From contig CAVVHS010000006.1 of NCBI GenBank assembly GCA_963748215.1, forward strand, positions 320,001-384,000: a stretch of DNA of 64,000 bases, written 5' to 3'. A program made the translations under genes and the position numbers. This DNA is from an uncultured Gammaproteobacteria bacterium (GTDB lineage: Bacteria > Pseudomonadota > Gammaproteobacteria > UBA9214). Position 1 is the stretch's first letter. Each line of letters starts with the position of its first letter. Below, one piece after another: positions 1 through 64,000 of the stretch. The notes below the pieces were generated by a model. The model was not told the DNA's origin and did not search any database. It worked only from the letters and a program-made list of their open reading frames with translations.

Positions 1-413
1 GGTGCTGCCTGCATCGGAACATAGGAGGTCATCATGACGCTCGAACTGCCCTGGAAAATGGCCACGTTGGTCGTAATCGCACCGATCAGCATCAGCGCAA
101 AGCCCAGCCAGGCCCAGCGCGGTGTCGCCAGCCTGCACCTCAGCAGGGTCGAGGATGCAAAATAGAGAATCGCGATTTCGAAGAAAATGATCCAGAAGAT
201 CAGTGCGTCGATGCCATGTGCCGTGAGGAACATGTAGAACTGATCAGCAGGCAGCAGGTGCACCGCCGGCCAGCGTGTCAGTGCCACACCGAGCGCCAGC
301 ACGCCGGCCACCAGCAGGGAGACGGCGGCGGCGACTGCGTTGGCCTTCATCAGGCTTTCAGCTTGCTTGTCGAAATACAGGCCCGTGTCGGGGCAGAGTC
401 TAAAGTTTGCCAT
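1..413 (-). CDS. Heme-copper oxidase superfamily subunit I, N-terminal part (B-family-derived, probable eNOR-type NO reductase); runs off the window edge
   Basis: Not in the ORF track. Manual translation from ATG at 413: MANFRLCPDTGLYFDKQAESLMKANAVAAAVSLLVAGVLALGVALTRWPAVHLLPADQFYMFLTAHGIDALIFWIIFFEIAILYF...VMMTSYVPMQAAP. It has hydrophobic helices and the helix-II heme ligand motif 'LTAHG', and lies directly downstream of a CuA subunit II. Confidence 0.8.
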   Translation of the reverse strand, partial: MANFRLCPDTGLYFDKQAESLMKANAVAAAVSLLVAGVLALGVALTRWPAVHLLPADQFYMFLTAHGIDALIFWIIFFEIAILYFASSTLLRCRLATPRWAWLGFALMLIGAITTNVAIFQGSSSVMMTSYVPMQAA

Positions 414-419
414 GCCTCA

Positions 420-962
420 TCACTCCTTCACGTAAATTCTGCCGAGCATGGTATGGTGACCAATGCCGCAGAATTCGTTACAGACCACGCCGTACTCACC
501 GGCGACATCAGGGGTTATCGTCAGCACCATTTCATAGCCGGGAACCACCTGCATATTGATGTTGACGGGCTGCAGGGAGAACCCGTGCTGCCAGTCCATG
601 GAGGAGAGGTGCAGTCGGTAGCTCTTGTCTTTCTCCAGTTCCAGGATCGGCCACCATTGCCACAAACGCCCCAGCATATAGATGTCGCTGCCAGCCGGCG
701 GATGCACAACCGGGATCTTCTGCTCGGTTTCGGTACGGACAGTATACTGGTCGATCATGTCCTGGACCTTGGCGCCGAATTGGGCTGGCGTGGTCCGGTA
801 GGCTTCGCTGGAGAGGTTCTGTTTTCCGTACACATGCCAGTACGGCATCATGAAAAACATGATCAGACACCAGATCAGCGCAATGCCGATCCAGACGATT
901 TCCTCGCGGCCAACGGGTACCTTCCACCAGATGCGCTGTGCGGGCGGTAAATAAGAAGTCAT
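420..962 (-). CDS. Heme-copper oxidase subunit II with CuA site
   Basis: One N-terminal TM helix and a cupredoxin domain with 'DWQHGF' and the 'CNEFCGIGHHTM' CuA ligands. Confidence 0.9.
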   Translation of the reverse strand: MTSYLPPAQRIWWKVPVGREEIVWIGIALIWCLIMFFMMPYWHVYGKQNLSSEAYRTTPAQFGAKVQDMIDQYTVRTETEQKIPVVHPPAGSDIYMLGRLWQWWPILELEKDKSYRLHLSSMDWQHGFSLQPVNINMQVVPGYEMVLTITPDVAGEYGVVCNEFCGIGHHTMLGRIYVKE

Positions 963-989
963 GGCTGTGTGATCCTCCCTGGGTATCGA

Positions 990-1157
990 CTATTGAGCGA
1001 TGGGCAAGCTGAGGATTTCCATGATCCCCCAGATGATGTAGAAAACCGTAGGCATTGCGACACCGATGAAAAGCAGCAGGAACGGGTTTTCCAGCAGGGA
1101 CTGCATTGCCGGGATGCGTTCGTCTTCGTTACTGGGGTTGTTACCTGGATCAGCCAT
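990..1157 (-). CDS. Small single-TM protein (subunit IIa-like) of the oxidase/NOR operon
   Basis: MADPGN...LLENPFLLLFIGVAMPTVFYIIWGIMEI, with a GAAGGAG RBS upstream of the ATG at 1157. First gene of the operon. Confidence 0.7.
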   Translation of the reverse strand: MADPGNNPSNEDERIPAMQSLLENPFLLLFIGVAMPTVFYIIWGIMEILSLPIAQ

Positions 1158-1248
1158 GGTTTTCTCCTTCGGGAACGCCTGTGTTACGGACAATCAGTTC
1201 ACATGTGACCAATTGCCGCAATCATCTTGAATAACTGGCAAACCATCC

Positions 1249-1262
1249 TTGATATAAGTCAA
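1249..1262. promoter_or_regulatory. FNR/DNR-type box upstream of the oxidase/NOR operon
   Basis: TTGAT-ATAA-GTCAA, one mismatch to TTGAT-N4-ATCAA. Confidence 0.75.
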
Positions 1263-1641
1263 GGCAGCCAATTTAGTTCCAATGCCCGCACTGGTTCTGC
1301 ATTGTTCAAAACCGGTAATGCCGCTGACCTGGCAAACCGTGTGTGCCGGGCATCTGCTGGCTGTAGTGCCGGTTCAGGCTGTCTGCCCCGCGCGTGGCTG
1401 CATGAGCCCGTTATATCCCGTCTTGTTTCCGGTCGCCGGTCGCGACAGTGATCTGCGTGATGGTCGAACCCGCTGGGTGAAACGTCGATTAATCAACATC
1501 TTTATCATGTTACATGGATGTATTAATGAAGAACGTGCCGGCAGGAACTATCCTGTGCGTTACTTATCCAATCCGTTCACTACCGGTTGTCAGTTCAGGT
1601 GGTGAGCTGATTACGGGTGAATGATACGGGAGAACAGCGTC

Positions 1642-2595
1642 ATGGATTTGTCAGTCAAGGAAAACATCTATCTGCAACGGGAACAACTCGCAGGCCTGCT
1701 GCACGCGCCGCTGGCGCATCTGGCCGAGAAATGTGCGCCGGCCTGGGATGACCGCCAGCAGCTCAATGACGTACTCATGGACGGTTTCGCCAGCATTCCG
1801 CATTGCAACTACCTGTACTGCCTCAATACCAGCGGTGTGCAGGTCTCTGACAACATCGGGCAGCATGGCGTGAGGACCGATTATTTCGGCCGCGACCGTT
1901 CGCAGCGCCCCTACATGAAAGAAGCGGTACCGGTGTGGGGCTTTCTGCTCTCGGACGCCTACATCAGTCTGTCCGAGAATCGGCCCTCACTCACGGCCCT
2001 GGGGGTCGTGCACGACGGTTCCGGTACCCTCGGCTACGTAGGGGCCGATTTCGACCTGCGCAACCTGCCGGCGACACCGAAGCTCTACGAGGAATCCGCG
2101 ATCTGGCGCCAGATCAAGGGTGATCCGGCCATTCGCGGTGCGGTGTTCCAGCAACACCGCATCGAGAGCCCCATGGATCGCAATTTCGAGCAGACGCTGT
2201 CCATCCTGGAGGAATTGCTGACCCAGCGTGGTGTCTTCCAGTGCCAGATTCACTTTTCAAGCAGCCAGATCACCCTCTGGACGGCCGACGACCCGTTCCG
2301 CTACCGGATTCTTGATCACGAGGCCCTGAGCGACCCGGACATCTGCCTGGTCTATCCGCCGCGTGCCTATCCGCCGGATGCGGTCATTCCGCAGGACACC
2401 ATCGCGCGCATTCTGGAGACGCTTCAACCACTGCGCATGACCGACGAGAACCTCTACCTGCGCATGTCCTCGATCAACATCTTCAACGGCATGATCAGCC
2501 TGACGTTCTCCTGTGATGGTTCGCACTATATGCGCTACGACGAGTTCCTCGTCAAGAACACCGCCTTCTGGTTCGGCACCGCCGCCTGCGCCTGA
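1642..2595 (+). CDS. Soluble PDC/dCache-like sensor-domain protein, function unknown
   Basis: 'RDRSQRPYM...LSDAYIS...RPSLTA...GTLGYVGADFDL' is Cache-like. No TM helix or recognisable output domain. GGAGA RBS before the ATG at 1642. Confidence 0.55.
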   Translation: MDLSVKENIYLQREQLAGLLHAPLAHLAEKCAPAWDDRQQLNDVLMDGFASIPHCNYLYCLNTSGVQVSDNIGQHGVRTDYFGRDRSQRPYMKEAVPVWGFLLSDAYISLSENRPSLTALGVVHDGSGTLGYVGADFDLRNLPATPKLYEESAIWRQIKGDPAIRGAVFQQHRIESPMDRNFEQTLSILEELLTQRGVFQCQIHFSSSQITLWTADDPFRYRILDHEALSDPDICLVYPPRAYPPDAVIPQDTIARILETLQPLRMTDENLYLRMSSINIFNGMISLTFSCDGSHYMRYDEFLVKNTAFWFGTAACA

Positions 2596-2681
2596 CAGGC
2601 TACCGGCGCATTCAAAAGCACCTGTAGATACAAGGAGCGGACCGCGTCCGCGATCCTTTCATAGCCTGCACGGACGGGTTA

Positions 2682-4262
2682 TCAGTGACTGGTGCCTTCG
2701 GAACGCGTGATCTTGTTGTAGACGTTGTACTTGCCGACCGGTTTCTTCATCGGGATGCGCTTGACCTCTTCCAGTGTGTCGGCGTCGTAGACCACGATGG
2801 CGCCATCCATCTCCCAGATGCTCAGCAGCGCGTACTTGCCGTCACGGGTGAATTCGACATGGGCCGCGGTCTTGCCGGGGGCAGGACGCAGGGTTCTGAC
2901 GATCTCGAGCGTCTGCTTGTCGATGACATGTACGGCGTCCTTGTCCGGGCCGGAAAAGACATCGACCCAGGCATAGCGCGAGTTTTCATGGCTGCGCATG
3001 AAAAAGCCCGGGCCGAGCGTTTTGATCTTCTTCACCGTCTTCCAGTCTTTCATGTCGATGACAGTCACCACGCTTTCTTTCAGGTTCGGCGTGGCGAGCA
3101 CGGTCGTGTCACCATAGGGCCAGGTGATGCCCGATCCGAGGTGTGGCATACCGGTCAGTTCCACGTCGGCGATCTTGCGCCCGACAATCAGGTTCACTAC
3201 CTGGCCATTGTTGCTGTTGCGGGCTGCACCGATCAGGTGCTGGTAGGACGGGTCAAAAAAGAAGTCATCCAGGTAGTCGTCCAGCTCGATGCGCCGCACC
3301 GGGAAGCGGCCGGTCTCGGCCAGGCCCTCACCCATGCGGTAATCGTGCACCAGGCCGCGGTACACCGGCGGCGGGTTGTCGCTGTAGTTGATTTCCCAGA
3401 CTTCCTGCAGGTCCTTGAGTGCGACGATGAAACTTTCCCGTGGCGGGGCGGTGTAGACCGCACTGACCCGCGAGCCCTGGCCGGAATCGTCCTGTACGGG
3501 GATCACCCTGATCAGGCTCAGATCGCGGGCATCCAGCACGACCAGCGTATGAGGCAGGTAGTTGCCGACCATCACGAAACGGTCATCAGCGGATACCGCG
3601 GCGTTGCGCGTGTTGATGCCGGCACGGATCTCGGCGATGGTCTCCAGCCGGTACATGTCGAACTTGCTGATCCAGCCGTCGCGCGAGGCGAAATACACAT
3701 AGCGTCCGGTGGCTGAGTATTTGGGGCCACCATGCAGCGCATAGCGTGACTTGAAGCGGTGAATCGGTTCCAGCTTGTCGCCGTCCAGTACCGAGACATG
3801 GTGATCGCCGGCCTCGACCACCAGGAACAGGTTGAGCGGATCGGCGCTATAGACCGGCTTGAGATCCGCCGCCGCGGCTGCCAGCAGCTCCGGCTTGTGA
3901 ATAACGTGGCTCGCACGGATTTCTGCCTCGCCCCACACGGGCATTGTCGCAGGACTGGAGTAGATATAGGTGACGAGGGCATCGATCTGCTGTGCATCGA
4001 GTTTGCCGGCGAAGGCAGGCATCTGGGTCGCCGGCAGGCCACCGGCGATGACCGTGGCCGCGTTGTCCTTGCGCAGGCGCTGCAGGTTGTCCGGCAGCAG
4101 TGCCGGTCCCGTGCCGCCGAGGCGATCGGCGCCGTGGCAGCCGGCACAGTGTGCGTTGTAGAGTGTTGCGGCATCCGGTTCGGCAGCGCTGGCATGGTTG
4201 AGGAGTACGGTGCAGACACCTGCAATTAACCAATTCAAGCGTACTTGTGCTGGACGTCCCAT
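2682..4262 (-). CDS. nirN: Dihydro-heme d1 dehydrogenase NirN
   Basis: Signal peptide, CAGCH heme c motif, cd1 beta-propeller ('LHGGPKYS', 'KPVGKYNV'); last gene of the nir operon. Confidence 0.9.
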   Translation of the reverse strand: MGRPAQVRLNWLIAGVCTVLLNHASAAEPDAATLYNAHCAGCHGADRLGGTGPALLPDNLQRLRKDNAATVIAGGLPATQMPAFAGKLDAQQIDALVTYIYSSPATMPVWGEAEIRASHVIHKPELLAAAAADLKPVYSADPLNLFLVVEAGDHHVSVLDGDKLEPIHRFKSRYALHGGPKYSATGRYVYFASRDGWISKFDMYRLETIAEIRAGINTRNAAVSADDRFVMVGNYLPHTLVVLDARDLSLIRVIPVQDDSGQGSRVSAVYTAPPRESFIVALKDLQEVWEINYSDNPPPVYRGLVHDYRMGEGLAETGRFPVRRIELDDYLDDFFFDPSYQHLIGAARNSNNGQVVNLIVGRKIADVELTGMPHLGSGITWPYGDTTVLATPNLKESVVTVIDMKDWKTVKKIKTLGPGFFMRSHENSRYAWVDVFSGPDKDAVHVIDKQTLEIVRTLRPAPGKTAAHVEFTRDGKYALLSIWEMDGAIVVYDADTLEEVKRIPMKKPVGKYNVYNKITRSEGTSH

Positions 4263-4294
4263 AATTTACCTGGATGCTGCGTAGGAGTGTTACT

Positions 4295-4358
4295 GGTGCG
4301 CAAAGCGCACCCTACAACTTTATCTCAATTCCATTTCGTAGGGTGCGCTCAGCGCACC
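4295..4358. repeat. Inverted pair of GTAG-family REP-like palindromes (REPIN-like)
   Basis: GGTGCGCAAAGCGCACCCTAC (4295-4315) and GTAGGGTGCGCTCAGCGCACC (4338-4358) are inverted copies, each an internal hairpin with a GTAG foot. Confidence 0.75.
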
Positions 4359-4365
4359 GCCATGT

Positions 4366-5583
4366 TCAGCTCGCACGCCGTATGGTGCGTACCTGCAATG
4401 CCATGGGTTCCGGTTTTGCGTCAGCGTAATCCGCCGGGTCGATGTCCAGTTCCCGGTCATCCAGGTAGCAGGCCGGATCCTCCCACCACGGGTCGCCGGT
4501 CATCTGGAAGGCGCGCACGCGGGTGTTGCCGCCGCACACCGCCCGGTAGCCGCACACACCGCAGCGTCCGCGCAAGGGCCGCGGCGAGGCCTTGAGGCCC
4601 GCCATCAGCGGGTCGCGGGTGTCGACCCAGATTTCGGAGAACGGCCGTTCCCTGACATTGCCCAGGTTGTAGTTCCACCAGAAGGTGTCCGGGTGCACGT
4701 TGCCCAGGTTGTCGATATTGGCGATGTTGACACCGGAGGAATTGCCGCCCCAGTTCACCAGCCGTTTGTGCAGCTCGGCATGACGTTCCGGCAGGTGGCG
4801 CGCCACCCAGTGCAGCAGGTAGACCGCATCGGCGTCGTTGTTGCCGGTGACGAACTCGCGCTTGCCGCCGGCCTGCACATCGGTCCAGCAGGCGTCGAAC
4901 AGCTGGTCCATGACCTGCCGGGTGGTGCTGTGGATGACATCGGAGGCGCGATGCCGGTTGCCGCGGCCGCCGTAGTTCAGGTGTGATACGTACAGCTTGT
5001 CGACACCTTCCGCGTCCATCAGGCGCAGGATGTCCGGCAGCTCATGGGCGGTGTCCTGTGTCGGGGTGAAGCGCATGCCGACCTTGATGCCGGCGTCGCG
5101 GCACAGGCGAATGGCGGCCAGCGAGGCGTCGAATGCCCCCTGTTTCTGCCGGAAGCGGTCGTGCGTGGCGCGCATGCCGTCGAGGCTGATGCCGACATAG
5201 TCGTAACCGATGGATGCGATGCGTTCGATGTTGTCCGCGTCGATCAGCGTGCCGTTGCTGGACAGGCCGACGTAGAAGCCCATGGCCCTGGCGCGCGCCG
5301 AGATATCATAGATATCCGGGCGCAGCAGCGGTTCGCCGCCCGACAGGATCAGCACCGGCACACCGAAGCGCTTGAGGTCGTCCATGACCGCGTAAATCTC
5401 GGTCGTCGATAATTCACCGGGAAAATCGATATCCGCGGAAATCGAATAGCAATGCTTGCAGGTCAGGTTGCAGCGCCGGATCAGGTTCCAGATCACCACC
5501 GGGCCGGACGGCTGGCGCGCCGCCGGAATGGTATCGGGCGGCGGTTGCGACAGCAGTTGCATGTAATGCGAGATGCGGAACAT
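4366..5583 (-). CDS. nirJ: Heme d1 biosynthesis radical SAM protein NirJ
   Basis: MFRISHYM start, CNLTCKHC radical SAM motif, C-terminal SPASM cysteines; nir context. Confidence 0.93.
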   Translation of the reverse strand: MFRISHYMQLLSQPPPDTIPAARQPSGPVVIWNLIRRCNLTCKHCYSISADIDFPGELSTTEIYAVMDDLKRFGVPVLILSGGEPLLRPDIYDISARARAMGFYVGLSSNGTLIDADNIERIASIGYDYVGISLDGMRATHDRFRQKQGAFDASLAAIRLCRDAGIKVGMRFTPTQDTAHELPDILRLMDAEGVDKLYVSHLNYGGRGNRHRASDVIHSTTRQVMDQLFDACWTDVQAGGKREFVTGNNDADAVYLLHWVARHLPERHAELHKRLVNWGGNSSGVNIANIDNLGNVHPDTFWWNYNLGNVRERPFSEIWVDTRDPLMAGLKASPRPLRGRCGVCGYRAVCGGNTRVRAFQMTGDPWWEDPACYLDDRELDIDPADYADAKPEPMALQVRTIRRAS

Positions 5584-5584
5584 A

Positions 5585-6094
5585 TCAGCCTCCCAGCCGC
5601 AGGCCGGTTTTTTTCAGGATACGGCTGCTGAACAGGATATCATGGCCGCGCTGCCGCGCGCCGAGCACGCCGGCGATCCGCTCCACCAGCGCGGCCACCT
5701 CGGGCCGGCTGTGGCCGTGCACCATGGCGAACAGGTTGTAGGGCCAGTCCGGCAGTACCCGCGGGCGGTGGTAGCAATGGCTGACGAAATCGAGCCTGCC
5801 GACTTCCGGGCCGACCGCACCGATGAACTCGTCCGGGATGTCCCACACCGTCATGCCGTTCGCCGTATAACCCAGGCGGTAATGGTTGGGTACGGCACCG
5901 ATGCGGCGGATGCGGCCATCGGCCAGCATGGCGTTGATGCGCTCCATTACCCGTTCGGGCGTGACGCCGAGTTCGGCCGCAAGCCAGTGATAGGGGCGGG
6001 CGTCCAGCGGTAACCCGGTCTGCGTGGCCAGCACCAGGCGCCGGTCCAGGTCTGGCAGTGACTCTGTCGCGCATGCTGCCTTGCCGGTCGTCAT
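5585..6094 (-). CDS. nirH: Siroheme decarboxylase subunit NirH
   Basis: Lrp/AsnC-like fold; 'VSHCYHRPR..WPYNLFAMVHG', 'ILKKTGLR'. Confidence 0.88.
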   Translation of the reverse strand: MTTGKAACATESLPDLDRRLVLATQTGLPLDARPYHWLAAELGVTPERVMERINAMLADGRIRRIGAVPNHYRLGYTANGMTVWDIPDEFIGAVGPEVGRLDFVSHCYHRPRVLPDWPYNLFAMVHGHSRPEVAALVERIAGVLGARQRGHDILFSSRILKKTGLRLGG

Positions 6095-6097
6095 GCA

Positions 6098-6541
6098 CTA
6101 AACCTCGAAATGCAGGCCGACATAGAACTCCTCCAGCTTCGGCAGGTTCAGGACCGCCAGTCCGGTGACCTGTTCGATACGCTCGATGGCCGACTGCAAT
6201 GCCGCCGGTGTTTCCGTGGCCAGCACGAACCACATGTTCATGTGATGATCGCGCTGGTAGTTGTGTGCGACCTCCGGCAAGGCATTGACTGTATTCGCCA
6301 CGGCCTCGAAACGTTCCTGCGGAACATGCATCGCGCACAGGCTGAGCGCGCCACCCATCTGCTCGGCATGAAACAGCGGGCCGAAGCGCGTCAGCAGGCC
6401 ATCATCCAGCATGCAGCCGATGCGCGTGATGAGCTCGCTTTCCGTGCTGCCCAGCCGATCGGCAACCTCGAGGAAGGGCTGCTCGCAGACCGGGAAGCCG
6501 CCTTGCAGTTCGTTGATGATGCGGCGGTCCAGTGCGTCCAT
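6098..6541 (-). CDS. nirG: Siroheme decarboxylase subunit NirG
   Basis: True start is probably MDALDRRIINELQGGFP at 6541; 'VAHNYQRDH..NMWFV'. Confidence 0.88.
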   Translation of the reverse strand: MDALDRRIINELQGGFPVCEQPFLEVADRLGSTESELITRIGCMLDDGLLTRFGPLFHAEQMGGALSLCAMHVPQERFEAVANTVNALPEVAHNYQRDHHMNMWFVLATETPAALQSAIERIEQVTGLAVLNLPKLEEFYVGLHFEV

Positions 6542-7530
6542 CAGCCCGCTATCCGGTAATGTGCGCCGCGCTGCCTGAAGCGCCGGCCGCTGAACAGTAT
6601 TTCGTGCGGGGTGTCGCCCAGACCGAGCGCAGTGGTCATGCGTTCGATGCACGCCAGCACCTCGTCGCGGTCCTGGCCGTGCACCATGCAGAACAGGTTG
6701 TAGCGCCAGCCGGGCAGGCGGCGCGGCCGCTGGTAACAGAGCGTGACGCAATCCTGGTCGCCCAGTTGCCGGCCGATCCGGTCGACCTGGTCATCCGCCA
6801 CGTCCCACACCACCATGGCGTTGGCGCGGTAGCCGAGTTCGTGGTGGCGCACGACCACGCCCAGGCGCTTGATGATGCCGCGCTCGAGCAGGCTGCGCAG
6901 CTGCTCGATGACCCCGGACTCGGTACAGCCAATGCGCTCGGCGATTGCCTGGTAGGGCCGTGATACCAGCGGCAGGCCGCCCTGGATCGCCTCGATCAGG
7001 TCCTCGGCGCTGCCGGCCGTGTCTGCCACGGGATGTGTCCCGGTGTTTGCCGTGTCACGGTCAACCGTCATGTTTGCCACACGGTCAAACCGCAGATGGA
7101 AACCGAGGTCGATGTGATAGTCCCGGACCAGCGGCAGCGACATGACATCAAGGCCGCTCTGCTGCCGGATGGCGTCGAGAGTGGCCGCGATGCCCTCCTG
7201 ATTCGGCGCCGTGAGCACGAACCACAGGTTGAAACGGTGTTCGCGCTCGTAGTTGTGGTTGACCTGGGGGAAACCGTTCACGAGCGCCGCGATCCGTTCC
7301 AGTTGCGCGGCGGGCACCGCCATCGCCGCCAGGGTGCTGGCGCCGATGGTGTTGGGCCGGAACACCGCGCCAACGCGGCTCACCACGCCCTGTACCTGCA
7401 GGTCATGCAGGTGGTCGAGCAGGGTGGCGGTGCAGGTGTCCAGCTCCCGCGCGATGTGGTCGAACGGTTGCGGATCGAGCGGGAATTCCCTCTGGTAGTC
7501 GTTCAGCAGGCGCTGGGTCAAAGGCGTCAT
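6541..7530 (-). CDS. nirDL: Fused siroheme decarboxylase NirD-NirL
   Basis: Two tandem AsnC-like units ('VNHNYEREHRFNLWFV' and 'VTLCYQRPRRLPGWRYNLFCMVHG'). Confidence 0.85.
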   Translation of the reverse strand: MTPLTQRLLNDYQREFPLDPQPFDHIARELDTCTATLLDHLHDLQVQGVVSRVGAVFRPNTIGASTLAAMAVPAAQLERIAALVNGFPQVNHNYEREHRFNLWFVLTAPNQEGIAATLDAIRQQSGLDVMSLPLVRDYHIDLGFHLRFDRVANMTVDRDTANTGTHPVADTAGSAEDLIEAIQGGLPLVSRPYQAIAERIGCTESGVIEQLRSLLERGIIKRLGVVVRHHELGYRANAMVVWDVADDQVDRIGRQLGDQDCVTLCYQRPRRLPGWRYNLFCMVHGQDRDEVLACIERMTTALGLGDTPHEILFSGRRFRQRGAHYRIAG

Positions 7531-7532
7531 GG

Positions 7533-8696
7533 CTACAACCCGATACGGTGGGCGCGGTCGGTGAAGAAAATCCCGCTCGGCTTGACGGCGGGCAGCGTTG
7601 CCGTTTTCTCCAGGCTGGCGGTGTCGTAGACATCGATACGGTCCTCGTCGCGCACCGACAACCAGAGCTTCTCGCCGCGCGGCGTGAATTCCATGTGCAG
7701 CACCGCCTTGCCGGGTTTCAGGGTCTTGATGATGTCGTGCGACTCGACGTCGATGACCTGCACGGTGTCATTGTCCGGGTGGGCGAAATTGACCCACACC
7801 TGGCGGCCGTCGGGGCGGGCCATGACGAACACCGGCTGGCCGTGTACCTCGATGGCGGCCTGCTGCTGCCAGTTGTCAGTGTCCACCACCAGCACCCTGT
7901 GCTGGCCGACGGCGGGGACGAAGGCGAGACGTCCGGCCATCGCCCAGCCTTCGAGATGCGGCATCTTGTAGACGGGTAACTTTTCATCATGTGCCGCGTA
8001 GCCCTCGAGGATGCGGCGTACGCCGCGTTCCGGGTGCCACAGGTCGAGCAGGGCCATGCTGTCGTCGCCGAACAGGCCGGCGATGTAGTAGCGGCCATCC
8101 GGGGTGATCAGTGCGTCGTAGGGCGCGCGCCCGATGTTCTCGAAGCGGGTCAGCTGCGGCTTGCGCGGCTCGGCCATGTCGGCGATCCAGATCTGGTCCG
8201 CGTCGTACAGGCTGAACACGAAACGGTTGCCGGGGGCGTCGACCAGGCCGATGACCTTGGAAAATTTTCCGGGGGCGTATTCGGCAGGGATGTCGGCGAC
8301 CGGCTCGAGCGTGGCGGCGTCGAAGACGCGCACGCCGCCCGGTTCGTAATTCGATACAGCGACCAGGCGGCCGTCCTGCGAGATCGCACCGCCGATGCTG
8401 TTACCGGCTTGCAGGATGCGCTTGTCGATGCGGCCGGCCAGCAGGTCGACCCGGGTGAGGCCACCGTCGCGGCCGAACACGTAGGCATAGCGGGCATCGC
8501 GCGAGAACACCACGGAGGCATGCGACAGGTCGCCGAGTCCGTCGATCTCCGCCAGCCGGGTATCGGTACTGTGTTCGACCACCAGCAGCTGGCCCGTGGC
8601 GCGCTCGATAACCACGCCGAGGTCGCCGGTGCCGCGCAACTCCGCGAGCAGCGGCAGGCTGAGCAACAGTGTGCCGATCAGCAGCAGTGCCCTCAT
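7533..8696 (-). CDS. nirF: Heme d1 biosynthesis protein NirF
   Basis: 'LRGTGDLGVVIERA', 'VYKMPHLEGW', 'KPSGIFFTDRAHRIGL'; d1-type propeller without heme c. Confidence 0.92.
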   Translation of the reverse strand: MRALLLIGTLLLSLPLLAELRGTGDLGVVIERATGQLLVVEHSTDTRLAEIDGLGDLSHASVVFSRDARYAYVFGRDGGLTRVDLLAGRIDKRILQAGNSIGGAISQDGRLVAVSNYEPGGVRVFDAATLEPVADIPAEYAPGKFSKVIGLVDAPGNRFVFSLYDADQIWIADMAEPRKPQLTRFENIGRAPYDALITPDGRYYIAGLFGDDSMALLDLWHPERGVRRILEGYAAHDEKLPVYKMPHLEGWAMAGRLAFVPAVGQHRVLVVDTDNWQQQAAIEVHGQPVFVMARPDGRQVWVNFAHPDNDTVQVIDVESHDIIKTLKPGKAVLHMEFTPRGEKLWLSVRDEDRIDVYDTASLEKTATLPAVKPSGIFFTDRAHRIGL

Positions 8697-9013
8697 GGTG
8701 TTTGTCCCGCCTCCATCAGGGTGTCCACCAGCCAGGCGATGTCGTCCTCGCCGAGCAGGGTTTTCCAGGGCGGCATGGGGGTACCGGCGCGGCCGTCGCG
8801 GATGGTGGCGACCAGTAACTCGCGCGGTTTGCCGGCCAGCGCCTGCGCGGTCAATGCCGGTCCCAGGCCGCCGGTCAGGCGCATGCCATGACAGGAGCCG
8901 CAGTCCTGATGCAGCAGGTTTTGCAGTTCCCGTGCACGTTCTGCCGACAGGGGTGCGGCAGCTGCCGGCAGGCAGGGCAGGATGGCCAGCAGCAGAACCG
9001 GCAGGCTACGCAT
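8693..9013 (-). CDS. nirC: Cytochrome c55X NirC
   Basis: Signal peptide, 'QDCGSCHGMRLTGGLGPAL', 'GTPMPPW'. Confidence 0.9.
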   Translation of the reverse strand: MRSLPVLLLAILPCLPAAAAPLSAERARELQNLLHQDCGSCHGMRLTGGLGPALTAQALAGKPRELLVATIRDGRAGTPMPPWKTLLGEDDIAWLVDTLMEAGQTP

Positions 9014-9785
9014 ATTGCAGCTCGGCTTCATCCGCGTCTGGCTGCACAGTGCCCAGTTCGGCGGCCAGCGCGACCACGTCGCCGATCACCAGCAGGGCAG
9101 GGGATTCGATGTTGCCATCGGCCGCCGTTGTCTCCAGCTGGCCAATGGTCGTAATGAAATTGCGTTGTCGCGGCGTGGTGCCGCGCTCGATGATGGCTGC
9201 CGGGGTGCTGCTGTCGCGCCCGGCGGCCAGCAGTTTGGCCACGATCAGGCCCAGGTTGGACAGGCCCATGTAGATGACCAGGGTCTGGTCGCGGTCGGCC
9301 AGGGTGCGGCTGTCGATGATGAGTTCATGGTCGTCACGGCGATGACCGGTAATGAAGCGTACACCGCTGGCCAGTCCACGGTGGGTCAGCGGGATGCCGG
9401 CATAGGCCGCGCAGGCCTGGCCGGCGGTAATGCCGGGCACGACCTCGAAGTCGATGCCCGCCCGTACCAGGGCCAGTGCCTCCTCGCCGCCGCGGCCGAA
9501 GATATACGGGTCGCCGCCCTTGAGGCGCACGATGGTCTTGCGGGCATCGGCCTGTTCGATGAGCAGGGTGTTGATTTCCGACTGGCTCAGGGTATGGTGA
9601 CAGGTCGCCTTGCCGACGTAGATGCGGTCGGCGTGTGGCGGGATCAGGCGCTGTATTTCGCCCGATATCAGCCGGTCGTAGATGACGGTGTCGGCCTGTT
9701 GCAACAGGCGCAGGGCCTTGACGGTCAGCAGGTCGGGATCACCGGGACCGGCCCCGACGAGATAGATCCTGGCGTGTTGAGACAT
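9006..9785 (-). CDS. nirE: Uroporphyrinogen-III C-methyltransferase NirE
   Basis: '[13 protein letters not shown]', '[16 protein letters not shown]'; immediately downstream of nirS. Confidence 0.9.
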   Translation of the reverse strand: MSQHARIYLVGAGPGDPDLLTVKALRLLQQADTVIYDRLISGEIQRLIPPHADRIYVGKATCHHTLSQSEINTLLIEQADARKTIVRLKGGDPYIFGRGGEEALALVRAGIDFEVVPGITAGQACAAYAGIPLTHRGLASGVRFITGHRRDDHELIIDSRTLADRDQTLVIYMGLSNLGLIVAKLLAAGRDSSTPAAIIERGTTPRQRNFITTIGQLETTAADGNIESPALLVIGDVVALAAELGTVQPDADEAELQYA

Positions 9786-9813
9786 GGTTGTCAGGCTCCC
9801 CGGGATGAGGGGG

Positions 9814-9848
9814 CGGGCATGGAAAACCGATACGATCTTCCATGCCCG
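9814..9848 (-). terminator. Stem-loop downstream of nirS (terminator or mRNA-stabilising hairpin)
   Basis: CGGGCATGGAA...TTCCATGCCCG 11-bp inverted repeat between nirS and nirE, without a clear U-tract. Confidence 0.55.
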
Positions 9849-9860
9849 GCACCACCGCGT

Positions 9861-11638
<1,778 letters not shown>

Positions 11639-11662
11639 TCACGATTACTTGCCCGGGTATCC

Positions 11663-11676
11663 TTGATTTATATCAA
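11663..11676. promoter_or_regulatory. FNR/DNR box upstream of nirS
   Basis: Perfect TTGAT-TTAT-ATCAA, about 65 bp upstream of the nirS start. Confidence 0.88.
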
Positions 11677-11690
11677 GGGCTAACCGTGCA

Positions 11691-13286
11691 TCAGATTTCT
11701 GTTGAATTTACAGCCGTTTCCGCTGCCCTGATCCGGTCCAGCGCCGCCTTGCTCTTCTCCCGCCGGATGCGTTTTTCCGAAAGTGGCGGGCACTGGTGAT
11801 CATCCCAGTAGGTCACCTGGCAATCCAGGCAGTAATGACACTCGTTGGGATTGATCTCGCCGGTCGGTCTGATGGCCTGCACCTCGCACTGTCTGGCGCA
11901 GATCTGGCATGGCCGGCCGCACTCCTTGCGCCGCCGCAGCCATTGAAAGATGCGCAGCGGGGCCGGTATCGCCAGGGCGGCTCCCAGCGGGCACAGGTAT
12001 TTGCAGAAAAACTTGCGATAGAAAATCCCGATCACCAGCAGGCCAAGGGCATAGGCCAGGAAGATGCCCTCCCGGTTGAAGTGCAGCACGATCGCCGTCT
12101 TGAACGGCTCCACCTCGGCGGCCCTGGCCGCGTAGCCGATGGACTGCAGGGACAGGCCGAACAGGCCAATGAAGATGACATACTTCACTGCCGTCAACCG
12201 CTCGTGCACGACGTCCGGGAATTCGAGCGCCGGGATTTTCAGGCGCTGGGCAAGTTGATGGATCAGTTCCTGCAGGGCACCAAAGGGACACAGCCAGCCG
12301 CAATACACGCCACGACCCCACAGCAGCAGGGTGAGGGCCACGTAGCCCCAGAGAATGAATATCAGCGGATCGACGAGGAACGATTCCCAGGTGAACTGGT
12401 GCAGGATGGCGGTGATGAAGGTCAGCACATGAATGACCGACAGCTGGGCCAGGGTGTACCAGCCGATGAAGAACAGGGTAAACAGCAGGTAACCGGTGCG
12501 CACGACCCTGAGCAGTCGCGGACGGCGGGTCAGCCAGTCCTGAAACAGCAGGATCAGGGTGAGCACGCCAAGCGCAAGGCACAGGACCACGATCTGCCAC
12601 CAGCGCGCCTGCCAGACCGACACCCAGAAGGGTTCCGTTTTCTCGCCCAGCCACCAGACCGGTGGTGCCGCTGCCTGTCCGGGCTGTTGCAGGCCAGCTT
12701 CGACATTCGCAGGGCCGGTGCCGGCCGGTATGCCGCGTGATTCGGCCACCTTCTTGATCGCCTTCATGACCGTCGCATTCATCACCATCGCGGTAATGGT
12801 GGCGCCGGAAATGCTATCGACGGTGACATAGCCTTCGCGCTCTGCGCCGCCGAGTTTGACGCGTTCCAGCACCGATACCCCACGGTACTGGTCGACATAC
12901 TGTCTCAGGTCCTGTTCGGAAACACCCACGACAAGAATGGGCTCGGAATGCTCCAGGATATGCAGGCCGGCGATATGGCCCGTCAGGTCGAGTCCGACCA
13001 GCAGGGTGATCGGTTTCCCGGAATAGGCCGGTATCGGCGCGATATCGGTGGTGCGGATGACATAACCCAGCAGCTGTTCACCCACATATACCGGGGCAGC
13101 CAGCGGGTCTCCGGCGAATTCCCCGACACTGTCCGCTTGCGGAAAATAGCGTTTTGCCAGATCGAACACCGGCTCGGCAGCAACCGTGCTGAACATGGCG
13201 GTCAGCAGTACCAGCGCAGCAAGGCGGCCGAGCCAGCCGCGTCGCAAGGTGTGCGTGTTGCTGTGCCCGGGTATGCGAGACTCCAT
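11691..13286 (-). CDS. NosR/NirI-family membrane flavo-iron-sulfur protein
   Basis: FMN-binding 'DSISGATIT', 'GRGVYCGWLCPFGALQE', 'FFCKYLCPLGA', and C-terminal ferredoxin cysteines (CGRPCQICARQC, CHYCLDC). Confidence 0.88.
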   Translation of the reverse strand: MESRIPGHSNTHTLRRGWLGRLAALVLLTAMFSTVAAEPVFDLAKRYFPQADSVGEFAGDPLAAPVYVGEQLLGYVIRTTDIAPIPAYSGKPITLLVGLDLTGHIAGLHILEHSEPILVVGVSEQDLRQYVDQYRGVSVLERVKLGGAEREGYVTVDSISGATITAMVMNATVMKAIKKVAESRGIPAGTGPANVEAGLQQPGQAAAPPVWWLGEKTEPFWVSVWQARWWQIVVLCLALGVLTLILLFQDWLTRRPRLLRVVRTGYLLFTLFFIGWYTLAQLSVIHVLTFITAILHQFTWESFLVDPLIFILWGYVALTLLLWGRGVYCGWLCPFGALQELIHQLAQRLKIPALEFPDVVHERLTAVKYVIFIGLFGLSLQSIGYAARAAEVEPFKTAIVLHFNREGIFLAYALGLLVIGIFYRKFFCKYLCPLGAALAIPAPLRIFQWLRRRKECGRPCQICARQCEVQAIRPTGEINPNECHYCLDCQVTYWDDHQCPPLSEKRIRREKSKAALDRIRAAETAVNSTEI

Positions 13287-13319
13287 GCGCGCATTATCGG
13301 TGCCTGCCGGCGCCGGGCC

Positions 13320-13333
13320 TTGATCTTCATCAA
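13320..13333. promoter_or_regulatory. FNR/DNR box upstream of the nirI/nosR-like gene
   Basis: Perfect TTGAT-CTTC-ATCAA. Confidence 0.85.
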
Positions 13334-13575
13334 TGCAGGATGACCGGGAACGGTAACCGGTAAGCAGGGTGTGCGGGTTTATCAGGTACGCATCCGGCGT
13401 AAGGGAATGGCTGCCGGCACCGGGCGTTTGCAGCCATGCCGCGGCGTTCAGGGAAACGGCCTGCGGGTAAACGGATCATGGCCGGAGGAATGACCGGCAG
13501 GGCCGATTAGGGTTGTGAACAACTGTCCGGAACGACAGGCCGGATCTGGCAGCTGCCAATACGCGCGGCAGGGCG

Positions 13576-14478
13576 TCACAGGTCTGTCGCCGGGACCAGG
13601 GTGGACTCCAGCCGGCGCCGGTATTTGCCGGGCTTGAGGTGATACAGTGCGCGGGCAATGCGCATGGCCTTCGACAGGAGAGCAATCCGGCGACTCTCGA
13701 TCAGGGCATGCAGCAGTTCGCGGCGCACCCGGTCCGGGCACAGGTCCGGATGTGTTGCGAGTGTCTCTTCCAGCACGGCCAGGTCATGATCCTTGCCCAG
13801 GGTGTCTTCGAGCCGGTGAAAATCTTTGATCGCGGATTTCAGCTCGGCCCCGTTCCACGCGTCCAGCATGTGCAGCTGATAGTACTGATACTTCGCCTGC
13901 CTGCGCAGGGCATGTCCATTGCCGGTGTCGGGTGATGCCTCCATCCGGGCGAGCGCGCGCCGACCGCGCCGGTAGCAGTCCGCAATGCCGGCAAGCATGT
14001 TCCTGCTGTCGATGCGTTCGAAATCCGTTTGCCCGGCCACCGCCAGGATCTCCGCCAGCTGTGTCTGCAGGATCGCCGGGTCTGGTGCGACGACCGCGGC
14101 ACCGGCATGTTTTTCCGGGCTGTGGCTAAGGGCCTCGTGCACCGCTGCCAGGGCCTGTTCATGGAGCACGGGTGCGAAGTGACGGTCGATGTGTTCGAGG
14201 GTATCAAGCATCACCTTTTGGTCACGCAGCGTGGCAAGCTGGCGGGCGAAGTCACGAATGTTCCTGTTAAGGATACGAAAAGTGTCGTCTTCCAGTGCCG
14301 GCCGTATCATTCTCAGCAAGGCACGCAGCTTTTTGCATGTCTTGCGCATTTCGTGGATATTGTCGTCAGTTATGGCCGACGGAACAATCAGGCGCTCGCC
14401 GATACCGCCCAGCAGGCCTGTCAGGATGCGGCGGGAGCCTGTGGCTGGCGATTCGATGGCAGGACTATGGTATTGCAT
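13576..14478 (-). CDS. CHAD domain (polyphosphate-binding) protein
   Basis: 'IHEMRKTCKKLRALL', 'LRDQKV', 'HALRRQAKYQYY', 'LEDTLGKDHDLAVL'. Confidence 0.85.
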   Translation of the reverse strand: MQYHSPAIESPATGSRRILTGLLGGIGERLIVPSAITDDNIHEMRKTCKKLRALLRMIRPALEDDTFRILNRNIRDFARQLATLRDQKVMLDTLEHIDRHFAPVLHEQALAAVHEALSHSPEKHAGAAVVAPDPAILQTQLAEILAVAGQTDFERIDSRNMLAGIADCYRRGRRALARMEASPDTGNGHALRRQAKYQYYQLHMLDAWNGAELKSAIKDFHRLEDTLGKDHDLAVLEETLATHPDLCPDRVRRELLHALIESRRIALLSKAMRIARALYHLKPGKYRRRLESTLVPATDL

Positions 14479-14675
14479 GATTTTTCATCCAGTATCCTAT
14501 TTGCCATAATAACGACGGCATGGCAAGGCGCCGTTTTTGCTGAAAATCAATAAATATGCGGTGATTGGCCGATATGGCGGGCATTGGCCCGTATTTCGGG
14601 CTTCTGCCGGGTGCCTCGGCCTGCGGATCGGGGATTGCAGTGCGCCAGTGAGCGGTTACACGAACGGAGGAATCG

Positions 14676-15512
14676 ATGGCCAAGAACATGAAGGAACAAC
14701 GCAGGAAAAAAGCGAAAACCATGGCGCAGTCGGCCGACCGGCACAAATTGTACGAACAGTCGGTGCAGGATCCGGCGCTGGAGTGCAAATTCATCCGCAA
14801 GACCTTTCGCAAGCTGCGCGACCGGCCACCCCGTTTGCTCAGGGAGGACTTCTGTGGCACCGCCGCGGTGTGCTGCGAGTGGGCCCGGCACAGCGACAAG
14901 AACACCGCCATCGGCGTGGATATCGATGCGGACGTGCTGGAATGGGGTCGCCAGCACAACCTGTCGCGGCTCAAGCCGGATGACCGCGTGCGGGTGCGAC
15001 TGATGCAGGAAGATGTCCGCACGGTGCAGACGCCGGAACCCTCCGACGTCATCCTGGCCATGAATTTCAGTTACATGTTTTTCAAGACCCGCGAGAAGCT
15101 GGGCGGTTATTTTCGCGCCGTGCGCGAGGGGCTTGCCGACGACGGGGTGTTTTTCATGGATGCCTTCGGCGGTTACGAGGCCTTTCAGGAAATCAGGGAA
15201 AAGACCCGCCACAAGCACTTCGACTATATCTGGGAACACGCAAGCTACAACCCGATCAACGGCGACATGACCTGTCACATCCACTTCCGCTTTCCGGATG
15301 GCTCGAAGCTGAAAAAGGCCTTCACCTATACCTGGCGCCTGTGGACGTTGCCGGAACTCCAGGAGTTGCTGATCGAGGCCGGCTTCGCGCGGGTAACCGT
15401 GTACTGGGAAGAGGTGGACGAGAAAACGGGTGATGGCACGGGCGTGTATTCACCGGCCACCGTCGGCGCAGCTGACCCCGGCTGGGTATGTTTCATCGTC
15501 GCCGAAAAATGA
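14676..15512 (+). CDS. Class I SAM-dependent methyltransferase
   Basis: 'LREDFCGTA' motif I variant, 'GVDID', 'GVFFMDAFGG'. Confidence 0.75.
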   Translation: MAKNMKEQRRKKAKTMAQSADRHKLYEQSVQDPALECKFIRKTFRKLRDRPPRLLREDFCGTAAVCCEWARHSDKNTAIGVDIDADVLEWGRQHNLSRLKPDDRVRVRLMQEDVRTVQTPEPSDVILAMNFSYMFFKTREKLGGYFRAVREGLADDGVFFMDAFGGYEAFQEIREKTRHKHFDYIWEHASYNPINGDMTCHIHFRFPDGSKLKKAFTYTWRLWTLPELQELLIEAGFARVTVYWEEVDEKTGDGTGVYSPATVGAADPGWVCFIVAEK

Positions 15513-15737
15513 GTGATCGATTGCATACATACGGGTAAAACCGGGGTACTGCACCCCGGGCAGAAGGGGGCGGAATCCTGGCTCCGTCAGCACAGGCCGT
15601 GTTGAATGCTCAAAGACGAGTAAATCTGATCACTGGAAACTCAAAACATCAGAATCATTGAAAAGGGCGAGTATTCATTCCATGTGTTATCCCTCATTCA
15701 AGACGTCTGTCTGCGCCGCCGGCTGATTTCTGCCGTT

Positions 15738-16208
15738 ATGCCGCTGGAGATCGAGCGCAAGTTCCTGGTTGATGCCGCGGCCTGGCAACGACCTGCCACG
15801 GGTACACGCTACCGGCAGGGTTATCTTTCCACCGAGCCGGCGTGCAGCGTGCGTGTCAGGCTGGCGGGCGAGCAGGCCTGGCTGACCATCAAGGGCGAAA
15901 CCGTCGGCATCACGCGCGTCGAATACGAGTACCCCATCCCCGCGGTCGATGCCGGCGAGCTGCTCGACCATTTGTGCAAGCGGCCGCTGATAGAGAAAAC
16001 GCGCTACCGCATCGATGTCTCGGGACTGCTCTGGGAAGTGGACGAGTTCCACGGGGCGAATGAAGGGCTGGTGATTGCCGAGGTCGAACTGGCCGACGAG
16101 CACCAGCATGTCGAGTTGCCCGCCTGGGCAGGCCGCGAAGTGACCGGTGATCCGCGCTACTACAACGTCAGCCTGGTCAGGAATCCGTTCACCCAATGGC
16201 CAGATTGA
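15738..16208 (+). CDS. CYTH domain protein (triphosphate tunnel metalloenzyme)
   Basis: 'MPLEIERKFLV' ExExK motif, 'LTIKG', 'IEKTRY', 'AEVEL'. Confidence 0.9.
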   Translation: MPLEIERKFLVDAAAWQRPATGTRYRQGYLSTEPACSVRVRLAGEQAWLTIKGETVGITRVEYEYPIPAVDAGELLDHLCKRPLIEKTRYRIDVSGLLWEVDEFHGANEGLVIAEVELADEHQHVELPAWAGREVTGDPRYYNVSLVRNPFTQWPD

Positions 16209-16345
16209 CGTGGCAATATGAGCCGGTAATCTGTCCGCTTTGTCATTAATTTTTATCTGTTTTTAAACATCCTCTGGTAGAATGGCGCCCCTTAAGCAGC
16301 ACGGGGCCGCGCCGATGAGTCATTGTCGAAAAAGGAATCAATTGT

Positions 16346-17623
16346 ATGCCTGAACTCAGTACAGCGAAAATAGGAATTATCGGTCTGGGCTATGTGGGTC
16401 TGCCGCTGGCCGTTGAGTTTGGCAAGCAGTACCCTACGATCGGGCTGGATATCAAGCAGGACCGGGTTGATGAACTTCTCAAGGGTGTGGATTCCACCCA
16501 TGAGGTAACGGAGGCCGAGATCGCCGAAGCCAGGCAGCTCACCTTCTCCAGCCAGCCGGACGACCTGGCTGACTGTAACGTTTATATCGTCACTGTGCCT
16601 ACTCCGGTCGACAAGCATAATCGCCCGGATCTGTCTTACTTGCAGAATTCAAGCAAGATGGTCGGCGCAATGCTGAAAACCGGTGACGTGGTCATTTACG
16701 AGTCGACTGTATTTCCCGGTGCCACAGAGGAAGTATGCGTCCCCGTGCTTGAATCGATATCGGGCATGGTCTTCAACAAGGACTTCTTTGCGGGTTACAG
16801 TCCGGAACGTATCAATCCCGGCGACAAGGAACACCGCGTCAGTAATATCCTCAAGGTAACTTCCGGCTCGACGCCCGGGACGGCGGATTTCGTCGATGCG
16901 CTTTACCGCAGTATTATCCTGGCAGGTACCCACCGCGCCAGCAGCCTGAAGGTGGCCGAGGCATCCAAGATTATCGAGAATACGCAGCGTGACCTGAATA
17001 TTGCCCTCGTCAACGAACTGGCCATGATTTGCAACCAGCTGGGCATCGATACCCTTGAAGTGCTGGAAGCGGCAGGTACCAAGTGGAACTTTCTGCCCTT
17101 CAGGCCGGGACTTGTTGGCGGCCACTGCATTGGTGTTGATCCCTATTACCTGACCCACAAGGCACAGGAAGTCAAATATCACCCTGCTGTGATTCTCGCC
17201 GCACGCAGGCTGAACGATGACATGGGGCGCTACATTGCGGAACAGGTTGTCAGATTGATGATGAATCGCAAGATCCAGGTCTCGGGTTCGCGTGCGCTGG
17301 TTATGGGTTTGACCTTCAAGGAAAATTGCCCTGATCTGCGCAATTCAAGAGCGATCGACGTTGTCCGCGAGTTGCTGCGTTACAATGTGGTTGTTGATAT
17401 ATATGACCCCTGCGTCACCCCTGAGAGTGTCCGCAAGGAGTACGCCCTCGACATGATAACCGAGCCGGGTGAGGGAAATTACGATGCCGTGATCATTGCC
17501 GTCGGTCACGATCAGTTTCGCGATATCGGTGCCGGCAAGCTGCGAGCCTTATGCAAGCCGGACGGGGTGCTTTATGATGTCAAGGGCCTGCTGCCTGCGG
17601 AAGCCGTGGATGCACGTTTGTAG
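16346..17623 (+). CDS. UDP-N-acetylhexosamine 6-dehydrogenase (TviB/WbpO-like)
   Basis: 'GLGYVGLPLA', 'YSPERINPGD', 'GLVGGHCIGVDPYY', 'GLTFKENCPDLRNS'. Confidence 0.9.
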   Translation: MPELSTAKIGIIGLGYVGLPLAVEFGKQYPTIGLDIKQDRVDELLKGVDSTHEVTEAEIAEARQLTFSSQPDDLADCNVYIVTVPTPVDKHNRPDLSYLQNSSKMVGAMLKTGDVVIYESTVFPGATEEVCVPVLESISGMVFNKDFFAGYSPERINPGDKEHRVSNILKVTSGSTPGTADFVDALYRSIILAGTHRASSLKVAEASKIIENTQRDLNIALVNELAMICNQLGIDTLEVLEAAGTKWNFLPFRPGLVGGHCIGVDPYYLTHKAQEVKYHPAVILAARRLNDDMGRYIAEQVVRLMMNRKIQVSGSRALVMGLTFKENCPDLRNSRAIDVVRELLRYNVVVDIYDPCVTPESVRKEYALDMITEPGEGNYDAVIIAVGHDQFRDIGAGKLRALCKPDGVLYDVKGLLPAEAVDARL

Positions 17624-17683
17624 CGGGCTTGATACATCCAGCTGACAATTCCTGAAGATTATTAACCCTGAAAATTATTGACA

Positions 17684-18691
17684 ATGAAAGTATTGATAAC
17701 CGGTTCGGCAGGTTTTATCGGTTCTGCGCTGGCCTTGCGTCTGCTGGAACGCGGCGATGAGGTGGTCGGGATCGATAACCTCAACGATTACTATGATGTT
17801 GACTTGAAGAAAGCGCGACTTGCGCGAACCCTGGAATACGCTGGCTACACCGATATTCGCCTCGATCTGGAGAGCAGGGAAGGCATGGCGGATGTGTTCA
17901 GGACACATCGGCCCGAGCGGGTTGTGAACCTGGCGGCACAGGCAGGCGTGCGTTATTCACTGGAGAATCCGCTGGCCTATGTCGATACCAACCTGCTCGG
18001 CTTCGCCAATATTCTCGAAGGTTGCCGGCATAATGGAGTGGAACACCTGGTTTACGCTTCCAGCAGCTCCGTGTATGGAGCGAATACCAACATGCCGTTC
18101 TCGGTGCATGACAATGTCGATCATCCTGTCAGCCTTTATGCCGCTACCAAGAAGGCTAACGAACTGATGGCGCATACCTACAGCCATCTCTACCGGATCC
18201 CTGTGACCGGGTTGCGTTTCTTTACTGTGTACGGACCCTGGGGCAGGCCGGACATGGCGTATTTCAGCTTCACCCGCAACATACTCGCAGGCAAACCAAT
18301 CAACGTATTCAATAACGGTAACCATAGCCGTGATTTCACCTATATCGATGACATTACTGAAGGTGTTATTCGTGTACTCGACCGGGTGCCGGAACCAAAC
18401 CCCGACTGGTCCGGTGACAATCCGGATTCTGCATCGAGTACTGCACCGTACCGGCTGTACAATATCGGGAATAATGAACCCGTAGCGCTTATGCACTACA
18501 TCGAGGTCCTGGAAGAATGCCTGGGGAAAAAGGCCGAAAAAATCATGCTGCCGATGCAGCCTGGTGACGTCCAGGCGACCTATGCGGACATCGACGATCT
18601 GGTGCGCGATATCGGCTACAAGCCGGATATGACAGTCGAGCAGGGCCTGGCCAATTTCGTCAAGTGGTACCGTGAGTTCTACCAGGCCTGA
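17684..18691 (+). CDS. NAD-dependent epimerase (UDP-glucuronate 4-epimerase-like)
   Basis: 'TGSAGFIG', '[10 protein letters not shown]', 'YAATKKANE', '[10 protein letters not shown]'. Confidence 0.9.
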
Positions 18692-18787
18692 ACGGCGCGT
18701 AAAACCCTATAGAATGGAGGAGATAACCATTGTAACTTATTGTTAAAATGGATCTATTGCAATCAATTTTACAGGGTAATCGGGGGC

Positions 18788-19105
18788 ATGGACATGCAGG
18801 AAAACAGTTGCGGCAGGGAACCCTTCGCATTGCGCGTGATCGGCGACAGCATGACGCCCGAATTCGCCGACGGCTGCATTATCATCATCGACCCGGAAGG
18901 AGTGATCAGTGACGGCTCCTATGTCATGGCGCGCCACGGCGATTCCTATATCTTCCGTCAGCTGGTGTATGGCGAGGGCAGCTATTTTCTCAAGGCGCTG
19001 CAGGCAGGTCATGAGGTGATCGAGCTGCCGGACCTCAAGGACATCGAGGGCGTGGTGACCCAGCAGGGCGCACGCCGCCGCAAGGATCGCAAGCTGTATC
19101 CCTGA
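18788..19105 (+). CDS. Stand-alone S24 peptidase-like domain protein (no HTH)
   Basis: 'FALRVIGDSMTPEF.DG.IIIIDP' is S24/LexA C-domain-like; no DNA-binding domain. Confidence 0.75.
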   Translation: MDMQENSCGREPFALRVIGDSMTPEFADGCIIIIDPEGVISDGSYVMARHGDSYIFRQLVYGEGSYFLKALQAGHEVIELPDLKDIEGVVTQQGARRRKDRKLYP

Positions 19106-19119
19106 TTCCGCGGCGCGGC

Positions 19120-19590
19120 TTACCTGGCTGAGGGATCGAGCTGGTCAGGGCGCAGGCGGGTGGTGAAGAATTCATCGGCGTCCTCGATCGGCACCATTTT
19201 ACCGGCCGCGTTCACCAGCGGCAGTTCGTAGTCGTTCCAGCCACGCAGTCCCGTCTTCATCGAGCTGACCTTGCGGTAACCGAGCAGTTGCATGGTATGG
19301 GCTGCGAGCGCGCTGCGATTGCCGGAACGGCACACCACCACCACATCCAGATCCCGCGCCTCGACCAGGCCCCGGATGGTGTCCTCGTAATTGTATTCGC
19401 ACGCCGCTTCGAGTATGCCGCGCGGGACATGCAGCGATTCCTCGATGTGCATAGCGGCGAACTCGTCCGCCTCGCGCACATCGAGGATCAGCGGCCTGCT
19501 GCCACCGCCAAGCAGGTCGGCGACATCCCAGGGGTAGACCTCGGTGATATCCGGCAGACAGGCGGCGATCAGGTCGGTAAAACGCTTCAA
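19120..19590 (-). CDS. Single-domain rhodanese (sulfurtransferase)
   Basis: 'LDVREADEF..HI', active-site loop 'VCRSGNRS', 'GLRGW'. Confidence 0.88.
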   Translation of the reverse strand: MKRFTDLIAACLPDITEVYPWDVADLLGGGSRPLILDVREADEFAAMHIEESLHVPRGILEAACEYNYEDTIRGLVEARDLDVVVVCRSGNRSALAAHTMQLLGYRKVSSMKTGLRGWNDYELPLVNAAGKMVPIEDADEFFTTRLRPDQLDPSAR

Positions 19591-19602
19591 GAAATTACCT
19601 GC

Positions 19603-20277
19603 TCAGCTGCTATCTTCGCTGTCGTGGTTGCGTCCTGTGCGCATGCCCTGTTCGACTGCGATGACCGCGGCCTCGACCCGCGAGTGCACACCGAGCTTGC
19701 GCAGGATGGACTTGACGTGCAGCTTGACCGTACCGTCCGAAATACCGAGGTTGCGTGCGATGACCTTGTTGCTCTGGCCTTCGGCCAGCAGTGCCAGTAT
19801 CTCTGACTCGCGTGGCGTCAGCTTGGCGAACGGGCTTTCGTCGGGCGGGCTGATGCTTTCGCCCTGCACCACGCGGGCCAGTACCGGCGCCAGGTCGGGC
19901 GCCACCACCGTCTTGCCGGCCACGATGTCACGCAATGCCAGCACCAGCTGGTCGGGTTCCATGTCCTTCAGCAGGTAGCCCTGCGCACCGCTGCGCAGCG
20001 ATTCGACCAGGTCGCGCTCGTCGCTGCTGGTGGTGAGCATGGCAACCGGGTTCTTGAAGCCGCTCTTGCGCAGCTGGCGCAGCACCTCCATGCCATCCAT
20101 TTCCGGCATGCGCATGTCAAGCAGCACGACATCTGGCTTGAGCTCGTTGGCCAGGCGCAGTCCTTCCTGGCCGCTGCCGACTGCCGCGAGTATGTTGATA
20201 TTGCGCCGGCTCAGCAGGCCCTCGAGGCCCTCGCGAAACAGGGTGTGATCGTCGACCAGCAGTATATTAAGGCTCAT
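19603..20277 (-). CDS. NarL-family response regulator
   Basis: REC domain ('LVDDH', 'LLDMRMP') plus LuxR HTH ('LTPRE..IL', 'TVKLHVKSILRKL'). Confidence 0.92.
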   Translation of the reverse strand: MSLNILLVDDHTLFREGLEGLLSRRNINILAAVGSGQEGLRLANELKPDVVLLDMRMPEMDGMEVLRQLRKSGFKNPVAMLTTSSDERDLVESLRSGAQGYLLKDMEPDQLVLALRDIVAGKTVVAPDLAPVLARVVQGESISPPDESPFAKLTPRESEILALLAEGQSNKVIARNLGISDGTVKLHVKSILRKLGVHSRVEAAVIAVEQGMRTGRNHDSEDSS

Positions 20278-21830
20278 GATTTCGTACCGCCCGGCGTTGG
20301 ATTCCTGATTTCAAGGGTGACGCGCGTTCCTTCACCGGGTTCACTTTCGATGCGCAGGTCGCCGCCGATCTTGCTGGCGCGCTCGCGCATGATAGTCAGG
20401 CCGACGTGTTCGCCCGGCGATCCGTATACCTGCTTGTTGATACCGATACCGTCATCCTCGATCAGGATATGGCAGAACTCGGTGTTGGCCCCACGGAGCA
20501 GTATACGCACGGTCTTGGCCTGGCTGTGCTTGCGTATGTTCCACAACGCCTCCTGTATTATACGCAGGATCTGCGTCTCGGTGTCCCTCGGAAAGGTACT
20601 GGCTGAACAGTCTTTCTGGATATAGGTCCGGATACGGGTCTCGTTGCGGAACTGGCTGACCATCTGCTCGATGGCCTCGACCAGGCCACGCTGGTAGGCC
20701 GGTGCGCGGAAGTTCGCGATCAGGCCGCGCAGCTCGGTATTGGCCTCGTCGAGACTGTTCTCGATCCGCTCGAGCTGTTGCCAGGTGGTGGATTCGTCGC
20801 CCTGGTGCAGGGTTTCGTCCAGCACGCGCACCTGGAAACGCAGACTGGCCAGCGTTTGCGCCAGCGAATCGTGCAGCTCGTGGGCAATACGTATGCGTTC
20901 CTCCCTGATCAGGTGCGCACGGTTCTCCTCGTCGTTGTAATACCGCTCGATGGCGACGCTGAGGTGGTGTGCCACACTGGTCAGCAGGGGCTTGATAGCC
21001 TCGGCCTGCTCGAGTAACTCCGTATCGAGGAACAGGTTGATCACACCGGTGATCCTGCCGCGATAGCGCATGGGGACCGAGACCAGCCCGATGCCTTCCT
21101 GTTCGAACAGGCGGCGGCCGGCGATTCGCTCGCACTTGTCGAGGTTCTGTTCGATCCAGATCTTGCCCTCGGTCGCGGCGCGTTCGTACAGGCAACGCCT
21201 GAATTCGTGCCGGTTGGGCAGCAGCAGATCATCGTCGATACCACTGCTGGCGCCGAGTTCGGTCTGTTGCTGGTTATGATCGACCCAGATGGCCGCGCCA
21301 TGCGCGCGCGTGATGCGCTTGACCGTGTACATAAAGCGCGTCAGCAGGTCATCGAGACTGTGTGCGGTATTGATGCTCGACACCACATCGTAGAGGATCT
21401 TGAGCGAGTCGGCCTCGAGGTCTGCCTTGTCCAGGGGGACGGGCTGCCGGCTGTTATCGGACGAGGTCATGCGTTTGCCGATGATATTCAGGTCTTCCGC
21501 CAGTTCGCTGAAGACGCGATCGGGCGGCGCGACAATCGGATCGGTATGCCGTCCGTCGCGCAGGCTCGCGGCCCAGGCCCTGATTTCGCGCAGCGGGTTG
21601 AGCAGGTTGTTTTGCACCAGCGTGGCGATCGACAGTATCAGCAGGAACCCCGATGCCGCCAGCATCGCGGCGAGCAGCATCCTGTTCTGGCCTTTCTCGA
21701 GCAACGGCAAGTCGATACTGAAGCAACCCACGGCTGCCGCGAGTATCAGCAGCAATAGCGCCAGGCGTGCGAACAGGCGGCGGCGTAACGTCGTGTCCTT
21801 GCCAGGGCCATGCGGGGTTCGCCTGTTCAT
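20274..21830 (-). CDS. NarX/NarQ-like sensor histidine kinase (2 TM, HAMP, GAF-like, HisKA_3, HATPase)
   Basis: 'ERIRIAHELHDSLAQ', 'QEALWNIRKHS', 'IEDDGIG', 'GLTIMRERA'; overlaps the regulator start. Confidence 0.9.
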   Translation of the reverse strand: MNRRTPHGPGKDTTLRRRLFARLALLLLILAAAVGCFSIDLPLLEKGQNRMLLAAMLAASGFLLILSIATLVQNNLLNPLREIRAWAASLRDGRHTDPIVAPPDRVFSELAEDLNIIGKRMTSSDNSRQPVPLDKADLEADSLKILYDVVSSINTAHSLDDLLTRFMYTVKRITRAHGAAIWVDHNQQQTELGASSGIDDDLLLPNRHEFRRCLYERAATEGKIWIEQNLDKCERIAGRRLFEQEGIGLVSVPMRYRGRITGVINLFLDTELLEQAEAIKPLLTSVAHHLSVAIERYYNDEENRAHLIREERIRIAHELHDSLAQTLASLRFQVRVLDETLHQGDESTTWQQLERIENSLDEANTELRGLIANFRAPAYQRGLVEAIEQMVSQFRNETRIRTYIQKDCSASTFPRDTETQILRIIQEALWNIRKHSQAKTVRILLRGANTEFCHILIEDDGIGINKQVYGSPGEHVGLTIMRERASKIGGDLRIESEPGEGTRVTLEIRNPTPGGTKS

Positions 21831-21872
21831 CCTGCGCTACGGGTGCGGCATACGGCAGGCAGGCGGCCCTGC

Positions 21873-22187
21873 CTATTTGCCGGGCCTGATGTAATTGACA
21901 TCATTCGGATTCAGGAAGATCAATTGCCAGCTGTCCGGTTCGATTTCCACGTAATCCACCGTCATGCCGTCAACCAGGATCTGGCTGGATTCGCCTATGA
22001 CGATATCGATGTCCTCGACACTGAGCCGGTGATCGCCATCCAGCCGGTTGTCGTCGAATCCCAGGCCGTAGTGAATGCTGCCGTCCGGATCGCGGCGAGC
22101 GGCGATGCGCAGCGCAAGGCCTTGCATATTGCCCTCCGCTGCGGCGGCGCGGATCTGTTCGGCGGCAGCCGGGGTGATGGTAATCAT
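21873..22187 (-). CDS. dsrR: DsrR, IscA-like protein lacking the Fe-S cysteines
   Basis: HesB/IscA-like ('MITITPAAAEQI', 'LRIAA', 'YGLGFD', 'IFLNPND') with no Cys; follows dsrN. Confidence 0.85.
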   Translation of the reverse strand: MITITPAAAEQIRAAAAEGNMQGLALRIAARRDPDGSIHYGLGFDDNRLDGDHRLSVEDIDIVIGESSQILVDGMTVDYVEIEPDSWQLIFLNPNDVNYIRPGK

Positions 22188-22230
22188 GATAACTCCTTGA
22201 TGTAGACGGGCATTATACCCGATGCGGGAT

Positions 22231-23604
22231 TCATTTGCCGTGCCTGCGGGTGGCGCGTACGAAGCCGACGAAGCGCCTGGCCCAATGGTGCTGACCGGTA
22301 TCGCGCATGTGGCTGTAGCAGGCGACCAGATTGTTGAGGATCAGCCCGTCGTGCCGGCTGTCAATCCCGGTGCCACGCACCACCTCGTAGGCATAGTCGA
22401 GGCCGGGTGGAACGTTTTCAAGGCTGGAGTAGTGGAACTCGTGTGCGGCGATGACACCGTCCGGGTGTGGTGCCGGCCAGGGTGACTTGCCGGTCTCGAG
22501 CAGCCGGACGTAACCGCGACCCTGCGGTCGTTCGTGCATGACCACGTCGCCCGGTATGGCGCCGACCATGTCGCAGCGTGCGCCATTCCAGCTCAGGCTG
22601 CGTGCGAGGTACATCAGGCCGCCGCACTCGGCATAGACAGGCAGACCGTTTGCAATGGCGTCCCTGATCCGGGCCCGCAGGGCGCTGTTCGCCTGCAGTT
22701 CCTGCATGCGGCTTTCGGGGAAGCCGCCGCCGATGAACAGGCCGTCGATGTCCGGCAGCTGTGCGTCGCGCAGGGTATCGATCGGCACCAGCTCCGCGCC
22801 GGCGCGCTGCAGGGCATCGAGGTCGTCCGGGTAGTAGAAACCGAAGGCGGCATCGCGGGCAATGCCGATGCGAACCGTATCGCCGCCGGCTTGCGCAGGC
22901 GGTACGGGATCGAAGGCGAGCGGTGTATTACCCGCCACCGCGAGCACCCGGTCCAGGTTGACCTGGGCGGCGATCAGCCGGCTGATATGGTCGATCTTGC
23001 CGCGTGCCGCGTTATCCTCGTTGCTCGGTATCAGTCCGAGGTGGCGTTCGACGATCTCCAGCTCCGCGGCGCGGTGCACGCCGCCGAGCACCGTCAGGTC
23101 GGTGTAGTGTTCGATGACCGCCCGCAGCTTGGCCTCGTGACGGCTGCCGCCGAGCTGGTTGAGAATCACGCCGGCGATACTGACTCGGGGATCGAATGCC
23201 TGGTAGCCGAGGATCAGGGGCGCGATACCGCGCGTCATGCCGCGCGCATCGAGTACCAGCACCACCGGAGTCTGCGTCAGCGTGGCCAGTGCGGCATTGC
23301 TGTTGCTGCCGTCCAGGTCGAGGCCGTCATACAGGCCCTTGTTGCCCTCGATCAGCGCGATATCGGCATCGGCCGAATAATGACCGACCGCGGTGAGGAT
23401 CTCCGCGTGGGTCATGCAATGGAAATCCAGGTTGTGGCAGGGTCGCCCGGCCGCCTGCCCGAGCCACATCGGGTCGATGTAGTCAGGTCCCTTCTTGAAG
23501 GGTTGTACGACGAGGCCGCGTGCCGCGAGCGCTGCACACAGACCGATAGTCACGGTGGTCTTGCCGGACGATTTATGGGCTGCCGAAATCAGCAGGCGGG
23601 ACAT
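22231..23604 (-). CDS. dsrN: Siroheme amidase DsrN (CobB/CbiA-like)
   Basis: 'AAHKSSGKTT', 'KKGPDYIDP', 'YAECGGLMYL', 'AHEFHYS'; dsr context. Confidence 0.9.
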   Translation of the reverse strand: MSRLLISAAHKSSGKTTVTIGLCAALAARGLVVQPFKKGPDYIDPMWLGQAAGRPCHNLDFHCMTHAEILTAVGHYSADADIALIEGNKGLYDGLDLDGSNSNAALATLTQTPVVLVLDARGMTRGIAPLILGYQAFDPRVSIAGVILNQLGGSRHEAKLRAVIEHYTDLTVLGGVHRAAELEIVERHLGLIPSNEDNAARGKIDHISRLIAAQVNLDRVLAVAGNTPLAFDPVPPAQAGGDTVRIGIARDAAFGFYYPDDLDALQRAGAELVPIDTLRDAQLPDIDGLFIGGGFPESRMQELQANSALRARIRDAIANGLPVYAECGGLMYLARSLSWNGARCDMVGAIPGDVVMHERPQGRGYVRLLETGKSPWPAPHPDGVIAAHEFHYSSLENVPPGLDYAYEVVRGTGIDSRHDGLILNNLVACYSHMRDTGQHHWARRFVGFVRATRRHGK

Positions 23605-23654
23605 GTTGTCAGCAGTCCCCGGGAGTGCTCCGCGTTGCCGGTCCTGGTGACGGC

Positions 23655-24869
23655 TCAGGCAGCATCCGCGGCAGCGTGATGGGGATCCACCTGGTCGTCG
23701 GCCAGGCTGACCGGCAGGAAGCGCAGGACGCGTGTGCCCACCACGGTGGCGGCGAGTGCCAGCGCGACGCCGCCGATGCCGAGCATGAACTCGGGCAGGC
23801 TGGGTTTATAGCTCGCGACGACGCCATCAAAGAAGGAACTGCTTACCTCCTTGCCGGGGAACAGTTCCATCGGATAGGCCTGGCCGCCGATGATGATGAC
23901 GTACATCTGGGCGAGTCCGCCAACGATGACCAGCAGGCAGGCAATGCCGATCCACAGCCGTGACTTGCCGGCCGGTCCGTACAGCAGGGCGAGTGGCAGC
24001 AGGCTGCCCAGGCCGATCTGCACAAACCAGAACAGTGTGGTGTAAATGCCGCCATCGAGCAGGATGAAACGTTCCACACCGTGGTTTTCCGTGATGTAGA
24101 GGTTGGTCAGGTGGTAGGCCAGTACGAAATACAGCACGCCGGCGATAAATACACCGAGCAGGTTTTTCAGGCGGAACAGGACGGCATCGCCGAGCGGGCG
24201 TTGCGACCAGTTGTACAGGCCCATCAGCACGAGGATGAAGATCGCCAGTCCGAACGAGAACGACATGACGATGAACATGGGCGCCATGATGGCGGCATCG
24301 TAGGCCTCGCGTGCAACGAGGAAGCCGAAGATGGAGCCGGTACCGGTGGTCAGGATCAGGCGCCAGATGAACGCAGACATGCCGGCGGGCCGGGTGAAGT
24401 CGTTCATCTTGCGCTCCATCATCATCCACAGGTACACGGCGACGATCGCCATGAAGCCGGTATAGAGCATGATGTTCCAGGCAAAGATGGACTTGAAGTT
24501 GTAATAGGTCATGGCCACGATCAGCCGGTCCGGATGACCGAGGTCGAGTACCAGCACGGCCAGGCCGCCGACCAGCAGGGTAATGGCGAGCAGGCCGGAC
24601 AGGCGCGCGAGCGGCTTGTACAGGGTCTTGCCGAACACCGAGCTGATGGATGCGACATTGAGTGCGCCGGAGGCGGCGACGATCAGGAACACGGCGAACA
24701 CGTGCGGCGTGCCCCAGACGACCTGGTTGTTCATGCCGGTGACCCAGTGTCCGTTGTGTTCCATGTAATACGCGGCACCCAGGCCGGCAAGTACGAATAC
24801 GCCGATCGCGGCAACCAGCATGTAGAACGGCCGGCCGCCATCGATTTCCCTGTAATCTAGTGGTTTCAT
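23655..24869 (-). CDS. dsrP: DsrP, NrfD-family membrane subunit
   Basis: 'GHWVTGMNNQVVWG', 'DLGHPDRL'; multi-TM. Confidence 0.9.
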   Translation of the reverse strand: MKPLDYREIDGGRPFYMLVAAIGVFVLAGLGAAYYMEHNGHWVTGMNNQVVWGTPHVFAVFLIVAASGALNVASISSVFGKTLYKPLARLSGLLAITLLVGGLAVLVLDLGHPDRLIVAMTYYNFKSIFAWNIMLYTGFMAIVAVYLWMMMERKMNDFTRPAGMSAFIWRLILTTGTGSIFGFLVAREAYDAAIMAPMFIVMSFSFGLAIFILVLMGLYNWSQRPLGDAVLFRLKNLLGVFIAGVLYFVLAYHLTNLYITENHGVERFILLDGGIYTTLFWFVQIGLGSLLPLALLYGPAGKSRLWIGIACLLVIVGGLAQMYVIIIGGQAYPMELFPGKEVSSSFFDGVVASYKPSLPEFMLGIGGVALALAATVVGTRVLRFLPVSLADDQVDPHHAAADAA

Positions 24870-25615
24870 CAGATCCCCCGGTAACGTACGCCGGTATTAA
24901 GCTGCAAGTCGGCACGAATCTGCTGCGAACTGTGCTGCTTCAGTGCCCTGGAAATGTCGCTGGCCGGATCGTTCAGGTCGCCGAACACCATGGCATTATG
25001 GTTTTCGGCGGTGCAGGCCTCGACGCAGGCCGGTGTGCGGCCGCTGTCGACACGATGGACACAGAAGTTACAGGACTCGACGGTGCCCTTGCCGCGTGGT
25101 GTGTCCGGCAACTGGTCTGTCAGGTCTTCGTGAATGAAGGAGCGGGCCTTGTACGGGCAGGCCATCATGCAGTAGCGACAGCCGATACAGATGTGCTTGT
25201 CGACCAGCACGATGCCATCGGCACGCTTGAACGAAGCGCCGGTCGGGCAGACATCCACGCAGGGCGGATGCTCGCAGTGCTGGCACAGCAGGGGCAGTGT
25301 CTGGGCATGACCGGTCTGCTTGTCCTTGAGCTTGACCTTGCGTATCCATTGCGCGTCGGTTTCCGGCCGGTCGAAGCCGGTCAGGCCGTGTTCGTCATTG
25401 CAGGCCGTGACGCAGTCGTCACAGCCCTCGGCGCATTTGCCGGAGTCTATCAGCATGCCCCAGCGTACCGCACTGGTGACAGCCTCTTTGGCCGGTTTTG
25501 CATGACCGATTTCGTGCAGGAACAACCCCGGTACGACGGCCATGCCGGCCGCTGCCCTGGCAGTCCCGCTGAGGAAGCGGCGACGATAGGTGTCGATGCC
25601 TGTTTCTTCACTCAT
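24869..25615 (-). CDS. dsrO: DsrO, Tat-exported 4Fe-4S protein
   Basis: Start MSEETG, twin-arginine 'RRRFL', 'CQHCEHPPCVDVCP', 'CIGCRYCMMACP'. Confidence 0.9.
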   Translation of the reverse strand: MSEETGIDTYRRRFLSGTARAAAGMAVVPGLFLHEIGHAKPAKEAVTSAVRWGMLIDSGKCAEGCDDCVTACNDEHGLTGFDRPETDAQWIRKVKLKDKQTGHAQTLPLLCQHCEHPPCVDVCPTGASFKRADGIVLVDKHICIGCRYCMMACPYKARSFIHEDLTDQLPDTPRGKGTVESCNFCVHRVDSGRTPACVEACTAENHNAMVFGDLNDPASDISRALKQHSSQQIRADLQLNTGVRYRGI

Positions 25616-26063
25616 GAGCAATACCCTCTCTGGCCATGACATGCGGCTGGTCGGTGCTGCCGGCAGACACGGTCTGGCGCTGGCCGGGTTTGACCGGCCG
25701 GTCTGCGTGACACTGGAAACAGTCGATATGCACTGCCGCGTAGCTGTGGCAGCTATTGCAGAAATGCTCCTCGCTGCTGACGCGGGGTGCGTCAGGCGCA
25801 TCGCTGACATGGCATTTGATGCATTCCTTCAGGCTGTGGCGGCTGCCGCGAATGCCCTCGTGCACGGTTTCATCGCGCTCGTGCAGGATGTATTTCATGT
25901 GGTTCTTGCGCATGTCCGCGGTGGGTTCCACACAACCCTGGGCTTCGCTGAAGCGCGCCTGGGCCGCGGGTATCTCCGGGAGCAGGGAATCACCGGCCCG
26001 ACCTGGCACTGCAAGGCCGGCGGTGATTGCCATTAGCAGGATGATGAGACTGTGTTTCAGCAT
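25608..26063 (-). CDS. dsrJ: DsrJ, triheme cytochrome c
   Basis: Signal peptide, 'MRKNHM', CIKCH, CNSCH, CFQCH. Confidence 0.9.
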   Translation of the reverse strand: MLKHSLIILLMAITAGLAVPGRAGDSLLPEIPAAQARFSEAQGCVEPTADMRKNHMKYILHERDETVHEGIRGSRHSLKECIKCHVSDAPDAPRVSSEEHFCNSCHSYAAVHIDCFQCHADRPVKPGQRQTVSAGSTDQPHVMAREGIAHE

Positions 26064-26094
26064 GACTGTGTCGTGTCCGCCATTTTGTATCCGG

Positions 26095-28065
26095 TTAGTG
26101 ATCGCCCATGGCCATATCGATATAGCCGGTGGGGCAGACGTCCGAGCAGATATGACAGCCGATGCACTTGTCATAGTCGGTATCGACGTAGCGGCCCATG
26201 GTCGCCTGGTCCTTCTTGACACGGAAGATGGCATCCTGCGGACAGTAGATCACGCAGTTGTCGCACTCGAAGCACATGCCGCAGCTCATGCAGCGCTCGG
26301 CCTCGCTGACGGCCTGCTCGGGAGTCAGGCCGATGCCGCGTTCCTCGAAATGCCCCAGCACTTCCTCGGCACTCGGCCCCTTGGCGGAACGCTTGTTGCG
26401 CGGGGTGAACGGGAAGTGGCCAAGGAACAGGCGATCGGAGGAAATGATTTCCGAGCTGGAGCGGTCCTCGTAGTTGTGAACCGCGAACTGGGCATGATCG
26501 GTACCACGCATGTCGCCCATTTCATCCGCCTTGAACGGGGCCGGCGCATGGTTGGTCTCCTGGAGTTTCTTGAGCAGCTCGAAGTGGTGCACGTCGACCT
26601 TCGGGCGCTTCTTCTGCTCTTTCTGCTTCAGGTAGTGATCGATGCTCTCGACGGCAATGGAGGCCTGACCGATGGCGGTGGTCAGCAGGTGCGGACGGAT
26701 GATATCGCCGGCGACGAAATGGCCCTTGCGGCCCGGGACCTGGTAGAAGGCATCGGCGTCGATCAGGCCGCGGCCGTTGTCCAGGGACTCGAGCCCCTGG
26801 GACAGGTCGCCGCCCTGGCCGATGGCGGAGACGATGAGATCGCATTCGACCTCGAATTCGGTGCCTTCAACCGGGTTCGGACGTCCGTCCTTCATCTCGC
26901 ACTTGGCCATCTTCAGGGCGCAGGCGCGGCCTTCGTCATTGACTACGACTTCGATCGGCATGACACCGTTCAGGATCGTGACACCTTCGCGCAGCGCGTC
27001 CTCGACCTCGTGTTCGGTGGCGGTCATTTCCTCGCGTTCGAACAGCGAGGTCAGTGTCACCTCGGCACCCTCGCGGGCGGCCGCAAAGGCCGAGTCATGT
27101 GCGACATATCCGCCAATGACCTGTTCCGGACGGACTTCCTTGTTGATCTTGCTGATCTTGCCGAGGCGGCGTGCGACGGACACGACGTCGATGGAGGTAT
27201 CACCGCCACCCACGCAGACCACCTTGTCGGCGGTGACCTGCAGGGTGCCCTTGTTGAAGGCTTCCAGGAAGGCAACGCCGGACACGCAGTTGGGCGCGTC
27301 GCTGTTGGGTACCGGCAGTTTCCGGCCCGATCTTGCAACCCATGGCCCAGAGAATGGCGTCGAATTCCTTTTCGATCTGCTCGATGCTGATGTCCTTGCC
27401 GACGCGGGTATTCATGCGCAGTTCGATGTCGCCCATGTCGACGATGCGCTGGCATTCATGGTTGAGCACGTCGCGCGGGGTACGGTAGCCGGGGATGCCG
27501 TAGCGCATCATGCCGCCGAGTTCCTCGTGATCGTCGAAGATGGTGCTGGCATGGCCGATGACGGCGCAGCTGGTAGGCGGCTGCCATGCCGGCCGGGCCG
27601 CCGCCGATGATGGCGATCTTTTTGCCGGTGAGCTTGGCGCGCTGCCTCGAAGGTGAATTTCTTCTCGAAGGCGGAGTCGCCGATGAACTGCTCGACGGCG
27701 TTGATACCGACGAAATCCTCGACATTGTTACGGTTGCAGCCGTCTTCACACGGCGCCGGGCAGACGCGGCCCATCATGGACGGGAACGGGTTGGCGTCGG
27801 TGGAGCGGCGGAACGCATATTCTTCCATGCTCATGTCACCGGTCGGCTTCTCGATGCCGCGCACGATCTGCAGCCAGCCACGGATGTCTTCGCCGGACGG
27901 GCAGCTGCCCTGGCAGGGCGGCGTGCGGTGCACATAGGTCGGGCACTTGTGGGACGTGTCTTCATTGAAGATGTCGTCACCGATACGCGAATAGGTGTAG
28001 TCGCCATCCTTGAACCGACGGAAAGAGAGCTTGTCTTTTGCCATGTCTTCTTTTGAAGTTGCCAT
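26095..28065 (-). CDS. dsrL: DsrL, NAD(P)H:acceptor iron-sulfur flavoprotein (several apparent frameshifts between about 27300 and 27650)
   Basis: Pieces: 'CPTYVHRTPPCQGSCPSGEDIRG', 'GRVCPAPC', 'IIGGGPAG', 'MMRYGIP', 'VGGGDTSID', and C-terminal 'CMSCGMCFECDNC', 'CIGCHICSDVCP'. Confidence 0.9.
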
Positions 28066-28115
28066 GCCTGTTCTCCTGTTATCTGATCAGGTGTTACCTG
28101 AGCAAAACTCAAAAA

Positions 28116-29606
28116 TTACTGTTTGTTGCCGAGCACGATCGCGTTGCTGACCAGCTGGTGCACGCTGACGATGCTGTCCATCTTGAAGCCGTAGTAGGGC
28201 AGGACCTTGGCGAACTGGCTCTTGCAGATGGCACAGATTGCGGCCATGTGGGTCACGCCATGGTTTTCGACCACGTGCTTCAGGGCCTCCATGCGCGGCA
28301 GGGCGCCCTTGACGCGCAGTTCCATCAGGTCGTCGGTCAGCAGGCCGCCGCCACCGCCACAGCAGAAGGTGGCGTCGTGGATGGTGTCCTGCGGCATGTC
28401 GTAAAAGTGATTGCAGCTGGCCTTGATCACCTCGCGCGGCATGATGAACTGCCCGCCCGGCATCGGCCCCATGCGCGAGGCACGGGCGACGTTGCAGGAG
28501 TCGTGATAGGTCAGCACCATATCGTCATTGGCCGACTTGTCCAGCGTGATCGCGTTGCGCTGGATCAGGTCATAGGTGAATTCCAGATGTGCTGCGGTAC
28601 CGGGTATTTCGGATCGAGGAAATCGAACGGCCCGGCCAGGGTGTTCAGGAAGCTGTAGGCAACACGCCAGGCATGACCGCATTCACCGAAGACGATGCGC
28701 TTTACACCGAGATCGAGCGCGGCCTCGCGGATGCGCAGCGACACCTTGCGCATGTTCTCGTAGCTGCCGATGAACATGCCGAAGTTGGCGGCCTCGCTGG
28801 CATGCGAACTCAGCGTCCAGCTGATGCCGGCCTCGTGGAATACCTTGGCGTAGCCCATCAGGCCGTCGACGTGCGGCTCGGCGAAGAAGTCCGCCGACGG
28901 GGTCACCAGCAGTATGTCGGCGCCTTTCTCGTCCAGCGGCAGGCGCACCTTGACGCCGGTGTCGTCCTCGACGTCCTCTTCCAGGCCTTCCAGGGTGTCT
29001 GCCAGGGCCGGTTCCGGCAGGCCGAGGTTGTTGCCGATCTTGTAGACCTTGCCGATGATTTCGTTGCAGTACTTCTGGCCGACACCGACGGAATCCATGA
29101 TCTCGCGCGCTGCCATGGAGATTTCGGCGGTGTCGATGCCGTAGGGGCAGAACACCGAGCAGCGCCGGCACTGCGAACACTGGTGGAAGTAGCTGTACCA
29201 GTCGTCCAGCACTTCCTTGGTCAGGTCGGTCGCGCCAACCAGCTTGGGAAAATACTTGCCGGCGAAGGTGAAGTAACGGCGATAGACCTTGCGCAACAGA
29301 TCCTGGCGCGCAACCGGCATGTTTTTCGGATCGGTGGTGCCGAGGTAGTAGTGGCACTTGTCGGTGCAGGCGCCGCACTTGACGCAGGAGTCCAGGAATA
29401 CCTGCAGCGAGCGGTATTTGCCGTAGCAGCTCTTCCATCTTGTCGATGGCGACCTGCTGCCAGTTGTCGACCAGCTCGCCCGGGAAGCCCAGCTGCTGCT
29501 GGAACTCTTCCTTCGCCACAAACGGCTTGCTGTGCGCCATCACCCCTTCGTGAAGGGTCGGGATGACGGGATATTCTTTCAGCTCCGGTACTTCGAAATC
29601 AGCCAC
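28116..29606 (-). CDS. dsrK: DsrK, heterodisulfide-reductase-like subunit (apparent frameshifts near 29420 and 28590)
   Basis: 'CVKCGACTDKC', 'CSQCRRCSVFCP', 'GECGHAW', 'YHDSCN', 'FCCGGGGG', 'CAICK'. Confidence 0.9.
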
Positions 29607-29639
29607 GCTCTGCTCCTGGTACGATCGTTATGCCGGTGG

Positions 29640-30368
29640 TTATTTCTCGAGTTCTGCCGCCCACGGTGCCAGGTGGCGCTGTTCGCGCGGGTTGTCCACC
29701 TGGTTGCGCGTCGGGCTGAAGAATACACCCGGTGCATGCAGCAGTTTGCTGATCGGGAAGATGATCATCAGCGTGGCGACCAGCCCGAGATGCACCAGCA
29801 ACAGCGGATCTTCGGGAATGGGCTGCCAGTTGAAATACATCAGGCCCAGGAAAAAGGCCTTGAGCGACACGATGTCGGTGTGCGAAATGTAATCCATGCT
29901 CAATCCGGTCAGTGCAATACCCATCAGCAGTGCCAGCATCAGGTGATCGGACAGGGCGGAGATATAGCGCACCCGGTCCACCAGCACGCGGCGCGCCCAC
30001 AGGCCGGCCAGTCCGGCGACCATGGCGAAGGCGGCATACAGGCCGAACGGCTGGATGAGCTCGACCCAGGTCCAGACCGGGTTGGTGAAATAACGCAGGT
30101 GGCGTGCCAGCACCAGGAACATGCCGAAGTGAAACAGGTAGCCGAAAATCCAGATCCACTTGTTGGAACGGAACAGGCTCTCGAAGAACGCCACTTCCCG
30201 GAACATGCGCAGCACGACGCCCTGGCGCGTGACCGGTGCCGGGGTGGTCGGAATCTTCAAGGGTGCCGGTGTTTTTGCATACTTGCTGATCCTGTAGGCC
30301 AGGCCGCCGATCAGCAGGGCGGTGGCAACATAGAACAGAAGTGCATACACAATGGTCCAGAACGGCAT
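29640..30368 (-). CDS. dsrM: DsrM, NarI-like di-heme b membrane subunit
   Basis: 'LKIPTTPAP', 'YLFHFG', 'LVHLGLV', 'SKLLHAPG'. Confidence 0.92.
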   Translation of the reverse strand: MPFWTIVYALLFYVATALLIGGLAYRISKYAKTPAPLKIPTTPAPVTRQGVVLRMFREVAFFESLFRSNKWIWIFGYLFHFGMFLVLARHLRYFTNPVWTWVELIQPFGLYAAFAMVAGLAGLWARRVLVDRVRYISALSDHLMLALLMGIALTGLSMDYISHTDIVSLKAFFLGLMYFNWQPIPEDPLLLVHLGLVATLMIIFPISKLLHAPGVFFSPTRNQVDNPREQRHLAPWAAELEK

Positions 30369-30401
30369 GCTACCTGGCTCCTGTTAGGGTTGTAAGATTC
30401 A

Positions 30402-30434
30402 GAAGGGCTGCAGGGGATGTCCCCTGCAGCCTTC
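30402..30434 (-). other. Strong intergenic stem-loop between dsrC and dsrM
   Basis: GAAGG(G)CTGCAGGGGA-TG-TCCCCTGCAGCCTTC; no U-tract on the transcribed (minus) strand. Confidence 0.7.
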
Positions 30435-30444
30435 GGTTGTTGCG

Positions 30445-30780
30445 TCAGACGCAGCCGGTCGGCTTCGGCAGACCGGCGTACTTGCAGGCCTGCTTGGCGG
30501 GACCGTACGGGAACAGCTCGTACAGGTACTTGCTGTTGCCCTTGTCCTTGCCCAGCTTCTTGCCGATGGCCTTGGTCAGCACGCGAACGGCCGGGGCGAT
30601 CTGGTATTCCTCGTAGTATTCACGCAGGAAATTGATCACTTCCCAGTGGTTCTCGGTCAGCTCACAGTCGTCGAGCTTGGCCATGACATCCGCCACGTCC
30701 TTGTCCCATGTATTCAGGTCAGCCAGGTAACCTTCTTCGTCAGTTTCGTAAGTCTTGCCGTTCGCTTCAATTGTACCCAT
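30445..30780 (-). CDS. dsrC: DsrC sulfur carrier
   Basis: 'DEEGYL', 'HWEVINFLREYY', C-terminal 'ACKYAGLPKPTGCV' with both conserved Cys. Confidence 0.95.
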   Translation of the reverse strand: MGTIEANGKTYETDEEGYLADLNTWDKDVADVMAKLDDCELTENHWEVINFLREYYEEYQIAPAVRVLTKAIGKKLGKDKGNSKYLYELFPYGPAKQACKYAGLPKPTGCV

Positions 30781-30824
30781 GTGAGGTCTCCTCGTTGGAT
30801 GACGCTAATCAAAAAAAATGAAAA

Positions 30825-31121
30825 TCAGAGCCAGGACTGTACCTTGTCGTTGGCTGTAACCAGATCGACGAACCCGCCGTAATCGATGACGTCGACGCCA
30901 TCCAGCAGCTTGTCTTCCGTGATGCCGCGCGCGGCCAGGTCCGGCCCGAGCACGGCGACCTTGAGGCCTTTCAGCAGGCTTGCCGCCTTGCCGTTTTTCA
31001 TCGCTCCGTAAATACCATCCTCGATGAGCAGCAACTGGTCGCCATCCTTCATGATGGTCGATGCCGTGTTCAGGCTGCCGGTGTCGTAGGGTGACTTGTT
31101 TACCAGGTGTAACATTGCCAT
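30825..31121 (-). CDS. dsrH: DsrH
   Basis: 'MLHLVNKSPY', 'LLIEDGIY', 'DLAARG', 'VQSWL'. Confidence 0.92.
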   Translation of the reverse strand: MAMLHLVNKSPYDTGSLNTASTIMKDGDQLLLIEDGIYGAMKNGKAASLLKGLKVAVLGPDLAARGITEDKLLDGVDVIDYGGFVDLVTANDKVQSWL

Positions 31122-31139
31122 TATTCCGGGCTCCCTGTA

Positions 31140-31550
31140 CTAGAAGTTGAACAGCACGTCTTGCTCGGCGAGCACGTCTGCCATTTCCGCGCGTGTGACC
31201 AGGCGGATGGAATCCTTTTCCGCGTAGTCCTCGTCCTCGTCTTCCCAGACCAGGTGTTGCAGGTCATCCAGGGTCAGGCCGCGTTCCTCGAGGGATTCCT
31301 TCTCGACGTAGATCTTGTTGACCTCGTAGTCACCCAGCGCGGCGTAGGTGGGCGAGAAGTTTTTCATGCCGATGCCCGCGGTGTCCTGGCCCTTGACGAG
31401 CTGGTACACACCGTCGTCCAGGAAGGCCATGCTGACGTCCTGTTCGAAGGCGGCGCCGATCAGTACCACTTCCAGCGATTCCCACGCATAGATCGTCCCG
31501 TAGGGCGCCCTGCGGTTGATGTACATCATTTTCTTGGATTCTTCAGACAT
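31140..31550 (-). CDS. dsrF: DsrF
   Basis: 'RRAPYGTIYAWESLE', 'FLDDGVYQL', 'ESLEERGL'. Confidence 0.92.
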   Translation of the reverse strand: MSEESKKMMYINRRAPYGTIYAWESLEVVLIGAAFEQDVSMAFLDDGVYQLVKGQDTAGIGMKNFSPTYAALGDYEVNKIYVEKESLEERGLTLDDLQHLVWEDEDEDYAEKDSIRLVTRAEMADVLAEQDVLFNF

Positions 31551-31564
31551 TGCCGCTCTCCCGC

Positions 31565-31958
31565 TCAGTCGCCGAACACGACCAGTCGATCGCTCTGGAC
31601 GCCACCTTCGATCAGCTGACCCAGTCCGGAAATGCGGAAGCCGGGGGCGATGTTGGTTGCGTCCTTGCCGTTACGCTGCGCCTCGCCCTCGTCGACGATG
31701 CCGCGCCGCTGGGCGGCAGCCACGCACACCACCATGTCGATGTTGTGTGCCTGTCCCAGTTCACTCCAGCGCTTGACGATATTGCGATCGTCCTGCGGCG
31801 GTGTGGTCAGGCGCGTGCCGTTGTTGACGCCGTCGTGGTAGAAAAAGATACGAAAGATCTCGTGTCCCTTTTCCAATGGCCGCCTTGGCGAAAAAGTAGG
31901 CCGTGTCCGCGGCCTGGTGCTGGTAGGGCCCCTCGTTAACCTGGATTGTAAGCTTCAT
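31565..31958 (-). CDS. dsrE: DsrE sulfurtransferase (one apparent extra base near 31875)
   Basis: 'MKLTIQVNEGPYQHQA' plus 'FFYHDGV', catalytic 'VCVAAAQRRG', 'ISGLGQL'. Confidence 0.9.
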
Positions 31959-31973
31959 TCACATACCCTCTGA

Positions 31974-33051
31974 TCAGAAACGGATATGGGTTGAAGCGTT
32001 CAGGCTTGCACGGGCACCACGCCAGTTGTCGATGTGGTACTTGGTGAACGGCAGCCCGGTCTTCTCGAAGAAACGCGGCCAGCCGATACGCTCGATCCAG
32101 TCGTTGATACGCTCCCAGTCCTTGGCGTCTTCCTTGTAGACCTTGAGGATCTTCTTGACGACGGCGGTGGCTTCCGGCCAGCGCGGCGGGTTGTTCGGGA
32201 TGCCGGAGGCGACCAGCTTCTGGAAGGTCGGCTTGCCGCGGGCATTGGAGTGGTTGCCGCCCACCCAGATGGCCAGCTTGGAGTGCTCGGCGTCGTTGAT
32301 CTGCATCGGCGGGCAGGGCGGGTAAGCAGGCACCGCAGCAGATGCACTTCTTCTCGTCGACTTCCAGCGACGGCTTGCCGTTGACCAGTGCCGGGCGAAT
32401 GGCCGCGACCGGGCAGCGTGCCACGACCGACGGACGCTCGCAGACGTTGGACAACCAGGTCGTGGTTGATCTTCGGCGGCTTGGTGTGCTGCACGTTGAT
32501 GGCGATGTCGCCCTGGCCGCCGCAGTTGATCTGGCAGCAGGAGGTGGTCATGTGCACGCGGTTCGGCATGTTCGCAGCCTTTGAACTCGTCGATCAGCTC
32601 GTCCATCATCGACTTGACCACGCCGGAGGCGTCGGTGCCCGGGATGTCGCAGTGCAGCCAGCCCTGGGTGTGCGACATCATGGCGACGGAGTTGCTGGGT
32701 ACCGCCGACGACGAAGCCGGCATCTGTCAGCGCCTTGATCAGCGGCTCGACCTTGGCCTCGTCGGACACCATGTATTCGATGTTGCTGCGAATGGTGAAG
32801 CGCACATAACCCTCGCCGTAGGTGTCACCGATTTCGCACAGCTTGCGCAGGGTGAACAGGTCGAGGATACGCTGGGTGCCGGCGCGCACGGTCCAGATCT
32901 TGTCGCCATTGTTGGCAACGTGCAGCAGGACGCCGGGCTGCGGATCTTCGTGATAGGCCCACTGCCCGTAGTTCTTGCGCATTACCGGGTGCATGTACTG
33001 GAATCCGTCAGGACATCCGGATTCGATCGGCGAACGCATTTCTTGTGCCAT
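31974..33051 (-). CDS. dsrB: Reverse dissimilatory sulfite reductase beta subunit (several apparent frameshifts)
   Basis: 'SGCPDGFQYMHP', 'HTQGWLHCDIPGTDASG', 'TTSCCQINCGG', 'CERPSVVARCP', 'KCICCGAC', 'IPNNPPRWPE', 'NASTHIRF'. Confidence 0.92.
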
Positions 33052-33138
33052 GTGATTCTCCTGAAAATCTCTTCAAGTTTTTGAACAAATCCCGGCGTTT
33101 GTACGCCGGGGTTGTCATATATGAACGGGTTGACCGGC

Positions 33139-34405
33139 TTACGCGGAGGCAGCCTGCTCCTCGGCCTTGCGCTCGAACCACTTCTCGGCTTCTTCGTCCC
33201 AGCCGTCCATGCGGACGTAGGAAGACTGGCGCGGGTTGCTGACCATGTTCGGGTCCACCTCGACGCCGATGCCTTCGAGGAAGTTGACCAGACCGATACG
33301 CTCGATCATTTCACCGCAGCGCTCGTGCTCCAGGCCGTTCTCGGCCCAGAAGTCGATGATCTCCTCGGCCATTTCACTGCAGGCTTTCGTAGTCTTCCTC
33401 GGTTTCCAGCTTCTTGAACGGGACCACCACGGTACCCATCAGGTCGCCGATCTTCAGCGTGCGCTTGCCGCCGATCAGGATGGTGACGCCCTTGTCGTCG
33501 CCCGGGTGCAGCGCCTTCGGCATGACGTTCAGGCAGTGCATGCAGCGCACGCAGTTCGTGGTTGTCGACGGTCGATGGTGTCGTCGTCGTTCAGGGTCAG
33601 GGCCTTGGTCGGGCAGCGGGTGATGACGTTGTCGATCACGTACTGACGGCCTTTCTTGCCGACGTAGTCCTTGACTTCTTCCTGGTCGACCTTCATGTCG
33701 TCGCGCCAGGTGCCGATGACGGCGAAGTCGGCGCGCTCGATGGCGTTCTGGCAGTCATTCGGGCAACCGGAGACCTTGAACTTGAACTTGTAGGGCAGGG
33801 CCGGACGGTGCACGTCGTCGGTGAAGTTGTTCACCAGCCAGCGCTGGATGCCGTGCTCGTTGGCAGCAGGACATTTCGCAGCGCGCCGCACCGACACAGG
33901 ACATGGCGGTACGCACGCACGGGCCGGCACCACCGAGATCCCAGCCGTACTCGTTGATTTCGTCGAAGAAGTGCTGGGTGTTTTCGGTGGTGGTACCGAT
34001 AAACATGATGTTGCCGGTCTGGCCGTGGAAGGTCACCAGGCCGGAACCCCATTTTTCCCAGCTGTCGCCGAGCTGGCGCAGCATGTCGGTGGTGTAGTAG
34101 TTGCCGGCCGGCGGCTGCACGCGCAGGGTGTGGAATTCCTTCGATTCCGGGAAGGCCTTGCCGACTTCGGAGAAGCGCGGGATGATGCCGCCGCCATAGC
34201 CGTAGACACAGACGGTGCCGCCTTTCCAGTAACCCTTGCGGGTTTCGTAGGAGTGCTCGAGCTGACCCAGCAAACCGTTGGTGACGTCGTTGATGCGTTC
34301 GTCCGGGTGCTCGTCACGCAGCCGCTTGATGCCGGTGATGAAGCTCGGCCAGGGGCCGTTCTCGAGTTCGTCCAGCATGGGAGTCGGGTAGGTGTTCTTG
34401 GCCAT
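33139..34405 (-). CDS. dsrA: Reverse dissimilatory sulfite reductase alpha subunit (several apparent frameshifts)
   Basis: 'TPMLDELENGPWPSF', 'YWKGGTV', 'FHTLRVQPP', 'CVRTAMSCVGAARCE', 'YKFKFKVSGCPNDC', 'HERCGEMIERIG'. Confidence 0.93.
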
Positions 34406-34890
34406 GGCAATAATCTCCTGGATTGTTTTCTACACCAATTGGTTTGCTACTGATGACAGCGCGCGCTGTCGCCCTGCCGGGCAACTGGAAATCAGCGAGT
34501 TATACGGAATTACAACAGCGTAACTCTCAGTTGAGCGCATTGTAGAAAGGCTCTGCGGGTATACATATCCTACCCTTGGGGTGGCGCCTATATGGGCCCG
34601 TATCCCGAACGGGGTATTGGCAGAATATTGATTTAATTTCCGGTAGTTATCAGAGTTGCCCGGATTTACTAATGCGTACAGAACTTTTTCTTATATTAAC
34701 GCGCACTTAAGTAACCCTTTCTCAACCGGAGAAACGGGATTGCCGGTGTGATTTCAGCTATTTAGATGAGAATCACTCTCATTAGCAATTGGCCGCCGGC
34801 AGCGCAGGCAAGTCCCGGCCCCATGTATTAAACATTTAAGTGTGACCGTAAGATACAGGCTCCTGAAAAACCGGCCCGTCGCACAACTCC

Positions 34891-35835
34891 ATGATACACA
34901 GTCCAGACAGCTTTCGACCCTTTGACCTTGCCGGCGATGCCGACTACCGGGTCTGGCGCGCGTGGAAGCTGGATGGCTACCCCGTGGCCGCCGCCGACCT
35001 GATTGTGGACGTCGGCGATCCGGCGCACCTGTCAGCGGCCGAGCATGCGGCGATCCTGGCGCGCTGCCGCAAGGCCAATATGGCGATTTATGCCGTCCGG
35101 GGTGGTGGTAGCGCGGACAAGGAGGCGGTGCGCGCACTGGGCAGGCAGTTCGGGCTGGAACGTCTGGACATGAACCTGCGCGCCGACGAGGACAGCATCA
35201 CCGCGTTGCGGGTGGTACCGGAATCGGCGGGGACCCGTTACATCCCCTACACCAACCGGCCGCTGAACTGGCATACCGACGGTTACTACAACACGCTCGA
35301 CGAACAGGTGCGGGCCATCCTGATGCACTGCGTGTCCGCCGCGGCCAGCGGCGGCGAGAGTGTGCTGTTCGATCACGAACTCGCCTACCTGTTGCTGCGT
35401 GACGAGAATCCGGATTACATTCGCGCGCTCATGCAGCCGGACGCCATGACCATCCCGGCCAACATAGAGGACGGCCGGCAGATCCGCGGCGCGCAATCCG
35501 GTCCGGTCTTTACGGTTGAAAAGGGTAGCAACGCCCTCCATATGCGTTATACGGCACGCACCCGCAGTATCGAGTGGAAGGACGACCGGGACGTGCGCAA
35601 TGCCATCGAATTCCTGCGTGAATTGCTGGACAGCGACCTGCCCTGGATCTTCCGGCACCGGCTGCAGGCCGGACAGGGCATTATCTGCAATAATGTACTG
35701 CACAGGCGCGATGCCTTTGACGACGCGGCGGGTGACGGACAGGCCCGGCTGCTGTACCGGGCGCGTTATCACGACCGGATCCGCGCGACCGTCGCCGACA
35801 ATGATTTTTATGGAGACAGGCAATGCTGTGGTTGA
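34891..35835 (+). CDS. TauD/TfdA-like Fe(II)/2-oxoglutarate dioxygenase
   Basis: Facial triad 'WHTDGYY' and 'NNVLHRR..F', C-terminal 'RLLYRARY'. Confidence 0.8.
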   Translation: MIHSPDSFRPFDLAGDADYRVWRAWKLDGYPVAAADLIVDVGDPAHLSAAEHAAILARCRKANMAIYAVRGGGSADKEAVRALGRQFGLERLDMNLRADEDSITALRVVPESAGTRYIPYTNRPLNWHTDGYYNTLDEQVRAILMHCVSAAASGGESVLFDHELAYLLLRDENPDYIRALMQPDAMTIPANIEDGRQIRGAQSGPVFTVEKGSNALHMRYTARTRSIEWKDDRDVRNAIEFLRELLDSDLPWIFRHRLQAGQGIICNNVLHRRDAFDDAAGDGQARLLYRARYHDRIRATVADNDFYGDRQCCG

Positions 35836-36014
35836 GCGAAGTGCTGATACAGCAGCATGACATCGAGTCCTTCGAGGCCCTGAAGCAGGCCATCAGCGCG
35901 CGTGCGCGCGGCGGCGAGATCCATTTCCGCATGGATGTGCGTCCGCCGTTTCCCGATACACCCGAAGACTGGGAAGACCGGCTGGAAGCGGCCTTCTACT
36001 CGACAGGCAATTAA
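35823..36014 (+). CDS. Small acidic hypothetical protein, translationally coupled to the TauD-like gene
   Basis: 63 aa, GGAGA RBS, overlaps the upstream stop; 'MDVRPPFPDTPEDWEDRLEAAF'. Confidence 0.7.
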   Translation: MLWLSEVLIQQHDIESFEALKQAISARARGGEIHFRMDVRPPFPDTPEDWEDRLEAAFYSTGN

Positions 36015-36026
36015 CCCCGGCGGTCA

Positions 36027-36725
36027 ATGACAAGCATGTTCTGGAACGACGAAAAGCAGAAAGCACCGGACTTCGTGATCCCGGATGACGTCGTCGACCT
36101 GGCGTTCAGGATCGGCTGCCCGACACTGCCGCTGGATCACGCCCATGCCCTGTCGCGAGCCCTGCTCGAGGTCCTGCCCTGGCTGGATGACGAGCCGCAT
36201 GCCGGCGTCCACCTGATTCACGGTGCCGCCTCCGGTAACGGCTGGTATCGCCCCGAGGATGCCGCCAGCGAGCTGCTGCACCTGTCGCGGCGTACCCGCA
36301 TGCGCCTGCGTGTGCCCAGGCATCGCCTGGAGGATGCGCGCAAGCTGACCGGCCGGCGGCTCGATATCGGCGGCCATCCGCTCGAAGTCGGCGACTCGGA
36401 GGTTTTCCTGCTGAGCAGCCTGTCGACGCTGTTCTCGCGCTACGTCATGACCGGGGCCGACACCGATGAACAGGCCTTCCTGGAGGAGGCCACGCGTGGG
36501 CTGCAGGCCATCGATATCGATTGCCGCAAAATGCTGGGGGGCATCAGCCATGCTCTGCAGTTCCCGGACGGACCGGTACACACCCGCAGCCTGATGGTGG
36601 CGGATCTCGAGCCGGAGCAGTCGGTGCGACTGCAGCAGCTCGGACTGGGCGAGGGGCGCAGCATCGGCTGCGGCCTGTTCCTGCCGCACAAGGGCATCAA
36701 GCCGGTCAACGACGCAAAGGAATAG
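36027..36725 (+). CDS. cas6: Orphan Cas6-family (type I-MYXAN Cmx6-like) RAMP endoribonuclease
   Basis: N-terminal 'VDLAF.I....LPLDHAHALSRAL...LPW', 'RLRVP', 'LTGRRLDIGG', and C-terminal glycine-rich loop 'LQQLGLGEGRSIGCGLFLPHK', typical of Cas6/Cmx6. Confidence 0.8.
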   Translation: MTSMFWNDEKQKAPDFVIPDDVVDLAFRIGCPTLPLDHAHALSRALLEVLPWLDDEPHAGVHLIHGAASGNGWYRPEDAASELLHLSRRTRMRLRVPRHRLEDARKLTGRRLDIGGHPLEVGDSEVFLLSSLSTLFSRYVMTGADTDEQAFLEEATRGLQAIDIDCRKMLGGISHALQFPDGPVHTRSLMVADLEPEQSVRLQQLGLGEGRSIGCGLFLPHKGIKPVNDAKE

Positions 36726-36952
36726 CCTTGTCGGTCAGGCGCTGTCCCGGGCGAGGCCTGCCATTCCGGTGTTGCGCGATAAATACCTGCCCGCGCGGCT
36801 GAGACCCGCCAGGACAGCCGGCAAACCGTCGTATAAGGAAACGCACTTCGGCCGGCTTCCCATATGGGATATGTTCGGTGCTCGGGCAACTGGCTATAGT
36901 TGCGCTTATTCAATAATTTACAACGACTTGACTCGCATCCGGAGAGAAGATC

Positions 36953-37156
36953 ATGAGCAATAAACAGGAACTGATCGCCAAACTGCTGGAAATGCAGAAG
37001 AAATTCATCGATTACGAGCATGCCAATGGCGTGGAGATGAAGGACTACTTCGCCGCCGATGAAGGCCATCCACTGAAGGGCTTCCGCCAGGAATACACGG
37101 ACCTGGCTAACCAGCTGGTCGACATCGCGCACACCGAAAAGGGTTCGCATCGCTAG
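36953..37156 (+). CDS. Small hypothetical protein
   Basis: 67 aa, GGAGAG RBS, host-like codon usage, followed by an intrinsic terminator. Confidence 0.75.
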   Translation: MSNKQELIAKLLEMQKKFIDYEHANGVEMKDYFAADEGHPLKGFRQEYTDLANQLVDIAHTEKGSHR

Positions 37157-37173
37157 TCAGGCGTAATAGCAAT

Positions 37174-37209
37174 AAAAAGCCGCATTCCGAAAGGGTGCGG
37201 CTTTTTTTT
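37174..37209 (+). terminator. Intrinsic (probably bidirectional) terminator
   Basis: AAAAAGCCGCATTCC-GAAA-GGGTGCGGCTTTTTTTT. Confidence 0.85.
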
Positions 37210-37234
37210 GGCGTGACCTCTAAGGCCAGTAGCG

Positions 37235-37410
37235 GCCACAGAGGGCACAGAGTACACAGAGAAAAATCAAATCAGAAAATGCCTGGCCGACACTCGGCAC
37301 CTTTGTCTGCAGGCGGCCGGGTTACCACCGGAATCCCGTGCCTTGCACCGCTGGTGACAGCTTACGCGGAAGATATGAAATAATTCTGTGAGCTCCGTGT
37401 TCTCTGTAGC
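37235..37410. repeat. Imperfect inverted repeats built of CACAGAG units (REP/MITE-like)
   Basis: GCCACAGAGGGCACAGAGTACACAGAGAA (37235-37263) versus TTCTGTGAGCTCCGTGTTCTCTGTAGC (37384-37410). Confidence 0.55.
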
Positions 37411-37445
37411 GACTGTTTATTGAATGACGGCTTGCCCGTCCGGAG

Positions 37446-37790
37446 TCAGTACCCGCCCTTGCGCAGGATGAATGGCAGACCGGCGATCCGGTTACCCTGC
37501 TTGCTGGGGGCGAAGGGGAACAGTTCAAAGAGTTCCTTGCTGCTGACTTTCTTGTCCCAGATCTTGGCCATGCTCTTGTTGATCACCCGCTCCATGGGCT
37601 GTGAGCCGTTGTTATCGAAGTATTCCGAGCGCAGGTAATTCAGTACATCGAAATGCGCCTCGGTCAGCTCGATACCTTCCTTGGCGGCCAGTGCTTTCGC
37701 AACATCCTCATCCCAGGCGGTCGGGTCGGTGAGATTGCCGTTCTCATCCAGTTCGATGCTCTTGCCGTTTACGTCCAGTGCCATTTTCAT
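37446..37790 (-). CDS. DsrC/TusE-family paralogue lacking C-terminal cysteines (RspA-like)
   Basis: 'LDENGNL', 'LTEAHFDVLNYLRSEY', 'LFELFP', ends 'RIAGLPFILRKGGY'; no Cys in the protein. Confidence 0.82.
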   Translation of the reverse strand: MKMALDVNGKSIELDENGNLTDPTAWDEDVAKALAAKEGIELTEAHFDVLNYLRSEYFDNNGSQPMERVINKSMAKIWDKKVSSKELFELFPFAPSKQGNRIAGLPFILRKGGY

Positions 37791-37998
37791 GCTCCTGATT
37801 CAACTTGAGAAAAGAATTTTGAGGCGGAATTGTATTGCAATACAGCCGTCATCGGAAGAGGTGCGAACACGACCCGGTATGCATTTTACAGGCATTCCAC
37901 AGGGTATTTTCCCGTGCCACAACGCCTGGACGATGTCTTCAGGGAAGCCGGATGTGCGGATAAAATACCCGTTCCGAAAATTGATCGATGGCTGACAC

Positions 37999-38508
37999 AT
38001 GCGTATTCGGGAATTCACCCTGCCAGACCCGGCGGCACTCAACGAGCGTCTGTATGCCCGGTTTCTGGAATTATCCGGCACCGACCGGATCAGGCAGACC
38101 CATCATTTTGCCGGCCGTTTCGAGAACACCTACATCGCCGCGGCTGACATACCGGAGATTGCCGCGGTTCTGGATGTGTTCCGGCAGCAGGCCGCGCAGT
38201 GGCTGGACGTTGCCGCGGATACGCTGAAGGCCGGGTTCTGGTTTAACGCCATGGGACCGGGGCACGTGACTTCACCGCATCACCACGACGAGAACGACGA
38301 GCTCCTTTCGGCGGTGTACTACATCCGCGTACCCGCAAACTCCGGCGAGTTGATCCTGTACGACGACGATACGCCGGTCACCGTGCGGCCGGAAGAAGGC
38401 AAGCTGGTGATGTTCGGTCCTGATGTGATGCACGAGGTGACGGTCAACAACAGCCCGGAGCTGCGCCTGTCTGTCGGCATGAACATCGGGCCGGCTGATG
38501 CGGAATAG
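37999..38508 (+). CDS. 2OG-Fe(II) oxygenase-like protein
   Basis: 'WFNAM..G..TSPHHHD', 'LSAVYY', 'MHEV', 'RLSVGMN'. Confidence 0.75.
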   Translation: MRIREFTLPDPAALNERLYARFLELSGTDRIRQTHHFAGRFENTYIAAADIPEIAAVLDVFRQQAAQWLDVAADTLKAGFWFNAMGPGHVTSPHHHDENDELLSAVYYIRVPANSGELILYDDDTPVTVRPEEGKLVMFGPDVMHEVTVNNSPELRLSVGMNIGPADAE

Positions 38509-38595
38509 CCGGTTGGTCAAAATCTCTCACGGCGATTTCGTCACTAACGCCCAACCCAGGCAACGGGAAAATATTTCACCTGTTTGGTATGGGCG

Positions 38596-39315
38596 CTATT
38601 TCTTTCCTCCCTCCAGTCGCCCCCCCTGCTGAAGCCATTGGGCCACCAGCCAGCAGGCGGCGGCCCAGGCCGCTCCGGCCGCCCAGCCGGCCAATACATC
38701 GCTTGGCCAGTGAACCCCGAGATAGACGCGACTGACACCGACCAGCAACGTAGCCAGCACAGAGCAGCCGATCAGGTAGATCCGTACCCTGCGCGCGGCG
38801 TGTGCCACCGCCAGCAAGGCGCCGCCGGTGAGATAAACCACCGCCGACAGCATCGAATGGCCGCTGGGAAAACTGGATGTATAGATCATCGAACCGTGAG
38901 CCACCAGGTCCGGGCGTGGCCGGTCAAAACCGTTCTTGAGTGCCAGGCTCAGCAGCAGGCCACCCAGTATCGCCGACAGTACGAACAACGCGACCCGCGG
39001 CAGACCCTGTAGCCAGAGGTAGCCTATCGAAACCAGGGTGAGCAGGCCGAGCACCCCGATACCCCCCAGGGCCGTGAAGTCACGGAACATTTCCTCCACC
39101 CAGGCAGGGCCCAGCGGGTCGCCGGGGTCCCCTGGTACGCGCGTCGCCAGCAGCAGCCATCGGTCGAGCCGCGCGGTGTCGCCTTCCAGCATCTCATCGG
39201 CGATGCCGATAAAGGCGAATAATCCAAAGCCGAAAATCAATAGTGCCAGCGAGGCAAAATGATGCCGGGCGAATAGTCTGGGAGAGACAGAAGCCGTTTT
39301 TTGCTTAGCACTCAC
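38596..39315 (-). CDS. PAP2-family membrane phosphatase
   Basis: 'KNGFDRPRP', 'SFPSGHS', 'SRVYLGVHWPSDV'. Confidence 0.9.
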   Translation of the reverse strand: MSAKQKTASVSPRLFARHHFASLALLIFGFGLFAFIGIADEMLEGDTARLDRWLLLATRVPGDPGDPLGPAWVEEMFRDFTALGGIGVLGLLTLVSIGYLWLQGLPRVALFVLSAILGGLLLSLALKNGFDRPRPDLVAHGSMIYTSSFPSGHSMLSAVVYLTGGALLAVAHAARRVRIYLIGCSVLATLLVGVSRVYLGVHWPSDVLAGWAAGAAWAAACWLVAQWLQQGGRLEGGKK

Positions 39316-39374
39316 CTGGCATTACCCCTGAAATAAAAGGGCCAGAAACATTTTCTGAATTGGCATCAGTAAAA

Positions 39375-39401
39375 TTCTGTGTGCTCTGTGCACTCTGAGG
39401 C
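39375..39401. repeat. Third copy of the CACAGAG-type repeat
   Basis: TTCTGTGTGCTCTGTGCACTCTGAGGC; its reverse complement resembles 37235-37263. Confidence 0.5.
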
Positions 39402-39446
39402 AGGTTATTTGTATTTTCCCTGCGCCTCCGCGCGAGACAGGGTTTC

Positions 39447-40118
39447 TCAGACATCCGACCACATGCGCACCAGGTTGATGTAGGACTGGTTGACCTGCAC
39501 GGTTTCCGCTGCGTCCGGTCTATCATGCAACAATACCTCGCGTGCCTGGTTCAGGTCGTGCAGCAGCGCGCGGCGGTCGGGTTCGCGCACCAGGCTCTGT
39601 ATCCAGCTCACGGCGACCAGGCGTTCGCCGCGGGTGACTTCGGCGACGCGGTGGATGCTGGAGGAGGGGTAGATCACGGCGTCGCCGGCCGACAGCTTGA
39701 CCTGCTGGTCGCCGAACGGGGTCTGGATGCATAGCTCGCCGCCATCGTAGTCCTGCGGTTCATTCAGGAAGATCGTTACCGACACATCGGACCGGTACAG
39801 GTCACCCTGGCCCATGATCGGGTCGTCGACATGATTACCGTAGGCCATGCCGGGCAGGTAGCGGGCGTAGTAGGGCGTGGCGGTCTTGCGTGGCATGGCT
39901 GCGCTGCGGAATACCGCATGCCGGACCAGGCTGCCCATCACCAGGTTGTTGAGTTCGCTCATGCGTGCCGGGTCCAGCGCCAGTTCCTCGTTCAGCTTGA
40001 CGCGCCGTGCCGCCGTACCGGCAGAGCCGCGGCCGTCACCGAAGCGTCCGCCGGCGATCAGCCGTTCGACGGTATTGAGTTGCGAGCGGTCGAGCACGCC
40101 CTCTATACGGGTGAGCAT
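39447..40118 (-). CDS. PKHD-type Fe(II)/2OG hydroxylase (YbiX/PiuC-like)
   Basis: 'YGNHVDD', 'RSDVSVTIFL', 'YDGGEL', 'YPSSSIHRV..VTRGER', 'NLVRMWSDV'. Confidence 0.9.
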   Translation of the reverse strand: MLTRIEGVLDRSQLNTVERLIAGGRFGDGRGSAGTAARRVKLNEELALDPARMSELNNLVMGSLVRHAVFRSAAMPRKTATPYYARYLPGMAYGNHVDDPIMGQGDLYRSDVSVTIFLNEPQDYDGGELCIQTPFGDQQVKLSAGDAVIYPSSSIHRVAEVTRGERLVAVSWIQSLVREPDRRALLHDLNQAREVLLHDRPDAAETVQVNQSYINLVRMWSDV

Positions 40119-40199
40119 GAATCAGTCCTGCAGCCGGTGGCGGGTATGCGGTAACATAAACACGATACAGTCAGTGTAACCAAAATCAGGGCGCTAATC

Positions 40200-40523
40200 A
40201 TGATTCTGAACGTGGTGGTGGAGGAACAGGTCTATCCGGTCAAGGTGCCGGATATGCTGATCAACGAGGCAGGTGACTTCTTCGACAAGATGGATGCCGA
40301 CATGGATAAGGGCTGGCAGATGAGTCGCGACTGGGTGGATAACCCGACCCTGGAACAACGCTGCCAGATCGTCGGTGACAAGATGCTCACCGCCATGCAC
40401 CAGGACAACAAGAAGATGCTGCTGCTGCTGTCCGCCTACATCCTCGCGCGGGCGCCGGGCGTGACCGGCATCCGTATCGATAGCAATGGCGAGATGCTGG
40501 AAACCGAGCTGGTGACGGACTGA
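40200..40523 (+). CDS. Hypothetical protein
   Basis: 107 aa with host-like codon usage; 'FFDKMDADMDKGWQMSRDWV'. Confidence 0.7.
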   Translation: MILNVVVEEQVYPVKVPDMLINEAGDFFDKMDADMDKGWQMSRDWVDNPTLEQRCQIVGDKMLTAMHQDNKKMLLLLSAYILARAPGVTGIRIDSNGEMLETELVTD

Positions 40524-40550
40524 GTGCACTGACTGCCGCGTAGACTGCCC

Positions 40551-40934
40551 ATGGCCGACCTGTTTTCCGTTACCGCGCCCTTACTGATCCGTTATCCCGA
40601 TGGCCACCGGCACATCATGCTGGAACGCTTCGCGTATGGCCCGGGCCATGCCCGTAATAATGGCTCGGCTTCTCCGGCGGGACTGGTCTATTTCCGACCG
40701 TTCTGGGACCGGCTGGGTGAGGAGGGCATTTGCCTGGTGCAGGGCGAACTGCGCGGTGACGGGCCATGGAAGGTCGGTGCCGCGGTGATCACGGTGCTGG
40801 GCTGCCACGGCAGCGATCCCGTCGAGGCTGCCGAGTACGCCGACTGGCTGCTGCATCGCGAGCAGCTCGCCGACAACTACCCGGATCGTGAAACGCTACG
40901 GGACATGGCACGCAGTGCCGGTTACCTGCCCTGA
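40551..40934 (+). CDS. Hypothetical protein
   Basis: 127 aa, co-directional with the previous gene; 'GDGPWKVG', 'LGCHG'. Confidence 0.6.
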   Translation: MADLFSVTAPLLIRYPDGHRHIMLERFAYGPGHARNNGSASPAGLVYFRPFWDRLGEEGICLVQGELRGDGPWKVGAAVITVLGCHGSDPVEAAEYADWLLHREQLADNYPDRETLRDMARSAGYLP

Positions 40935-41377
40935 GCGGTGCTGCCGCCGAACCGCTTGCTCATTTTCACGTGGGCGATACGGTTGAACAGCGTGTGTCCG
41001 GCGCCATCCACCGCATAACCCTGCTTGCGATAGAAGCCAAGCGCGGTTTCCCGTGCATCCAGTACGATGCGTGCGGCGCCCAGTGCGCACGCCCTGTGCT
41101 CGAGCGCATGGAGCAGCCGGCTGCCGAGACCGCTGCGCTGCTGCGCTACCTCGACCGCCATGAAGCGGATCTGCGCCTCGCGGATGGTGTTGAAATGCAG
41201 GCGTCCCACGGCCAGCGGCTTGCCGCCGTCATCGACCAGCATGAGATGGGTGCTGCCGGCATCCTGCGCATCGCACTCGCTGCCGCGTGGCTGGTCCCAG
41301 GGCGCGCGCAGGATGCGCCAGCGCAGGTCGTAGTATCGCCGGTACTCGTCGGCGCTGGTCGGCTCGATGAGGCGCAT
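40922..41377 (-). CDS. GNAT-family acetyltransferase
   Basis: 'AQIRFMAV..QQRSGLGSRLL', 'DARETALGFYRKQGY'. Confidence 0.85.
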   Translation of the reverse strand: MRLIEPTSADEYRRYYDLRWRILRAPWDQPRGSECDAQDAGSTHLMLVDDGGKPLAVGRLHFNTIREAQIRFMAVEVAQQRSGLGSRLLHALEHRACALGAARIVLDARETALGFYRKQGYAVDGAGHTLFNRIAHVKMSKRFGGSTAQGR

Positions 41378-41397
41378 GCCGGGCCGGGTGCGGTTGC

Positions 41398-42009
41398 TCA
41401 GGCGAACACGACCCAGGTAGTGGCGATGTACTTGACGCCCTGCTCGAGTCTGGCGCCACGGTGTTCGTGGGTCCAGAACGGCGGAAACAGCAGCAGCTTG
41501 CCGGCCTCGGGCTGAATCTGGACGTCCTGGCAGGAAAACTCGGTGGCCCCGCCGGGGCCGGGCACATCGTTCAGGTACCAGACCGCCACCAGCTGGCGCT
41601 GGCTGAAATCGTGGCTGCCGCCGTCGATGTGCCAGTGATAGAACTCGCCGGGCAGGGTGCGCTGGATGGCATAGCCGCTGTCCTTGAATGGGCCGCCGAA
41701 AAAGGGATAGGCATTGCGGAATTCCTGGATGGCCCGTCCCAGCGACCGAAACAGCTCGCGATCGATGTCCTGCCAGTGTTCCTTGCCGCTGACCACCAGG
41801 TCGGTCGAGCGCTTGATGTCGCGTTCCTGCTGCACGGTCTGGCCGACGCGGCCGGGATACTGTTCATCCGTGCGTTCCTCGAAGCGGCGGATCATCTCGT
41901 TGCATATGTCGAGCGGCAATGCGCGTGGCTTCTCGAAGATGAAACTCAGCGGCTTTACCTCGCGGAGAGTGGTCAGTGGCGCGGTCGGTGCCGTAGCGGA
42001 TTGTTTCAT
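41398..42009 (-). CDS. 2OG-Fe(II) oxygenase (prolyl-4-hydroxylase-like)
   Basis: 'YHWHID', 'VWYLND', 'GGATEF', 'LFPPFWTHEHRG', 'KY'. Confidence 0.82.
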   Translation of the reverse strand: MKQSATAPTAPLTTLREVKPLSFIFEKPRALPLDICNEMIRRFEERTDEQYPGRVGQTVQQERDIKRSTDLVVSGKEHWQDIDRELFRSLGRAIQEFRNAYPFFGGPFKDSGYAIQRTLPGEFYHWHIDGGSHDFSQRQLVAVWYLNDVPGPGGATEFSCQDVQIQPEAGKLLLFPPFWTHEHRGARLEQGVKYIATTWVVFA

Positions 42010-42029
42010 GACAGTCGGTGTCTGCGTGG

Positions 42030-43115
42030 TCAGAGCTGGTTCGATTCGATGGTGGCGATGAGTTGCTGCCGGCACCCGGTGCCTTGCCGGTCGAACAGGT
42101 CAAGCAGCTCGCCGGCCAGTGTCGTCCAGTGCGCCGCCGAGCGGTCAGAGAGTTGCTCGAGTTCACGGGTATTCCCGGTAATCGTCCAGATCTCGTAGGC
42201 GGCGAGCAGTTGCGGAAACAGTTCCTTGCGCATGCTGGACAGGCTGCCGATGTAGCAATGCAGTGTCGCCGGGTTGTTCTCCGCCAGCAGGCCGGGCAGC
42301 GTCGAAAGCGCGTCCGCCAGGTGATCGCGCACGGCGCGCAGCATGATCTCCTCCCTGCTGTGGCCGAGTCTCACCAGCATGTCTTCCCAGCCGGGACCGA
42401 GCAGTTTGCCGGCCTGCACCTCGCCGATCTCGTGCAGCATCACCGTGTTCAGCTCGCTGTCGGTCATCGCCTCGAGCGATTCGTCCGGTGCGTTCTCGAA
42501 GTCATAGCACTCGAGGGCGTGCTGCATGGCATTGGCCGGGCGGTTCCAGCGCCATTCCTCGAGTCGTTCCCACAGCATCCTGCGCAGCGACTCGCGACGG
42601 ATGAAGATGGTGCCGTCCAGGCTCATGGCCGGCGGCGCAGCGAGGTCGCGCGCCAGCTCCCGGCCGGATACCAGCAACTGGTAATCATCACGTTGCCGGT
42701 GGACCTCGAGCGTGCCCATGAAGAACACCGGCTTCATGCCGGGACCGTAGCCGCTGCTGTAGACATACCCGAGCGGATTCAGCACGGCATTGATCGCGGC
42801 GCTATCGAAAGGACTGAAGCGTTCATTGCCGACCGGTATATTCTCGAAGCGGCTGTGCTCGAGGCTGTCCCAGTGCGTCTCGCGCCGGGTCAGCCAGTCG
42901 GTCAGCTGGTCGTGCGGCAAGGCGGCCCCGAACGGCAGGCCGTGTTCCCAGCGAAAGTACTCGCGCATCTTGAGCAGGTAGACGCACAGGGTGTAGTTGG
43001 TGGCGAATTGCGCATCGGAGATATGGCAGTTGGTGCGCACAGCACCGAGCGTCGGCATCAGTGCGCTGATGTCGGCTGCTGCTGCGAATGGACTGGGTCT
43101 GCCGTTGGTCTTCAC
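42030..43115 (-). CDS. Conserved hypothetical protein (Sfum_1244-like family)
   Basis: 'VRTNCHISDA', 'YTLCVYLLKMREYFRWE', 'MLHEIGE', 'RAVRDHLAD'. Family name is from recall. Confidence 0.65.
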   Translation of the reverse strand: MKTNGRPSPFAAAADISALMPTLGAVRTNCHISDAQFATNYTLCVYLLKMREYFRWEHGLPFGAALPHDQLTDWLTRRETHWDSLEHSRFENIPVGNERFSPFDSAAINAVLNPLGYVYSSGYGPGMKPVFFMGTLEVHRQRDDYQLLVSGRELARDLAAPPAMSLDGTIFIRRESLRRMLWERLEEWRWNRPANAMQHALECYDFENAPDESLEAMTDSELNTVMLHEIGEVQAGKLLGPGWEDMLVRLGHSREEIMLRAVRDHLADALSTLPGLLAENNPATLHCYIGSLSSMRKELFPQLLAAYEIWTITGNTRELEQLSDRSAAHWTTLAGELLDLFDRQGTGCRQQLIATIESNQL

Positions 43116-43221
43116 ACTCGTTACCCTGATAATTCCGCTGTTTTTTCTATGCTAGCATGTGACATTATGCCTCGCCATTATCATCGTCTGGCAGCCAGGA
43201 CGGGGCGGCAGGAGAGCCGGT

Positions 43222-43779
43222 GTGAGAGTCAAGAGCAAGTGGAATATCAAGGAACGGGAACGCAGTCTGGCCGAGATCGGCGGCGCGGCAGCGTTTATCC
43301 TGTGGCGCATTGCGCAGCAGGGTACGCTCAACCTCGAGAACGAGGGCTTCCAGACCGACACCAACGCCCAGCGCCTGGATATCATCGCGGAGTTTGTGGC
43401 TTTTCTGGTGCACATGGCCGACCGGCTGAAGGCCACGGAGCTGGACCAGACGCAACGCCAGGAATTCATCACTTCGCTGGCGCGTCACCTGGCGGACCAG
43501 GTGCAGGACAACCGTACCGATGCGCAGGGCAAGGGAGAATACCGGCAGGCGTTTATCGAACTGCTCAACTCACGTACCGCGGACTACGCCGAATTTACCA
43601 TGGTGGATGGCGAGCCCGGCTACGCCCTGAAACGCTACTTCGGGGAGAACGTGCGCGCCGTGATGGGCGAGAAGGACAACAAGTGGATCACCGACCAGGT
43701 GATGGAAATCGAGTTGCCCGAGGCGATGACACCGCTGCGCAAGGCGCTGCGCGAGCTGTTTGCGCGCCCGGAGACATAA
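43222..43779 (+). CDS. Conserved hypothetical protein
   Basis: GTG start after an AGGAGA RBS; helical protein; terminator follows. Confidence 0.7.
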   Translation: MRVKSKWNIKERERSLAEIGGAAAFILWRIAQQGTLNLENEGFQTDTNAQRLDIIAEFVAFLVHMADRLKATELDQTQRQEFITSLARHLADQVQDNRTDAQGKGEYRQAFIELLNSRTADYAEFTMVDGEPGYALKRYFGENVRAVMGEKDNKWITDQVMEIELPEAMTPLRKALRELFARPET

Positions 43780-43806
43780 AAAAAGGCGGGGCAGGCCCGC
43801 CTTTTT
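43778..43806. terminator. Bidirectional intrinsic terminator
   Basis: AAAAAAAGGCGGG-GCAGG-CCCGCCTTTTT between convergent genes. Confidence 0.85.
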
Positions 43807-43825
43807 CAGTTCGACCCCGCGGGGT

Positions 43826-44020
43826 CTATTTTTTCCACTCGCCGAAGTTGTCGGCGTTGTGCGCCTTGCCGTCTTCGTAGCCGGCGGAGTAGGCGTCGGT
43901 GACACGCTGCTCTTCACGCTCCGGGTTCAGCAGGTAACCGCCCTGCCAGCCCTGGATGTAATCCGGGTCGACGCCATTTTCTTCCATCTTGGTGACTGCG
44001 TTGTAGTATTCCTGGTTCAT
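43826..44020 (-). CDS. Alvin_2107-like small protein (sulfur-globule-oxidation-associated family)
   Basis: 64 aa 'YIQGWQGGYLLNPEREEQRVTDAYSAGYEDGK', GAGGA RBS. Family name is from recall. Confidence 0.65.
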   Translation of the reverse strand: MNQEYYNAVTKMEENGVDPDYIQGWQGGYLLNPEREEQRVTDAYSAGYEDGKAHNADNFGEWKK

Positions 44021-44078
44021 CGTTGCTTCCTCGTCTCGGTCTATGTTTGGGTTGAAAGGGTTGCCGCCGCGCGCCTGT

Positions 44079-45209
44079 TCAGCCGCGTGCCGCCGTAAAG
44101 TGTGACAGTGCTGCCCCCGAATCGATTGCCGCTGCTACCGCTGCCGCCGCGTCCTCGAGGGTGGCGTGGCGGCGCAGGTGATGCAGCATGATGGCGGCGC
44201 CGTAGACCAGGCTGTCACGTGCCGCGCCCGGTATTCCCTGCAGTGCGGACAGGCCGGCCGCTGCCGCAGCCTGCGCCGCTGCCGCGCTGTCGAATGCTGC
44301 TGTGTCACTGCCTTCGATGGTGTCCGGTGCATTGTCCTGCGGGAGCGGGACAGTGCGGGTCTGCTGCACGATACCGATCATTTCGGGGTGTACTTCCTGC
44401 GGGTATTCCGCGCCGCCGTCATGATAGCAGAATACCAATGCCGGTTGTTTCAGCGAGGGAATGACGCCGCCCTCGACGCCGCGAATGATGGCCGCCGAGG
44501 CGAAGCCGGCGTGGCGCGCCAGCTGCGCATAGACCGGCGGATAGGCCTTGTGCACATAGCCGGTCATCAGATGGGTACGTGCGGCACCGCGCACCGGTCC
44601 GGTCAGCGTTTCGACCGTGGTCAGGACCGGTCGCTTCACGATGCGGGTGCGCAGCGGGATCAGGTCATGCAGGCGGGGCGCGGAGTGCTTCTGGTCCACG
44701 TAGCCCCAGCCGATGGCGGGGTCGGCGATCCGGGCGGCAGCCTGTTGCGGGGAGAGGTCGACCTCGACGCCGGCGGCACGCAGTACCTTGCGGTGCGTGA
44801 CGCCATACTTCGGGCCGACGGCTTCCAGGCCGTGCGTGACGGCCGGTACACCGCAGGCGGCAAATACAGCCGGCAGGAAGGGCGACATCGGCAGTCCACG
44901 CGTGTAACCGTCATAGGGATCGGCCACGTCGATGAGTTCGTCGACGGCGGCGGTGACCGGGTTCATGGTGTCGAGAATGGCCTGCAGTACGCCGGCGTTC
45001 TCCGCGTCGGTCTCGCGCTTCATGCGCAGGGCGATCAGCAGCACGGCCGCCTGAACCGGATCCGATTTTCCTTCCAGGATGTGACGCATGGCGGCATAGG
45101 CCTCATCGAAGGGCAGGTCCTTGCTGAACTCCGGGCCGGTCGCCACCTTCTGGATGCAGCTACGCATCAACAGGTCGGTGTCGCTCCCGCTTATCATCCG
45201 TGCCGCCAT
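44079..45209 (-). CDS. Anthranilate phosphoribosyltransferase-like protein (TrpD2/YbiB-like)
   Basis: 'LIALRMKRET..E', 'GYVHKAY', 'RGVEGG'; lacks the TrpD PRPP-binding GTGGD motif. Confidence 0.75.
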   Translation of the reverse strand: MAARMISGSDTDLLMRSCIQKVATGPEFSKDLPFDEAYAAMRHILEGKSDPVQAAVLLIALRMKRETDAENAGVLQAILDTMNPVTAAVDELIDVADPYDGYTRGLPMSPFLPAVFAACGVPAVTHGLEAVGPKYGVTHRKVLRAAGVEVDLSPQQAAARIADPAIGWGYVDQKHSAPRLHDLIPLRTRIVKRPVLTTVETLTGPVRGAARTHLMTGYVHKAYPPVYAQLARHAGFASAAIIRGVEGGVIPSLKQPALVFCYHDGGAEYPQEVHPEMIGIVQQTRTVPLPQDNAPDTIEGSDTAAFDSAAAAQAAAAAGLSALQGIPGAARDSLVYGAAIMLHHLRRHATLEDAAAAVAAAIDSGAALSHFTAARG

Positions 45210-45451
45210 AATACTTCGCTAGCTTGTTGTTTCAATTGGATTTACAGTCGAGTCGAGGAGTATACAGGAGGGTAAATTGACCCCGTATATCCCGATGGAG
45301 AGAGTAATGGCAGTCCTGAGTTGCGTTGTATCCATATGAAAATCGTAGACATTCTCTCTTTAGAGGTATTCGATACCGAGCTGCGAATGACTAGCATAGA
45401 CACTCTCTCATCCCGGTGCGTCCGGGAAATCCACGACCCAAGAGGCAGTGC

Positions 45452-45886
45452 ATGGCAGACGAGCTGAACAGTTCCGACTATAGCAGTGGAGTGGCCGCAT
45501 TCGAGGCCAAGAATTTTTCCCAGGCGATGCGGCTGCTGTCGCCGCTGGCGGATGCCGGCGATGCCGATGCGCAGCACCGCGTGGCGATCATGTGCCAGAA
45601 CGGTCTCGGCATGGTGCGTAACGAACTCCGCGCCTACAAGATGATGAAGGCCGCTGCCGAGCAGGGTTACGCGATCGCCCAGCACGGTCTCGGCTTCATG
45701 TACCTGGAGGGCGAGTGCGTCGAGCAGGACAGTGCCAGGGCGGCCGAGTGGTTTCGCAAGGCGGCCGACCAGGGGCTGGCGGGTTCGCTCACGACCCTGG
45801 CCCTGATGTACGAACAGGGTAACGGTGTCGAGAAAGACCCGGATGAGGCGAAGCGGCTCTATGCCAGGGCCGGGTTTGACCTCTGA
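45452..45886 (+). CDS. Sel1-repeat protein
   Basis: 'AAEQGYAIAQHGLGFMYLEG', 'WFRKAADQG', 'MYEQGNGV'. Confidence 0.88.
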   Translation: MADELNSSDYSSGVAAFEAKNFSQAMRLLSPLADAGDADAQHRVAIMCQNGLGMVRNELRAYKMMKAAAEQGYAIAQHGLGFMYLEGECVEQDSARAAEWFRKAADQGLAGSLTTLALMYEQGNGVEKDPDEAKRLYARAGFDL

Positions 45887-45916
45887 CGCGGCCGCTTGCT
45901 GAGCGGAGCGGCCTAC

Positions 45917-47050
45917 ATGGACCTGACGGCGGAAGACGACCTGCGGGTGAACGTACTGCTGGCCGGCACGCTCAAGGCCGTGCGCATCGACGAATCCAAG
46001 ATGACGCTGCATGCGCTGTCCGACAAGGGTGAAGCGAAGATCCAGCTGAATCCGAACTGTCGCGACGAATCCTACCTGCGGCGCGTGCGTGAGACCCTGT
46101 CCAGCCACGTGCTGGGTTCGCCGGGCGGATACCCGGTTTACCTGAAGCGCTGGACGCGCATGGGCCAGGCGCGTGACAGCATCCTCGAATCGCTGTTGCT
46201 GCTGGGCGAGCCCGAGGCGGTGGTGGCCGTGGTCAATGCACCGGGTATTACCGATGAAATCGCCAGTCGCGCCTGGTGGGCGTCGCAGAATTCCGAGAAC
46301 GCGCGCTGCATGCTGCGCCAGGAGGCGGTGATGGAGGGGCGCATGGGGCCGGTACTGGCGCAGTTTCTGCTCGAATTCCTGCCGTTCGAGGAAGAGGCGC
46401 GGGATCAGATCCGCTCGGTGCAGCTGGTGCTGCAGGGGGAGCTGATCGATGCCGCGGAACGGCAGTGCCTGTGGGAAAAGGGCAAACACCGCAACGCGTT
46501 CCACGTCGGCTTCCTGCAGGCCCTGCCTGATGATCTGCCGGACGAACAGGCGCCCGGCCCGGCCTGGGAGCAGGTGGGACGGGCAGTAGCGGCTCTCATG
46601 CCGGTGGGCAATCCGTTCGCCATGCAGTTGTGCCGCCTGCTTGGCCCGGCGGGTCAGGCGTTTCTTGCCACTGTCGAGAGTGTGCTGAAGAAACCGTCCA
46701 ATCAGGACGTCGTGGTCGAGTTGATGCACGCACTGGCAGCCCATGCGCGCGACCTGCCTGTCCCGCGAACGCGATTCACCCGTGTCGATGAAATCAGCGC
46801 GGTCGTGGATCAACTGCTCGCCGCTGCCGGGCAGGGCGATCCCGCATGGCGGGATCTCGCGGACGTATTGCAGGAATTGCCAGGCAATGTGCATCATATC
46901 CGTGCGATGCTGTTTCTTGGACTGCTGGATGAGCCGCTGCTCGATCCGGTGTTCGCGGGGACCGACGCGATCGGTTCGGTCATGCGCAAGAAGCTCGAAC
47001 CGGTCACCGGGCCCATGCTGCAGCAGATCGCAGTTCTCAGGGGTTTGTAA
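45917..47050 (+). CDS. dsrS: DsrS
   Basis: 'EDDLRVNVLL', 'VRIDESKM', 'HVLGSPGGYPVYLKRWTRMGQ', 'DAIGSVMRKKL'; recognised as DsrS-like. Confidence 0.8.
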   Translation: MDLTAEDDLRVNVLLAGTLKAVRIDESKMTLHALSDKGEAKIQLNPNCRDESYLRRVRETLSSHVLGSPGGYPVYLKRWTRMGQARDSILESLLLLGEPEAVVAVVNAPGITDEIASRAWWASQNSENARCMLRQEAVMEGRMGPVLAQFLLEFLPFEEEARDQIRSVQLVLQGELIDAAERQCLWEKGKHRNAFHVGFLQALPDDLPDEQAPGPAWEQVGRAVAALMPVGNPFAMQLCRLLGPAGQAFLATVESVLKKPSNQDVVVELMHALAAHARDLPVPRTRFTRVDEISAVVDQLLAAAGQGDPAWRDLADVLQELPGNVHHIRAMLFLGLLDEPLLDPVFAGTDAIGSVMRKKLEPVTGPMLQQIAVLRGL

Positions 47051-47068
47051 TCAACAAGGGAATGCCAG

Positions 47069-47329
47069 ATGGTAGATATACGTATGTACTGCACCGCCTT
47101 TTGTCCCTATTGCGTGCGTGCGGAGATGTTGCTCAAGTCAAAGGGCGTGATGGATATCGACAAGATCTTCATCGACAACATGCCGGACGGGTTCCAGGAA
47201 CTGTCCAGGCTGACCGGGCGCAGGACGGTGCCGCAGATCTACATCGGCGAGCAGCATATCGGTGGCTATGATGATCTCGCCGCGCTGGACAAGCGTGGCG
47301 GGCTGGATCCGCTGCTGGCGACGGACTGA
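47069..47329 (+). CDS. grxC: Glutaredoxin 3
   Basis: CPYC active site, 'TVPQI', 'IGGYDDL'. Confidence 0.9.
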   Translation: MVDIRMYCTAFCPYCVRAEMLLKSKGVMDIDKIFIDNMPDGFQELSRLTGRRTVPQIYIGEQHIGGYDDLAALDKRGGLDPLLATD

Positions 47330-47353
47330 TTCACCGCGCGGACGCAGAACAAC

Positions 47354-48754
47354 ATGGATTACCTGCCGATTTTCCTGAAAGTCAGAGAGCGTCCCTGCCT
47401 GGTGGTGGGGGGAGGCAAGGTGGCCGCGCGCAAGGTGGCCCTGTTGCTCAGGGCCGGCGCCCGTGTCACGGTCGTGTCGCCGGAATCCTGCGCCGAGGTC
47501 GCCTCGCAGACGGCCGGGAGCAACGTGACCTGCGTGGAACGCACGTTCCAGCCGGCTGATATCAGCGGCATGGTGCTGGCGATCGCGGCTACCAACGACG
47601 TGGCGGTCAACCGCCACGTGTATGAGCTGGCCACGCAGCAGGGGATTCCGGTCAACGTGGTCGACAATCCCGCCTTGTGCAGTTTCATCGTGCCCTCGAT
47701 CATCGATCGCTCGCCGGTCCAGGTGGCGGTATCCACCGGCGGGGCGTCGCCGGTGCTGGCGCGCCTGTTGCGGGCCCGCCTGGAGAGTTTCATCCCGTCC
47801 GCCTATGGCAGGCTGGCGCGCCTGGTCGATGAATACCGCCAGCGTGTCAAGCTGCGCTTTCCAGGTGCCGGTCAAAGGCGCTACTTCTGGGAAAGCATCC
47901 TGCAGGGGCGTGTTGCCGAGCTGCTGTTTGCCGGCCAGGAGGACAAGGCGCGCGCGGCCTTGCAGGAGGCCATCGACGACACCAGTGAAAACTACGACAG
48001 CGGCGGCGAGGTCTACCTGGTCGGTGCCGGTCCGGGTGATCCCGACCTGATCACCTTTCGCGCGCTGCGGCTGATGCAACAGGCCGACGTGGTGGTGTAC
48101 GACCGGCTGGTCGCACAGCCGATCCTGGACATGGTGCGACGCGATGCCGACCTGATCTATGCAGGCAAGGAACGTGACAAGCATACGCTTAGCCAGGAAA
48201 GCATCAACGAGCTGCTGGTGCGGCTGGCCAGGGAAGGCAAGCGGGTGCTGCGGCTGAAAGGGGGTGACCCCTTCATCTTCGGGCGCGGCGGCGAGGAGAT
48301 CGAGACCCTGGCGCAGGAGGGGATACCCTTCCAGGTGGTGCCAGGGATTACCGCCGCTTCCGGCTGTGCGTCATATGCCGGTATCCCGCTGACGCACCGC
48401 GACCATGCGCAATCCTGCATCTTCGTGACCGGGCACCTGAAAGATGGCAGTGTCAATCTCGACTGGGAGCGATTGGCGAAACCGTCACAGACCATCGTGT
48501 TCTACATGGGCATGTACAGCATAGCCGCGATCAGCAGGGAGTTGATTGCCCACGGCTTGCCGCCGGATACGCCGGTGGCCCTCGTGCAGCAGGGTACCAC
48601 CCCGCAGCAGCGCGTCTATATCGAGACGCTGGCGTCCCTGCCGAGCCTCGGCGAACGTCACGAGGTCAAGCCACCGACCATCATTATCGTGGGTTCGGTT
48701 GTCAGCCTGCACAGCAAGCTCGAGTGGTTCCGCAGCGCCTCGACGGGGCAATAA
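47354..48754 (+). CDS. cysG: Siroheme synthase CysG
   Basis: 'MDYLPIF', '[11 protein letters not shown]', '[12 protein letters not shown]', plus a C-terminal SUMT domain. Confidence 0.95.
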
Positions 48755-48897
48755 CCTACCAATACTGCATGGTATGGATTCTGCTTTCTGTAGGAATTTT
48801 CCTATTTTCCGTAAATTTCCCGATCGCTAGCCTCACTCGTGTAAAAGTGGTATTAGGGAAAAACAAATAACTTATGGATGATAGAGGAGGGGGGAAG

Positions 48898-49545
48898 ATG
48901 ATCAATGTCATGCTGGTTGATGATCACGGGCTGGTAAGAAACGGTATCAAGCGTATCCTCGACGATGTCGACGGCATTGCCGTCGTTGCCGAGGCGGAAA
49001 ATGGCGAGCAGGCTATCAGGCAGGTGAGAAAGCAACCGCCTGATGTCATCCTCATGGACATCAGTATGCCGGGTATCGGTGGCCTGGAGGCTACCCGAAA
49101 AATCGCGCAGTCCCTGCCGGGTGTCAAGATCATTGCCGTGACGATTCACGATGATGACCCGTTCCCGGCACGCTTGCTGGAAGCCGGGGCGGTCGGTTAT
49201 CTGACCAAGGGTTGCGATGTGCGGGAAATCATCAGCGCGATTCGTTCCGTGCATACCGGCAAGCAGTACATTACACCGGCGGTTGCCCAGAAGCTCGCGC
49301 TGTCCTTTATCAACAATGGTGAGAAATCGCCCATCGACAGGCTGACCCAGCGCGAGACACAGGTCATGCTCATGATTGTGAAAGGCAACACGAACAAGGA
49401 AATCTCGGAAAAGCTCTGCCTGAGCCCCAAGACCACCAGCACCTACCGTTACCGGCTGTTTGACAAGCTGGGCGTGTTCAACGAGGTTGAACTGACACGC
49501 TTCGCCATTCGCTACGGGCTCATCAAGGAAAATATCTCGCATTGA
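48898..49545 (+). CDS. uvrY: GacA/UvrY response regulator
   Basis: 'MPGIGGLEATRK', 'GYLTKG', 'LSPKTTSTYRYRLFDKL'; synteny with uvrC-pgsA. Confidence 0.88.
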   Translation: MINVMLVDDHGLVRNGIKRILDDVDGIAVVAEAENGEQAIRQVRKQPPDVILMDISMPGIGGLEATRKIAQSLPGVKIIAVTIHDDDPFPARLLEAGAVGYLTKGCDVREIISAIRSVHTGKQYITPAVAQKLALSFINNGEKSPIDRLTQRETQVMLMIVKGNTNKEISEKLCLSPKTTSTYRYRLFDKLGVFNEVELTRFAIRYGLIKENISH

Positions 49546-49716
49546 TCGACACATGCCGTGCCGGCAGCCTGACCGGGCTGCCGGCCGACCGATGTGCCTG
49601 TGCACGGATTTGAGACGTTCATCAGAGTCTTGCCGGCTCTCCCTGCTAGGCTGTTCCAGGTTGAGCTTCCCAGTCGTCCTTCGGGAAGCTGAAATTATCC
49701 AGGGCAGGAGTGCGAG

Positions 49717-51165
49717 ATGTCTGCGGTACATAGCCGTGCACCGGCGTTTCCCGGTGGACTCGAGTGGTTCAATATTGACGGAACGGTCAAGATGTCGGAA
49801 CAGCGCGGCAAGATCGTGCTGATTGATTTTGGCAGCTATTGTTCGGTCCATTGCCGGCATGCCCTGGCGGATCTCCGTAGACTGCAAGGCAAGTACCGGG
49901 ACGACCTTGTCATTATCGGTGTCCATGCGCCCAGATTTCGCAGTGAATTGCGGCGCACGCACGTGCAGAAGTCAATCAATCGGCATAACGTCGAATTTCC
50001 GGTCATCCACGATGCCGACCAAAAGCTGAGGAAGCTGTATGGCATCAGGATCCTGCCGACCCGGGTGCTGATCGATCATGAAGGCTACATCGTGGGCTCG
50101 CTGTCGGGCGATGGCAAGGCCGTGCGGCTGGATCAGGTCATCGCCAGTCTGCTCGGCAAACGCACGGGAGCTGTCGCAAACCCGGCCAGTTCTTTCAGGC
50201 TCAAGTCCTGTCCGGAGCCGAAGGGTGTGCTGAATTTCCCGGGACACATCGTTGCCGCCAGAGACCGTGTATACATTGTTGACAGCGGGAATCACCGTAT
50301 CCTGGTGACATCGGCAAGCGGTCATGTATTGCGTCAGTATGGCGGCGAGGGGCCGGGATTCCTGGATGGCACAGGCGCGTCGGCCGCATTCAACAATCCG
50401 CAGGGGATTGCGGTGAACGATGATTTCCTGTTTGTGGCCGACGAGGGAAATCATGCGATACGGCGCATCAATCTGCGCACGGACGAGGTAGTGACGATAG
50501 CCGGCACCGGCAGGCAGGGTGGTCTGCAGGCCGGGCCAGGTGACGTGCCGCGGAAAACGGCGCTGAATTCGCCGACGGATATCGTGTTTCATAACGGCGA
50601 TCTGTTTATTGCGATGGCGGGCGCGCACCAGGTCTGGCGCCTGTCCCTGTTGCAGAACACGCTGGAGGTGCTTTCAGGCAGTGGCTGCGAAGGGCTGACG
50701 GATGGTCCGCCAGGCACGGCGTCGTTTGCCCAGCCGACCGGCCTGACGGTATGCGGTGGCAAGTTGTACACCGTCGACGCGATGGCATCCGCGGTACGCT
50801 GCGTGGATCCGGAAACGGGATACGTCACAACCCTGGTCGGCGAGGGGCTGTTCGCATTTGGCGAAGAGGACGGCATCGGGCTGGCCGCGCGGCTGCAGTA
50901 CCCGCTCGATATCAAGGCTGACCAGAGCCAGAACATGCTCTGGGTGGCTGACACGTACAATAACAAGATCAGGAGAATCGGCGTGAAAACCCGGCATGTG
51001 TCCAGCGTGCTGCTTGACCGGCGGCTGGATGAGCCGGGCGGACTGGCGTTTAGCAACAATACCCTTTACATTGCCAATACCAATGCGCACGAAGTGCTGC
51101 GCCTGAACACGAACAATGGCCAGACCGAAGCCCTGAATGTCACCGAAGAGTACATCGAAATTTAA
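49717..51165 (+). CDS. Thioredoxin-like plus NHL-repeat protein (NHLRC2/SOQ1-like)
   Basis: 'IDFGSYCSVHC', 'IGVHAPRF', followed by NHL repeats ('VDSGNHRI', 'ADEGNHAIRRI', 'AMAGAHQVW', 'ADTYNNKIR'). Confidence 0.85.
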   Translation: MSAVHSRAPAFPGGLEWFNIDGTVKMSEQRGKIVLIDFGSYCSVHCRHALADLRRLQGKYRDDLVIIGVHAPRFRSELRRTHVQKSINRHNVEFPVIHDADQKLRKLYGIRILPTRVLIDHEGYIVGSLSGDGKAVRLDQVIASLLGKRTGAVANPASSFRLKSCPEPKGVLNFPGHIVAARDRVYIVDSGNHRILVTSASGHVLRQYGGEGPGFLDGTGASAAFNNPQGIAVNDDFLFVADEGNHAIRRINLRTDEVVTIAGTGRQGGLQAGPGDVPRKTALNSPTDIVFHNGDLFIAMAGAHQVWRLSLLQNTLEVLSGSGCEGLTDGPPGTASFAQPTGLTVCGGKLYTVDAMASAVRCVDPETGYVTTLVGEGLFAFGEEDGIGLAARLQYPLDIKADQSQNMLWVADTYNNKIRRIGVKTRHVSSVLLDRRLDEPGGLAFSNNTLYIANTNAHEVLRLNTNNGQTEALNVTEEYIEI

Positions 51166-51805
51166 CCCTGACTGCAGACTCTGTCCCCGGCTGGCCGGCT
51201 TTCTCGACCAGGTTTCCGTAAAACACCCCGATTATCACGCCCGACCGGTAGCGGCCTTCGGAGATTCGCAGGCACGCTTGCTGATCGTAGGCCTGGCGCC
51301 CGGCATGCATGGCGCCAATGCCACGGGACGTCCCTTCACCGGCGACTATGCCGGTATCCTGCTGTACGAGACACTGTACAAGTTCGGCTACAGCAACAAG
51401 CCCGTGTCGGTGGCGCGCAACGACGGCCTGGAACTGAGCGGCTGCAGGATAACCAACGCGGTCAAGTGCCTGCCGCCGCAGAACAAGCCGCTGCTCGAGG
51501 AAGTCAGGAACTGCAACCGCTTTCTGCATAAGGAGCTGCACAGCTTGCCGGATGACGCGGTCGTCATCGCGCTGGGCAGACTGGCGCACGATGCCGTACT
51601 GCGCGCGCTGGGGCTGCGGCTTTCCGGGTACGCGTTCGGACATGCCGCGATCCACGGGTTGGCGGATGGACTGCGCATGGTGGATTCCTACCACTGCAGC
51701 CGCTACAACACGCAAACCCGCCGCCTCACGCCCGAGATGTTCCACAAGGCGTTCCGGCTTGCAGGAAATATGCTCTCCGGCAGGCCACGCCGGGTGTCGG
51801 CCTGA
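51137..51805 (+). CDS. Uracil-DNA glycosylase, family 5
   Basis: 'CRLCPRL', 'GLAPGMHGANATGRPFTGD', 'VKCLPPQNKP', 'SYHCSRYN'. Confidence 0.9.
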   Translation: MSPKSTSKFNPDCRLCPRLAGFLDQVSVKHPDYHARPVAAFGDSQARLLIVGLAPGMHGANATGRPFTGDYAGILLYETLYKFGYSNKPVSVARNDGLELSGCRITNAVKCLPPQNKPLLEEVRNCNRFLHKELHSLPDDAVVIALGRLAHDAVLRALGLRLSGYAFGHAAIHGLADGLRMVDSYHCSRYNTQTRRLTPEMFHKAFRLAGNMLSGRPRRVSA

Positions 51806-51815
51806 CCTGCCAGGC

Positions 51816-53645
51816 ATGAATAAAACCGGCACAGCATTCGATTCGCGCGGATTCCTGAAAACACTGGCGGTACGGCCGGGTGTCTACCGCATGCTCGATG
51901 CCGGCGGCAATGTGCTCTATGTCGGCAAGGCCGGCAACCTCAGGAAGCGGGTCGCCAGCTATTTCAGGAAATCAGGCCTGTCAGCCAGGACAGCCGCACT
52001 GGTGGAACAGATCGCTGCCATCGAGGTGACGGTTACGCATACGGAAGGCGAGGCCCTGCTGCTGGAAAGCAATCTCATCAAGCAACTGCAGCCGCGCTAT
52101 AACGTGCTGCTGCGTGATGACAAGAGCTATCCCTATATCTACCTGTCGGACACGCAGGAATACCCGCGGCTGGCATTGCATCGTGGTGCGCGTCGTGCCT
52201 CCGGCCGCTATTTCGGTCCGTATCCGAATGCCGGTTCAGTGCGCGAAAGCCTGCATCTCCTGCAGAAACTGTTCAGGGTCAGGCAGTGCGAGGACAGCTT
52301 TTTCAGCAACCGCAGCCGGCCCTGCCTGCAATACCAGATCAAGCGTTGCACGGCGCCATGTGTCGAGCTGGTCAGCGCGCAGGATTATGCACGCGATGTG
52401 GAAAACACGGTGCTGTTCCTGGAGGGTAAAAGCAGCCAGGTGATCGATGGCCTGGTTAAACGCATGGAAGAGGCAGCGACGCTGCAGGATTACGAGCAGG
52501 CCGCGATATTCCGCGACCAGATAATCAGCTTGCGCCATGTGCAGGAAAAGCAGTACATCAGCACCGAACACGGCGACCTGGACATCATCGCGTGTGTGAC
52601 GGAAAAGGGCAGTGCCTGCGTGCAGGTGTTTTTCGTGCGCGGTGGCAGGAATCTCGGCAATGCGGTGTTTTACCCGAAGGTGCCGATGGAGCAGGGGCCG
52701 GACGAGGTACTGTCCGCGTTTATACCCCAGTATTACCTCGGCAAGGATATCCCGCCCGAATTGCTGCTCAGCCACGAGCTGCAGGACGGCGAGGTCATCG
52801 GACAGGCCTTGAGCCAGCACGCTGCCCACGGGGTCGAGCTGCGTTCCAGGGTGCGCGGCAACCGGGCACGCTGGGTGAAAATGGCCCGCGAAAATGCCGG
52901 TCATGCGCTCCATGCGCAACTCAACACGCGCCGGGGATTTGCCGTGCGCCTGCAGGCCCTGGCCGATGCACTGCAGCTGCCCGACGTGCCGGAGCGGCTC
53001 GAGTGCTTCGATATCAGCCATACAGCTGGCGAGTCGACAGTTGCCTCCTGTGTTGTGTTCGGGCTTGAGGGCCCTTTAAAATCGGATTACCGGCGCTTCA
53101 ATATCCGTGACATCGAGCCCGGCGACGATTATGCGGCAATGGATCAGGCCATCAGCCGGCGCTACACACGGCTGAAGAAGGGTGAGGGACGTATGCCCGA
53201 CCTGCTGCTGATCGATGGCGGAAAGGGCCAGGTGGCCGCGGTCTGCAGGGCGCTCGAGGAACTGCAGGTGACCGACCTGCGGGTGCTCGGCGTGGCCAAG
53301 GGGCCGGGACGGAAGCCGGGGCTTGAAGTGCTGCACCTGCCGGATCGCAAGGCCGCGCTGGTATTGCCGCCGGATTCACCCGCATTGCACCTGATCCAGC
53401 AGATCAGGGACGAGGCGCACCGTTTCGCCATCACCGGCCACCGTCAGCGGCGTGCGCGGCAGCGGAATGTGTCACCGCTGGAGAGCATCCCGGGGGTTGG
53501 TGCCAAGCGGCGCCAGCAACTGCTGCAACAGTTCGGTGGACTGAGGGAAGTGACGCGTGCCGGCGTGGAGGATCTTTCCCGCGTCAAGGGGATCAACCGA
53601 ACGCTGGCTCAGCAGATATATGACGCATTGCACGGGGACGTGTAA
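51816..53645 (+). CDS. uvrC: Excinuclease ABC subunit C
   Basis: GIY-YIG 'PGVYRM..YVGKA', 'ECFDISH', 'IDGGKGQ', 'IRDEAHRFAI', HhH; start at ATG 51816. Confidence 0.95.
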   Translation: MNKTGTAFDSRGFLKTLAVRPGVYRMLDAGGNVLYVGKAGNLRKRVASYFRKSGLSARTAALVEQIAAIEVTVTHTEGEALLLESNLIKQLQPRYNVLLRDDKSYPYIYLSDTQEYPRLALHRGARRASGRYFGPYPNAGSVRESLHLLQKLFRVRQCEDSFFSNRSRPCLQYQIKRCTAPCVELVSAQDYARDVENTVLFLEGKSSQVIDGLVKRMEEAATLQDYEQAAIFRDQIISLRHVQEKQYISTEHGDLDIIACVTEKGSACVQVFFVRGGRNLGNAVFYPKVPMEQGPDEVLSAFIPQYYLGKDIPPELLLSHELQDGEVIGQALSQHAAHGVELRSRVRGNRARWVKMARENAGHALHAQLNTRRGFAVRLQALADALQLPDVPERLECFDISHTAGESTVASCVVFGLEGPLKSDYRRFNIRDIEPGDDYAAMDQAISRRYTRLKKGEGRMPDLLLIDGGKGQVAAVCRALEELQVTDLRVLGVAKGPGRKPGLEVLHLPDRKAALVLPPDSPALHLIQQIRDEAHRFAITGHRQRRARQRNVSPLESIPGVGAKRRQQLLQQFGGLREVTRAGVEDLSRVKGINRTLAQQIYDALHGDV

Positions 53646-53660
53646 AAGAGGCTTTCCACC

Positions 53661-54245
53661 ATGAAATGGACATGGCCAAATATCCTGACCCTGCTGCGTA
53701 TCAGCATGATACCGGTGCTGGTGGTCGTCTTCTACCTGCCCGGAAAATTGATGCCGCTGCTGTGTGCCGCGATTTTCGGACTGGCTGCCGTGACTGACTG
53801 GCTGGACGGCTATCTTGCGCGGCGCCTGAAGCAGCAATCGGTATTCGGCGCCTTTCTGGACCCGGTCGCAGACAAGCTGATGGTGGCGGTCGCGCTCGTC
53901 CTGCTGGTCGAGTCCAACGGCGACCTGTTCTTCACCATACCCGTTGCGGTCATCATCGGCAGGGAAATCGCCATTTCGGCATTGCGTGAATGGATGTCGG
54001 AGATCGGTGAGCGCGCCACCGTGGCTGTCTCGATCATTGGCAAGGTCAAGACTACGGCACAGATGGTCGCGATCCTGCTGCTGCTCTATGACACACCTGT
54101 CGGGCTGTTCCCTACGCACGAGGTGGGACTGGTGCTGCTCTACGTGGCTGCCGTCCTGACGCTCTGGTCGATGCTGATCTACATGCGGGCGGCCTGGCCG
54201 GTCATCTTCGGCAGGACCGGGGCGCCGGGAGAGGGGGATGCTTGA
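53661..54245 (+). CDS. pgsA: CDP-diacylglycerol--glycerol-3-phosphate 3-phosphatidyltransferase
   Basis: 'PNILTLLRI', 'TDWLDGYLARR', 'GAFLDPVADKL'. Confidence 0.95.
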   Translation: MKWTWPNILTLLRISMIPVLVVVFYLPGKLMPLLCAAIFGLAAVTDWLDGYLARRLKQQSVFGAFLDPVADKLMVAVALVLLVESNGDLFFTIPVAVIIGREIAISALREWMSEIGERATVAVSIIGKVKTTAQMVAILLLLYDTPVGLFPTHEVGLVLLYVAAVLTLWSMLIYMRAAWPVIFGRTGAPGEGDA

Positions 54246-54269
54246 CAGTATCCCGCCAGTCTATAAAAT
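54242..54269 (+). promoter_or_regulatory. Sigma70 promoter of the tRNA operon
   Basis: TTGACA-16 nt-TAAAAT followed by a GC-rich discriminator. Confidence 0.75.
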
Positions 54270-54284
54270 GGCGGTTTGCTGTGT

Positions 54285-54360
54285 GCGGGAATAGCTCAGT
54301 TGGTAGAGCACAACCTTGCCAAGGTTGGGGTCGCGAGTTCGAATCTCGTTTCCCGCTCCA
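54285..54360 (+). tRNA. tRNA-Gly(GCC)
   Basis: GCGGGAATAGCTCAGTTGGTAGAGC...TTGCCAA...GTTCGAATC...CCCGCTCCA. Confidence 0.97.
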
Positions 54361-54420
54361 TCTTTTTTCAGCCCTGGTCTCCGGGGTTTTTCCTGTCAGG
54401 GTGCCGGTTACCCGATCCAT

Positions 54421-54494
54421 GGCTGGGTGGCAGAGTGGTTATGCAGCGGCCTGCAAAGCCGTGTACGCCGGTTCGATTCCGGCCTCAGCCTCCA
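54421..54494 (+). tRNA. tRNA-Cys(GCA)
   Basis: GGCTGGGTGGCAGAGTGG...CTGCAAA...GGTTCGATTCC...CAGCCTCCA. Confidence 0.96.
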
Positions 54495-54548
54495 ACTAAT
54501 CCTCTACATCCCCGGTATGTCTCTGTAAAATCGCCCGGGCGCCTGTTG

Positions 54549-54635
54549 GCCCGGGTGGCGAAATTGGTAGACGCAAGGGACTTAAAATCCCTCGGTGGCA
54601 ACACCGTGCCGGTTCGATTCCGGCCCCGGGCACCA
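54549..54635 (+). tRNA. tRNA-Leu(TAA)
   Basis: GCCCGGGTGGCGAAATTGGTAGACGC...CTTAAAA, long variable arm, ...CGGGCACCA. Confidence 0.96.
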
Positions 54636-54877
54636 TCTGACGCGCCTGTTGCACCAGTCGGTCACGGGCCTGCAGGTACTCCGCTGAAAACAATCGCGCC
54701 AACAACGATCCGAAATTTCAAGAGAACTTCGTATATGCAGCCTGCGGCCTGTCCGGGCCCTGCCCGGTGCGGACCTGGACTTGCGATATACAGGGACGTA
54801 CGAGTGTCATGGCGGCAGGGATGCCGTGAGCGACCGGTATGCCGGCTACGGGTGCAATTGACGGGTTAAGCCCTTCA

Positions 54878-55288
54878 TCAGCCGCTCATGATGCGCGGCC
54901 AGCGGGCATGGATCGCTTCCGCGAGTTCCGGCTCGATGGTGACCACGTAGATGCGCCGTTCATGCCGGTCGCGTGCCACCAGCCCCTGGATCCATTGACC
55001 CCGGGTCAGGTCGTACCAGCGGCTGTGACCTTCAAGGTCTTTTTCCATGAAGCTTCTGACCGGTATCTTGACCGGTACCGGGAACCAGCGATCCCAGCGA
55101 CCGGCATAGATGCCGTCCAGCCGTGCCCAGCCGCCCAGCGGCAGGCTGCCGGCCTGTTCATGTCGGCGTCCCCATGCCAGACGGCGGGTGCCGCCGCCCC
55201 GGGCCATGACCGGCAATTGCGCCTTCGGGTTGGGGAAGTACACCCGGATATCCTGACCGTTTGCCGTGTAGTAGACGCCGTCGCACAT
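54878..55288 (-). CDS. Minimal SRAP/HMCES-like (YedK-like) abasic-site-processing protein
   Basis: Starts Met-Cys; 'AWG', 'RSFME' (compare GFYEW), 'IHARWPRIM' (compare HDRMPVIL). Only 136 aa. Confidence 0.6.
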   Translation of the reverse strand: MCDGVYYTANGQDIRVYFPNPKAQLPVMARGGGTRRLAWGRRHEQAGSLPLGGWARLDGIYAGRWDRWFPVPVKIPVRSFMEKDLEGHSRWYDLTRGQWIQGLVARDRHERRIYVVTIEPELAEAIHARWPRIMSG

Positions 55289-55294
55289 GGGAGT

Positions 55295-56540
55295 TCAGAT
55301 TGTCTGGCGGTGTCCGAACGGCTTCCAGGACGGCGCAATGACGTTTGGCATGCTGGAGCGGTTGAGCAGCCGGGCAGGGGCCAGCACCAGCTCGCCGTAG
55401 CGCCGGTTGACGGCGTCCATGACCTCGTTGGCCTCGCGCCGCGCCGCGTCTTCACTGTCAAACAGCTCGAGCTGGCCGCCGGCGGGAACGGGAGTCCAGG
55501 GCGGTGACCTGCACCTGGTGTACACCCTCGTCGTGCCAGGCCTCGTCGATAACGCGGCGGCACAGTACCATGATGTCCCTGCCATCACTGGTGGGCAGCA
55601 TACTGCGCAGCTTGCCGCCCACCCAGCCGTCGCCGGTGCGCAGGCCGATGAAAAAGGTCTGTGCCTGCAACCGGTGGCGTCGTAGCCGTGCACCGACCTT
55701 GGTGCTCATGTGCAGCAGCCAGGTCAGCAGCAGTTCCCGGTCGCGCGTGCCGGGTGGGACGACCTTGCCGTGACCGATGGATCCGGGTGCCGGGACATCC
55801 AGCTGCAGGCCTGCCGGGTCCTGGCCCTGGCACATGTACCAGATGCGACGTCCCGGGTTGCCGAAGCGCCGCGCCAGTACGCTGATCGGCAGGCGTCCGA
55901 CCTCGCCGCAGGTGTGTACGCCATGTTCGGCCAGGAACCCGCCGATGCCTGCGGCGATGCCGCACAGCGCGGTTACCGGGACATCGTGCAGGTGCTGCGC
56001 CGCTTCCCAGGGCAGGATCACGGTCAGGCCATCCGGCTTGTCCAGCTTGGCGGCGAACTTGGCAGTGGTCTTGTCGCCGCTGACGCCGATCGAGCACAGG
56101 ATGCCCGAGGCCTCGAATACCTTGCGCTTGACCAGCCGGGCGATACGTGCCGGCGTGCCGAGCAGCCGCTGGCAACGGGTGATGTCCAGAAAGGCCTCGT
56201 CGACTGAAAATATCTCGATATCCGGAGTGATGTCCTGTAGCGCCGCCATGATGGCGGCAGAGGTGGTTGCATAGCGTTCCGGGTGTGCCGGGCACTGGAT
56301 CAGCTCCGGGCACAGTTGGTGTGCGCGTTTCAGGCGCATGCCGGTCCTGATGCCATAGGCGCGTGCCTCGTAGGAGCAGGTGATGATGCAGGTACCCTTG
56401 AGGCCGTTGGTGATTGCCACCGGGCGCCCGCGCCACTCGGGGCGGTCCCGTTGCTCGATCGAGGCGAAGAAGGCATTCATATCAACCAGCGCTATGGCGC
56501 GTGGCCAGACGATGTCGACAGTTCCTGTAGGACAATTCAT
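55295..56540 (-). CDS. dinB: Y-family DNA polymerase (DinB/UmuC-like), one apparent frameshift near 55490
   Basis: 'LVDMNAFFASIEQ', 'SYEARAYGI', 'SVDEAFLD', 'KPDGL'; the C-terminal 'QLELF' clamp-binding motif lies in the next frame. Confidence 0.85.
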
Positions 56541-56543
56541 ATA

Positions 56544-56559
56544 CTGTAATTATATACAG
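56544..56559. promoter_or_regulatory. LexA (SOS) box
   Basis: CTGT-AATTATAT-ACAG within ATACTGT..ACAGTAT, 3 nt upstream of the polymerase ATG. Confidence 0.9.
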
Positions 56560-56666
56560 TATGTGGCCGGAATGGCTGAATTGTGGTTTGTAACGCAATG
56601 GTGTATACGAATCTGCCGATTGACCGTGCGGGATATTCGAGGACTGTAAAGGCCGGGGGTGTTGTG

Positions 56667-58391
56667 ATGAGGCTTAAGAGGCTATTTTCTTTAAAGAAAG
56701 ACAGGAATCTGGAGCTTGAACAGGCGTTTATGCGTCTAATTCTTGTTGTAGTTGCAGTTGCCTATGGTGTAACGATTTCGACGATGGATGTTTTTGAGAA
56801 AGGTGTTCTGGATAAGATCGTAGTGCTTGGATATTTTTACATAGCCGTGTCATGTGTGAGTGTGCTGCAAGTTTATTTATGGCCTGACGGTAGCAAACGG
56901 CGGCATAGCATATATATGTTCTTTGATGTGTTGGTGACTAGTATTGTTATGCATAATTTTGGTAAATATGGAATTCCTTACTTTGTGCTCTATATGTGGT
57001 TAACAGTAGGAAACGGATTCAGGTATGGTTATCGTGAGCTAATATTTTGCTCCGGACTATCCCTGTTAGGTTTTATTGCTGTTTGCTTAACAACACAGTT
57101 CTGGATAGATGAATATCTTATATCTCTTACGTGTGTGATGTTGTTATCCATAATACCAACATATGTCGCAGTAATGTTAAAAAGACTCCAAGACGCAAAA
57201 GAACGTGCTGAAACCGCGAGCATTGAGAAATCAAGGTTTATCGCGAATATCAGTCATGAAATCAGAACTCCGCTAAACGCTATCGTCGGATTCAGCGGCA
57301 TGATGAGCAAGGTTGATGATGTGACCCAGCAGCGTCAGATGACAGTACGCATCAAGGAAGCATCGGACAGCCTCATGGACCTGATCGAGGGTGTGCTTGA
57401 TTTCGCCAGGATTGAATCCGGGCACGTTAAACTGAAGCCGGTTTTGACCGATCTGCGTGTCTTGCTGGAGTCGATCGAGGGCATGTTTTCCCTGCAGGCA
57501 CAGAGCAAGGGCATAAAATATTCGACATCTGTGGAGCACCACATACCGCAACAGTTTATATGCGACAAGCAACGATTGCGTCAGGTGCTCGTCAACCTGA
57601 TCGGTAATGCGCTCAAGTTTACAGACAAGGGTCGAATCGACGTGTCTGTCAGTCTTGTAAGTCCAACGGCCGATACTCGCCAACTCAGGTTTGATGTGAT
57701 CGATACTGGAAAAGGGATAAAGAAGGAATTTCATGATCATATCTTCGATCGGTTCAGGCAGGCCGATGATTCCGCACAACGCCAGCATGGTGGTACAGGG
57801 CTGGGAACGGCGATCGCCAGGAATCTGGTGGAACTGATGGGTGGGCAAATCGGCATGGAAAGTCACTATGGATTCGGTAGCCGGTTCTGGTTCATCGTTC
57901 CACTTGTCGTGCCAACAGAAGCACAGCTGGGGCGGCAATCTTCTATCAAGAAAAGTCGCTCCTTGCTGGAGGCCGCGAGTACTTCAGATGGCGAATCCAG
58001 CATACTTATCGCTGAAGACAGTGATATCAACCGGTATGTCTATTCGACCATGTTCAACTATCTGGGCGTGAGAATCGAGTTTGCCGAAACCGGTGAGATT
58101 GCGCTCGACAGGCTGAAGCACTCGAATTACGACCTGCTGATTGTGGATATGCAGATGCCCGGCATGTCGGGTATCGATATCATCAACAAATATTATGAAT
58201 TCACGCCGCCATCGCAAAGGCTGCCTATTGCAATGATCACCGGTGATGCAACCGCTGACATCGAGCAGAATTGCGAGCAGCTGGGTGTGAAGGTATTCCT
58301 GGCCAAGCCTGTCACGCTGGAGAAATTGCACGATCTGGCCAGCGCATACGTGTCGGCGCCCCTGGCCGGTGTCGTGGGACTGGAAGGGTGA
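56667..58391 (+). CDS. Hybrid sensor histidine kinase (RpfC-like membrane input, HisKA, HATPase, REC)
   Basis: 'ELEQAFMRL', multi-TM, 'GNGFRYG', 'ISHEIRTPLN', 'GGTGLG', REC 'VDMQMP'. Confidence 0.85.
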   Translation: MRLKRLFSLKKDRNLELEQAFMRLILVVVAVAYGVTISTMDVFEKGVLDKIVVLGYFYIAVSCVSVLQVYLWPDGSKRRHSIYMFFDVLVTSIVMHNFGKYGIPYFVLYMWLTVGNGFRYGYRELIFCSGLSLLGFIAVCLTTQFWIDEYLISLTCVMLLSIIPTYVAVMLKRLQDAKERAETASIEKSRFIANISHEIRTPLNAIVGFSGMMSKVDDVTQQRQMTVRIKEASDSLMDLIEGVLDFARIESGHVKLKPVLTDLRVLLESIEGMFSLQAQSKGIKYSTSVEHHIPQQFICDKQRLRQVLVNLIGNALKFTDKGRIDVSVSLVSPTADTRQLRFDVIDTGKGIKKEFHDHIFDRFRQADDSAQRQHGGTGLGTAIARNLVELMGGQIGMESHYGFGSRFWFIVPLVVPTEAQLGRQSSIKKSRSLLEAASTSDGESSILIAEDSDINRYVYSTMFNYLGVRIEFAETGEIALDRLKHSNYDLLIVDMQMPGMSGIDIINKYYEFTPPSQRLPIAMITGDATADIEQNCEQLGVKVFLAKPVTLEKLHDLASAYVSAPLAGVVGLEG

Positions 58392-58486
58392 TCCGTTCAC
58401 CTGCAAACAGCTGTGTCGCAGGAGCTATATATCAGGAGGGGTCGCGGTATATAATCCCGGGCTCGATTTCCGGATGTGATTGAACA

Positions 58487-59896
58487 ATGAGTGTAAAAAC
58501 ACGATTTGCACCCAGCCCGACAGGCTACCTGCATGTCGGCGGTGCAAGAACTGCGTTGTTTTCATGGCTGTATGCCCGCAAGCACGGCGGCAAGTTCGTA
58601 TTGCGCATCGAGGATACCGACCTTGAGCGGTCTACCCAGGAATCCATCAATGCCATTCTGGAGGGGATGACCTGGCTTGGGCTGGAGTATGACGACGGGC
58701 CGTTTTATCAGACGCACCGGTTTGACCGGTATAACAAGATAATCGACGATCTGATCGGCGGGGGGCTGGCCTATCGATGTAATTGTTCCAGAGATCGTCT
58801 CGATGCGTTGCGCGAGTCCCAGATGCAGCACAAGCTCAAGCCCCGATACGATGGACACTGCCGGAAGCATTCCGTCTCGCCCGATGAGCCTCATGTGGTT
58901 CGGTTCTGTAATCCGGCGGATGGCAGCGTAGTCGTCGACGACCAGATCCGCGGCAAGGTCATTTTCAGCAATGACGAGCTCGATGATCTGATCATACGCA
59001 GGACTGATGGCTCGCCCACCTACAACCTGACCGTGGTGGTGGATGACATGGATATGGAGATTACACATGTCATTCGTGGCGACGACCATCTCAACAACAC
59101 GCCGCGGCAGATCAATATTCTACGGGCACTCGGTGCCCAGCAGCCCGTGTATGCGCATGTGCCTATGATTCTTGGCGATGACGGCATGCGCCTGTCCAAG
59201 CGTCACGGCGCAGTGAGCGTGATGGAATACCGGAATCAGGGGATACTCCCCGAGGCCTTGCTTAACTACCTGGTTCGACTGGGCTGGTCGCATGGCGACA
59301 GGGAAATATTCACGCTCGAGGAGATGGTCGAGTTGTTCGACATCAAGGATGTCAACAAGGCAGCTTCCGCATTCAACAGCGAGAAACTGCTGTGGCTGAA
59401 CCAGTGCTACATTAAGGGGTCGGAGCCGGCCAGGATTGCCCGGCTCCTGAGCCCGCACATCGGGCAATTGGGTATCGATCCTGCCTGTGGTCCGGATCTG
59501 GTGGCAGTTGCCGAGGTGCAGCGGGAAAGGGCAAAGACACTGGTGGAAATGGCGGAAATCAGTGCATTCTTTTATCGTGATTTCGAAGACTTCGATGCAG
59601 ATGCGGCTGGCAAGTTTCTCAAGCTCGCAGCCCGCGAACCACTGCAGAAACTGCGTGATGCCCTGGCAACAGTGCCAGAATGGGAGCCGGATGCCCTGCA
59701 TCAGGTTGTCAAGGACGTCGCGGAGCTTCTGGATCTGAAGCTTGGCAAGGTTGCCCAGCCACTGCGGGTCGCCGTCGTGGGGCGGGCGGCCTCGCCCGGT
59801 ATCGATGTGACCCTGCATCTGGTCGGGCGTGAGGCCTGTCTGCGCAGGATCGACAAGGCGCTTGATTATATCTTGCAACGGAGCAGTGAGGCCTGA
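58487..59896 (+). CDS. gltX: Glutamate--tRNA ligase
   Basis: '[14 protein letters not shown]', 'LSKRHGA'. Confidence 0.97.
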
Positions 59897-59899
59897 TTA

Positions 59900-61594
59900 A
59901 TGAATGATCTTGATATTGTGGCAGGCGGAAACTTCATACGCCAGACCATTGATGCAGATATCGCCGCCGGAAAAAATGACGGGCGGGTCGTTACGCGGTT
60001 TCCGCCCGAGCCGAACGGTTACCTGCACATCGGGCATGCAAAATCCATTTGCCTGAACTTTGGTATCGCGGAAGACTACAAGGGCAGCTGCAACCTGCGT
60101 TTCGATGACACCAATCCGCACAAGGAAAACGTCGAGTATATCGAGGCGATCAAGGCCGATGTGCGCTGGCTGGGTTTCGAGTGGGACAGCCTGTACTTTG
60201 CGTCAGACTATTTCGAGCATTTGTACGAATTTGCCGTCGGGCTTATCAAGGCGGGCAAGGCCTACGTGTGTGACCTGTCTGCGGAACAGATACGTGAATA
60301 TCGCGGTACGCTGACAGAGCCGGGTCGGCAGAGTCCCTATCGAAACCGCAGTGTGGGTGAAAATCTGGACCTGTTCGGGCGTATGCGTGCGGGCGAGTTC
60401 GAGGATGGCAAGCGCGTCCTGCGCGCGAAAATCGACATGGCATCGCCAAATATCAACATGCGTGATCCCGCCCTGTACCGGATTCGTCACGGCGTGATCC
60501 ATCATCAGACCGGTGCGGAGTGGTGTATTTACCCGATGTATGATTACACCCATCCCATATCGGATGCTCTAGAGGGGATTACACACTCGATCTGTACTCT
60601 GGAGTTTGCCGACCATCGTCCATTGTACAACTGGATACTGGATAACATACCGGCACCCTGTCACCCGCAGCAGATCGAGTTTTCCAGGCTCAATCTCGAG
60701 TATACCGTCATGAGCAAGCGCAAGCTGACCGAACTGGTCGGCGAGGGTTATATGGAAGGCTGGGACGACCCGCGCATGCCGACGATAGCGGGTCTGCGAC
60801 GCCGGGGATACACGCCGGCATCGATCCGTGATTTCTGCGCGCGAATCGGCGTCAGCAAATCGGAGAACACGGTCGAAATGGGCGTGCTGGAGAATTGCAT
60901 TCGCGAAGACCTCAATATGAATGCGCCACGCCGGATGGCCGTTTTACATCCACTGAAGGTGATAATTACCGATTATCATTCGGCTCGAATCGAGCATATC
61001 GAGGTGGCAAATCATCCGCAGAACGACACCATGGGTACCCGCGCGCTTGCCTTCACCAGTGAACTCTATATCGACAGGAGTGATTTCCTGGAAGATCCGC
61101 CGAAGGGCTTCAAACGGCTGATTCCCGGTGGCGAGGTGCGATTGCGTAATGCCTACGTTATCCGCTGCAACGAAATCATCCGGGACACGCACGGGGAGAT
61201 CATTGAATTGCACTGCAGTCACGATCCCGCCACGCTTGGCGCCAACCCGGAAGGTCGCAAGGTGAAAGGAGTGATTCACTGGGTATCGGCCCGTTCAGGC
61301 GTGACGGCGGAGATCCGCCTGTATGACCGCCTGTTCAGTCATCCCGTGCCGGATGCAGCCAGGGAAGGAGGGGACTACAAGGACTGCCTCAATCCGGATT
61401 CGTTGCGGACGCTTACTGGGTGTATTGTTGAGGCGTCGCTCGCGACTGCTGCCTGCGGCGAGAGCTTTCAGTTCGAGCGGGAAGGCTATTTTTGTGTCGA
61501 GTCAAGGCATTCAACAACACATGCACTGGTATTCAACCGGACCGTAACGCTGCGGGATTCCTGGGCGAAAATCGAACGGGCGCAGAATGGCTGA
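59900..61594 (+). CDS. glnS: Glutamine--tRNA ligase
   Basis: '[16 protein letters not shown]', 'MSKRKL', 'FQFEREGYF'. Confidence 0.97.
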
Positions 61595-61661
61595 CAAGCC
61601 GGATTTTCCCCTACGTCAACTGCTTAGGCTGCTCGTGAGTAACTAAATCTTTTTTGTGATC

Positions 61662-61690
61662 TTGACATGCAAGGGCGTCTAACGTAAATT
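61662..61690 (+). promoter_or_regulatory. Sigma70 promoter of tRNA-Ala/Glu
   Basis: TTGACA-17 nt-TAAATT followed by a GCGCGC discriminator. Confidence 0.75.
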
Positions 61691-61705
61691 GCGCGCTTCG
61701 TTTTC

Positions 61706-61781
<76 letters not shown>

Positions 61782-61823
61782 AAATTGTCCCGGGCGCCCG
61801 TGTTGCCCTGGTCAGCGTCACAG

Positions 61824-61900
61824 GTCCCCATCGTCTAGTCGGCCTAGGACACCGCCCTTTCACGGCGGTAACAGGGGTTCGAATCCCCTTGGGGACGCCA
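61824..61900 (+). tRNA. tRNA-Glu(TTC)
   Basis: GTCCCCATCGTCTAG...CTTTCAC...GGTTCGAATCC...GGGGACGCCA. Confidence 0.95.
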
Positions 61901-62365
61901 TAAACCAAAAGGCCCGCTATTGCGGGTCTTTTGGTTTATCACCTCGGGAGGGGATGAGAACCCCGGGTTCGAGCCGAGCCACGCCAGGCGTGGCGAGACA
62001 ACAACGCCGCAGGCGTTGGCCCCGCAGGGGTGAGGCGCGCAGCGACGAATAATCCCCTTGGGGACGCCATAAACCAAAAGGCCCGCTATTGCGGGTCTTT
62101 TGGTTTATCACCTCGGGAGGGGATGAGAACCCCGGGTTCGAGCCGAGCCACGCCAGGCGTGGCGAGACAACAACGCCGCAGGCGTTGGCCCCGCAGGGGT
62201 GAGGCGCGCAGCGACGAATAATCCCCTTGGGGACGCCATAAACCAAAAGGCCCGCTCTTGCGGGTCTTTTGTTTATCACCTCGCGAGGGGATGAGAACCC
62301 CGGGTTCGAGCCGAGCCATGCCAGGTGTGACAGGACAGCAACGCTTCAGGCGTGGCCCGGCAGGG
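61882..62365 (+). repeat. tRNA-linked tandem repeat, 169-bp unit, two full copies plus one degenerate copy
   Basis: Units start at 61882, 62051 and 62220 with the last 19 nt of tRNA-Glu (AATCCCCTTGGGGACGCCA), followed by a terminator-like hairpin. Confidence 0.92.
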
Positions 62366-62385
62366 ATGAACTCTGGCTCGAAACA

Positions 62386-63675
62386 CTACTTCTGCCTGAA
62401 TATCCAGACGTCCTTGATGCCGAGCTCCTGCTTGACGGTTCCGGCATGCTTCTTGGCGGCGGCGTAACTTTCAAAACCGGCTATCTGCAGTCGCCAGTAT
62501 TGCCTGCCATTCACCGTCGCGCTGTTCAGTTCGGCATTCTGTTTTGCGGCGCCGCTGTTTCTGCTGAAACGTTCAACGTAGGCCTTGTCAGGAGAGGAAA
62601 GCAGATTGATGACCCATGGGCCAGTGCTCGACGCAGGTTTGTCTGCCGTCATCAAAGCTTGAGAAGCTTCGGGGGCAGCTTTGCTTCCCGTGTCTTCGCG
62701 GACGGGCGTCGGCGGAGCAGTCCTGGTGATCGCGGCAACCGCATCTCCGGCAACCGGGGGTTTCGATGGCCTGGTTGCCGGTTGTGTGACCGTGCCTGCC
62801 ATACCGGGACTGCTGCGCCCCGGCAGGTCAGGCTGGGCAGGTTCCTGATCGATGGCGTCGTCAGCAGCGGCTGTTGCAGGTCTGCTGGCCGCTGCAGGTA
62901 TTTCCGGCTCCCTGGCAGGGCTGTCTGGTTTCCGCGCCTCTCGCGCTGGTGTGCTCGCGGAAGGCGGGATAACCTGGCCCAGTCTGCTAGCGAGATTGGC
63001 GAATGCCTCGTTCAGCGCAGTCATCCGGGCGTTGAGCGACGCATACCTGCCTTCCTGCAAGCTGGCGCTGAATACACGACTCTGTATGTCAGCGAGTTCT
63101 GTCGATTGCCGCTTGCTTAGCGTTTCGAGGGTACTGATGCGGCTGTCGATACTGGCGGTATAGACATAACCCCCGGTAATCACGCAGACGGCAAATACCG
63201 TGGCAAGAATAACTGAATAGAATGGCCGGTTATTCTGTTTCTGTGCGTGCTTTGTTGCCTGCCCGGAGAGCTTTTCATTAATGAGATTTGCGGTTGCCCT
63301 GCTGCTTGTGCCTCTCCTGTCCAGGCGGCCAAGCGAGGCTTCGAGTTTATGCTGTTCGCTGACCCGATAGGATTCAATCAGGTCCACCAGTACGGGGTCG
63401 GGCTTGTGAAATTCAACGTCGATGCTGTCCGCTTCGACATGTCGAACCCAGGAAGGGATGGCAATTTTCCTTGTCTTGCCCTCATGCTTTATGGTCAGGT
63501 GAACATCGACGCTGTCGCCGTCCTTGAAGGTCAGCAGGCGTCCATCGGCATCACATTGCAGCTGCATGCCGTTCTGGCTGACATTCATGACGCGGCAGCC
63601 TTTTGGAACGGTTTTTTCGCCGATAAGGAGGGCGTTGATATTGACCGGCGTTCGCGCTTGACTTCTACGTTCCAT
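62386..63675 (-). CDS. PilZ-domain / single-TM / SPOR-domain protein
   Basis: N-terminal 'ERRSQAR' and 'NVSQNG' PilZ motifs, one TM helix, Pro/Ala-rich linker, C-terminal 'WVINLLS..YWRLQIAGF' SPOR-like domain. Confidence 0.75.
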   Translation of the reverse strand: MERRSQARTPVNINALLIGEKTVPKGCRVMNVSQNGMQLQCDADGRLLTFKDGDSVDVHLTIKHEGKTRKIAIPSWVRHVEADSIDVEFHKPDPVLVDLIESYRVSEQHKLEASLGRLDRRGTSSRATANLINEKLSGQATKHAQKQNNRPFYSVILATVFAVCVITGGYVYTASIDSRISTLETLSKRQSTELADIQSRVFSASLQEGRYASLNARMTALNEAFANLASRLGQVIPPSASTPAREARKPDSPAREPEIPAAASRPATAAADDAIDQEPAQPDLPGRSSPGMAGTVTQPATRPSKPPVAGDAVAAITRTAPPTPVREDTGSKAAPEASQALMTADKPASSTGPWVINLLSSPDKAYVERFSRNSGAAKQNAELNSATVNGRQYWRLQIAGFESYAAAKKHAGTVKQELGIKDVWIFRQK

Positions 63676-63854
63676 AGCTCTGCTTGATAAGCTCCGCAAG
63701 CTGGCAGCTGATCCGTTGATTCGTTCTGGGTTGCCCGGCGTGTGTCGGGTTGACGTGAACTATACGATCATTAATGCAGAACGTCCATGCCTGTGTCAGG
63801 CAGGATTCTCCCGTGGTCGCCGACCGACCGGTGCCCGATGGAATATGTCGATAC

Positions 63855-64000
63855 TCAGTCTCTTCGGAGCTTGGCGTTGACGGTGATCGGGGTGGGGTAA
63901 TTGAGCATGATCAGGTACGAGGAGGCTACAAAGGTGAGCAGTGTGGTCGCCTGGATGAGGTACGAGGCCCGGGAACTGATCGCGCCGGCATTCAGGGCCA
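63855..64000 (-). CDS. C-terminus of a membrane protein, probably a CPA2 cation:proton antiporter (partial)
   Basis: Manual translation: ...ALNAGAISSRASYLIQATTLLTFVASSYLIMLNYPTPITVNAKLRRD*. Confidence 0.45.
   Translation of the reverse strand, partial: ALNAGAISSRASYLIQATTLLTFVASSYLIMLNYPTPITVNAKLRRD

Follow-up and report, generated by a model that had tools for sequence, protein, structure and literature searches.

A Cas6/Cmx6-family clade kept outside CRISPR immunity beside dsrAB in gammaproteobacterial sulfur oxidisers

The 232-residue Cas6-like protein encoded in the window (the whole 64-kb stretch of DNA analysed here) belongs to a distinct, vertically inherited Cas6/Cmx6 clade outside CRISPR immunity, which among gammaproteobacterial sulfur oxidisers has become fixed as an accessory of the oxidative dsr locus, that of reverse dissimilatory sulfite reductase. 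There is good support for the domestication of a Cas6 into this locus, and the long retention of this clade beside dsrAB without CRISPR points to a new, non-immune job. The best overall explanation, which we advance with a little less than even confidence, is a dsr-linked, non-CRISPR Cas6 that probably binds RNA and acts post-transcriptionally on the dsr regulon.

The gene is the last of three plus-strand ORFs that diverge from dsrA (start at 34405, minus strand) across a 485-nt spacer (Table 1). This arrangement, with its 13-nt overlap and 12-nt gap between successive ORFs, was given in the preliminary description and is borne out by the ORF map. Relatives of the Cas6-like protein start with MFW or MYW, so that the second ATG, at 36036, may be the true start of its ORF; GGAGA lies 7 nt ahead of the ATG of the 63-residue protein. 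More than three genes make up the unit: a cysteine-less DsrC paralogue and a 67-residue protein usually follow, and the accessory block beside dsrA appears to comprise five genes, those of DsrQ, the 63-residue protein, the Cas6-like protein, the RspA-type DsrC and the 67-residue protein. The earlier proposal of an uncharacterised three-protein module with a dioxygenase thus stands as to a small conserved module, not as to three genes, nor as to its being wholly uncharacterised, since the TauD-like gene has already been named dsrQ. The GC content near the locus (0.58–0.62) is unremarkable, in keeping with the previously noted lack of a compositional anomaly.

Table 1 The dsr-linked accessory block and its surroundings (positions in the window)
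Feature	Position	Strand	Basis or remark
dsrA, oxidative-type sulfite reductase alpha subunit	33139–34405	-	NIR_SIR and NIR_SIR_ferr Pfam matches on pieces
Divergent dsrA/dsrQ control region, 485 nt	34406–34890	.	ORF map
Palindrome TATCCCGAACGGGGTA, copy of TATCYC-N4-GRGRTA, predicted DNA operator	34601–34616	.	Spacer comparison
TauD-family Fe(II)/2-oxoglutarate dioxygenase, dsrQ, 314 aa	34891–35835	+	PF02668, E 5.7e-24, residues 38–291
63-aa acidic protein, partner gene of the Cas6-like gene	35823–36014	+	ORF map; 13-nt overlap with TauD-like ORF
Cas6/Cmx6-family RAMP protein, 232 aa	36027–36725	+	Profiles, model, fold search; 12-nt gap after 63-aa ORF
Palindrome, copy two, CTTCCCATATGGGATA	36856–36871	.	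At -35 position of promoter-like TGGCTATAGT, before 67-aa ORF
Conserved 67-aa protein	36953–37156	+	Present in 61/71 loci
Terminator-like strong hairpin and T run, 3' of 67-aa ORF	37174–37206	+	14-bp stem, 5-nt loop
Cys-less DsrC-family paralogue (RspA type), tail ...RKGGY	37446–37790	-	PF04358, E 9.3e-32; TIGR03342 match
Small 2OG-Fe(II) oxygenase, common neighbour inside the genus	37999–38508	+	PF13759, PF13640; synteny
PiuC/PKHD-type 2OG-Fe(II) hydroxylase, convergent on the block	39447–40118	-	PF13640, PF18331; 55/66 loci

The 232-residue protein matches PF09559 over positions 1–190 of the 191 in the profile (E 1.8e-64; 217.7 bits, cut-off 26.7) and NCBIfam TIGR02807 (cas6_cmx6) with 143.3 bits (cut-off 98.85), is matched by PADLOC Cas6 models at E values down to 3.2e-64, and is publicly annotated as type I-MYXAN CRISPR-associated protein Cas6/Cmx6. 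An AlphaFold (AF2) model, unusable when computed from the single sequence (pLDDT 35.3), reached a pLDDT of 91.5 and a pTM of 0.87 when repeated with a 95-sequence alignment. The predicted structure contains the Cas6 topology of two ferredoxin-like (RRM) domains, and the top Foldseek match of the model is the Cas6 of a type I-B CRISPR-associated transposon (CAST), 8fcu_B (E 1.7e-16, TM 0.76/0.82), followed by 8fcj_B, the Cas6 structures 3pkm, 5yi6, 3i4h and 4c8y, and Cas6e; a profile search matches the family to 8fcj_B at E 6.8e-27. The assignment to Cas6/Cmx6, made earlier from the LPxDH and GLGxxxxxGCGLF signatures with the lack of a Cas6 fold named as the finding that would count against it, therefore agrees with PF09559, TIGR02807 and the AlphaFold/Foldseek result, the best fold match being a Cas6.

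The sequence LPLDH occupies residues 34–38, with H38 at the start of helix 1, which we take to be the usual catalytic position of Cas6 enzymes, and the glycine-rich loop before the last strand, GLGEGRSIGCGLF, spans residues 206–218. Residues D37, H38, R89, R95, R138, G206, G208, G214, G216 and K222 are kept in at least 90% of the 95 sequences; the DH pair, R95 and the glycine-rich loop are common to the dsr-linked clade and CRISPR-linked Cmx6 (the DH pair in the copies of loci L107, L112 and L118–L121). Because the double-RRM fold, Asp-His motif, arginines and glycine-rich loop have all been kept, the protein most likely still binds RNA, and RNA binding or processing is our best guess for what it does; H38 and the glycines could instead be needed for folding or for contact with another protein.

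The search for CRISPR components covered the whole assembly (3.52 Mb in 9 contigs, 95.28% complete). Its single PF09559 match is the Cas6-like gene, profile searches of the full 3.52 Mb gave no match to Cas1, DevR/Cas7, Cas5d, Cas3_HD or Cas2, and the three helicases matched by cas3_core in the assembly all fall below the cut-off (best 49.2 bits, against 102.45). A k-mer scan returned 26 interspaced-repeat candidates, of which the eight with the most copies were examined and proved to be simple tandem repeats, with no unique spacers between the copies; the other candidates had 3–4 copies each. The absence of other cas genes and of a CRISPR array, first noted for the window, is thus upheld by profile search across the assembly and by the eight repeat candidates examined, and no type I system was found in the genome. 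An ordinary crRNA-processing Cas6, serving a CRISPR–Cas system elsewhere or missing from the assembly, or surviving as a decaying remnant, is what the public label and the passed curated TIGR02807 cut-off would suggest, and the assembly is only 95% complete, with repeats often failing to assemble. This reading already fails on the missing cas1, cas2, cas3, cas5 and cas7 and on the array candidates, which on examination are not CRISPR arrays; we consider it extremely improbable, and the comparisons that follow count further against it.

A search seeded with 20 sequences gathered at least 589 related loci, the best 80 of which were compared. Within these best 80, the gene of the 63-residue protein precedes the Cas6-like gene in 70 of 73 loci, TauD is upstream in 59 of 64, a DsrC-like gene lies downstream in 72 of 75, and DsrA is adjacent and divergent in 52 of the 55 loci with enough upstream sequence. 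A class sample of 401 genomes, whose counts are not independent because the genomes include relatives, contains 126 with the Cas6 family (PF09559) and 126 with DsrA, of which 121 have both; five have Cas6 only, five DsrA only and 270 neither. By a hand count over the rows listed, 95 of these 121 have the Cas6-like gene and DsrA no more than 5 kb apart, and 57 of the 121 have no Cas1 match, which speaks against a crRNA-processing role. The five Cas6-only genomes comprise G045 and G295, both CRISPR-linked (G295 because its copy lies together with Cas1), G136 and G166, which are truncated at a contig end, and the unexplained G424. In a draw across the phylum, where the search was for the Cas6 family, 3 of 301 genomes had it, the source genome among them, a figure that tells little about spread beyond the class. 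Both adjacency to DsrA (52/55) and co-occurrence with it (121 of 126) hence tie the homologues to dsr, where an earlier concern had been that they might prove unlinked.

The phylogenetic comparison with CRISPR-linked Cmx6 suggested in the preliminary description recovers a separate clade: in a quick LG+G4 tree, a branch of 1.21 with an SH-aLRT support of 100 divides six CRISPR-type copies from 87 that are linked to dsr or to the 63-aa gene; the program flagged this very split as one where long branches meet. True Cmx6 loci (L107, L108) contain cas3-cas8-cas7-cas5-cas4/1 genes and an array, and two genomes (G294, G415) hold a dsr-linked copy together with a CRISPR-type Cmx6; the presence of a second Cmx6, of their own, in genomes that have a real I-MYXAN system argues, as does the separation of the clades, against a crRNA-processing role for the dsr-linked copy. 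Peculiar to the dsr-linked clade are some 20 extra residues at the N terminus, an insertion of about 10 residues (SGNGWxRP) and a C-terminal PHKGI tail. The Cas6-like gene is under purifying selection (dN/dS 0.14–0.28), which, with its fixed synteny beside dsrA across many families, is at odds with a decaying remnant. The preliminary idea of an orphan Cas6 co-opted into sulfur oxidation therefore gains strong support from synteny, from co-occurrence with DsrA rather than Cas1, from the clade and from purifying selection, and loses the word orphan, the protein being a member of a large, vertically kept clade.

Compared with type I-MYXAN/I-B Cas6 (Cmx6), including the type I-B CAST Cascade subunit (PDB 8FCJ/8FCU, chain B), the dsr-linked protein belongs to the same family and shares the predicted double-RRM fold, the DH pair, R95 and the glycine-rich loop, a likeness drawn from sequence and model. 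It differs in that no cas genes or array were found nearby or in its genome, in being about 35 residues longer and 29–36% identical to the CRISPR-linked copies, beyond a long, fully supported branch, and in the fixed position of its gene beside dsrA with a 63-residue partner. In CRISPR-associated transposons and type IV plasmid systems, a Cas6-family protein likewise works outside adaptive immunity, and the nearest structure comes from a transposon-recruited Cascade; those systems, however, keep Cascade partners and crRNA arrays, whereas the dsr-linked case stands without other Cas components in chromosomal core energy metabolism. To our knowledge, no role other than the making of CRISPR RNAs is known for Cas6 enzymes.

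The first protein of the block carries WHTDGYY and VLHRRD beside its PF02668 match, motifs that we take to be the iron-binding facial triad (H-x-D...H), and its gene is conserved with a dN/dS of 0.06–0.27. In its family, its place upstream of dsrA and its opposite direction, the gene fits the dsrQ of the literature, a tauD-like gene divergent from dsrA that was named by Lenk et al. 2012, according to the accessible part of Loeffler et al. 2020 (PMC7596348). In that part, DsrQ is speculated to release sulfite from sulfonates and dsrQ is said to occur mostly in (facultatively) aerobic chemotrophs; only the tauD-like gene is mentioned there, with no word of the 63-residue protein, the Cas6-like protein or the cysteine-less DsrC paralogue. 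A DsrQ-led pathway of oxygen-dependent modification or sulfonate handling, in which the TauD-like and other 2OG oxygenases would use the Cas6-like protein and the small proteins as carriers or substrates (a hydroxylated tail, for example, acting as an oxygen signal for dsr), would accord with that speculation and with that distribution as given in the same part of PMC7596348, with four Fe(II)/2OG oxygenase genes inside 7 kb (at 34891, 37999, 39447 and 41398) and with the 13-nt overlap of the TauD stop and the 63-aa start. It is nevertheless improbable in our estimation, because the Cas6-like/63-aa pair survives without TauD (genome G033, locus L020; TauD is missing in 5 of 64 loci) and away from dsr and TauD altogether (L097, L098, L103), and nothing connects the RAMP fold with such chemistry.

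The 63-residue protein has no Pfam, NCBIfam or PADLOC match, and shows 15 invariant columns across 65 sequences and a dN/dS of 0–0.16. Atlas clusters are automatically named 'sulfur relay protein DsrC'; a DsrC fragment was considered and rejected at a profile–profile probability of only 0.4%. A complex prediction with the Cas6-like and 63-aa alignments returned a score of 0.00 ('no answer') and speaks neither for nor against binding. The 67-residue protein likewise has no Pfam, NCBIfam or PADLOC match, its Atlas clusters being named only 'hypothetical protein'. The DsrC-like gene product lacks both C-terminal cysteines, as does the RspA branch (no conserved cysteines) of the family; cysteine is absent from the last 12 residues in 72 of 73 downstream paralogues, whose alignment rows retain a long C-terminal arm and an invariant or nearly invariant RKGGY tail. 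RspA proteins may be regulators. The family name DsrC/TusE/RspA is that used in the available portion of PMC8477390, where neither the invariant RKGGY tail nor the fixed place after the Cas6-like gene is described.

These neighbours bring in a second use of the fold. Here the RAMP fold would be re-used for binding protein, with no RNA, in a complex with the 63-residue protein and the cysteine-less DsrC paralogue. Such an accessory complex would attach to DsrAB, DsrC or the sulfur relay and could help assembly, serve as a chaperone or plug the DsrC-binding channel. The constant genetic partners are indeed proteins (63-aa in 70/73 and DsrC-like in 72/75, among the best 80 loci), the DsrC paralogue keeps its long arm with RKGGY replacing the two cysteines, the additions at the N terminus, the SGNGWxRP insertion and the PHKGI tail are the clade's own, and the block is kept in 1.1-Mb genomes. 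The DH pair, arginines and glycine-rich loop, however, have been kept over deep divergence and are common to true Cmx6, and we know of no Cas6 that works without RNA, so that this possibility seems to us real and still rather unlikely. Genomes of 1.1 Mb usually shed regulators and keep few accessory genes; retention of the whole block there (G185, locus L116) is no less compatible with an accessory role in structure or catalysis than with one in regulation. Among culturable carriers, Thioalkalivibrio denitrificans ALJD has the full block (locus L062).

The control region was compared across loci. A -10-like CCTAnAAT is conserved for dsrA, with a genus-level motif at the -35 position, and TATCYC-N4-GRGRTA has 72 matches (up to three mismatches) in 64 of 65 dsrA/TauD spacers, some 200 nt away from dsrA. 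Across the dsrA/dsrQ spacer and the stretches ahead of the 67-aa and DsrC-like genes this palindrome is enriched (131 matches, against about 40 in shuffles), and it is likely to be a DNA operator common to the block and the dsrA control region. As an RNA hairpin for Cas6 it was rejected, G-U-type pairs being equal between the strands (34 versus 30) and doubly changed pairs close to chance; this sole conserved element thus behaves like DNA. The 65-locus alignment of the dsrA 5' leader showed conservation only in the -10 box and the ribosome site, the 55 spacers 3' of the Cas6-like gene showed no common hairpin, and the I-MYXAN repeat hairpin pattern (from L107 and L108) had no match in the 64-kb window. 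An Rfam scan of 30000–41000 gave nothing relevant, with one match at chance level. That no RNA target emerged from the leader, spacers, I-MYXAN pattern or palindrome counts against the RNA-binding explanation and favours the use of the fold for protein binding. A GC-rich dsrA–dsrB hairpin is present in about half of 56 loci only and is of an ordinary, unspecific kind.

In the preferred, RNA-binding explanation, the Cas6-like protein would bind a short structured RNA, and might cut it, the targets being messages of the dsr regulon at the post-transcriptional level, either the long dsr operon or the Cas6-like gene's own operon. The acidic 63-residue protein would be its partner or modulator, and oxygen-dependent DsrQ could tie the module to aerobic life. 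A precedent for control of dsr at the RNA level would be Allochromatium vinosum, in which DsrR and DsrS reportedly exert post-transcriptional control of the dsr operon (work of Grimm and co-workers, 2010–2011); the protein families are unrelated, DsrR being IscA-like, and we know of no link between DsrR/DsrS and the dsr-linked Cas6 module. A bolder version makes a Cas6-descended RNA binder or cutter an intrinsic component of the oxidative Dsr pathway in nearly all gammaproteobacterial sulfur oxidisers; with its 63-residue partner, it would process or hold specific RNA (segments of the long dsr message, for example), setting the amounts of DsrAB, DsrC and relay proteins according to oxygen sensed by DsrQ; this we hold to be conceivable and, as a whole, doubtful.

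A literature search found no paper on a dsr-linked Cas6, a mention in Lenk et al. 2012 or in supplements being possible. As far as we found, only dsrQ had been named in the five-gene accessory block, which appears to be an overlooked part of the oxidative Dsr system of aerobic sulfur oxidisers. For dsr-linked genes the pipeline name 'type I-MYXAN CRISPR-associated protein Cas6/Cmx6' misleads: in the class sample, 121 of 126 PF09559 carriers also have DsrA, so that this label can inflate CRISPR–Cas counts among symbionts and sulfur oxidisers. The module offers a testable case of exaptation, a Cas protein recruited to a housekeeping role, and may bear on how chemotrophs tune dsr expression. If a role in Dsr by way of RNA were true, this would be the first Cas protein in core energy metabolism, acting without an array, Cascade or mobile element.

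Near-identical RNA-library contigs cover TauD, the 63-aa/Cas6 junction and the DsrC paralogue; as Logan contigs from three metatranscriptome runs (shares 0.05–0.09), from which no ends, strand or level can be read and in which a lack of cover carries no meaning, they are a weak hint of transcription and no proof. The weak, chance-level Rfam match coincides with the terminator-like hairpin 3' of the 67-aa ORF. In this assembly dsrA is split over four frame pieces, with four single-base insertions relative to locus L027, and its TIGR02064 matches lie at 353160–354375 of contig C6.

The 232-aa Cas6-like protein is encoded by the third ORF of a tight unit, behind a TauD-like dioxygenase and a small acidic protein of 63 aa, which diverges from dsrA (start at 34405, - strand) across 485 nt. 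The ORF map bears out this three-gene unit as given in the preliminary description, and both motifs from which Cas6 had been recognized there are present: LPLDH occupies residues 34-38 and the glycine-rich loop GLGEGRSIGCGLF residues 206-218. Relatives of the protein begin with MFW or MYW, so translation may in fact start at the second ATG (36036). The protein matches PF09559 (Pfam Cas6) across the full model (E 1.8e-64, 217.7 bits), scores 143.3 bits against TIGR02807 (NCBIfam cas6_cmx6; curated cut-off 98.85 bits) and is matched in PADLOC by Cas6 models only. The structure model obtained from a 95-sequence alignment has a pLDDT of 91.5 and a pTM of 0.87 (single-sequence model: pLDDT 35.3). 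Its top PDB match in Foldseek is the Cas6 subunit of a type I-B CAST Cascade (8fcu_B; E 1.7e-16, TM 0.76/0.82), followed by Pyrococcus and Thermus Cas6 and then by Cas6e proteins, and a family profile search reaches the CAST Cas6 chain by sequence too (8fcj_B, E 6.8e-27). These matches confirm the predicted RAMP fold as that of Cas6. The 63-aa protein matches no family in Pfam or NCBIfam. The TauD-like gene is already known: according to a passage in Loeffler et al. 2020 (PMC7596348), Lenk et al. 2012 gave the name dsrQ to a tauD-like gene that diverges from dsrA.

Coordinates of the Cas6-like gene, its neighbours and associated elements (window positions unless a contig or locus is named)
Feature	Position	Strand	Evidence or remark
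314-aa TauD/TfdA-family dioxygenase	34891-35835	+	ORF map; PF02668, E 5.7e-24; Fe(II)/2-oxoglutarate oxygenase
63-aa protein	35823-36014	+	ORF map; 13-nt overlap with 314-aa ORF
232-aa Cas6-like protein	36027-36725	+	ORF map; 12-nt gap after 63-aa ORF
DsrC-like gene	37446-37790	-	PF04358 match; zero cysteines
Further Fe(II)/2-oxoglutarate oxygenases	37999-38508; 39447-40118; 41398-42075		
dsrA and dsrB	32466-34405		split into several frames
TATCYC-N4-GRGRTA palindrome	34601-34616; 36856-36871		
GC-rich hairpin between dsrA and dsrB	33091-33110	-	8-bp stem
GC-rich hairpin directly after dsrC	30406-30431	-	11-bp stem
RNA-library piece, TauD	35445-35638		near-identical
RNA-library piece, 63-aa/Cas6 junction	35886-36036		zero mismatches
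RNA-library piece, DsrC paralogue	37534-37783		near-identical
Rhodanese, LuxR-type response regulator, GAF histidine kinase	19120-21830	-	after dsr operon
LuxR-type regulator and rhodanese, genome G033	L020 6757-7980	-	adjoin DsrC paralogue
Inserted ~230-aa gene	L019 8034-8750		also in L023
Inserted ~230-aa gene	L020 9295-9981	-	
Source-genome homologue of ~230-aa protein	C4:33776-34465 (L026 7726-8436)		45% identical
REP-like tandem arrays	C9:63019-65680; C7:181282-181931; C5:219327-220040		78-204-nt repeats

The source assembly, a draft of 3.52 Mb in 9 contigs (95.28% complete), contains one match to PF09559, the Cas6-like gene itself. Profile searches of the 3.52-Mb assembly gave no match to Cas1, DevR/Cas7, Cas5d, Cas3_HD or Cas2, and cas3_core found three helicases, all under the cut-off. 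A k-mer scan yielded 26 interspaced-repeat candidates, of which inspection covered the 8 regions richest in copies and left aside those with 3-4 copies each; all 8 proved to be simple tandem repeats that lack unique spacers. The tandem arrays on contigs C9, C7 and C5, whose repeats centre on a GTAGGGTGC...GCACCCTAC palindrome, are REP-like elements and not CRISPR arrays. Within the limits of a draft assembly, these gene and array searches lend no support to a type I system elsewhere in the genome that lacks its own cas6, the case that the preliminary description had set against itself. With the cas genes and the examined array candidates negative, a true CRISPR role or remnant is a very improbable account of the gene.

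At E <=1e-3 the protein has 2372 relatives in a 90%-clustered collection, the best 120 of which all belong to PF09559 and are named 'CRISPR-associated protein Cas6' or 'type I-MYXAN ... Cas6/Cmx6' at source; a 50% library holds 989 clusters at this threshold and 179 at <=1e-30. Within its own genus the gene occurs in 22 of 24 genomes (63-82% identity), and 12 neighbourhoods keep one order: dsrB-dsrA, followed on the other strand by TauD, the 63-aa gene, the Cas6-like gene and a 67-aa ORF, with the DsrC-like gene after them. A one-genome-per-species scan returned at least 589 relatives; the top 80, at 48-93% identity, represent Thiohalobacter, Thiogranum, Thioalkalivibrio, Thioalkalispiraceae, Acidiferrobacterales, Arenicellales, Thiotrichaceae, Candidatus Parabeggiatoa, Candidatus Muproteobacteria and many other Gammaproteobacteria. 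Among these best 80 of at least 589, counting loci with enough flanking sequence, the Cas6-like gene is paired with the 63-aa gene upstream in 70 of 73 loci and lies downstream of TauD in 59 of 64 and of DsrA in 52 of 55; a DsrC-like gene follows within 1.5 kb in 72 of 75, the 67-aa ORF in 61 of 71 and a PiuC-type hydroxylase in 55 of 66. A ~230-aa protein of no known family is inserted between the 63-aa and Cas6-like genes in 9 of 73 loci from the same best 80, and its source-genome homologue adjoins H+-PPase and phosphofructokinase genes on contig C4, away from the block. In three loci of Thiotrichaceae-like genomes (L097, L098, L103) the 63-aa/Cas6-like pair stands alone among unrelated genes, which marks this pair as the module's core. 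Two MAG records titled 'Halobacteria archaeon' (L036, CAVYIJ010000017.1; L037, JABDRC010000157.1) carry the gammaproteobacterial block in the same order at 72-73% identity; these titles are probably wrong.

Across the class, presence of the family tracks DsrA rather than CRISPR. Among 401 evenly drawn genomes, each >=90% complete and including the unpublished G295, G063 and G141, which enter as counts alone, PF09559 and a strong DsrA match each occur in 126, both together in 121, each without the other in 5 and neither in 270; the carriers span ~95 genera, related genomes being non-independent samples. Cas1 is unmatched in 57 of the 121 genomes with both. Among the five with Cas6 only, G045 is CRISPR-linked, G295 looks so from a Cas1 match on the contig of its Cas6 gene, a contig end truncates the otherwise usual block in G136 and G166, and G424 is assigned to neither explanation. 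By a hand tally of coordinates, the gene lies <=5 kb from a DsrA match in 95 of the 121, on the same contig but >=76 kb away in 4 (G074, G378, G151, G304) and on a separate contig in 22. In a draw across the whole phylum, 3 of 301 genomes carried the family, the source genome among them.

Full type I-MYXAN systems are present at two loci of the same class, L107 (genome G045) and L108 (G294), with Cmx6, Cas3, Cas8/Cmx8, Cas7/DevR, Cas5/DevS and Cas4-Cas1 beside arrays of 18 and 8 repeats; four cyanobacterial plasmids also carry Cmx6 adjoining annotated cas3, cas8, cas7 and cas5. The Cmx6 proteins of L107 and L108 have 194 aa and are 29-36% identical to the window protein. Cmx6 shares with the dsr-linked clade the DH motif, R95, S188, Q203 and the glycine-rich loop, whereas that clade adds a ~20-aa N-terminal extension with an invariant Trp, a ~10-aa insertion (SGNGWxRP) and a C-terminal PHKGI tail. 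A 93-sequence tree separates six CRISPR-type copies from 87 dsr- or 63-aa-linked copies by a branch of 1.21 (SH-aLRT 100), although this is a quick LG+G4 tree in which long branches meet at that split, and L112 is classed as CRISPR-type from its near-identity to the L108 copy, its own contig aside. Genomes G294 and G415 each hold both kinds of copy. Within-genus dN/dS values (Cas6-like gene, 0.14-0.28; 63-aa gene, 0-0.16; TauD, 0.06-0.27) indicate purifying selection on the Cas6-like gene. A Cas6-fold protein with the key motifs of its family is fixed in the dsr locus independently of CRISPR, an exapted, CRISPR-free clade within core sulfur energy metabolism. Our literature search returned no paper joining Cas6 to dsr genes; an earlier mention may exist in Lenk et al. 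2012 or in supplementary files, both outside the search.

The palindrome TATCYC-N4-GRGRTA has 131 matches (<=2 mismatches) in 80 loci, compared with 32-54 in shuffles. The dsrA|TauD spacer holds 54 of the 131, further matches precede the 67-aa and DsrC-like genes, and at <=3 mismatches 64 of 65 spacers contain a copy, ~200 nt upstream of dsrA. G-U-type mixed pairs are equally common on the two strands (34 versus 30) and doubly changed pairs occur at about chance expectation; an RNA hairpin was dropped on these grounds, and the element is probably a DNA operator of a dsr-regulon regulator. The shared predicted operator argues for joint control of the block and dsrAB. The genus motif CCCAnnGGG(TAG)GATATGT lies at the -35 position of the dsrA and 67-aa-ORF promoters. 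Contigs from RNA libraries of three sediment/estuary metatranscriptomes cover parts of TauD, the 63-aa/Cas6 junction and the DsrC paralogue, a weak hint of block transcription.

The Cas6-like protein may still bind or cut structured RNA of the dsr regulon, a reading that we hold tentatively and put slightly below an even chance; a search of the window and related loci for a structured RNA target found none. That result also suits an RNA-free role with protein partners, which we consider rather unlikely, and the retention of the complete block in 1.1-Mb genomes (G185, G329; locus L116) is no harder to reconcile with a structural or catalytic accessory role than with a regulatory one. The same two results weigh on the RNA-binding reading itself. 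The chances of an oxygen-dependent modification role centred on DsrQ appear slim. The co-option proposed in the preliminary description holds as far as Cas6 is kept outside CRISPR at dsr; its RNA-regulatory part stays conjectural after the negative target search. GC-rich hairpins lie between dsrA and dsrB and directly after dsrC; among 56 related loci, about half have a strong dsrA-dsrB hairpin, its sequence varying.

Cysteine is missing from the last 12 residues in 72 of 73 downstream DsrC-like paralogues, which all end in a near-invariant RKGGY where DsrC has ...PTGCV; the paralogue tail (...AGLPxSxRKGGY) is two residues longer than that of DsrC (...PKPTGCV). The conserved Gly-Gly-Tyr end belongs to the arm that in DsrC is flexible and enters DsrAB. 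Within 7 kb of the dsrA start there are four oxygenase genes from different families, and the 169-aa one also matches PADLOC 'CAS-associated 2OG' profiles (E 2.3e-10). Relative to the closest relative (L027, 94% identical), dsrB and dsrA carry six single-base insertions (32574, 32696, 33376, 33554, 33573, 33866), none at a homopolymer, and the TauD, 63-aa and Cas6-like coding sequences carry none; RNA-library contigs, too, are one base shorter at 33376, 33573 and ~33863. Because the genes are highly conserved, errors of assembly or polishing seem a likelier source of these frame breaks than pseudogenes. Frame breaks also affect dsr genes further downstream (~25700-30400), and the H+-PPase gene on C4 is likewise split. 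Candidate regulators of the locus are encoded by the rhodanese, LuxR-type regulator and GAF kinase genes after the dsr operon and, in the distant genome G033, by LuxR-type regulator and rhodanese genes that adjoin the DsrC paralogue.
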